Below are positions 1-32,000 of a stretch of 32,000 nucleotides of DNA, piece by piece. The notes beneath the pieces are model-generated. The model did not search any database. It was not told where the DNA came from and saw only the letters and a program-made list of their open reading frames with translations. The stretch's first letter is position 1, and each line of letters opens with the position of its first letter. The position numbers and the translations under genes are program-made. The stretch is from an uncultured Candidatus Saccharimonas sp. (GTDB lineage Bacteria; Patescibacteriota; Saccharimonadia; Saccharimonadales; Saccharimonadaceae): contig CAURWT010000003.1 of NCBI GenBank assembly GCA_963528875.1, positions 118,939 through 150,938 on the forward strand. The letters run 5' to 3'.

Positions 1-2
1 CG

Positions 3-410
3 ATTGATGGAAAGTTTAAAAATTCTGAGTTGATTTCGAAATATCTTGAAGCTGTTCGAGGAATTCAACCTGAAAATGGTAAGAAGATTTCGGCTGAATG
101 GATGATTATTGAGAAGATTTTTACTGAAAAGGATGGAAAAGGAGCTTTATTCCAAGAGAAGTTTAATGGCGAAAATCAAACTTCAACAACGGCGGAGGAA
201 ACTGAGAAGATTTTGCAAAGCTGGCTGAAAGATGCGGGTTATTCAGATATGCAAGTTGAGGAAATTTCGAAAAAAGCTAAAAGTGATGAAATCCAGAAGC
301 GTATTAAAGAGAATATTCGAGTTGTAAATGAAGAAATTAAGACGAAGAGCATTCCGACTTTGATTTATGAAAACCAGAGACACGAGGGTTTATATAAAGT
401 TTCGAAATAA
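3..410 (+). CDS. C-terminal part of a DsbA-like thioredoxin-fold protein (5' end outside window)
   Basis: The frame is open from base 3 (IDGKFKNSE...) with no stop, so the TTG at 30 in the ORF track is probably not the true start. The C-terminal ...KTKSIPTLIYENQRHEG resembles the DsbA-family [ST]-x-P-T-x-x-I-x-G strand. Stop TAA 408-410. Confidence 0.4.
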   Translation: MDGKFKNSELISKYLEAVRGIQPENGKKISAEWMIIEKIFTEKDGKGALFQEKFNGENQTSTTAEETEKILQSWLKDAGYSDMQVEEISKKAKSDEIQKRIKENIRVVNEEIKTKSIPTLIYENQRHEGLYKVSK

Positions 411-425
411 TTTTTATAAAACCTC

Positions 426-454
426 TTTACAAAATATTGAAGATTAGGTATAAT
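426..454 (+). promoter_or_regulatory. sigma70-type promoter of tuf (TTTACA-N17-TATAAT)
   Basis: TTTACA at 426-431 and TATAAT at 449-454 with a 17-nt spacer, followed by a structured leader and SD AAAGGAG before ATG 542. Confidence 0.5.
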
Positions 455-541
455 TATAGGTAGCGTCGCGTCGTGTGTTTTGCTAAAACAGTGACTCGTG
501 CGACGCGCATAATATTATTAATAAAAGGAGAAATTCTAAAA

Positions 542-1726
542 ATGGCAGAATTTGACCGCTCAAAGCCACACGTAAACGTTGGTACAATGGGACACGTTGA
601 CCACGGTAAAACAACTCTTACTGCGGCTATCACAGCAGTTCTTGCAAAACGACTTCCATCGGAAGTTAACAAACCAATCGCGTACGATCAAATCGACAAC
701 GCACCAGAAGAAAAAGCTCGTGGTATTACGATTGCTTCTTCTCACCAAGAATATGAATCAAAAAACCGACACTATGCTCACGTTGACATGCCTGGACACG
801 CAGACTATGTTAAAAACATGATTACTGGTGCCGCTCAGGTTGATGGTGCTGTTCTTGTGATTGCAGCTACAGATGGTCCTATGCCACAAACTCGTGAACA
901 CGTTCTTTTGGCAAAACAAGTTGGTGTGCCTAAGATTGTTGTTTTCTTGAACAAAATGGATATGGCTGACGAAGAACTTGTTGAATTGATTGAAATGGAT
1001 GTTCGTGAACTTCTTTCAGCTAATGGATTTGACGGCGACAACGCTCCAATCATCAAAGGTTCAGCTCTTAAAGCTCTTGAAGGTGATGAAAAATACGAAG
1101 ACGCTATTATGGAATTGGTTGATGCTATGGATACATACATCGAAGAACCAGTTCGTGATATGGACAAACCATTCTTGATGCCTATCGAAGACGTTTTCTC
1201 AATCAAAGGTCGTGGTACAGTTGCTACAGGACGAATCGAACAAGGTGTTGTTAAACTTAACGACGAAGTTGAAATTGTTGGTTTGAAAGATTCACAAAAA
1301 ACTGTTGTTACAGGTATTGAAGCTTTCAAAAAATCTCTTGATCAAGGTCAAGCAGGTGACAACGCTGGTCTTCTTCTTCGAGGTATTGATCGAGATCAAA
1401 TCGAACGTGGACAGGTTATTGCTGCTCCTGGCACAATTACTCCACACACAGAATTTGAAGCTGAAGTTTACATCTTGAAGAAAGATGAAGGTGGACGACA
1501 CACTCCATTCTCAAAGGGTTATAAACCACAATTCTACTTCCGAACAACTGACGTTACTGGTGAAGTTGAACTTCCAGCTGATAAAGAAATGGTTATGCCT
1601 GGTGACAATGTAACTTTCAAAGTTAAATTGCAAGCACCTATTGCTATGGAACAAGGTTTGAACTTTGCTATCCGTGAAGGTGGACGAACTGTTGGTGCTG
1701 GTGTTGTTACAAACATCATCAAATAA
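542..1726 (+). CDS. tuf: translation elongation factor Tu
   Basis: [29 protein letters not shown] (G1 P-loop), DxPGH, NKMD and SAL motifs; 394 aa. ATG 542 is preceded by AAAGGAG; the ORF-track start at 473 is upstream read-in. Note VDMPGH where VDCPGH is usual. Confidence 0.97.
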
Positions 1727-1743
1727 TAGTTTATGGTTCATGA

Positions 1744-1774
1744 AAACACTCCGATAAGGAGTGTTTTTATTTTG
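1744..1774 (+). terminator. rho-independent terminator after tuf
   Basis: AAACACTCC / GGAGTGTTT 9-bp stem, 5-nt loop, followed by TTTTATTTT. Confidence 0.7.
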
Positions 1775-1832
1775 GTTAAAATAATTAAATTTGTTGTTAT
1801 TTTAACCGAAAGCATGATATAATATTAGAGTT

Positions 1833-2660
1833 ATGGATATTTTGGAACTGTTTAAAATTGTTATAGTTAGTATAATTGAAGGTGTTACCGAATGGCTGCC
1901 TATTTCAAGTACTGGCCACATACTACTATTTGACGAATTTGCCAAGCTTAATTTTTCAAGTGAGTTTAAGTCTGTATTTATGGTTGTCATCCAGCTTGGA
2001 GCTATAATGGCAGTTATTTTTACTTATTGGTCTAATTTAAATCCTTTTGATAAACATAAGAATCGTCGTGAAAAAAAGAATACAATTGAATTATGGAAAA
2101 AAATATTAATTGGTGCAGTTCCTGCGGGAGTTATGGGAATACTATTTAATAATTTTATAGAAAAATATTTCGAAAATATGTGGGTTATTTCGGCAATGCT
2201 GATTGTTTATGGCATTTTGTTCATTATTATAGAACAGTTTCGAAAAAATAAAAATATAAAGACAAAAATTGAAAGCTTTGAAGAAATGACTTATTTAGAT
2301 GCACTTAAAATTGGTGGATACCAAATTTTAGCACTCATCCCTGGAACTTCTCGAAGCGGATCAACAATAATTGGTGGGTTATTGACGGGGGTTTCGAGAA
2401 AAATTGCGGTAGAATTTTCATTTTTTATGGGCATTCCTATTATGTTAGGGTCGAGTGCTCTTAAGATTATTAAACATGGCTTTAAATATTCTAATACTGA
2501 GATTTTCTACCTATCAGTTGCCTTAATTTTAACGTTTATCGTTTCAATGTTTGTTATAAAGTCTCTGGTTAACTATCTTAAGGATAATGATTTTCGAATG
2601 TTTGGTTGGTATAGAATTTTATTAGCAATATTAATAGTTGGGTATTTTTTAATTAAATAG
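1833..2660 (+). CDS. uppP: undecaprenyl-diphosphate phosphatase (BacA/UppP family)
   Basis: N-terminal IIEGVTEWLPISSTGH and the central PGTSRSG motif typical of BacA; multi-pass membrane profile; 275 aa. Confidence 0.9.
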   Translation: MDILELFKIVIVSIIEGVTEWLPISSTGHILLFDEFAKLNFSSEFKSVFMVVIQLGAIMAVIFTYWSNLNPFDKHKNRREKKNTIELWKKILIGAVPAGVMGILFNNFIEKYFENMWVISAMLIVYGILFIIIEQFRKNKNIKTKIESFEEMTYLDALKIGGYQILALIPGTSRSGSTIIGGLLTGVSRKIAVEFSFFMGIPIMLGSSALKIIKHGFKYSNTEIFYLSVALILTFIVSMFVIKSLVNYLKDNDFRMFGWYRILLAILIVGYFLIK

Positions 2661-2706
2661 GAATTGAATCTTTAAATAAGATTGAAAGTATGGTAAAATA
2701 GTTATT

Positions 2707-4113
2707 ATGAATTGGAAAATAATAGTTAAATCGATGAAAAATAAAGATATGCAAAAGCGTGTCTTTGGAGTGGTTGGTCTTTTAATAATTTTTAGATTCT
2801 TGGCGCATGTGCCAATTCCTCTTGCTAATGCGGGAAACTTGAAAGAGGTTGTTGAATCTGCCATTAAGAGCACTGATTTAGGAGGATTTATTAATCTGCT
2901 AACTGGTGGTGCTTTGACAAGCTTTTCAATTATGCTTGTTGGTCTAAGCCCATTTATTACTGCCTCAATTATTACTCAGTTAATGACAAAAGCTATCCCA
3001 TCACTAGAAGAATTAAATAATGATGGCGAGTCTGGTCGACGAAAGATTAATCAATGGACGCGAATTTTAACTATTCCTTTAGCGATTATTCAATCTATTG
3101 CTTATATTTTCATATTACAGACAACCGTTCTTCAGTCTAACTCTGCAGGCTTCAAAGGCATGAGTTTGTCTAACTGGATTGTTGCCGTAACTGCAATGGT
3201 TGCTGGTTCGGTTCTTTTGATGTGGATTGGTGAAATTATCACAGAAAAAGGCGTTGGAAATGGAATTTCCTTAGTTATTTTTGCTGGTATTATTTCACAG
3301 CTACCAACAACATTAGCAACTCTAATTTCTTCAATTACAGATACTAAAGATGGTGCTTTTGATGTTTTCGGTTGGTTTACTTTGCCTGTTAATCGTATTG
3401 CATTTATGGTTACATTGATACTTCTAGTAATAAGCTTAATTCTTCTTTATATTTTAGTTAAGATTAATGAAGCGCAAAGAGTTATTACTATTAATTATGC
3501 AAAACGAGTTCATGGAAATTCATCTTATGGTGGAATAAAAAGTATATTGCCAGTAAAACTTATTGTTGCCGGTGTTATCCCAGTAATTTTTGCTGTTTCG
3601 TTCTTAAGTCTTCCTGCGTTTATTGGTCAGGTGATGAAGAATGCTAAAGTTAATGTTTCATTGGCTGAAAACTTAATTAAATGGTTTTCTGCCCCAAATC
3701 AAGGAACTTTTACCGGATCTTCTCCTGAGTCGTTTATTTATCCGGCCGTATATTTTGTTTTAATCGTGGTATTTACATATTTTTATACTTCGATTGTATT
3801 TAACTCGAATGAAATCGCTGACAATCTTCAAAAACAAGGTGGATTTATTGAGGGTATACGCCCCGGTATTTCGACAGCAAACTATTTAAATAAAGTGGTT
3901 AATCGCTTAAATTTGTTTGGTGCAGTAGCTCTTGGTTTGATTGCGTTATTACCATTTGTTGCAGATTATCTCCTATATAATCTAGCTTCAATTCAAAATA
4001 GTAATCTTTCAATTGGTGGAACTGGAATCTTGATTATTGTAACTGTTGCTCTCGAGACTATTAGACAGATAAATTCGCGAGCGTTGATGGTTACTTACGA
4101 CGATTACAAATAA
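2707..4113 (+). CDS. secY: preprotein translocase subunit SecY
   Basis: 468 aa with a 10-TM-like profile and SecY-typical segments (LGxSPFITASIITQL, WIGEIITEKGVGNGISL). Start ATG 2707 has no SD (in-frame Mets at 2734 and 2749 are alternatives). Confidence 0.92.
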   Translation: MNWKIIVKSMKNKDMQKRVFGVVGLLIIFRFLAHVPIPLANAGNLKEVVESAIKSTDLGGFINLLTGGALTSFSIMLVGLSPFITASIITQLMTKAIPSLEELNNDGESGRRKINQWTRILTIPLAIIQSIAYIFILQTTVLQSNSAGFKGMSLSNWIVAVTAMVAGSVLLMWIGEIITEKGVGNGISLVIFAGIISQLPTTLATLISSITDTKDGAFDVFGWFTLPVNRIAFMVTLILLVISLILLYILVKINEAQRVITINYAKRVHGNSSYGGIKSILPVKLIVAGVIPVIFAVSFLSLPAFIGQVMKNAKVNVSLAENLIKWFSAPNQGTFTGSSPESFIYPAVYFVLIVVFTYFYTSIVFNSNEIADNLQKQGGFIEGIRPGISTANYLNKVVNRLNLFGAVALGLIALLPFVADYLLYNLASIQNSNLSIGGTGILIIVTVALETIRQINSRALMVTYDDYK

Positions 4114-4125
4114 AGAGATCTTTAA

Positions 4126-4827
4126 ATGAAGATTAAAAATTCTCGAAAAAAAGCTAAAAAAATATTGTCTGTAGTTCTTATAATTTGTTGGGTTTGTTTA
4201 ATAGGCTATACTGGAGTTTATGTATACAATAATTTTCTACAGCCTAAAAAAAATCAGCAGAAAATTCCAGGTGGCTCAACATTAACTCACCAAGTTGATG
4301 AAACTGAAGTTACTGAAGAGAAAAAAAACTCTTATAAAGTTCCTAATCCACTTTTCCCGAGATTTTTATCAATCCCTAACTTAAAAATCTCAAATGCTCG
4401 TGTTGTTCAATTGGGACTAATAAAAAATACCAACCAACTCGATTCGCCAATTTCAATTCATGATGCTGGTTGGTATGTGAAAAGTGCCTTACCGGGAAAC
4501 TCTAAAGGCGCACTACTTATAGATGGCCATAATGGAGGTCCGACTAAAGGGGGTATTTTCGAAAATCTTGGTAACCTTTTGAAAGGCTCAGATATAATAG
4601 TTGAAAGAGGCGATGGACAAAAAATAACTTATGAAGTTAAAGATATCCGTGAAATGACTGTTGATGAAATTAATGATGAAAATAATAAATTTGGAATGAG
4701 TACGATGCTTGACTCATTTGAGCCTTCAAAAGAAGGATTGAATATTATAACATGTGTTGGTGATTGGGATTATTCGAAGAATACATTCAATAAACGAGTG
4801 ATGCTAAGAGCTGTTCGAAAGTCTTAA
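4126..4827 (+). CDS. sortase-family transpeptidase (membrane anchored)
   Basis: N-terminal TM anchor; L-S-I-P-x-L ... DAGWY ... PGxxGxxLIDGH (catalytic His), NIITC (catalytic Cys), and Arg in KRVMLRA. This matches the sortase H-C-R layout. Confidence 0.75.
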   Translation: MKIKNSRKKAKKILSVVLIICWVCLIGYTGVYVYNNFLQPKKNQQKIPGGSTLTHQVDETEVTEEKKNSYKVPNPLFPRFLSIPNLKISNARVVQLGLIKNTNQLDSPISIHDAGWYVKSALPGNSKGALLIDGHNGGPTKGGIFENLGNLLKGSDIIVERGDGQKITYEVKDIREMTVDEINDENNKFGMSTMLDSFEPSKEGLNIITCVGDWDYSKNTFNKRVMLRAVRKS

Positions 4828-4893
4828 TTTGACGTAATAATAAAAATGTGCTATCATTCACTGGTAGTACATTTTTAGATTGGGGTGGAGAAT

Positions 4894-5799
4894 ATGCCAA
4901 AACACAAGATTGTATTTTTTGATATCGATGGAACAATTAGAAATAAATCTTTGACGGAATCTCTTTTTGAAATTCTTGTTCAAGATTATCCTTATCGTGG
5001 AGTTAATGAAGAAAAATATCTTCAACTTCAAGATGAAATTTCTAAACTTCGAAAAGCCTATAAATCCTCTGGTGATGAAGCAGATGATTTGTTTGGTGAG
5101 TATTGCCAAAAAGTTGTCGAATTTTCGATGTTTGCTCTTGAAAAATACTCTCTTGAGGAGGTTCGAGAAATTGGTCGCAGGGTTGCGACTGAATATCGAG
5201 ACCATCAGGACTATGTATTTTCGAAAGAGCTTATAAAGTTTTTGCGACAAGAAGGTTTTGAATTGGTTGCAATTTCTGGCTCACCAAAATTTTTAGTTGA
5301 TGCTTTCGTGAAAGAATATGGCTTTTCAAAAGGGATTGGCCAGGAATACATCAAAGATGAATCAGCTGGAATTTTTAAAGAAACTGAAATTCGAACTTTT
5401 CAGAATAAACATATTTTTGTTGAAGAGCTTCTCAAACAAAGAAAAAGTGGAGAATTCCATCGTAGCGATTTCTTTATTATTGCAGTTGGCGACACGGAAT
5501 GTGATTTTTCGATGATGGATTACGCAGATAAGACTTTCGTAATAAATCCTTCCTTGAGCTTTTTTTCGAGTATAATTAATTTCGTATGGAATAACTCGCC
5601 GGAATTATGTAAACTGAAATATTCAAAATTTACGATTATATCTGAAAGAAAAAGAAGACCAATAATTCAGGAGCTTTATTCAACAAAAGATATTAATGGT
5701 TGTTTTATCGAATATGGGGTAGAAGTAAGCACTCCTTTGATTCGTAAAATTCAAGATGTTAGGTTCTTTCTTGAATATAGAAAATCATTATGGTTTTAG
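4894..5799 (+). CDS. HAD-superfamily hydrolase (subfamily IB-like phosphatase)
   Basis: FFDIDGT (DxDxT motif I), AISGSP (motif II), GDTECDFSMM (motif IV-like). ATG 4894 follows GGTGGAG; the ORF-track GTG at 4885 sits inside that SD. Confidence 0.7.
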   Translation: MPKHKIVFFDIDGTIRNKSLTESLFEILVQDYPYRGVNEEKYLQLQDEISKLRKAYKSSGDEADDLFGEYCQKVVEFSMFALEKYSLEEVREIGRRVATEYRDHQDYVFSKELIKFLRQEGFELVAISGSPKFLVDAFVKEYGFSKGIGQEYIKDESAGIFKETEIRTFQNKHIFVEELLKQRKSGEFHRSDFFIIAVGDTECDFSMMDYADKTFVINPSLSFFSSIINFVWNNSPELCKLKYSKFTIISERKRRPIIQELYSTKDINGCFIEYGVEVSTPLIRKIQDVRFFLEYRKSLWF

Positions 5800-5804
5800 T
5801 TTCT

Positions 5805-5828
5805 AGGCGCCCGAAAGGGTGCTTTTAA
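5805..5828 (+). terminator. rho-independent terminator (GAAA tetraloop)
   Basis: GGCGCCC GAAA GGGTGCT stem with one G-U pair, followed by TTTT. Confidence 0.55.
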
Positions 5829-5855
5829 AATTATGAAAAAAATAATAAAAAGGGC

Positions 5856-5884
5856 TTGACTTTTTGAGTAGTATAATGTAGAAT
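5856..5884 (+). promoter_or_regulatory. promoter of the infA-rpmJ-rpsM operon (TTGACT-N17-TAGAAT)
   Basis: TTGACT 5856-5861 and TAGAAT 5879-5884. The infA ATG lies only 11 nt after the -10 and has no SD. Confidence 0.5.
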
Positions 5885-5895
5885 GGTATAGATTT

Positions 5896-6117
5896 ATGGC
5901 TCAAAAGGAAGTAATAAAATTGGAAGGACGAATCGTGGAGGCTTTGCCAAACACGCAGTTTAAGGTTGAACTTCAAAATGGGCATACAATCATCGCTCAT
6001 ATCAGTGGAAAAATGCGAAAGCATTATATTCGATTGGTGCCGGGCGACAAGGTTGAAGTAGAGTTGACCCCTTATGACCTTACTAAGGGAAGAATCAGCT
6101 TCCGCCTAAGAGATTAG
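5896..6117 (+). CDS. infA: translation initiation factor IF-1
   Basis: 73 aa; [64 protein letters not shown] is a near-canonical IF-1 S1 fold. Confidence 0.95.
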
Positions 6118-6219
6118 CAAGTTCGAAATAGAAAAAAGCCAGCTTTCAAAATGGCTTATTATTTCTATGGGGATTTGCAGATAATATAAACCTAAAGGAT
6201 AAGGAGTTTTTATACACTT

Positions 6220-6336
6220 ATGAAAGTTCGTGCAAGTGTTAAAAAAATCAGTCCAGATGACATTCTAGTTCGTCGAAAAGGTCGACTACGTGTCATCAAT
6301 AAGAAAAAACCTAAGAATAAGCAAAGGCAGGGTTAA
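6220..6336 (+). CDS. rpmJ: 50S ribosomal protein L36 (Cys-less, zinc-independent type)
   Basis: Not in the ORF track (38 aa). My translation is [38 protein letters not shown] with SD TAAGGAG upstream, in the canonical position between infA and rpsM. Stop TAA 6334-6336. Confidence 0.85.
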
Positions 6337-6338
6337 GT

Positions 6339-6725
6339 ATGGCTCGAATCGCAGGGGTAACAATCCCAGCAGAAAAGCAAGTTTGGATTGCTCTTACCTA
6401 TATTTATGGTATTGGTGAAACAACTTCGCGAACCATCCTTGCGGCGGCTAAAATTGAGCCGACCACTCGGGTGAAAGATCTCACCGAGGCTGAAGAACAG
6501 AAGCTGCGTGAAATTATTGATAATAATTATACCGTAGAAGGTGATCTGCAACGCCTCGTGGCAAATAATATTAAACGTCTAAAAGACATTAACAACTATA
6601 AAGGTATGCGACACAAATCAGGGTTGCCTGTAAACGGTCAGCGCACACGAACGAACGCACGAACTCGAAAAGGTCGCGCAATCGCCGTTGGTGGAGCACA
6701 GCCAAAAGCAGCAAGCAAGACTTGA
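6339..6725 (+). CDS. rpsM: 30S ribosomal protein S13
   Basis: [10 protein letters not shown]...YIYGIG N-terminus and basic C-terminus. Ends in TGA (6723-6725), immediately followed by the rpsK SD. Confidence 0.95.
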
Positions 6726-6745
6726 TTTAGGAAAGGGATAGAAAA

Positions 6746-7132
6746 ATGGCAGAAAAAGTTAGTCGTAAAAAACAGCGCCGATCTGTTCCATCAGGTCAAA
6801 TGCATATTCAAGCGACCTTTAATAACACAATCATTACTTTTACGGATAAAAAAGGTAATGCTTTAGCGGCAGCAAGTGCTGGTGCTTGTGGCTTTCGAGG
6901 AAGTAAAAAAGGTACAGCTTATGCAGCGCAGGTTGCAACTGAAAAAGCAGCCGAAAATGCACAAGCTCTTTATGGGTTAAAATCAGTTGATGTTTTCGTT
7001 AAAGGTGTTGGACTTGGTCGCGATTCAGCGATTCGTTCACTTTCGAATGTAAACATTAACGTTGAAAGTATTAAAGATGTGACTGGCGTCCCACATGGTG
7101 GCGTTCGTCCTAAGAAAGCAAGGAGGGCTTAA
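6746..7132 (+). CDS. rpsK: 30S ribosomal protein S11
   Basis: GQMHIQATFNNTIITFTDKKGN...GFRGSKKGTAYAAQ... typical S11. Confidence 0.95.
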   Translation: MAEKVSRKKQRRSVPSGQMHIQATFNNTIITFTDKKGNALAAASAGACGFRGSKKGTAYAAQVATEKAAENAQALYGLKSVDVFVKGVGLGRDSAIRSLSNVNINVESIKDVTGVPHGGVRPKKARRA

Positions 7133-7134
7133 TT

Positions 7135-7752
7135 ATGGCGAGAGATAGATCTCCGATTGTTAAACAATCACGCCGAGAAGGCTATGCCCTTCATCGAAAA
7201 GCTGCTAAAATTATGGCACGTAAGAGTGGAATTCCTGGTCAACATTCAGGTTCTCGACAAGGAAAGCCAAGTTTATACGCAGTTCAATTGCGTGAAAAGC
7301 AGAAAGTTCGACGACTTTACGGACTTCTTGAAAAGCAATTCGCACGATTGATGAAAGAAGCGTCACGCCGTGAAGGTTTGGCTGGTGAAAACTTATTACA
7401 GCTTTTGGAACTTCGTTTAGATAATGCTATTTATCGAGCAGGTTTCGCAACTTCACGACGACAAGCTCGCCAGTTGGTGAGCCACGGACATTTCTTGTTA
7501 AACGGTCGACGAGTTGATATTCCTTCAATTCGATTAAAAGCTGGCGACGAGATTGTTGTTCGACCAAAGAGCCAAAAATCTGGCTATTTCACGAATCTTG
7601 AAGATGTTGTTGCTGATGCAGCCCCAGCTCCACTTAGCTGGTTAAAAGCTGACAGTAAGAAAATGACAGTTTCTATTTCAGGTCTTCCTAAACGAGAAGA
7701 GGCAGAAGCTGGAATTAATGAACAGCTAATCGTTGAATATTACTCACGATAA
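7135..7752 (+). CDS. rpsD: 30S ribosomal protein S4
   Basis: LREKQKVRRLYG, LELRLDN, an S4 RNA-binding domain (SHGHFLLNGRRVDIPS) and YYSR at the C-terminus. Confidence 0.95.
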   Translation: MARDRSPIVKQSRREGYALHRKAAKIMARKSGIPGQHSGSRQGKPSLYAVQLREKQKVRRLYGLLEKQFARLMKEASRREGLAGENLLQLLELRLDNAIYRAGFATSRRQARQLVSHGHFLLNGRRVDIPSIRLKAGDEIVVRPKSQKSGYFTNLEDVVADAAPAPLSWLKADSKKMTVSISGLPKREEAEAGINEQLIVEYYSR

Positions 7753-7775
7753 AAGGTAAGGAGCTAAAAGTTTAT

Positions 7776-8699
7776 ATGTCAAAATTAATTCATAACCCAG
7801 CGCTTGCTGAAATTCAAGACTTAAGCGAAAATGTTGCAACTTTTGTTGTAAAGCCGCTTGAGCCTGGATACGGTAATACGCTTGGAAATAGCTTGCGCCG
7901 AGTGCTCCTTTCGAGTATTAATGGTGCAGCAATAGTTGCTTTTAAGATTGACGGAGTTAGCCATGAATTTACATCAATTGAAGGTGTGAAAGAAGATGTG
8001 GTTGACATAATGTTGAATCTTAAGAATGTAAAATTTAAGGCTCATACTGATTCGCCTGTTGAACTTCGATTGGAAAAAACTGGTGCCGGTGTAATTACCG
8101 CTGGTGATATTCAAGCAAACGCTGATATGGAAGTAGTAAATCCAGATCAAGTTATCGCAACTATTGACGATAAAAAGACTAAATTTGCGATGGATATTGT
8201 GGTTGAATCTGGTCATGGTTATAAAACTATTGAAGAATCAAGTGAAGACCGAATTCATAGTGATATGATTGCAGTTGATGCAATTTTCACGCCAGTTTTG
8301 CGAGTTCGATATAAAGTTGATAATACTCGTGTTGGTCAGGTCTCAAACCTTGATAGATTAGACCTAACTATCGAGACTGATGGATCGCTTTCTCCACGGG
8401 AAGCTTTCGAACAAGCATCGGCAATTTTAGCAAATCAATATACGGCACTTGCTGGTTCTACAACGATTGAAGCTGCTCCAGCTTTAGGTGAAGAATTTGA
8501 AGATGAAGCAAGTGAACTTCACACATCAATTGAAGATTTAAACTTGACAGCTCGAACAACAAATGCGCTTGTTAATAATGACATTCGTACTGTTCACGAC
8601 TTAGTAAACCTTACCGAACAAGATTTGCGTGAACTTAAAGGCTTTGGAAGCAAAGCTTTGGATGAAGTAAAAGATAAAATAGCGGAGTTAAATTTATAA
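7776..8699 (+). CDS. rpoA: DNA-directed RNA polymerase alpha subunit
   Basis: PLEPGYGNTLGNSLRRVLLSS N-terminal domain and C-terminal LNLTARTTNAL...L..T..DL..LKGFG (alpha-CTD HhH); 307 aa. Confidence 0.95.
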   Translation: MSKLIHNPALAEIQDLSENVATFVVKPLEPGYGNTLGNSLRRVLLSSINGAAIVAFKIDGVSHEFTSIEGVKEDVVDIMLNLKNVKFKAHTDSPVELRLEKTGAGVITAGDIQANADMEVVNPDQVIATIDDKKTKFAMDIVVESGHGYKTIEESSEDRIHSDMIAVDAIFTPVLRVRYKVDNTRVGQVSNLDRLDLTIETDGSLSPREAFEQASAILANQYTALAGSTTIEAAPALGEEFEDEASELHTSIEDLNLTARTTNALVNNDIRTVHDLVNLTEQDLRELKGFGSKALDEVKDKIAELNL

Positions 8700-8700
8700 T

Positions 8701-9084
8701 ATGCACCGACATGGATATAAAGGGCGAAAATTTGGTCGTGAACGCGACCAACGCCGTGCGCTCCTCAAAGGCTTAGCGACTTCGTTAGTCATTCATGGCA
8801 AAATTGAAACAACTTTGCCAAAAGCCAAAGAGACTTTGCGCTACACAGAAAAGCTTATCACTAAAGCTAAAAAAGGTGATTTACATAACCGTCGTCAAGT
8901 TATGGCCAAACTTGGTAATATTGACGCAGCGAATAAATTAGTAGACATTATTGCTCCACAACTTTCGAAGCGAAATAGTGGTCATTTGCGAATTGAACGA
9001 ACTCGAATTCGTCGCGGTGATGCTGCTCAAATGGCTACAATTGAGTTTGTTGATGAGATTAAACATGAAAGTGAGGATAAGTAA
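8701..9084 (+). CDS. rplQ: 50S ribosomal protein L17
   Basis: MHRHGYKGRKFGRERDQRRALLKGLATSLVIHGKIETT is a typical L17 N-terminus; canonical position after rpoA. Confidence 0.93.
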   Translation: MHRHGYKGRKFGRERDQRRALLKGLATSLVIHGKIETTLPKAKETLRYTEKLITKAKKGDLHNRRQVMAKLGNIDAANKLVDIIAPQLSKRNSGHLRIERTRIRRGDAAQMATIEFVDEIKHESEDK

Positions 9085-9531
9085 ATGGCTGTTAATGCGA
9101 AAACTTATTCACAAAAGCCAACTGAAGTTGAGCGAAAGTGGCTATTGATTGATGCCGCAGAATCAGCTACACTTGGTCGACTCAGTGCAAAAATTGCAAC
9201 TTTACTAACAGGTAAGAATAAACCAACATACACCCCACACACAGATGGTGGAGATTATGTAATCGTTATTAATGCCGAAAAAGTTAAAGTTACCGGTAAT
9301 AAAGAAGAAGCTAAGATGTATTACCGACACAGTGGTTTCCCTGGCGGTTTGAGTGAAGCTTCACTAAAAGAATTGCGCGAAAAGAACGCTGCAATGATTA
9401 TTGAAAAAGCAGTTTATGGAATGCTTCCAAAAAACAAACTTCAAGCAGATCGAATGAAACGTTTGAAAGTTTATGTTGGTACTGAACATAATCACGCTGC
9501 ACAAAAACCAGAGAAAGTTGAGGTTAAATAA
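9085..9531 (+). CDS. rplM: 50S ribosomal protein L13
   Basis: WLLIDAAESATLGRLSAKIATLLTGKNKPTYTPHTDGGDYVIVINAEKV is canonical L13. Confidence 0.95.
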   Translation: MAVNAKTYSQKPTEVERKWLLIDAAESATLGRLSAKIATLLTGKNKPTYTPHTDGGDYVIVINAEKVKVTGNKEEAKMYYRHSGFPGGLSEASLKELREKNAAMIIEKAVYGMLPKNKLQADRMKRLKVYVGTEHNHAAQKPEKVEVK

Positions 9532-9536
9532 TAATT

Positions 9537-9935
9537 ATGGCTGAAGCTAAATATTTCTACGGTCTTGGCCGACGCAAGGCTGCAACAGCTCGCGCTCGAC
9601 TATATACTGGAAAAGGTAATTTAACTATTAATGGTAAAACTGCAATCGAATACCTTGATGGTAATAAGTCTATGCTTGCTGAGATTACAGATCCACTTGC
9701 CTTAGTTGGTAAACAAGCTGATTTTGATATTACTGTAAAGGTTAACGGTGGCGGTTTAGCTGGTCAAGTTGACGCAATTAAGCTTGCTATTTCGAAAGCT
9801 CTAACTATTGCTCATGCTGACTTGCGACCAGTTCTTAAAAAGGCTGAATTCCTAAAACGCGATCCTCGCGAGAAGGAACGCAAAAAATATGGTTTGCGCT
9901 CAGCTCGAAAACGAGAACAGTTCTCGAAACGTTAA
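9537..9935 (+). CDS. rpsI: 30S ribosomal protein S9
   Basis: GLGRRKAATARARL...GGGLAGQVDAIKLAISKAL...RDPREKERKKYGLRSARKREQFSKR is canonical S9. Confidence 0.95.
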   Translation: MAEAKYFYGLGRRKAATARARLYTGKGNLTINGKTAIEYLDGNKSMLAEITDPLALVGKQADFDITVKVNGGGLAGQVDAIKLAISKALTIAHADLRPVLKKAEFLKRDPREKERKKYGLRSARKREQFSKR

Positions 9936-9944
9936 TACTTCAAA

Positions 9945-9983
9945 AAACAATCGTTCGAATTATTCGAGCGGTTGTTTTTTTAT
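9945..9983 (+). terminator. rho-independent terminator after rpsI
   Basis: About 15-bp imperfect stem (AAACAATCGTTCGAA / TTCGAGCGGTTGTTT) followed by a T7 run. Confidence 0.65.
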
Positions 9984-10016
9984 TGTAAACTATCTTGATA
10001 ATATATTCTTAATACC

Positions 10017-10045
10017 TTGATTTTTAAATATAAAAGGTATAGAAT
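10017..10045 (+). promoter_or_regulatory. candidate promoter of the Type I R-M operon (TTGATT-N17-TAGAAT)
   Basis: TTGATT 10017-10022 and TAGAAT 10040-10045, upstream of SD AAGGAG and ATG 10101. Confidence 0.4.
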
Positions 10046-10100
10046 TAATAATGAACTTACAGAATGAACTGATTTAATATATATTAATGCAAGGAGATAA

Positions 10101-13100
10101 ATGCATAAAATACAATCAGAATTAGAATTTGAGCAAGAAGTTATTGAATATCTAACAAAAATCGGAAATGTTAAACAGTGGGAATACGTAAAAGACATAA
10201 AAGATACTCAAGGTTTGTGGGATAATTTTAAGCGAATTATCGAACAAAATAATACAGCAAGGCTGGAAGAGCCTCTTTCGAAAAGTGAGTTTGCTCAAAT
10301 TAAAGAACAAATTAGAAATCTTAAAACGCCATATCAAGCTGGTCAGTTTTTATATGGTACAAATGGTGTGTCGGAGATTTCGATCAACCTCGATAAAGGC
10401 GGTTCAACAACATTATTGATATTTGATCAAGAACAAATTGGCGCTGGAAATACTGTATATCAAGTGGTGAATCAAATTAAAAGACCAGCTATTGTAGATG
10501 GAAAAAATAGTCGCCGTTTTGATGTTACGTTACTAATAAATGGTTTACCAATTATTCAGATTGAGCTAAAAAAGGCAACAAATACTGTAACTGATTCTTT
10601 AAACCAAATGGAGCAATATATTGCAGAAAACCAATACAGTGGTATTTTTTCGACACTACAAGTTTTGGTGGCAATGACGCCGAATGATATTAAATATATG
10701 GCGAACACTACGGCTGGAAACTTTAACCGAGATTTTGCTTTTTCTTGGCAAGACGAGGAGACTTCAAAGCCTGTTAACGACTGGAGGACTTTTGCAGATA
10801 AAGTTCTTTCAATCCCGATGGCACACAATATTGCAACGCAATACATGATTTTAGACGGGACGAAAGGTCGCGAATCAATTAAAGTTATGCGACCATACCA
10901 AGTGTATGCAACCAAGAGAATTATTGATAGGATACGAAGATCGAATTTTAATTTTCACGACGGTAAATTTGGTTATATTTGGCACACAACGGGTAGTGGC
11001 AAAACAATAACAAGTTTCAAAACTGCATGGCTGGCGAGTCGGTTGCCAAATGTTTCGAAAGTAATTTTTCTTGTTGACAGAATCGCATTAACAAGGCAAA
11101 CCGCAGATAAATACTCGGCTTACGACCCAACTTCAAACGATTCTAGGGTTGTTAGTGATACTAAAAATGTTACGGATCTTAAAAATAAACTTCTTAAACG
11201 CACGGATAAAAATATCATTGTAACGAGTATTCAAAAGATGGCTCGATACGTAAAAAGCCCAGATTTCAAGGAATTGGATGGAAATATTCTGTTTATTGTT
11301 GATGAGGCTCATCGCTCGACTGGAGATGGTGCAGACAATGAGGCGATGCTTGAAGTTATTCGAAATAAAATCCCAAATTCGGGCTGGATAGGTTATACTG
11401 GAACGCCAAAATTCCCACAGACTCAAAATACTTTTGGTAGACTTTTGCATGCATATACAATTAAAGAAGCTATCGCTGACCGCAATGTTCTAGGCTTTAA
11501 TGTTGCATTTAGGGAGACGATTAAAGTTTCAGAAGACCGAGAAGAATATGACAGTAAAACTAAAACCGCTATATATGATGAAAGTAATAATCATTTAGAA
11601 TTGGTGGTTGAGGATATTTTTAAATATTGGCAAGAGCGTTCGGCTGAAAGAAGATATAACGCCATTCTCACTGTTCATGTTGGTGGTGGCGGAGCGTCAA
11701 TACCGCGCGCAATGCAATATTTTGATAAGTTTGAAGAAATTAACAAAACTCTACCGCCAGAAGAACGCTTAAAAGTGGCTGTGAGCTTCTCAATGGACAC
11801 TTCAAACGGCGATAATCAGCTTCAAACCAACCAAAACCTTGCTCGTGCAATAAAATCATACAATAAGCTTTTTAACGAGAACTTTGATATGACAACAGTT
11901 AAGGAATACGCTGAAAGTGTTCAAGACCGGCTTTCGAAAAACAGCGAAGACGGCAAATATCTTGATCTTGTGATTGTGGTTGATCAACTTTTGACCGGCT
12001 TTGATGCGCCCGAGCTGAACACGCTATATGTCGATAGAACGCTTAAAGGCTCGTCGCTGATTCAAGCTTATTCACGCACGAATCGTGTTCATAACTTTAA
12101 CTATAAGCCTTTTGGAAACATTATCAATTATCGCTGGCCAGAATTAAATAAAGCGGAAATGGAAGAAGCGTTGAGTATCTATTCAAATCGCGACTCTGCG
12201 AATGTTAGCGGAATACAGCTTTCATTAACTGATAGCGGAGTTCTTTCGAAACCATTTAGTAGTGTGGTTCAAGAACTAAAAGATGTTATTACGGAGCTTC
12301 GAACGCAAACAGAAGATTTTAAATATCTTTCGCCGAGTGAGGCTGTTCAAGATGCAACTTTCGAAAACCTTAAAAAATATTCAAGATTAGTGAACGCAGC
12401 CAAGCAATACACTGCAGGTAATGTTGATGGTGAAGAAATAATCTCGGTTGACAAAGAGCCGGATCTTTTCTATAAAACAATTGGAATCGCCAAAGATGAA
12501 GAAGTTCGCCTAACAACGGTGATAGCAAATGATCTTAAAAGGCGCCGTTCAAAGGCTGAAGGTATTGATGTTTCACATATCGAGCTTGAAATGGCACACA
12601 TTCACAATGTGCGAGTGAACTATGACTATCTAACAGATTTGATCGCGAGAATGGCAAACGCCGTTCATGAAAAAAATATTGAAACCGCTGAGAAGCTTAA
12701 AGAAGAAATTCACCGCGAGCTTGAAAAAGCCGAGAACGAGCAAGATAGAATTAAATTCAGAGACTTCGTTCGAAAAATTATTAAAGGCGAGTATAAGTTT
12801 AATAAATACCCAGCACCAAATAATCGAGAAGAAGTTATCGAGGCTCTGAACGAATCGCAAGAGCAAACGGCAAATAGTAAAATTGATGATTTTATTGCAC
12901 GCTGGGGAATTGGCAAAAACACCACCAACCTTGAGCTAACTCAAATGGTCAACAAACATCGCGTTGGCAGCAGAGAGGATTTAAACAAACAAAACGAATT
13001 AAACAAGATTATGAATAGGAATCAAACGAATTATCAAACCAATCAGAATACAGAACTTGCCCAGCTGAAATGGATTGAGTGGCGAAACCGCTTTACTGAT

Positions 13101-13142
13101 GAAATTTATAACTTGGCAGACCAGATTGTGAGGGCTAAATAA
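10101..13142 (+). CDS. hsdR: Type I restriction enzyme, R (endonuclease/translocase) subunit
   Basis: 1013 aa. N-terminal nuclease region (RRFDVTLLINGLPIIQIELKK, PD-(D/E)xK-like); SF2 helicase motifs TGSGKT (I), DEAHRS (II) and a motif VI-like QAYSRTNR. Adjacent hsdS and hsdM. Confidence 0.92.
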   Translation: MHKIQSELEFEQEVIEYLTKIGNVKQWEYVKDIKDTQGLWDNFKRIIEQNNTARLEEPLSKSEFAQIKEQIRNLKTPYQAGQFLYGTNGVSEISINLDKGGSTTLLIFDQEQIGAGNTVYQVVNQIKRPAIVDGKNSRRFDVTLLINGLPIIQIELKKATNTVTDSLNQMEQYIAENQYSGIFSTLQVLVAMTPNDIKYMANTTAGNFNRDFAFSWQDEETSKPVNDWRTFADKVLSIPMAHNIATQYMILDGTKGRESIKVMRPYQVYATKRIIDRIRRSNFNFHDGKFGYIWHTTGSGKTITSFKTAWLASRLPNVSKVIFLVDRIALTRQTADKYSAYDPTSNDSRVVSDTKNVTDLKNKLLKRTDKNIIVTSIQKMARYVKSPDFKELDGNILFIVDEAHRSTGDGADNEAMLEVIRNKIPNSGWIGYTGTPKFPQTQNTFGRLLHAYTIKEAIADRNVLGFNVAFRETIKVSEDREEYDSKTKTAIYDESNNHLELVVEDIFKYWQERSAERRYNAILTVHVGGGGASIPRAMQYFDKFEEINKTLPPEERLKVAVSFSMDTSNGDNQLQTNQNLARAIKSYNKLFNENFDMTTVKEYAESVQDRLSKNSEDGKYLDLVIVVDQLLTGFDAPELNTLYVDRTLKGSSLIQAYSRTNRVHNFNYKPFGNIINYRWPELNKAEMEEALSIYSNRDSANVSGIQLSLTDSGVLSKPFSSVVQELKDVITELRTQTEDFKYLSPSEAVQDATFENLKKYSRLVNAAKQYTAGNVDGEEIISVDKEPDLFYKTIGIAKDEEVRLTTVIANDLKRRRSKAEGIDVSHIELEMAHIHNVRVNYDYLTDLIARMANAVHEKNIETAEKLKEEIHRELEKAENEQDRIKFRDFVRKIIKGEYKFNKYPAPNNREEVIEALNESQEQTANSKIDDFIARWGIGKNTTNLELTQMVNKHRVGSREDLNKQNELNKIMNRNQTNYQTNQNTELAQLKWIEWRNRFTDEIYNLADQIVRAK

Positions 13143-13163
13143 ATGGAAGCAGAGGTGAACAAG

Positions 13164-14303
13164 ATGACAAAACAACCAAGTTATCGCTTTGCGGGTTATA
13201 CTGAACCTTGGGCTGAGAAGAAGTTGGGGGAAGTTGCGGAAGTTAATCCTAAATCAGTAGTTCCTGATGAGTTTAAATATGTTGATTTAGGGGCAGTGGT
13301 AGGAACAGAGATGATTTCGTATAGAAATGAAACTATTCCTACATCGCCATCTAGAGCACAGCGATTGGCCATTAAAGGGGATATATTCTACCAAACAGTG
13401 AGACCTTATCAGAAAAATAACTATTTATTTGAAAAAGATGATAATGATTATGTGTTTTCTACGGGTTATGCACAATTAAGACCTAGTGGAGATGGATGTT
13501 TTTTATTGTCTTATTTGCAGACTAATAAATTTGTAAATGTTGTCTTAGATAATTGTACAGGAACAAGTTACCCAGCAATAAACTCAAAAGATTTATCTGA
13601 TATTTTCATTTCCCTCCCATCCCTCCCCGAGCAAACTGCCATTGGTTCTTTCTTCCAAGATATTGACCAGCTCATTAGCCTTCAACAGCGTAAGTTAGAG
13701 GTGTTCAAAGAGCAGAAGAAAACCTACCTCAAGCTCCTCTTCCCAGCCAAAGGACAAACCAAACCAGCCCTTCGCTTTGCAGGATTTGAAGATGACTGGA
13801 AGGAAGTGAAGTTGGGGGAAATTGTAGCTTCTGAAAGAAAAGGCAAAGCAAAATCTGAGATGATTGGTAATAAGTCTGTCTATTTAGACACTATCTATCT
13901 GAATGGTGGAGAGCAAACAAGAGTTGATTATGATTGTGATACATCAAAAGAGGATATTATCATATTATGGGATGGTTCACAGGCTGGTACTGTTTATTAT
14001 GGTTTTGAAGGAGCTTTAGGCTCAACTTTGAAATCATATAAAATATTTGGTAGTGGAAGTTTTTATTATCAGCAAATGAAGGCTAGTCAATCACTAATAT
14101 TTGAGAGATATAGAACACCCAATATACCTCATGTAATAAAAAGTTTCTTAGATGATTTTTATATTTTCACAACTTCTCTCCCTGAACAACAAGCCATCGG
14201 TTCTTTCTTCCAAGACCTAGACAAGGCCATTGCTAAGCAAGAGGAAAAAGTCAACCAGCTCAAAGAAAGCAAACAAACCCTACTCAGAAAAATGTTTATC
14301 TAA
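13164..14303 (+). CDS. hsdS: Type I R-M specificity subunit
   Basis: Two variable TRDs, each followed by a conserved helix (LPSLPEQTAIGSFFQDIDQLISLQQRKL... and SLPEQQAIGSFFQDLDKAIAKQEEKV...). ATG 13164 follows GAGGTG; ATG 13143, which directly abuts the hsdR stop (TAAATG), is an alternative start. Confidence 0.88.
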   Translation: MTKQPSYRFAGYTEPWAEKKLGEVAEVNPKSVVPDEFKYVDLGAVVGTEMISYRNETIPTSPSRAQRLAIKGDIFYQTVRPYQKNNYLFEKDDNDYVFSTGYAQLRPSGDGCFLLSYLQTNKFVNVVLDNCTGTSYPAINSKDLSDIFISLPSLPEQTAIGSFFQDIDQLISLQQRKLEVFKEQKKTYLKLLFPAKGQTKPALRFAGFEDDWKEVKLGEIVASERKGKAKSEMIGNKSVYLDTIYLNGGEQTRVDYDCDTSKEDIIILWDGSQAGTVYYGFEGALGSTLKSYKIFGSGSFYYQQMKASQSLIFERYRTPNIPHVIKSFLDDFYIFTTSLPEQQAIGSFFQDLDKAIAKQEEKVNQLKESKQTLLRKMFI

Positions 14304-14329
14304 ATAAAAAGAAAGGAGAGTGTAATATT

Positions 14330-15949
14330 ATGAATAAATCAAAAGAAATTTCAGCTCAGCTTTGGGATATGGCGAACAAATTGCGAGGCACAATGGACGC
14401 CAGCGAATATAAAAACTATATTTTGCCGTTCATGTTTTATAGATATCTTTCAGAAAAGCAAGACAATTATCTGAAAGAGAACGGCCTTGAAGATTTTTAT
14501 GCTGCAAGCGGTGAAGAGCTAAGAGAATATCTAAAAGATTTGAAAATAAATTTGAGTTATGCGGTTTTGCCAGAGTATTCTTGGGGTGAGTTGATTTCGA
14601 AAATTGCAGATTATAAAATTAAGGCGAGCGACTACCAAGATATGTTTGATGCTTTTCGCGAGAATGCTGCACAGAATAGCGGTGAGGCTGAATCTTTAGC
14701 GGATATCTTCTCGGATATGAATTTGGGCGATATGCGGCTTGGTTCTGATATTAACGAGCGTGCACGAGCTTTGAACGAAATCGTGCTGATGATTAATGAT
14801 TTTAATTTTAAAGATGAATCTGGCCGTGATATCTTGGGCGATGTTTATGAATATTTGATTGGTGAATTTGCGGCAAACGCAGGCAAAAAGGGTGGAGAGT
14901 TTTATACACCGCATGAAGTGAGCCAGATTTTAGCAAAAATCACAACACTTAATAAAAATAATAACGGCGAGCAATTTAGGGTTTATGACCCAACGATGGG
15001 TTCGGGGTCGCTACTTTTGACTGTTCAAAAAGAATTAACCTCGGAAAGAGATTCTGGAAAAGTGGAATTTCACGGGCAGGAATTGAACGCTACGACATAT
15101 AATTTGGCGCGAATGAACTTGATGATGCACGACGTGAATTATAGTAATATGAAATTGAAGCGAGGCGATACTCTGAGTGCTGTTGACTGGCCTTCAATTG
15201 AAGAAAACGGTGTGCAAAGCCCGCTGAGGTTTGATGCGGTGGTGGCCAATCCGCCATATTCGCAACAATGGGATATTGAAAATATTGATCGTAATAAAGA
15301 CGTTCGCTTTAAAAACTTTGGAATTGCACCAAAATCGAAAGCAGATTATGCCTTTGTTTTGCACGGATTGCACCATTTGGCGAATGACGGCACAATGGCG
15401 ATTGTTTTGCCACACGGAGTTTTATTCCGTGGTGCTGCCGAAGCTAAAATTCGCAAAAAATTAATTGATGAAAATTTGGTTGATGCTGTAATTGGCTTGC
15501 CAGCAAACCTTTTCTATGGCACGAGCATTCCAACATGTATTTTGGTGATAAAAGGCCGTGAAGCACGAAAAAACACAAAAGATATTTTGTTTATCGATAC
15601 TTCAAGTCATTTTGAAAAAGCTAAAAACAAGAATAAGTTGAGAAAAGAAGATATTTCGAAGATTTTAGAGGCCTATTCAAACCGGCAAGATATTGAAAAA
15701 TATGCGCACGTGGCAAGTATTGAAGAGATTCGCGACAATGATTATAATTTAAATATTCCACGATATGTTGATACTTTCGAAGAGGATGAAGTAAAACCGC
15801 TTACGGAAATCGCAGAAGAAATGAAAGAAATTGACAGGGGAATAAAAGAAGTTTCGGATGAAATTCTTGCATCAATGAAGAAGCTTGTTGGCACCACACT
15901 AGAAGCACAAAAAGAGCTAGAAGAGTTTATTAAAATTATTGAAAGCTAA
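14330..15949 (+). CDS. hsdM: Type I R-M N6-adenine DNA methyltransferase subunit
   Basis: HsdM N-terminal domain (LWDMANKLRG...YKNYILPFMFYRYLS), AdoMet motif I DPTMGSGSLL, catalytic NPPY (ANPPYSQQW); SD AAAGGAG upstream. Confidence 0.93.
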   Translation: MNKSKEISAQLWDMANKLRGTMDASEYKNYILPFMFYRYLSEKQDNYLKENGLEDFYAASGEELREYLKDLKINLSYAVLPEYSWGELISKIADYKIKASDYQDMFDAFRENAAQNSGEAESLADIFSDMNLGDMRLGSDINERARALNEIVLMINDFNFKDESGRDILGDVYEYLIGEFAANAGKKGGEFYTPHEVSQILAKITTLNKNNNGEQFRVYDPTMGSGSLLLTVQKELTSERDSGKVEFHGQELNATTYNLARMNLMMHDVNYSNMKLKRGDTLSAVDWPSIEENGVQSPLRFDAVVANPPYSQQWDIENIDRNKDVRFKNFGIAPKSKADYAFVLHGLHHLANDGTMAIVLPHGVLFRGAAEAKIRKKLIDENLVDAVIGLPANLFYGTSIPTCILVIKGREARKNTKDILFIDTSSHFEKAKNKNKLRKEDISKILEAYSNRQDIEKYAHVASIEEIRDNDYNLNIPRYVDTFEEDEVKPLTEIAEEMKEIDRGIKEVSDEILASMKKLVGTTLEAQKELEEFIKIIES

Positions 15950-15963
15950 AAATCTGAAAATTA

Positions 15964-15998
15964 AAATTCGCACTCTGATTAAAAGGGCGCGAATTTTT
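15964..15998 (+). terminator. terminator after hsdM
   Basis: AAATTCGC / GCGAATTT 8-bp stem with a 17-nt loop; the T5 run formed by the 3' arm's TTT plus two further T's ends at 15998. Confidence 0.5.
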
Positions 15999-16065
15999 GC
16001 TATTTAGACAAAAAATATTATACTAATGTCAATACGATTAGCTAGCGATTGAATCGAGTCTTCTA

Positions 16066-16094
16066 TTGACAAAGTAAGGTTTTTAATATATAAT
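16066..16094 (+). promoter_or_regulatory. perfect consensus promoter (TTGACA-N17-TATAAT)
   Basis: TTGACA 16066-16071 and TATAAT 16089-16094, followed by SD GGAGGG and ATG 16137. Confidence 0.6.
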
Positions 16095-16136
16095 ATTTAG
16101 GTATATTTTATCTAAAAATAATTCTTATGGAGGGCT

Positions 16137-16319
16137 ATGAAAACAGTAACGATAATGAAATATCGAATTGGAGATAAATATTTTTTTAAAGTTTTAGATA
16201 AATTCGATATTAAAGATGAAGTTGAGCGTCTTGATGAGATGATTAGGATTTCGAACGATCTAAGTTTGGAAAATAAAGATTACGAACAACTTTGGATTAA
16301 AGAAACGGTCCTATTTTAA
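16137..16319 (+). CDS. hypothetical 60-aa cytoplasmic protein
   Basis: Consensus promoter plus GGAGGG SD 3 nt upstream of the ATG. No family recognised. Confidence 0.45.
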   Translation: MKTVTIMKYRIGDKYFFKVLDKFDIKDEVERLDEMIRISNDLSLENKDYEQLWIKETVLF

Positions 16320-16378
16320 TTGTAGAATAAAAGTTTAAGAAAGACCGGGAAACTAACCGCCAAGATGCGCTAAACAAT

Positions 16379-16735
16379 GTGGATTCGCAAATTGAAAGTA
16401 GCCGAATTGACTTGAATAACCGCATTATGGATGCAAGGCAGAAACAAAAGACTGCCAATGGCCAAGGATTGCAGAGCGCGATAGACCAAACACGGGATCT
16501 ATCTAACCAAATTAGCAACAGCCAGAACAAGATTTTGGATTTGAGCAAAGAAACACCAAAAGCGCTTGAAAAGGTGGAATTTAAAGCACCAAAGCTTAGC
16601 GATTATAGCGAAAACGTGCAAGGTGTGAAGGTGGACAGCGGAAATCCAGACCAAGCAGGACTCCAAGACCAGCTTGATCCACGGCTTGCTGCACTACTTG
16701 ATCCAAATAAGAAGAAGAAAGATTTGCAGGCGTAG
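16379..16735 (+). CDS. hypothetical Q/N/D-rich protein, possibly a 5'-truncated gene remnant
   Basis: The frame is open from 16331 with no ATG (GTG at 16379 only) and no SD. Hydrophilic, coiled-coil-like sequence; a hairpin plus T-run follows at about 16735-16766. Confidence 0.3.
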   Translation: MDSQIESSRIDLNNRIMDARQKQKTANGQGLQSAIDQTRDLSNQISNSQNKILDLSKETPKALEKVEFKAPKLSDYSENVQGVKVDSGNPDQAGLQDQLDPRLAALLDPNKKKKDLQA

Positions 16736-16828
16736 AAAGGGAAGCTCGAAAGGGCTTTCTTTTATTGAGGCGTATTGAGTTTGACAAAACGAAAGAGATT
16801 ATGTTAAAATGAAAATAACAATAAGCAA

Positions 16829-16865
16829 TTTACAAAAGGTGGGAGGTTGGTGTATAATATACACC
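16829..16865 (+). promoter_or_regulatory. promoter (TTTACA-N18-TATAAT) with a 17-bp perfect palindrome over the -10 (candidate TA operator)
   Basis: TTTACA 16829-16834 and TATAAT 16853-16858. The palindrome GGTGTATA-A-TATACACC spans 16849-16865. A second upstream promoter-like TTGACA (16781)-N18-TAAAAT (16805) also exists. Confidence 0.5.
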
Positions 16866-16874
16866 AAAATAATT

Positions 16875-17345
16875 ATGGTACTATTCAATTTTAAACAAAG
16901 GGTGGACATTTTAGATATAGCTTCTTGGTTTTTATCAAAAGAATCTATGTCTCAAAAGAAATTGCAAAAACTTTGCTATTATGCTGAAGCTTGGAGTCAA
17001 GCGTTGCGAGATAAATCGATTGCAGAAAGAGCAGAATTTGAAGCATGGGTTCATGGCCCCGTGAATGTGGAGTTACGACGAAAATATGCTTCATTTGGAT
17101 GGGGAAATATTCCAAAGGAGACTCCAAATTATGAATTACTAAGCTCTGAAGATGGCCTAGTTCAATTACTAGAATCTGTCTGGGCTACTTATGGCGATCA
17201 AGATGGGGATTCTTTAGAGGTATTAACACATCAAGAAAAACCTTGGATTGAAGCACGAGGTGCTACTCCAGAGTTTAAGCCTTGTAGCAAAAAAATATCA
17301 ACAAAAACAATGAGGGAATTTTACAAGTCTATTCATGAGGAATAA
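16875..17345 (+). CDS. Panacea-domain (DUF4065, SocA/PanA-like) antitoxin
   Basis: KKLQKLCYYAEAWSQAL...FEAWVHGPVNVELRRKY...LEVLTHQEKPW matches the DUF4065/Panacea signature (KLQKLLYY..., W.HGPV, TH.E.PW). Start taken at Met23 of the ORF-track product because ATG 16809 lies upstream of the predicted promoter. Confidence 0.8.
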   Translation: MVLFNFKQRVDILDIASWFLSKESMSQKKLQKLCYYAEAWSQALRDKSIAERAEFEAWVHGPVNVELRRKYASFGWGNIPKETPNYELLSSEDGLVQLLESVWATYGDQDGDSLEVLTHQEKPWIEARGATPEFKPCSKKISTKTMREFYKSIHEE

Positions 17346-17736
17346 GAAGCGTAAGGCTAAAAAGCCTAAAGGGTTGACATCTAAAAATAGTCCGAAGAAA
17401 GAAGCACCGATACTAACCAGGCATAGTGAAGGGATTTTTAAGGTTGCTTTTATAGGTGAGGCTACTCAGAAGGATTATACATTTAAAGATTGCACACCTA
17501 AAGAATGGCACAATATAGGTAAATTTTTAGATAATTGGGTCGGCAAGCCAGTGAGGCAAGTTAACTCACTTAAAAAGAGAGAGGACGATGATGATGACGT
17601 ATGGACTACTAAATCTGGCGAAAAGGTTAAGATAAAACATTATGAATATTCTCAATCGGGCAGACTTCATGGATACAATATGGATGGGTATTTTATTGTA
17701 ACCCGAATAGACCCAAACCACGAATTTCATCAATAA
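17335..17736 (+). CDS. candidate toxin partner of the Panacea antitoxin (unknown family)
   Basis: Overlaps the antitoxin by 11 nt (ATG 17335, upstream stop 17343-17345). 133 aa with a Lys-rich N-terminal tail, a DDDDD acidic patch and C-terminal GRLHGYNMDGYFIVTRIDPNHEFH, loosely reminiscent of RelE/ParE-fold C-termini. Confidence 0.55.
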   Translation: MRNKKRKAKKPKGLTSKNSPKKEAPILTRHSEGIFKVAFIGEATQKDYTFKDCTPKEWHNIGKFLDNWVGKPVRQVNSLKKREDDDDDVWTTKSGEKVKIKHYEYSQSGRLHGYNMDGYFIVTRIDPNHEFHQ

Positions 17737-17815
17737 TGCTCTTTTAAGTCTTTGCACTCTTTGATAAATTTTGTATAATATTCATACTAAAGTTTTTTAA
17801 TGAATGTTTTCTGTA

Positions 17816-17848
17816 GAAGAAGCCCTGCTCGGGTTTCTTTTATTTTAT
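17816..17848 (+). terminator. terminator of the PanA-toxin operon
   Basis: GAAGAAGCCC / GGGTTTCTTT stem (two G-U pairs), 5-nt loop, followed by TATTTTAT. Confidence 0.55.
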
Positions 17849-17857
17849 AGATAATTC

Positions 17858-17943
17858 TGTTATAATAAAACTATAAAATAATCCACTCAGAGCGCTGAGC
17901 GATTAGCAAAATATTAACATTTGCGTCGCTCAGTTTTTTATTT
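17858..17943 (+). promoter_or_regulatory. extended -10 promoter plus terminator/anti-terminator-like leader of the large gene
   Basis: TGtTATAAT at 17858-17866. Hairpin A is CTCAG(17886-90)/CTGAG(17895-99). Hairpin B is CTGAGCGA(17895-17902)/TCGCTCAG(17926-33) followed by TTTTTTATTTT. A and B share CTGAG. Confidence 0.4.
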
Positions 17944-17968
17944 TGTAGCGACAAGATAAGGAGAAGAG

Positions 17969-19078
17969 ATGGATATTTTCAAAGGTATTGGCGACTTTTT
18001 TGGTGGACTTTTTGGCCAAAAGAAAAAGCGAGAAGATGAACAACAACCACAGCAACAACAATCTGCGGTGAGTTTTAATAGCACGCCCAAACTTGGGGAT
18101 AATTTTATAAATAATTTAAGCAATCCAACCCAGCCACAGCAGCCAAAAGAATTTGCGAAGAGTTCGGTGGACTTAAACCCAGTAAAGCCGGTGCAGCCTG
18201 TGCAACCACAGCCACAAGTGAACCGAGAGCAGGAACGCCAGCAACTAGCAAACAAGTATCGGCAAGAAGAAACAGACCGCTATAACCAAGGTTCAGACCA
18301 TGCAGCTAATTTCTTGAATGATATTTTTAGTGGTGGTAAAACAGCACAAATGCGAGAAAATACGATCAACCAGAATATCCAGAACCGGGTGAATGCTGAA
18401 ATGCTCCGAAAATATGGGCCAGATGACCAACAAGTGAAGCAAAACATTGATCAAACTAGTCAAAGTATTAATAGAAACGCTTCAGCCGTGAGTGATTTTA
18501 CTAAAAATTACAATAATAATCTTCAGCAAACAGTTGTTGCGCCAGTATCAGCAGCGAAAGGTGCAGCTAACAGTGTGGTGGAATTTGTTCCGAAAGTATC
18601 GGGGGCGATTACAGAACTTGGCGCTAATACAATCAAACTCTTTGATGAAGATAATCAATTCGCGAATAATTTGATTAAGCGTGTGCGAGCAGACCGTGAA
18701 AAGAACATTGTGCGAAAAACACTTAATGATACAACAGGTTTAACTGATCAAGATAATAAAATGGCTTATGGCTTGGGTAGTTCTGGAGCAAGAATGGCGA
18801 TTGATGCCGCAATGACCCCCGTGACTGGCGGTATCGCGCCAGCGGTAATACATGGTGTGGAAGCACACTCAGAGATGATGGGCCACTTGGATGACATCGA
18901 AGCTCGGAAAAAAGCTGAAGCGGCGGCAAAAGGTGAAGTATATATACCAAGTAGTTTTAGCTCTCGCTATTTAGCCTCAACTGCTAATGCCGGAGTACAA
19001 GCCGCTATTGAAAAACTTGGAATAGATAACGTAACCGGTAAGATTGGCGGTAAATTTGCAAAAAATATGGTTGGGTGA
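17969..19078 (+). CDS. N-terminal segment of a ~937-codon multidomain toxin/polyvalent-like protein; ends at in-frame TGA 19076-19078
   Basis: SD AAGGAG 17958-63. Gly/Phe-rich N-terminus MDIFKGIGDFFGGLFG, a Q/P-rich low-complexity linker, then helical and Gly-rich hydrophobic segments. Same frame as 19094..20782. Confidence 0.6.
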   Translation: MDIFKGIGDFFGGLFGQKKKREDEQQPQQQQSAVSFNSTPKLGDNFINNLSNPTQPQQPKEFAKSSVDLNPVKPVQPVQPQPQVNREQERQQLANKYRQEETDRYNQGSDHAANFLNDIFSGGKTAQMRENTINQNIQNRVNAEMLRKYGPDDQQVKQNIDQTSQSINRNASAVSDFTKNYNNNLQQTVVAPVSAAKGAANSVVEFVPKVSGAITELGANTIKLFDEDNQFANNLIKRVRADREKNIVRKTLNDTTGLTDQDNKMAYGLGSSGARMAIDAAMTPVTGGIAPAVIHGVEAHSEMMGHLDDIEARKKAEAAAKGEVYIPSSFSSRYLASTANAGVQAAIEKLGIDNVTGKIGGKFAKNMVG

Positions 19079-19093
19079 GCTATCACGGGTGCA

Positions 19094-20782
19094 TTGGGTG
19101 AAGCCGGTGAAGAAGGTGCACAGCAATATGCCGAAAACTTCACTAAAAAGCTTTTCGGCAACAAACAAGATATCCATGAAGGCGTAGCAGAAAGCGCTCT
19201 TATGGGTGGAATTATGGGCGGAGCTGGTAAAATGGCCTTTGGCGGGATGGAATCTGTGAAAAATCCATATAAGAGCAACAATATGGCAGATGGCGAAGTA
19301 AGTATTTCTAAACTTCACCCAGACCAAATGGGCTACAATAAGGATGCAGTTTTAGGTAAATTTACAGGCGACACTCGCAAACGAATGAGTGAGCGTAGTT
19401 TTAATACGCTTCAAGATTTGCGGGCAAATAATCCGTATGTGACGGGTGATGGACAAGAAATTAGCTTGACTAATAAGGGGAATAAAAAATATACCAGCAC
19501 AAAATCTCCTGAAACAAACGAAGAGTTTGTAGCTAAAATGCGAAGTACTCCACGAATTGGTGAACTTATAAATAACTCTTTATGCTCACACTCTGCATAC
19601 GACACTAAAAACCACGGTATCGCACCGGATGGTTTTGATTACCGTACAGCGAACTTTAAATATGGTGGAAAAAATTACGAAACCATGTTTAATGTAGCAA
19701 AAAACGATGCCCGAAATAATACATTATATGGCGGATTGACAAAAGAAAAGAACCACTCTGGTGGGCTTAATGCCGCGCCTGGGGAGCTTGTCTTACCAGG
19801 ACAGAGTGATTCTTATAATTCTAATATAGCACAAAAAGACCAAAAAGTCAATAACGGCTATCAATATTCAGATGAAATTCGCAATAAAATAGATCAAAGC
19901 TTAGATGAAAGACTTTTGCGGGTGCGAGATAATACCGGCGAAACCCTTGCAGATTTCGAAACAAGGCTAAAACGAGAAGGGGCTACAGAACAAGAAATTG
20001 AACCGTATAAGAATAGTTTTATTCGCCGTGCTAAAATGTTCTTAGAAGAACCAGGATCTATGCCAGGATGGAGTTTAGATCAAGATAGCAAGCAAAATAA
20101 CGAAACGAATTTGTCAGACTTTAATTTTCAGCCATCTACAATTAACGAAAATACCAGACTATACCACGGTACGAACGGTAAAGTGGCGGAAGAAATTCAC
20201 AAGAATGGCTTTAAACGCGGTAATGAATTAGATGAAAATGCATATTTTGGTGGTGGATATGACGTTAGAGATCAAGATAGCGTAAGTTTTTCAACGAACC
20301 GGAAAGTTTCGGAAACCTTTGCAATTAATGGGCGAGATAGCGGTAAAGGTTCGGGAGCTTTAATTGAGGCTCGGCTACTTCCGGATGCTCGCGTGGTTGA
20401 AACAGATGCTGAAATATATGCTGAAGATCTAAATGAAGTTACAGAACGACTTCGCGAACAAGGTGTGGATGCGGTTTTCTTGAAAAGCAATGGCGAAGAT
20501 GAATTGGTGGTTTTGAACCCTGAAAAAGTAGATAGAAATATCTTGATCGAAAGATATAAGCTAGCGAACCAACAAAAACAAGCTCTTACCGCTAAACTGG
20601 AAGACCTTAAAGCTCGCCACCAAAACCTAACAGGTGATGAAGACTTGGTATTTAATATTTTTAAAGATGAACTTCAAAAGAATGCTCTGGGTTATTTTAA
20701 ACCCGAAAACCAAACTATGAACTATGGGAGATGGATTTTCTTTCGACGACATATTCGAATGCGATTGTTTTTGCTGCGTTAA
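19094..20782 (+). CDS. C-terminal segment of the same protein (frame open from 19079): Gly-zipper segment, nuclease-like module, ART-superfamily-like module
   Basis: 19094-17969 is a multiple of 3, and the text reads through as ...KNMVG*AITGALGEAGEEG.... There is no SD or ATG at 19094. LYHGT...AYFGGGY...SVSFST...EDELVVLNPEKV lies at about 20140-20535. The last ~25 codons are an out-of-frame read of the GH15 remnant. Confidence 0.6.
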   Translation: MGEAGEEGAQQYAENFTKKLFGNKQDIHEGVAESALMGGIMGGAGKMAFGGMESVKNPYKSNNMADGEVSISKLHPDQMGYNKDAVLGKFTGDTRKRMSERSFNTLQDLRANNPYVTGDGQEISLTNKGNKKYTSTKSPETNEEFVAKMRSTPRIGELINNSLCSHSAYDTKNHGIAPDGFDYRTANFKYGGKNYETMFNVAKNDARNNTLYGGLTKEKNHSGGLNAAPGELVLPGQSDSYNSNIAQKDQKVNNGYQYSDEIRNKIDQSLDERLLRVRDNTGETLADFETRLKREGATEQEIEPYKNSFIRRAKMFLEEPGSMPGWSLDQDSKQNNETNLSDFNFQPSTINENTRLYHGTNGKVAEEIHKNGFKRGNELDENAYFGGGYDVRDQDSVSFSTNRKVSETFAINGRDSGKGSGALIEARLLPDARVVETDAEIYAEDLNEVTERLREQGVDAVFLKSNGEDELVVLNPEKVDRNILIERYKLANQQKQALTAKLEDLKARHQNLTGDEDLVFNIFKDELQKNALGYFKPENQTMNYGRWIFFRRHIRMRLFLLR

Positions 20783-21351
20783 ATTCTGCCGCGGATCTTG
20801 CGCGAGATTTTAGTAAGCCTCAAGACGCTTATCGCTGGCGGGCCGCTGCTGATAAAATCAAGAAAGCAGCAAATCAAGAATTATTTAACACAGATTTAAA
20901 TTATTTCTATCGTGGAATTTGGCCTTCTGGCGAAAAAGACCCGAAAATTGACGCATCGAGTTTTTATGGTGCGTTTATGTTCGGACTTTTTGATTTTAGT
21001 TCATCTGAAATTGAGAGATCTTTCGAATCTCTAAAGAAGTATTTTGAAGCGGAACAAAATATTGGCATTCCTCGTTTTGAAAATGATGTATATTATCGTT
21101 TCTCTGATGATTATAATTCTAATATTTGGATAATTTCAACACTTTGGGAGACAGAATTTTATCTTGCAAAAGGCGATAAACGACAGGCTGAGCGGATATT
21201 GGATTGGGCTATAACAAGGAGCTCTTCTACTGGAACTCTGCCAGAGTAAATCAATCCTCGTAATCTTGAATGGCTTTCTGTAGCTCCTCTAACTTGGAAT
21301 CAGACTGAATTTATTTTGGCTCTACTTAACTTAATTTCTCTGGAAGAATAA
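20701..21351 (+). pseudogene. glycoside hydrolase family 15 (glucoamylase-like) gene remnant: 5'-truncated with an internal TAA
   Basis: KPNYELWE...TYSNAIVFAAL...NIWIISTLWETEFYLAKGD...GTLPE* then, in frame after TAA 21247-49, INPRNLEWLSVAPLTWNQTEF.... This fits the conserved GH15 C-terminus (LPEQ...PLTWSHA), with the Q codon (CAA) replaced by TAA. Only the last ~215 codons are present. Confidence 0.7.
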
Positions 21352-21370
21352 ACCCTATTTCGGAATTAAA

Positions 21371-21399
21371 TTGACCTATTTAGATAAATATGGTATAAT
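21371..21399 (+). promoter_or_regulatory. promoter TTGACC-N17-TATAAT (leaderless-type)
   Basis: TTGACC 21371-76 and TATAAT 21394-99. ATG 21406 lies 6 nt after the -10, with no SD. Confidence 0.55.
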
Positions 21400-21405
21400 C
21401 AAGTC

Positions 21406-21678
21406 ATGAATAATTTTCGAAAAACATTTTCAAAATACCTAGAGACTACAAATGAGCGCATAAAACTTCAGAGGTTTTATATTATTGCCGCCGTAATGAG
21501 CTTTTGTGTAGCGAGTGTAGTTAGTCTTATCAGTCAGGGATTAGGCCATCTAATTATATTTTTGTCAATTTTAGCATCTGGTCTTTTTCTGGTTAATTCA
21601 ATTATTTGGGTGATTGGCGTAGCTCTGCTGGAGACCTTTTCGTTGTCTAAAAAACCTTCCTCTAAAAAACAAAAATAG
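21406..21678 (+). CDS. small two-TM membrane protein, Lys-rich C-terminus
   Basis: 90 aa with two hydrophobic helices (FYIIAAVMSFCVASVVSLI and IIFLSILASGLFLVNSIIWVIGVALL); good promoter. Confidence 0.55.
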   Translation: MNNFRKTFSKYLETTNERIKLQRFYIIAAVMSFCVASVVSLISQGLGHLIIFLSILASGLFLVNSIIWVIGVALLETFSLSKKPSSKKQK

Positions 21679-21717
21679 TTTCAATTTTTGCATTTTGTAT
21701 GATATAATTGGACTGTC

Positions 21718-21793
21718 GCCGCGATAGCTCAGTTGGTAGAGCGCATCCATGGTAAGGATGAGGTCTCGGGTTCAAGCCCCGATCGTGGCTCCA
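21718..21793 (+). tRNA. tRNA-Thr (anticodon GGU), CCA encoded
   Basis: Hand-folded cloverleaf. Acceptor GCCGCGA/TCGTGGC (one G-U pair), D arm GCTC-AGTTGGTA-GAGC, anticodon arm CATCC-ATGGTAA-GGATG with GGT at 21751-53, T arm TCGGG-TTCAAGC-CCCGA, discriminator T, then CCA. Confidence 0.9.
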
Positions 21794-21812
21794 AATTTAC
21801 TATCGGTCTAAA

Positions 21813-21847
21813 AGCCGCATCTTGTGTAGTAAAAGGTGCGGCTATTT
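21813..21847 (+). terminator. hairpin after tRNA-Thr
   Basis: AGCCGCA / TGCGGCT 7-bp stem with a 17-nt loop and a weak T tract. Confidence 0.4.
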
Positions 21848-21850
21848 AAA

Positions 21851-21880
21851 TTAAAAAATCCCCGAGGCGTCTCGAGGATT
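21851..21880 (-). terminator. rho-independent terminator of the minus-strand operon
   Basis: On the minus strand, AATCCTCGAG ACGC CTCGGGGATT (one mismatch) is followed by TTTTTTAA, 12 nt after the stop codon at 21892-94. Confidence 0.6.
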
Positions 21881-21891
21881 ATTAAAATGTG

Positions 21892-22776
21892 CTAGTCTTC
21901 AAGGGGAAGATTAATCTTGAATCTTCCCTCTACCGCTAGGTGTCGAAATACCTGCATAACGTCCCAATTATCTGCAGCATATTTCAGCTCCTTAGCGGTT
22001 AGTTCTTCTTTTTCAGAGAAGTATTTATTTACTAGGTCCTCTATATCTGAGAACCAGTTATTTACTTCCCGGTAGTCATCAGCATAGATGACCAAATTAT
22101 CTGGAATTTCTTCCAGAATTGTATCATCCGTTAATCCGTCAATTAAGTTCCATACGGATCGACGGATGTTTCGTCCTATCTTATTTGCCAGATCCTTACG
22201 GATCTTAGCAATAAGATTTGTGCCGTCAAGCATATATAATGCTTTAGGCACTAGTAACTCAAATTCCTCGTATTCACCCTGGTGGGCAGATTTGAGGAAT
22301 TCTATAAGCTCTTCGCCTTGGTTCATTTTGTTTGCAAGGCGAAGAGCTTTTTTGGCATACGCCTCCTTAGAAGTGTATGCTAGAAGATGCGCTTCGTTAT
22401 CGTAAAAGCGAACAAGCACATCTTCGGCAATCCGCTGCCAGCCGGCAGTTAATTCGCCGGTTTCAAGCGGATTGCCATCAAGCGTCTCCCCACGGTATTT
22501 AGTGCCATCAATGTTGATGACTCTAACAAATTTACCATCGGGGAGTTGCTCGACTCCCATCAGCTCAAATATACGGGGCTGCCGATAAAATATTTGATAT
22601 TTTACCAGCTCGCTCCGGAAGAAACTCCAGGGGTTGGGAGTTTCTTTATTTTGAGACAGATTATAAAAATCTATCTCAAAATTTTCTTCTTCCAAAAAAT
22701 CTCTGTCCCAGTCGTCTTTATCGACATGGGTAAAGGTTTTTTTGGAAGGTTTTTTTAATCTTCTGGCGACCTTCAA
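21892..22776 (-). CDS. hypothetical protein (distal cistron, or C-terminal ~290 codons of a frameshifted larger gene)
   Basis: 294-codon ORF with only a TTG start and no SD. It overlaps the upstream ORF by 59 nt across two A7 runs. No family recognised. Confidence 0.55.
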   Translation of the reverse strand: MKVARRLKKPSKKTFTHVDKDDWDRDFLEEENFEIDFYNLSQNKETPNPWSFFRSELVKYQIFYRQPRIFELMGVEQLPDGKFVRVINIDGTKYRGETLDGNPLETGELTAGWQRIAEDVLVRFYDNEAHLLAYTSKEAYAKKALRLANKMNQGEELIEFLKSAHQGEYEEFELLVPKALYMLDGTNLIAKIRKDLANKIGRNIRRSVWNLIDGLTDDTILEEIPDNLVIYADDYREVNNWFSDIEDLVNKYFSEKEELTAKELKYAADNWDVMQVFRHLAVEGRFKINLPLED

Positions 22777-23233
22777 ACTCCGGAAGGCCCTCTCCTAAAA
22801 GCACTGCTTTTAGGGTTTGAGTAAAGTTGGTATAAAAATCACAATAAATGACCGTTCTGCCAACTTTAATAACGGTAGGATGCTCTTTAAGAGTTTCTTG
22901 TTTATCTTCCTCATGCGACACATAAGGTATCGCCACTAGGACATCTTCTTCTACATATTCGTCGATGATTTTACCGACGGATGTGAAGAACTGATAGTCA
23001 TGATTATGACGAGTATCTACCCGCCATGAACCAACTGGTATTAGTGATCCTAGTTGGTCGAAGAACCCTTCCCCAGAATTTCCAGAACGGCTTATAAAAG
23101 TCGTTCTGCCTCCACACATTGTGTGGAGTTTATCGTGGTCGTACTCCACATCCAAAATTTTTGGAGTTTGTCGATCTTCTAGAGAGAGAAATAGGTCAGT
23201 TGAACCGTGGCCTCAATAAAATTTTTTTTTCAT
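22718..23233 (-). CDS. hypothetical protein with in-frame TGA at codon 7 (ATG 23231-23233)
   Basis: The minus strand reads AAAGG-N8-ATG AAA AAA AAA TTT TAT TGA GGC CAC GGT..., in frame with the 145-aa ORF-track product (22718..23155, TTG start). The ATG overlaps the stop of the upstream small ORF (ATGA). Confidence 0.5.
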
Positions 23234-23361
23234 GATTTTTCCTTTCTTTCGTCAAAGCTATTTAATTTAAGGGATTTTCCCACTTTGACACCCATTATCT
23301 GGGTAAGCTCACTCATGAGCATATCTAAATCCACTATTTTACCAAACTTAGAAATGCTCAT
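23230..23361 (-). CDS. 43-aa small protein, first cistron (possible regulator or antitoxin-like)
   Basis: My translation is MSISKFGKIVDLDMLMSELTQIMGVKVGKSLKLNSFDERKEKS. It lies downstream of a perfect consensus promoter, and its stop TGA overlaps the next ATG (ATGA). There is no clear SD, and it is not in the ORF track (<60 aa). Confidence 0.4.
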   Translation of the reverse strand: MSISKFGKIVDLDMLMSELTQIMGVKVGKSLKLNSFDERKEKS

Positions 23362-23403
23362 AAGTATCAAAAATCATGATAATGCCAAATTTTTAAATAG
23401 CTC

Positions 23404-23456
23404 TGAGACTTTTGTCTCATTGCTATAATTATAGCATAATATTTCGATAATGTCAA
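23404..23456 (-). promoter_or_regulatory. perfect consensus promoter (TTGACA-N17-TATAAT) with palindromic operator and 5' hairpin
   Basis: Minus-strand TTGACA is plus 23451-56 and TATAAT is plus 23428-33. The 14-bp perfect palindrome GCTATAATTATAGC spans 23422-35 and covers the -10. Leader hairpin TGAGAC-AAAA-GTCTCA at 23404-19. Confidence 0.65.
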
Positions 23457-23557
23457 TACTATACTAAATTAACCATTATGTGCCGAAACAGTGCTGCATT
23501 ATTTTATAGTTGAGGATTATTAATTTTTTGTTGGATAATTATTGTTGGTAAAATAAC

Positions 23558-23586
23558 TTGATTTTATCTTTTTACTGTGATAAAAT
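23558..23586 (+). promoter_or_regulatory. promoter of rpmG (TTGATT-N17-TAAAAT, TG-extended)
   Basis: TTGATT 23558-63, TG 23578-79, TAAAAT 23581-86. Confidence 0.5.
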
Positions 23587-23621
23587 AGTTAAGAATTGTA
23601 AATATTAATTTAAGAGAGATT

Positions 23622-23828
23622 ATGGCTAAAAAGAATACGAAACGAAAGATTATTGGTCTTGTAAGCGAAATTACTGGTGACCGAATTTACTACACTCGCA
23701 AAAATACTCAGAATACACCTGAAAAATTATCTTTGCGAAAATATAATCCAAAAACTCGAAAACATGAAATCTTCACAGAAACTAAGAAGTCTCTTGGTCG
23801 AAATGAAGTTAAACCACGAAAAGGTTAA
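23622..23828 (+). CDS. rpmG: 50S ribosomal protein L33 (Cys-less type, C-terminal extension)
   Basis: RIYYTRKNTQNTPEKLSLRKYNPKTRKHEIFTETK matches the L33 core (NY.T.KNKRN.PE.LEL.KYCP.C.KH..H.E.K) with both CxxC pairs absent; 68 aa. Confidence 0.85.
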   Translation: MAKKNTKRKIIGLVSEITGDRIYYTRKNTQNTPEKLSLRKYNPKTRKHEIFTETKKSLGRNEVKPRKG

Positions 23829-23834
23829 TAAATT

Positions 23835-23858
23835 GCACCGTTTGGTGCTTTTTATTTT
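23835..23858 (+). terminator. terminator after rpmG
   Basis: GCACC GTTT GGTGC followed by TTTTTATTTT. Confidence 0.6.
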
Positions 23859-23960
23859 AATGGCTGTAGTTAGTAATAAACCTATCGTTTGTATCTTTTG
23901 CTATACAAAAAAATGTAGGGAATTGTTAAAAATCTCTCTTTAATCAAAGCTCTTGTTTAA

Positions 23961-23969
23961 GGGGGGGGG
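23961..23969. repeat. G9 homopolymer tract
   Basis: Nine consecutive G at 23961-23969 in AT-rich intergenic DNA, 11 nt upstream of the rpsJ -35. Confidence 0.95.
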
Positions 23970-23979
23970 TATTTTTCTA

Positions 23980-24008
23980 TTGTAATTTAGATAAATTTAT
24001 GTTAAAAT
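23980..24008 (+). promoter_or_regulatory. promoter of rpsJ (TTGTAA-N17-TAAAAT, TG-extended)
   Basis: TTGTAA 23980-85, TG 24000-01, TAAAAT 24003-08. The ~85-nt leader has GCTTG...CAAGC pairing; SD TAAGGAG. Confidence 0.5.
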
Positions 24009-24097
24009 ATTGTGGTAATATAAATTGCTTGAGAATTCGTTCGTAGTTATCTTAAAGTTACGAAAGAAGTTACAAGCCTAATATAAGGAGTAAAAAA

Positions 24098-24412
24098 ATG
24101 GCAGAACAAGGCCTAACAATTCGTATTCGCCTAAAGGCATACGACCACAAAGTTATCGACCAAAGTGCAAAGCAAATTGTTGACACAGCAATTCGAACTG
24201 GTGCAACAGTTGCAGGACCAGTACCTCTACCAACACGACGAAGTACTTTTACAGTAGTAAAAAGCCCACATGTTTATAAAATGGGTGGTGAAGCTTACGA
24301 AATGCGTGTTCATAAGCGCCTCATTGATATTAGTAATGCGACACCAAAAACAATTGATTCTTTGCAAAATCTTAGCCTTCCAGCTGGGGTTGATGCAGAA
24401 ATCAAAATGTAA
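24098..24412 (+). CDS. rpsJ: 30S ribosomal protein S10
   Basis: [39 protein letters not shown]...VHKRLIDI is canonical S10; 104 aa. Confidence 0.95.
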
Positions 24413-24418
24413 TTTTCA

Positions 24419-24446
24419 AAATCGCCTTTGGGCGGTTTTATTTTTA
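24419..24446 (+). terminator. terminator directly after rpsJ
   Basis: AAATCGCC TTTG GGCGGTTT followed by TATTTTT. Confidence 0.65.
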
Positions 24447-24474
24447 GCAAAAATATGGTATAATCATAAGCAAT

Positions 24475-24774
24475 ATGAGCAAAAATAGCAAACAGAGAAC
24501 TTATGCGCGAAATCGCACAAAATTAAGCCGTCGTGGTTTCGAAAAAAATCCCGAAAGTGATTCAGTTTTTTTGGTGAAACTTATTTTGTGCGCCCTATTT
24601 GCTTTAGTCTGGTTAAAAACCAAAACAAATATAAGTATTCCAATTGGGGTTTTCGGTTCTTTTTTACTAATTTATTTTTTCGAAAACCGTCAAGAAAATC
24701 GGCGAGTATTTTATGCAATTTCTCTAATTTGCGGGATGATAAGTTTCTTTTTACCAATTGGTTTTTTGATTTGA
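24475..24774 (+). CDS. small membrane protein (3 predicted TM), basic N-terminus
   Basis: TATAAT 24459-64 lies 10 nt before the ATG, with no SD. Hydrophobic helices; ends in TGA. Confidence 0.5.
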   Translation: MSKNSKQRTYARNRTKLSRRGFEKNPESDSVFLVKLILCALFALVWLKTKTNISIPIGVFGSFLLIYFFENRQENRRVFYAISLICGMISFFLPIGFLI

Positions 24775-24831
24775 CTTTTTTGAAATAAAGTTATATAATG
24801 TATAAATCACAATATTGGAGGTGCGTACATT

Positions 24832-25293
24832 ATGAAAATAATTGTAATTTTAATTGCAACACTGATCATGCTTATAAGAACGGTCGGTAAAGAAAGAATA
24901 AATCGAAAAATGATGATTTTTCTTTCTTCGGTTATTGTTTTAAGCTCAATTTTAATGATAGTTGGTCAGCTAACAAATCAAGAAATTATTTTATTCTCTT
25001 TTCTTGAGATTTCTTCCTATGAAGATAATTTTATTTTTATAGCTTCAAAATTTGCTTTCGAAATTATTTTGAGTATAATAATTCTAGCTAAAGTAGAAGG
25101 AGAGGCAAAATTCAAACAAGATTGTCTCATTTTTTTGTCAGCTATGATTGTAACTCAAACACTTATAGATTACCCAATGGTTATCTCACAATTAGTGGAA
25201 TATAATTTATTTTGGGAAGTACTTTTCACTTTTCTGTATCTCTTTATAGCGAGTTTAGCCTGCAGAGAACAGAAACGCATAACAGAAAAATAA
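24832..25293 (+). CDS. multi-pass membrane protein, unknown function
   Basis: SD GGAGGTG upstream; 153 aa with 4-5 hydrophobic segments. Confidence 0.6.
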   Translation: MKIIVILIATLIMLIRTVGKERINRKMMIFLSSVIVLSSILMIVGQLTNQEIILFSFLEISSYEDNFIFIASKFAFEIILSIIILAKVEGEAKFKQDCLIFLSAMIVTQTLIDYPMVISQLVEYNLFWEVLFTFLYLFIASLACREQKRITEK

Positions 25294-25320
25294 ACCGTTT
25301 CGAAAGAAGCGGTTTTTTGT
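25292..25320 (+). terminator. terminator (GAAA tetraloop)
   Basis: AAACCGTTTC GAAA GAAGCGGTTT, with the T run continuing as TTTTTT. Confidence 0.65.
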
Positions 25321-25332
25321 TGTAAATATTAC

Positions 25333-25348
25333 ACGCTAAATATAGCGT
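25333..25348. promoter_or_regulatory. NrdR-box-like 16-bp palindrome upstream of nrdD
   Basis: ACGCTAAATATAGCGT matches the remembered NrdR-box consensus acaCwAtATaTwGtgt at about 13 of 16 positions. It lies ~110 nt upstream of nrdD. It could also act as a weak hairpin followed by T7. Confidence 0.35.
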
Positions 25349-25458
25349 TTTTTTATTGATTTTTATAAACAAAAGCACTATAATTAAATAGTCGAGCAGA
25401 AGAACTTTAAAAATTTAAAAATACTTACGAAATATTATAGAAAAACGGGGTGAATAAA

Positions 25459-27705
25459 ATGGGAAAACAACTTGAACTGCTTAGCAGGGAACAACTAAAA
25501 TCTTTAGAGCTCGAAGGAGTAAAGATTTCTTTCGAGGGTGTTGAAGTGATGAAGCGCGATGGTCGCAAGGTTTTACTTGATGTAGAACGCATTTTTAACG
25601 CGATCGAAAAAGCTTTTCGATCAACATTCTCTGAAGGTGAAGGCCCAGCTAATCCAATTATGGAATCGCTGAAAATTGGCAATTTCGTACTTGATGAGTT
25701 AAAAGAAAGTGTGAAGAACGGTAAAAAAGTTTTTACCGTGGAAGAGATTCAGGATTTGGTTGAGCGAAAACTTTATGATTATGACATTGCAACTTATCAT
25801 AATTTTCACAATTATCGAGAAGAACGAGCACGTGAACGCGAATATGCGCAATCGATTGATAAGACGATTAGTTGGTTGATTTCGAAAAAGCCTTCAACGG
25901 TGAACGAAAATGCAAACAAAGATAGCGGGGTTTTTGCAACGATACGTGATTTGACAGCTGGGGTTACAGGTAGGGCAATTGGGTTAAGAAATCTTCCATT
26001 GCACGTTTCGAACGCTCATCAAAAGGGTGAGATCCACTTTCATGATCTTGACTATAGCCCTTTTGAACCAATGACTAATTGCTGTTTGATTGATTTTAAA
26101 GGAATGCTTAAGGATGGCTTTCGAATGGGTAATGCTGATATTGAGAGCCCGAAATCAATTCAAACGGCGGCGGCTCAAATTGCACAAATTATTGCGAATG
26201 TAGCATCAAACCAATATGGCGGCTGTTCGGCTGACCGTATTGACGAGCTTCTCGCGCCTTATGCAAAAAAGAATTTCGAAAAACATCTTAAAGATGCTGA
26301 AGAGTGGATTGAAGACAGTAACAAATGGGAAGAGTATGCTTGGAAAAGAACACGTAAAGACATCTACGATGCTATACAATCTCTTGAGTATGAAGTCAAC
26401 ACGCTTTTTACTTCAAACGGTCAAACGCCGTTTGTGACTTTCGGTTTTGGGCTCGGTCAAACTGAGCTCGAACGCGAAATTCAAAAAGCCATCTTAACCA
26501 TTCGTATTAAAGGTTTGGGTGCATCGCACCGAACAGCGATTTTTCCAAAGCTGGTATTTACACTTAAACGTGGCGTAAATCTTTATCGTGAAGATCCAAA
26601 CTATGATATTAAGCAGCTCGCATTGGAATGCGCAACAAAACGAATGTATCCAGATATTCTATCTTATGATAAGATTGTGGAGCTTACGGGTTCGTTTAAG
26701 GTTCCAATGGGTTGTCGTTCTTTCCTCCAAGGTTGGAAAGATGAGAATGGTGAAGAAGTAAATTCTGGCCGAATGAATTTGGGTGTAGTTACTCTAAACT
26801 TGCCGCGAATTGCAATTGAATCCGACGGTAATTTCGAAAAATTCTGGCGGATTTTTGATGAACGTGCTCAAATCGTAAAAGACGCGCTGGTTTATCGTGT
26901 TGAACGGACTAAGGAAGCAACACCAGCGAATGCGCCAATTTTGTATCAATATGGTGCTTTTGGTAAGCGTTTGAATCCTACCGATTCAGTTGATGAAGTT
27001 TTTAAAAATCGAAGAGCGACAGTTTCGTTTGGCTATATTGGGCTTTACGAAGTTGGTAAAGTTTTTTATGGCTCTAAATGGGAAAATAATCCAGAGGCTA
27101 AAGAATTTACAATTTCTATCATTCAAAAAATGAAAGAACTTTGCGAGAAATGGAGTGATGAGTTTGGGTATCATTTTAGTGTTTATTCGACACCAAGTGA
27201 AAGTTTGACTGACCGCTTCTGTCGCTTGGATACAGAGAAGTTTGGCTCTATTCCTGATATCACAGATAAGGGTTATTACACGAACTCTTTCCATTACGAT
27301 GTTAGGAAAAATCCAACGCCTTTCGAAAAACTGGATTTTGAAAAAGATTACGTTAAGGCTGGCGCAACTGGTGGGTTTATCCATTATTGTGAATATCCAG
27401 TTTTGCAACAAAATCCGAAAGCGCTTGAAACTGTTTGGGATTATGCATATGAACGTGTCGGATATCTAGGAACCAATACTCCGATTGATCGTTGCTACAA
27501 GTGTGACTTTGAAGGAGATTTTGAACCAACTGAAAGAGGCTTTAAGTGTCCAAACTGTGGCAATAGCGACCCTAAAACTTGTGATGTTGTAAAAAGAACC
27601 TGTGGTTACCTAGGTAACCCACAGGCCCGTCCAATGGTTAAAGGTCGCCATAAGGAAATCTCTGCGCGTGTCAAACATATGAGCGGCTCGACTTTAATTC
27701 AATAA
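25459..27705 (+). CDS. nrdD: anaerobic ribonucleoside-triphosphate reductase (class III)
   Basis: N-terminal ATP-cone-like region, C-terminal Zn ribbon CYKC...CPNCG and glycyl-radical motif RTCGYLG. ATG 25459 is preferred over GTG 25450. Confidence 0.93.
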   Translation: MGKQLELLSREQLKSLELEGVKISFEGVEVMKRDGRKVLLDVERIFNAIEKAFRSTFSEGEGPANPIMESLKIGNFVLDELKESVKNGKKVFTVEEIQDLVERKLYDYDIATYHNFHNYREERAREREYAQSIDKTISWLISKKPSTVNENANKDSGVFATIRDLTAGVTGRAIGLRNLPLHVSNAHQKGEIHFHDLDYSPFEPMTNCCLIDFKGMLKDGFRMGNADIESPKSIQTAAAQIAQIIANVASNQYGGCSADRIDELLAPYAKKNFEKHLKDAEEWIEDSNKWEEYAWKRTRKDIYDAIQSLEYEVNTLFTSNGQTPFVTFGFGLGQTELEREIQKAILTIRIKGLGASHRTAIFPKLVFTLKRGVNLYREDPNYDIKQLALECATKRMYPDILSYDKIVELTGSFKVPMGCRSFLQGWKDENGEEVNSGRMNLGVVTLNLPRIAIESDGNFEKFWRIFDERAQIVKDALVYRVERTKEATPANAPILYQYGAFGKRLNPTDSVDEVFKNRRATVSFGYIGLYEVGKVFYGSKWENNPEAKEFTISIIQKMKELCEKWSDEFGYHFSVYSTPSESLTDRFCRLDTEKFGSIPDITDKGYYTNSFHYDVRKNPTPFEKLDFEKDYVKAGATGGFIHYCEYPVLQQNPKALETVWDYAYERVGYLGTNTPIDRCYKCDFEGDFEPTERGFKCPNCGNSDPKTCDVVKRTCGYLGNPQARPMVKGRHKEISARVKHMSGSTLIQ

Positions 27706-27731
27706 ATTTAAAAAAGTAAGTATTTTATTTT

Positions 27732-27758
27732 AGCGTCAGCAAAAAGCTGGCGTTTTTT
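27732..27758 (+). terminator. terminator after nrdD
   Basis: GCGTCAGC AAAAA GCTGGCGT followed by TTTTTT. Confidence 0.65.
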
Positions 27759-27762
27759 AAAT

Positions 27763-27790
27763 AAAAAAGCCTCAATTTTGAGGCCTTGAA
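27763..27790 (-). terminator. terminator of the coiled-coil gene
   Basis: The minus strand reads GCCTCA AAAT TGAGGC followed by TTTTTT. Confidence 0.6.
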
Positions 27791-27797
27791 CCAAAAG

Positions 27798-29111
27798 TTA
27801 GGTTGATGTAAGTTGATGTTTGCGGTATCTTTCAAGAATTTGGCTTTTAATCAAAATATGATTTTCAAGCCCTTTTCGAACGAGAATAATTTTAGGTTCT
27901 TGATATTCATTTATCCCATCTGTTATTGTATGACCTATTCCATCTAAATATAGAACTATATAATCAAATTTTTTACCCTCAATTGCTGATTTTAGAGTGT
28001 CTTTAGTCTTTGAGGTTTTATCGGCTTTGGTGAAAAAATCTGATTTTCCGCCAAAACTATTCAAAAGACTTTTTTGTGTTTGAGATAAATTTTTGTAGCT
28101 CCCATTTTGTACAAACAAAATATTTAAACTTTTCATGATTTTTAAATCTTCATCAGAAAAGTTTGGATCTGATTCATGAACTTCTTCTTCGATGTCTTTT
28201 TGCTGAACCAGTGCCTGTAGATTATTGAGTCTATCATTAAAATCTGAAAGGCGACTGTTGATAATTTCGGTTAAACCAGAAATTTTCCCAGAATCTTGCT
28301 TTCGTTCTTTTTCGAGTAAGTCTTTTGCAGCTTCTATTGCTAAGAATCTAGCATCTTCTTGCACGACTGAAACAAAAGTCTCAATAAGTTTTTCAGGATC
28401 TTTAAAGCTATCAATTTCTTCTTTGAGAGATTCAATGGTTTTATCCTTATTTTCAATTCTCGAATTAAGTTCTTGAATTTCCGCTTTTGCTTCTGTAAGA
28501 AGTTTATCGGATTTCTTGCTTTCTTCCAGCTCTTCTTTTAAAGAATCGTATTTTGATTGTAGCTCCGAGAAATCTTTATTCTTGAGCTTTTCTTCGAGTT
28601 CCTTTTTTTGAGCTTTTAGGGATTTATTATTAAGATCAAGCTTGTTTTTTTCTCTTTTAAGCTCTGAGATTTCTTCATCTTTTGAATCTAAAGTATTATG
28701 GTAGTTTTTCTCAAGCTCTTCAATTTGATTTTCGAATCTTGATTTTAGTTCTTCAATTTTACCTTCCAGCTCTTTAATTTGTGTATCTTTATCTACAATA
28801 TTCTTTTGCAACTTTTTAATAAGCTTGTTGTTATTTGGCTTATTATTGCTCGAATCACTAGTTTTTGGTTTTTTAAGTTCTGATTTTGGCTTCTTACGAG
28901 TTTTGTTAATTTTTGCATTGAATAGTACTAATGCTACTTTTATTCTTGATAAAGAATCTCCAGATATTGAGGTCCGGTTCTCCAGTGCTTTCCTCATTGC
29001 CTCAAGATCTTTTGGCAGAAATAGTTTTTTAAAATCTGGATATTTTTCCAATGATTCTAAAATAGACTCAAATTTTTTCAATTCGTCTTGAAATTCGCTC
29101 TTTTTAACCAT
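27798..29111 (-). CDS. coiled-coil protein with DUF2325-like C-terminal domain
   Basis: 437 aa with a long E/K-rich heptad region. The C-terminal ILFVQNG...FDYIVLYLDGIGHTITDGIN...PKIILVRKG resembles the DUF2325 pattern (VGG...aDxVvxxxdxxSH...kP). SD AAAGGAGG; extended -10 TGtTAGAAT upstream (plus 29202-07). Confidence 0.65.
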   Translation of the reverse strand: MVKKSEFQDELKKFESILESLEKYPDFKKLFLPKDLEAMRKALENRTSISGDSLSRIKVALVLFNAKINKTRKKPKSELKKPKTSDSSNNKPNNNKLIKKLQKNIVDKDTQIKELEGKIEELKSRFENQIEELEKNYHNTLDSKDEEISELKREKNKLDLNNKSLKAQKKELEEKLKNKDFSELQSKYDSLKEELEESKKSDKLLTEAKAEIQELNSRIENKDKTIESLKEEIDSFKDPEKLIETFVSVVQEDARFLAIEAAKDLLEKERKQDSGKISGLTEIINSRLSDFNDRLNNLQALVQQKDIEEEVHESDPNFSDEDLKIMKSLNILFVQNGSYKNLSQTQKSLLNSFGGKSDFFTKADKTSKTKDTLKSAIEGKKFDYIVLYLDGIGHTITDGINEYQEPKIILVRKGLENHILIKSQILERYRKHQLTST

Positions 29112-29251
29112 TTAAGAGCCTCCTTTAATAAAAAATTTCGAAAAATAACCCAAAAATAGTTCACCTAACTTTTTAAAAGAGCTATCATTCGATTGTGGTA
29201 AATTCTAACATATTTTAATACCTAAGTCAAGAAGGAGCTGCAAGCTAAGGC

Positions 29252-29280
29252 TTGAAGGAATGGTTTGAAAATGTTAAAAT
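29252..29280 (+). promoter_or_regulatory. promoter of gpmA (TTGAAG-N17-TAAAAT, TG-extended)
   Basis: TTGAAG 29252-57, TG 29272-73, TAAAAT 29275-80. Confidence 0.5.
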
Positions 29281-29315
29281 TAAAATAGATAAAATGAATT
29301 TTCGAAAGGAGAAAA

Positions 29316-30008
29316 ATGGCTAAATTAGTTTTTGCAAGACATGGTGAAAGTGAGTGGAATAAAGCAAACCTTTTTACCGGTTGGGCTGATGTTGATTTGA
29401 GTGAAAAAGGTGTTCAACAAGCAATTGATGCTGGAAAATTAATTAAAGAGGCAGGAATTGAGTTTGATGTGGCTTTTACATCAGTTCTAAAACGTGCAAT
29501 TAAAACAACGAATTTGGCTTTGGAATTTTCTAATCAACTTTGGGTTCCAGTTCAAAAATCTTGGCGTTTGAATGAGCGGCACTATGGCGGCTTAACGGGT
29601 AAAAATAAGACTGAGGCGGCTGAAAAATTTGGCGAAGAGCAAGTTCATATTTGGCGTCGTTCTTATGATACGCTCCCACCAGAAATGCCACGAGATGATG
29701 AATATTCTGCACACAATGATCGCCGTTATGCTTTGCTTGATGATTCGGTTGTGCCAGATGCTGAAAACTTGAAAGTTACTCTAGAACGTGCTTTACCGTT
29801 TTGGGAAGATCAAATTGCGCCAGCTCTGAAAAGCGGAAAGAATGTATTTGTTGGTGCTCATGGAAACTCAATTCGTGCGCTCGTCAAACATATCAAAGGC
29901 TTGAGCGATGATGAAATTATGGGAGTCGAAATTCCAAACTTTCCGCCACTCGTTTTTGAGTTTGATGAGAACCTTAATATTCTGAATGAATATTCGCTTG
30001 GTGAATAA
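29316..30008 (+). CDS. gpmA: 2,3-bisphosphoglycerate-dependent phosphoglycerate mutase
   Basis: [29 protein letters not shown] (RHGE catalytic motif), [17 protein letters not shown]; 230 aa. Confidence 0.93.
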
Positions 30009-30024
30009 CTTTCGAGAAAGTAAA

Positions 30025-30053
30025 ATAGAGCGTTAAGTCGCTCTATTTATTTT
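30025..30053. terminator. bidirectional hairpin between convergent gpmA and queA
   Basis: ATAGAGCG TTAAGT CGCTCTAT 8-bp stem. The T-rich 3' side overlaps the queA stop codon (30043-45). Confidence 0.55.
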
Positions 30054-31176
30054 GGTAGATGATCATTGAATCGCCATATGATAGAAATTTATATTCACCA
30101 TTTTGAATTGCGTGATTGTAGGCATTTTTAAGATTTTCCCAGCTGGCAAAAGCACTTGCAAGCATTAAAACTGTTGATTTTGGCGCGTGGAAATTCGTGA
30201 TTAAACCTTGAATTGTTTTAAACTCATATCCTGGAAAAATAAAAATATCTGCTTCACCGGATAAATCACCATTTTGAGATTTCGAAATCTTGCTTAAATC
30301 TTCACGATTGCCAGAATTTCCATTTAGGTTTTTTTCGAAAATTGCATTATGGGCATATTCGAGTGTTCTAGCGACTGTTGTGCCGAGTGCGAATACTCTA
30401 CCGCCATTTTGTGCGGTTTTTTGAATTTTTGCAACAGTTTTTACTGGAATTTCAAAGTATTCCTGATGCATTCGGTGTTCTTCAATTTTTTCAACCCGAA
30501 TTGGCATAAAAGTTCCAAGCCCAACATGAAGTGTTAAGTATGCAATTTCTACGCCTTTTTCTCTTAATGAGTTCAAAATTTCATCAGTCATATTTAGGCT
30601 GGCGGTTGGTGCTGCAACCGATCCTTTTTCTTCCGCAAAAACAGTTTGATAGCGCTCGATATCAAGTGGTGTAGCGTTTCTTCTCATATATGGCGGAAGA
30701 GGAACTGTACCAAAGTTTTCGCAAAGATCACGAAGATCAATTTTTGAGCTCACAATCGCGAGTCCGTCGCCAAGAATTTCTTCAACTTTAATTTCTGCTT
30801 TTTCGAAATTATTTTTGGCGAGATCTTTTAATGAAGAATCTTTTACAAAAAGCTTGTCACCAGATTTGATTTTTCCACGATACATAACTTTATGTTTGTG
30901 CCAATCGCTATCAAAACTGTGTCGCTCTAAAACAACTAATTCGCGCTCAGCTCCACTCTCTTTTGTGGCGAAAAGCCGTGCTTTAATAACTTTCGTATCA
31001 TTCAAGATGAGCAAATCGCCACTCTCAAAGAAATCCACAATATTTTTATAAAAGCTATCAGTAATTTTACCACTTTTTCGATCTAAAGCTAGTAATCTCG
31101 AACTGCCACGAACTTTTGGCGGATGTGCTGCGATTTTATTTTCAGGTAATTTATAAGTGTAATCTTTTAGTTCCAT
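30043..31176 (-). CDS. queA: S-adenosylmethionine:tRNA ribosyltransferase-isomerase
   Basis: YKLPENKIAAHPPKVRGSSRLL, LPPYM, VAAPTASLNMT, TNFHAPKSTVLMLASAF, FLSYGDSMII are canonical QueA blocks; 377 aa. Confidence 0.92.
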   Translation of the reverse strand: MELKDYTYKLPENKIAAHPPKVRGSSRLLALDRKSGKITDSFYKNIVDFFESGDLLILNDTKVIKARLFATKESGAERELVVLERHSFDSDWHKHKVMYRGKIKSGDKLFVKDSSLKDLAKNNFEKAEIKVEEILGDGLAIVSSKIDLRDLCENFGTVPLPPYMRRNATPLDIERYQTVFAEEKGSVAAPTASLNMTDEILNSLREKGVEIAYLTLHVGLGTFMPIRVEKIEEHRMHQEYFEIPVKTVAKIQKTAQNGGRVFALGTTVARTLEYAHNAIFEKNLNGNSGNREDLSKISKSQNGDLSGEADIFIFPGYEFKTIQGLITNFHAPKSTVLMLASAFASWENLKNAYNHAIQNGEYKFLSYGDSMIIYQNK

Positions 31177-31254
31177 TTTTATATTTTATCACTTTTCGAA
31201 ATAGCTTTCAATAAAAGAGATAGATTGTGATTTTTATAAAATTACTAAAAACTA

Positions 31255-31283
31255 TTGACAAATATATAAAAATATGATAAACT
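31255..31283 (+). promoter_or_regulatory. promoter TTGACA-N17-TAAACT (TG-extended)
   Basis: TTGACA 31255-60, TG 31275-76, TAAACT 31278-83. Confidence 0.5.
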
Positions 31284-31319
31284 ACTACTCAGTTGATAGA
31301 TAGCTTAAAACTAAATAGT

Positions 31320-31410
31320 AAGGCTTCTATCAAGAACATTAAAAGTTGAAGAATGAGTTTTGGTTACTCATATTTTTCCTTTTTGTGGTCTTGATGGAAG
31401 CCTTTTTGTT
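31320..31410 (+). ncRNA. structured leader / candidate small RNA ending in a terminator-like helix
   Basis: 16-bp helix AAGGCTTCTATCAAGA (31320-35) / TCTTGATGGAAGCCTT (31389-404, one G-U pair) enclosing hairpin ATGAGT/ACTCAT (31353-71), followed by TTTTTGTT. It lies ~30 nt downstream of the predicted TSS and 50 nt upstream of ATG 31460. Confidence 0.4.
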
Positions 31411-31459
31411 GCATAATGTCTAAAAGGCAAAAATAAAAATTCCTAAGGAGGAAAAAAAT

Positions 31460-32000
31460 ATGAAGAAAACTAATAAATGGACCAAACTTGGTATTTCGTT
31501 ACTCTCTGTCGCTATTCTCGGTGTTACTGTTCCAGCTTTAACTGATACACCTATTTTTGGTGCTACTATTGTAAAAGCAGAAGAGATGGGAACACTACAG
31601 CCATTGAAATACCGTATTAGGTATCATATTGGAGGGGGGCAAGAAATTGCACCGCCTAAAACTGGGGTTATAAACCCTGGTGAAAGCATCAATATTTATA
31701 AAGATATTGATGGATATGAAATAGTCACCCATCCTGATTGGATGCCGGGCTATCTCATGACGCATGAGATAGCTAACACGTATTTCTATGGTGCATCAGA
31801 CGGGTACGTTGAGATGTACCTAAAATACAAGAAGAAAGAAACTCCAGCGCCAACGCCAGATCCAAATCCAGCGCCAACGCCAGATCCAACTCCAGCGCCA
31901 ACGCCAGATCCAACTCCAGCGCCAACGCCAACTCCGACTCCGGAACCAGCGCCAACGCCAACTCCGACTCCGGAACCAGCGCCAACGCCAACTCCGACTC
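31460..32000 (+). CDS. secreted/surface protein: signal peptide, MucBP-like beta domain, Pro/Thr-rich repeats (3' end outside window)
   Basis: Not in the ORF track because no stop lies in the window. SD AAGGAGG 31445-51. MKKTNKWTKLGISLLSVAILGVTVPALT... then YRIRYHIGGGQEIAPPKTGVINPGESINIYKDIDGYEIV and APTPDPTP / APTPTPTPEP repeats. Confidence 0.75.
   Translation, partial: MKKTNKWTKLGISLLSVAILGVTVPALTDTPIFGATIVKAEEMGTLQPLKYRIRYHIGGGQEIAPPKTGVINPGESINIYKDIDGYEIVTHPDWMPGYLMTHEIANTYFYGASDGYVEMYLKYKKKETPAPTPDPNPAPTPDPTPAPTPDPTPAPTPTPTPEPAPTPTPTPEPAPTPTPT
31843..32000 (+). repeat. in-frame tandem repeats encoding a PT-rich linker
   Basis: 24-nt unit CCAGCGCCAACGCCAGATCCAACT (about 3 copies, one with AAT) followed by 30-nt unit CCAGCGCCAACGCCAACTCCGACTCCGGAA (2+ copies). 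GC is far above the local background. Confidence 0.9.

Follow-up and report, generated by a model that had tools for sequence, protein, structure and literature searches.

A candidate cis-regulatory leader RNA upstream of a disrupted orphan gene in Candidatus Saccharimonas

What does the minus strand beside tRNA-Thr encode in the 32,000-nucleotide stretch of an uncultured Candidatus Saccharimonas sp. that was analysed here, hereafter called the window? The initial annotation read positions 21851-23456 as a three-cistron operon of unknown function, possibly a toxin-antitoxin (TA), abortive-infection (Abi) or defence system. To our knowledge, in the tiny genomes of Saccharibacteria and other CPR bacteria almost none of the regulation and only a minority of the lineage-specific genes have been characterised. 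The locus is probably explained by a structured leader that holds translation OFF, followed by one orphan gene of 446 codons that is dead in the window; as a whole it would form a transcription unit of one gene, located in the stable backbone of the Candidatus Saccharimonas (Saccharibacteria/TM7) chromosome.

The two larger reading frames of the supposed operon, ORF2 (in-frame TGA at 23215-23213, end at 22718) and the 294-codon ORF3 (22776-21892), are both present as described, but they are parts of one gene (21892-23233, minus strand; start codon ATG at 23233-23231), which is 446 aa long and intact in relatives. Once repaired, the ORF2-ORF3 fusion matches 66 proteins, most of them over nearly the full length, with P0001 (446 aa, 95% identity) as the best match. 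In the window the gene is a pseudogene that carries two lesions relative to intact orthologues: a nonsense change at codon 7 (23213-23215), where TGA replaces the TGG found in relatives in a nearly invariant tryptophan column, and a frameshift caused by one extra A (22737-22743, A7 as opposed to A6 in intact alleles, in the context (A7)CCTTCC(A6)). Inactivation, raised at first as a caveat, is thereby confirmed. Sequencing error is unlikely to lie behind these lesions, because the exact broken products of the window recur on several public contigs; an alternative genetic code, with TGA read as Trp or Gly, is ruled out by the TGG at codon 7 in relatives and by the other long genes of the window, which translate without interruption under table 11 and yield full-length matches to Pfam. 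The locus holds a lesson for annotation, in that a small ORF followed by two further ORFs may be a folded leader and a frameshifted gene rather than an operon.

The intact product would be a cytoplasmic protein of a Saccharibacteria-wide orphan family, for which an exhaustive profile search yielded 294 cluster representatives (about 300 clusters at 50% identity). The protein has no relative in Pfam, PHROG, PADLOC, NCBIfam or the PDB. Its invariant residues include H107, R71, E307 and E325. The AlphaFold2 model of the protein, a check proposed at the outset, is confident (pLDDT 90.6), and a Foldseek search with it against the PDB returned no match at E < 0.001; its best match, PprA (E 0.095, TM 0.17-0.29, rmsd about 11 Å), is not a meaningful likeness, and a search of a viral structure library found nothing. 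The impression that no product of the locus belongs to a named family is accordingly borne out by profile, PDB and viral structure searches alike. At the level of sequence comparison, intact alleles differ with a dN/dS of about 0.27, which marks the gene as rapidly evolving yet subject to purifying selection, while its synonymous divergence is near background in most pairs and reaches 2-4 times background only against L012; given these two values, the idea of a hypervariable island was toned down. With its many clusters, a confident model and neither a Pfam domain nor a PDB neighbour, the family is tractable, and natural populations supply many independent loss-of-function alleles for comparison.

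The species contains many alleles that were broken independently, and the window copy is one of them. The two tandem tracts read A7/A6 in intact alleles, A7/A7 in the window and in L017, which has the same +1 change, and A6/A6 in P0214 (11 contigs) and in L018, where the first tract has lost one A; in addition, the A9 run that follows the ATG is lengthened to A10 in L009 and lacks one A in the P0221 allele. In the species-level cluster, roughly 40% of the listed contigs have truncated products, some of which may be artefacts of contig ends. Independent length changes at the same tracts, a variable run after the ATG and so many truncated products would suit a phase-variable contingency gene in which A-tract slippage toggles the protein ON and OFF, an account that is compatible with the explanation favoured here and that we consider unlikely. 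As at homopolymer contingency loci, tract length differs between strains, frameshifts recur at the same A tracts and the regulatory region is conserved while the coding state varies; unlike at such loci, the tracts measure only 6-7 nt, short for classical phase variation, or 9-10 nt at the start of the gene, and many lesions are not products of slippage but ordinary nonsense changes or other frameshifts (the W7 stop, a stop around codon 95, a frameshift around codon 90), switching itself being putative.

Upstream of the gene, a sigma-70 promoter (23428-23456, minus strand) combines TTGACA (23456-23451), a 17-nt spacer and an extended -10 element, TG-TATAAT (TATAAT at 23433-23428). This perfect promoter, already recognised in the first reading, matches the consensus at 12 of 12 positions, is the sole such match in the scanned region and is kept in every clade locus that carries it. 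The 14-bp palindrome GCTATAATTATAGC overlapping the -10 box (23435-23422, minus strand) is likewise perfect, but the operator role suggested for it is unsupported, because its outer G-C pairs are not conserved (they vary in L010, L012/13, L015/19 and L018) and four variant forms across six related loci each disrupt the symmetry. Inverted repeats around the -10 box, with different sequences, recur in other lineages. At its other end the gene is followed by an intrinsic terminator (21857-21880, minus strand), correctly read as facing the tRNA gene, which consists of a 10-bp stem and a T-run and is convergent with tRNA-Thr(GGT) on the plus strand (21718-21793). Transcription would proceed from the consensus promoter through a structured leader of ~190 nt and the 446-codon gene to this terminator, and with such a promoter and leader the tight regulation surmised for the locus does appear to be present.

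Judged by the consensus promoter match, the leader RNA (23234-23421, minus strand) would be transcribed from a start ~7 nt past the -10 box. It folds with a minimum free energy (MFE) of -68.7 kcal/mol, compared with -35.0±3.9 kcal/mol for shuffled sequences (z = -8.7, and -8.4 upon re-testing); five other leaders, four of them preceding family genes and one a DUF1874-like gene, give z = -4.7 to -6.2. The hairpin noted earlier as TGAGAC-AAAA-GTCTCA lies close to the 5' end (UGAGAC-AAAA-GUCUCA, 23419-23404, minus strand); it is invariant in nine aligned leaders and differs by a single loop base in a tenth variant (L011). An 11-bp long-range helix is formed between the strand UCAUGAUUUUU (23369-23379) and the strand AAAAAUCAUGA (23230-23240), the latter of which includes the main start codon, and all 11 pairs are unchanged in the nine leaders. 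A long hairpin of ~23 bp (23310-23366), which contains the AUG and the first 17 codons of ORF1, is a possible site for a double-strand-specific RNase; among its variable pairs, six keep pairing through one-sided changes and two include mismatching cells. It is followed by the hairpin ACCCA-GAUAA-UGGGU (23290-23304), whose closing pair covaries, being A-U in five leaders, G-U in one and G-C in three. Finally, directly 5' of the Shine-Dalgarno sequence lies a conserved motif, R1 (23242-23293, minus strand), in which an 8-bp stem P1 (23289-23282 with 23258-23251) encloses a hairpin P2 (23281-23271) and a UUAAAU-rich loop.

Over the nine distinct leaders, 59 pairs are 99.2% paired and include one A-U to G-C compensatory change, the leaders of the clade being so alike that covariation is thin and the structure having been taken from one aligned sequence. 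In six genomes the leader is 94-97% identical, as against 45-70% for the coding region, and the drop falls exactly at the main ATG; the neighbouring genes of these genomes show dS values of 0.1-0.5. Rfam 15 (4227 families, gathering and permissive thresholds) holds no match to the leader: in the window and four related loci only tRNA reaches a gathering score, below which there are scattered and inconsistent weak matches, and identities such as 6S, SRP, tmRNA, RNase P, HEARO or a riboswitch were discarded for lack of an Rfam match. Folding beyond shuffles, compensatory pairs and a fixed position before the start codon are what structured cis-regulatory elements display, and the leader looks like a candidate new, undescribed cis-regulatory RNA, which, being both very conserved and strongly structured, offers a testable regulatory handle.

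The 43-codon ORF1 (23230-23361, minus strand), whose TGA overlaps the main ATG as ATGA, exists as first described, but it is most likely no gene, its frame being open by chance within the leader RNA. A Shine-Dalgarno sequence is missing, the AUG is located within the ~23-bp hairpin, and the 19 variable sites fall 7, 4 and 8 at the first, second and third codon positions, about 14 of the changes being nonsynonymous and 4 synonymous (dN/dS about 1), so that its substitutions are neutral-like for a protein, yet the RNA structure is kept. That ORF1, or its 3' two-thirds starting from M14/M16, is instead a translated leader peptide, with ribosomes opening the long-range helix and ATGA coupling as in mok/hok or attenuation-type upstream ORFs, is unlikely. 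The frame is open in 18 of 19 loci, where it mostly ends in ATGA, gene callers annotate it on 52 contigs, a 43-codon open frame is somewhat unexpected at about 35% GC, and in L027 an unrelated 57-codon ORF overlaps the main start; however, a 2-nt insertion breaks ORF1 in L019, its reading frame relative to the main gene differs between loci (the two are fused in frame in L004, L005, L014, P0007 and P0227), and L007, L023 and L025 have no equivalent of it. The hok/mok/sok system resembles the locus in its 5'-to-3' fold-back helix closing the initiation region, its default repressed design and its small upstream ORF overlapping the main start; it differs in that hok encodes a small membrane toxin whereas the product here is a soluble protein of 446 aa, the upstream ORF here shows neither protein-level selection nor a Shine-Dalgarno sequence, and no antisense RNA gene is evident.

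In the preferred explanation, a leader with translation OFF, the invariant long-range helix would bury the start codon and keep the mRNA silent, the conserved P1/P2 motif immediately precedes the Shine-Dalgarno sequence, and a trigger would remodel the leader and permit initiation; candidate triggers are temperature, a ligand, an RNA-binding protein and processing of the long ~23-bp hairpin by an RNase. In the MFE fold of the window leader the Shine-Dalgarno sequence itself is unpaired and the AUG and spacer are paired instead; in most leaders of other lineages either the Shine-Dalgarno sequence or the AUG is paired. Translational riboswitches, fourU/ROSE thermometers and ribosomal-protein leaders share with this arrangement a long, conserved and strongly folded 5' UTR, and the likeness to translational riboswitches and structured leaders extends to a long-range helix that occludes the initiation region, a motif adjoining the Shine-Dalgarno sequence and paralogous, regulon-like copies before different genes. 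Unlike them, the leader described here matches none of the 4227 Rfam families, pairs the AUG and spacer rather than the Shine-Dalgarno sequence in the window, and is one of at least two architectures found with a single protein family.

R1 extends across clades. Its cross-clade alignment (A5), which covers only about five independent lineages, comprises 13 pairs that are 97.3% paired, five of them changed on both sides, and its score was reached by 0 of 500 shuffles. Searching with R1 (cmsearch) gave a single match in each locus, scoring 44-62 bits and invariably lying a short way upstream of a family gene, 10-50 nt before the ATG, with a single copy in the window; an extra match from outside the training set lies upstream of a DUF1874-like gene. 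R1 is absent from L006, L020, L022, L028 and L030, which carry a different, longer leader, and at least two leader architectures serve the same protein family, the short R1 type of the window and a ~480-nt type of other Saccharibacteria. Both kinds also precede the unrelated DUF1874-like gene in other Saccharibacteria, and within one genome paralogous leader copies lie upstream of several different genes; a scan of viral contigs for the motif found nothing. Since the same two leader kinds precede this second gene, the RNA probably defines a small regulon, and the occurrence of related cassettes before at least two unrelated gene families means that the RNA offers a way to define a Saccharibacteria regulon.

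The DUF1874-like gene, which encodes 115 aa and shares its leader with the main family in L020, L023 and L025, is a remote member, by a weak match (E about 1e-3), of the DUF1874/STIV B116-like/AcrIII-1 ring nucleases; some homologues of its product carry PF08960, and its own profile matches AFV3-109 (PDB 2j6b). The window contains no such gene, and the 446-aa family is not related to the 115-aa protein. We regard it as unlikely that the two leader types make up a hitherto undescribed class of sensor RNA, whether riboswitch or protein-responsive switch, controlling a Saccharibacteria-specific regulon that includes the fold-orphan 446-aa protein and the DUF1874/AcrIII-1-like putative cyclic-oligoadenylate ring nuclease; were this so, the regulon would amount to a module by which an obligate epibiont responds to nucleotide signals or to conflict with its host, and the recurrent protein knock-outs would reflect a fitness trade-off.

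Could the ~190-nt RNA be a stand-alone non-coding RNA gene, acting in trans or together with the protein, with the downstream gene merely co-transcribed? Conservation is far higher in the RNA than in the coding region, the RNA persists intact ahead of dead copies of the gene, its promoter is a perfect consensus and its paralogues stand before several different genes of one genome, but such a role is distinctly improbable: no terminator separates the RNA from the gene, the conserved motif directly adjoins the Shine-Dalgarno sequence in every case, the start codon lies within a helix, the pseudogenes are so recent that leader decay is uninformative, the protein shows neither a nuclease nor a RuvC or reverse-transcriptase domain, and the gene bears no sign of mobility. 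IscB/IsrB omega-RNA (HEARO), IS110 bridge RNA and retron msr-msd similarly place a conserved structured RNA of 200-500 nt immediately ahead of the gene for a ~450-aa protein, in the same orientation; unlike in those systems, neither a RuvC, HNH, DEDD or reverse-transcriptase domain (Pfam) nor a corresponding fold (Foldseek against the PDB, E < 0.001) is present here, for which reason an RNA-protein pair of the retron, IscB or IS110 type was rejected. HEARO and the other Rfam models do not match the RNA, the gene is single-copy, syntenic and not mobile, and the RNA cassette also precedes unrelated small genes.

In related Candidatus Saccharimonas genomes the gene keeps its place, with L33/S10 on one side and tRNA-Thr on the other; L004, one of these, has it yet lacks the type I restriction-modification (R-M) island. 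The unit is neither visibly foreign nor part of that defence island. A horizontally acquired three-gene or small-protein-plus-effector TA, Abi or defence operon in a defence island, as the initial annotation had it, is very unlikely: tight control elements, a third-position GC content (GC3) above that of core genes, a type I R-M island nearby, frequent inactivation of the kind seen for costly defence genes and fast protein evolution would all fit, but ORF2 and ORF3 are one gene, ORF1 evolves with a dN/dS of about 1, some strains carry it broken or fused and distant relatives lack it, PADLOC, Pfam and PHROG return nothing, the synteny is conserved even where the R-M island is lacking, and no protein partner is conserved across lineages. 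PADLOC-DB v2 gave zero families even at E ≤ 1, which argues that the small-protein-plus-large-effector layout is not there; a type II TA system would comprise two co-conserved protein genes, a role that ORF1, broken, fused or absent as it is, does not fill, and searches of Pfam, PADLOC, PHROGs and NCBIfam for a toxin or antitoxin domain gave no significant match. Nor is the gene variably present in islands as defence genes are, since its synteny holds throughout the related genomes whether the R-M island is there or not; a defence or toxin role for the single gene on its own is conceivable. Its codon usage is indeed richer in G/C than that of core genes (GC3 0.42-0.53 versus 0.22-0.29). The motif TTCGAA, the absence of which had been taken as a further sign of foreign origin, is truly missing from the region, but its absence counts for little, given that about 2.7 copies are expected at the density of the window and that some intact alleles elsewhere contain TTCGAA, at the EFEG codons.

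The minus strand of 21851-23456 does contain all the features listed for this unit by the initial annotation: a TTGACA-17-TATAAT promoter preceded by TG (23456-23428), the sole 12/12 match in the scanned region; a 14-bp palindrome, GCTATAATTATAGC (23435-23422); a TGAGAC-AAAA-GTCTCA hairpin (23419-23404); a 43-codon frame, ORF1 (23361-23230), whose TGA overlaps the next ATG (23233-23231); ORF2, which contains an in-frame TGA at 23215-23213 and ends at 22718; the overlapping, 294-codon ORF3 (22776-21892); and a 10-bp terminator (21880-21857), facing a convergent plus-strand tRNA-Thr(GGT) gene (21718-21793). Their reading as a three-cistron operon does not survive comparison with relatives, in which ORF2 and ORF3 are a single gene of ~446 aa; the unit consists of a single promoter, a single structured leader, a single gene and a single terminator. 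The repaired ORF2+ORF3 fusion matched 66 proteins, the majority of them full-length (~446 aa) and all lacking both Pfam domains and informative names. The closest of them, P0001 (95% identity), reads KIKKTFQKTFTHVDKDD through the frameshift site and has a Trp at the position of the window's TGA, in an almost invariant column of a 47-sequence alignment. At the DNA level, the related locus L001 has TGG versus TGA, and (A7)CCTTCC(A6) versus the window's (A7)CCTTCC(A7); with a stop in place of Trp and an A-tract frameshift, the inactivation already raised as a caveat holds, and a full-length product is almost certainly not made from the window copy.

Public assemblies carry exactly the same broken products, with the 294-aa piece on 5 contigs and the N-terminal pieces on 3 and 2, among them a 374,812-nt NCBI contig, which indicates that the lesions are real. 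Translation of TGA as a sense codon was rejected, because the other long genes of the window are intact under table 11, with Pfam matches running end-to-end, so that TGA is a stop in this organism. Within the same species-level cluster, further alleles have been broken independently: there is a -1 change in the first A tract of L018 and P0214 (11 contigs), a +1 change identical to the window's in L017, a stop near codon 95 in P0218/P0017, a frameshift near codon 90 in L019, and a one-A difference in the run after the ATG in L009 and the P0221 allele. Intact alleles evolve with a dN/dS of ~0.27, which argues that the protein is functional where intact; the recurrent loss-of-function alleles suggest that in some settings it is dispensable or costly, and A-tract slippage may provide a crude ON/OFF variation.

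An exhaustive profile search collected 294 representatives of the family at the 50% cluster level, mainly 380-490 aa long. Distant members share an N-terminal motif, GG[KR]xxYxSxSGxSGxG[YF]...YRxDT...PYxSH, and a C-terminal one, DSxxAGNCxPGT, that has been lost in the window clade. The statement that the product belongs to no nameable family was borne out by Pfam, PHROGs, PADLOC, NCBIfam and PDB sequence profiles, none of which matched even distant members, and by Foldseek, which found no match at E < 0.001 in PDB and BFVD; an AlphaFold2 model made with the alignment reached a pLDDT of 90.6 and a pTM of 0.76. The top Foldseek match, PprA, was rejected as not meaningful (TM 0.17-0.29). The suggested toxin-antitoxin or defence-type layout found no counterpart, as the unit lies in no PADLOC system and matches no toxin-antitoxin family tested; nor is the protein an RNA-guided mobile-element protein.

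In six genomes whose neighbouring genes differ with a dS of 0.1-0.5, identity stays at 94-98% in every column of the block from L33 through promoter and leader to ORF1 (23848-23251), drops to 45-70% right at the main ATG and rises again at the tRNA. The 201-nt stretch from just past the -10 box to the main start has a predicted folding energy of -68.7 kcal/mol versus -35.0±3.9 for shuffles (z = -8.7; -8.4 in a re-test). Its fold comprises a 5' hairpin; an 11-bp long-range helix of UCAUGAUUUUU (23379-23369) with AAAAAUCAUGA (23240-23230), whose second strand includes the main AUG; a ~23-bp hairpin that contains the ORF1 AUG (23366-23310); a short hairpin (23304-23290); and a stem-hairpin motif adjoining the Shine-Dalgarno sequence. 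The long-range helix that includes the main start codon is invariant. Across nine distinct leaders of the clade, 99.2% of pair cells are standard pairs and 4 cells mismatch; the 23304/23290 pair varies from A-U through G-U to G-C, and a further 8 pairs keep pairing despite one-sided changes.

Several features argue against ORF1 as a small-protein cistron. Its 19 variable sites are spread 7/4/8 over the codon positions, with ~14 nonsynonymous and 4 synonymous changes (dN/dS ~1); it has no Shine-Dalgarno sequence, is cut off by a 2-nt insertion in L019, forms an in-frame fusion with the main gene in L004, L005, L014, P0007 and P0227, and has no equivalent in the distant leaders of L007, L023 and L025. 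That the frame instead serves as a regulatory upstream ORF appears quite unlikely; from these sequences we conclude that ORF1 is best read not as a protein gene, but as part of the structured, highly conserved leader RNA.

Every distant family gene is preceded by a 120-500-nt leader following a TTGACA-17-T(G)nTATAAT promoter. In the consensus promoters of several lineages an inverted repeat flanks the -10 box (L007:7740-7790, L023:6025-6075, L023:6850-6900 and window 23422-23435), with a lineage-specific sequence such as GCTTATGC...GCATAAGC in L007. Leaders of five further lineages fold significantly better than shuffles (z = -4.7 to -6.2), with the Shine-Dalgarno sequence or AUG paired in most. 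Directly 5' of the Shine-Dalgarno sequence, a motif recurs in the window clade, L007, L023, L025 and L027: an 8-bp stem, P1, around a G-rich/AAA(A)/C-rich hairpin, P2, and a UUAAAU-rich loop. Its 13 pairs are 97.3% paired, with both sides changed in 5, a score reached by 0/500 shuffles and far above that of slid controls. The covariance model of this motif, R1, matches exactly once per locus, just upstream of the family gene (one copy in the window); elsewhere in 267 kb it matches only L023:6216-6265, outside the training set and upstream of a 115-aa gene. Other lineages have a ~480-nt leader (L006:1850-2307, L020:3930-4387, L025:3512-3959, L028:2839-3332 and L030:391-884), whose first 260 nt are highly conserved and which includes an invariant, G-quadruplex-like GGGUGGG-N8-GGGUGGG tract, alongside several conserved hairpins and, distally, an anti-Shine-Dalgarno segment. 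This long leader also precedes a 138-aa ORF in L006 and, in both L025 and L020, the homologue of the 115-aa gene; its two copies in L025 are 86% identical over 337 nt. The 115-aa gene (L023:6273-6620, L025:8436-8774, L020:9745-10083) lies 0.4-4 kb from the family gene; its product, widespread in Saccharibacteria (824 matches), is a remote DUF1874/STIV-B116-like member, DUF1874 being the AcrIII-1 ring-nuclease family (bioRxiv 10.1101/778746). Leader cassettes are thus common to unrelated genes.

Such a leader would hold translation off by default until relieved by a cue, perhaps a ligand or protein, processing of the long hairpin by an RNase, or temperature, and the genes sharing a cassette may form one regulon. 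This proposed mode of action would resemble that of a translational riboswitch or autoregulatory leader, with some formal likeness to hok/mok fold-back control; Rfam gave no match for the window leader, which belongs to none of its families, or for the R1-type and ~480-nt leaders. We rate the unit as a structured cis-regulatory leader before an orphan gene, an arrangement of known kind, and not as a new three-gene system. Even with a pseudogene in the window, CPR biology gains a concrete, testable lead in the leader RNA and its putative regulon.

The related loci, from Candidatus Saccharimonas MAGs, share a conserved order: NrdD, two small membrane proteins, S10 and L33, then the divergent leader and gene, and the convergent tRNA-Thr followed by a 90-aa gene. 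L004 keeps the family gene but not the type I R-M and LPD3 island (window 10101-21249), and runs straight into the S9/L13/L17/rpoA cluster; together with the conserved order, this makes the gene backbone and the island an insertion. The G/C-richer codon usage noted for the operon was confirmed (GC3 0.42-0.53, versus 0.22-0.29 in core genes) and is consistent with allele exchange or acquisition long ago rather than recently. More distant Saccharibacteria have the gene at other locations, with no conserved protein partner found, and recurrently between a divergent TrmB gene and a convergent gene for a 725-797-aa unknown protein.

Several minor observations concern the surroundings. Intergenic DNA upstream of rpmG (L33), at 23480-23621, is ~98% identical in six genomes, equal to the L33 gene itself, and is likely a conserved L33 promoter or 5' UTR element; the L33-S10 spacer (23849-24044) reaches only 66-72%. 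Beside S10, a 153-aa predicted membrane protein (24832-25293) is far more variable than the family gene, with a dN of 0.35-0.48 and a dS of 1.6-2.2 for some pairs of otherwise close genomes. The R-M block, flanked by the S9 gene on one side and by the 90-aa gene and tRNA-Thr on the other, comprises hsdR (10101-13142), hsdS (13143-14303) and hsdM (14330-15949), followed by several unknown ORFs, two of which encode a protein with an LPD3 domain (19094-20782) and a truncated piece of a GH15 protein (20731-21249); L004 has other genes at this position, among them one for a CAP-domain protein, which marks a variable island adjoining the tRNA. L001 carries near hsdM a second, inverted 100-nt copy of the tRNA-Thr region (17513-17613, 92% identical), absent from the window; this copy could represent either a further tRNA gene or what remains of an attachment site of the island. 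In L007, the family gene is followed (9624-12841) by genes for a 536-aa AAA_5 (McrB/MoxR-like) ATPase and a 533-aa unknown protein, which possibly form a two-gene defence-like pair. Finally, the noted absence of TTCGAA from the unit was confirmed as part of a 2.8-kb gap (21417-24191); the whole window holds 53 copies, five times the ~10.6 that base composition predicts, and the motif could be methylation-related or of uptake type.
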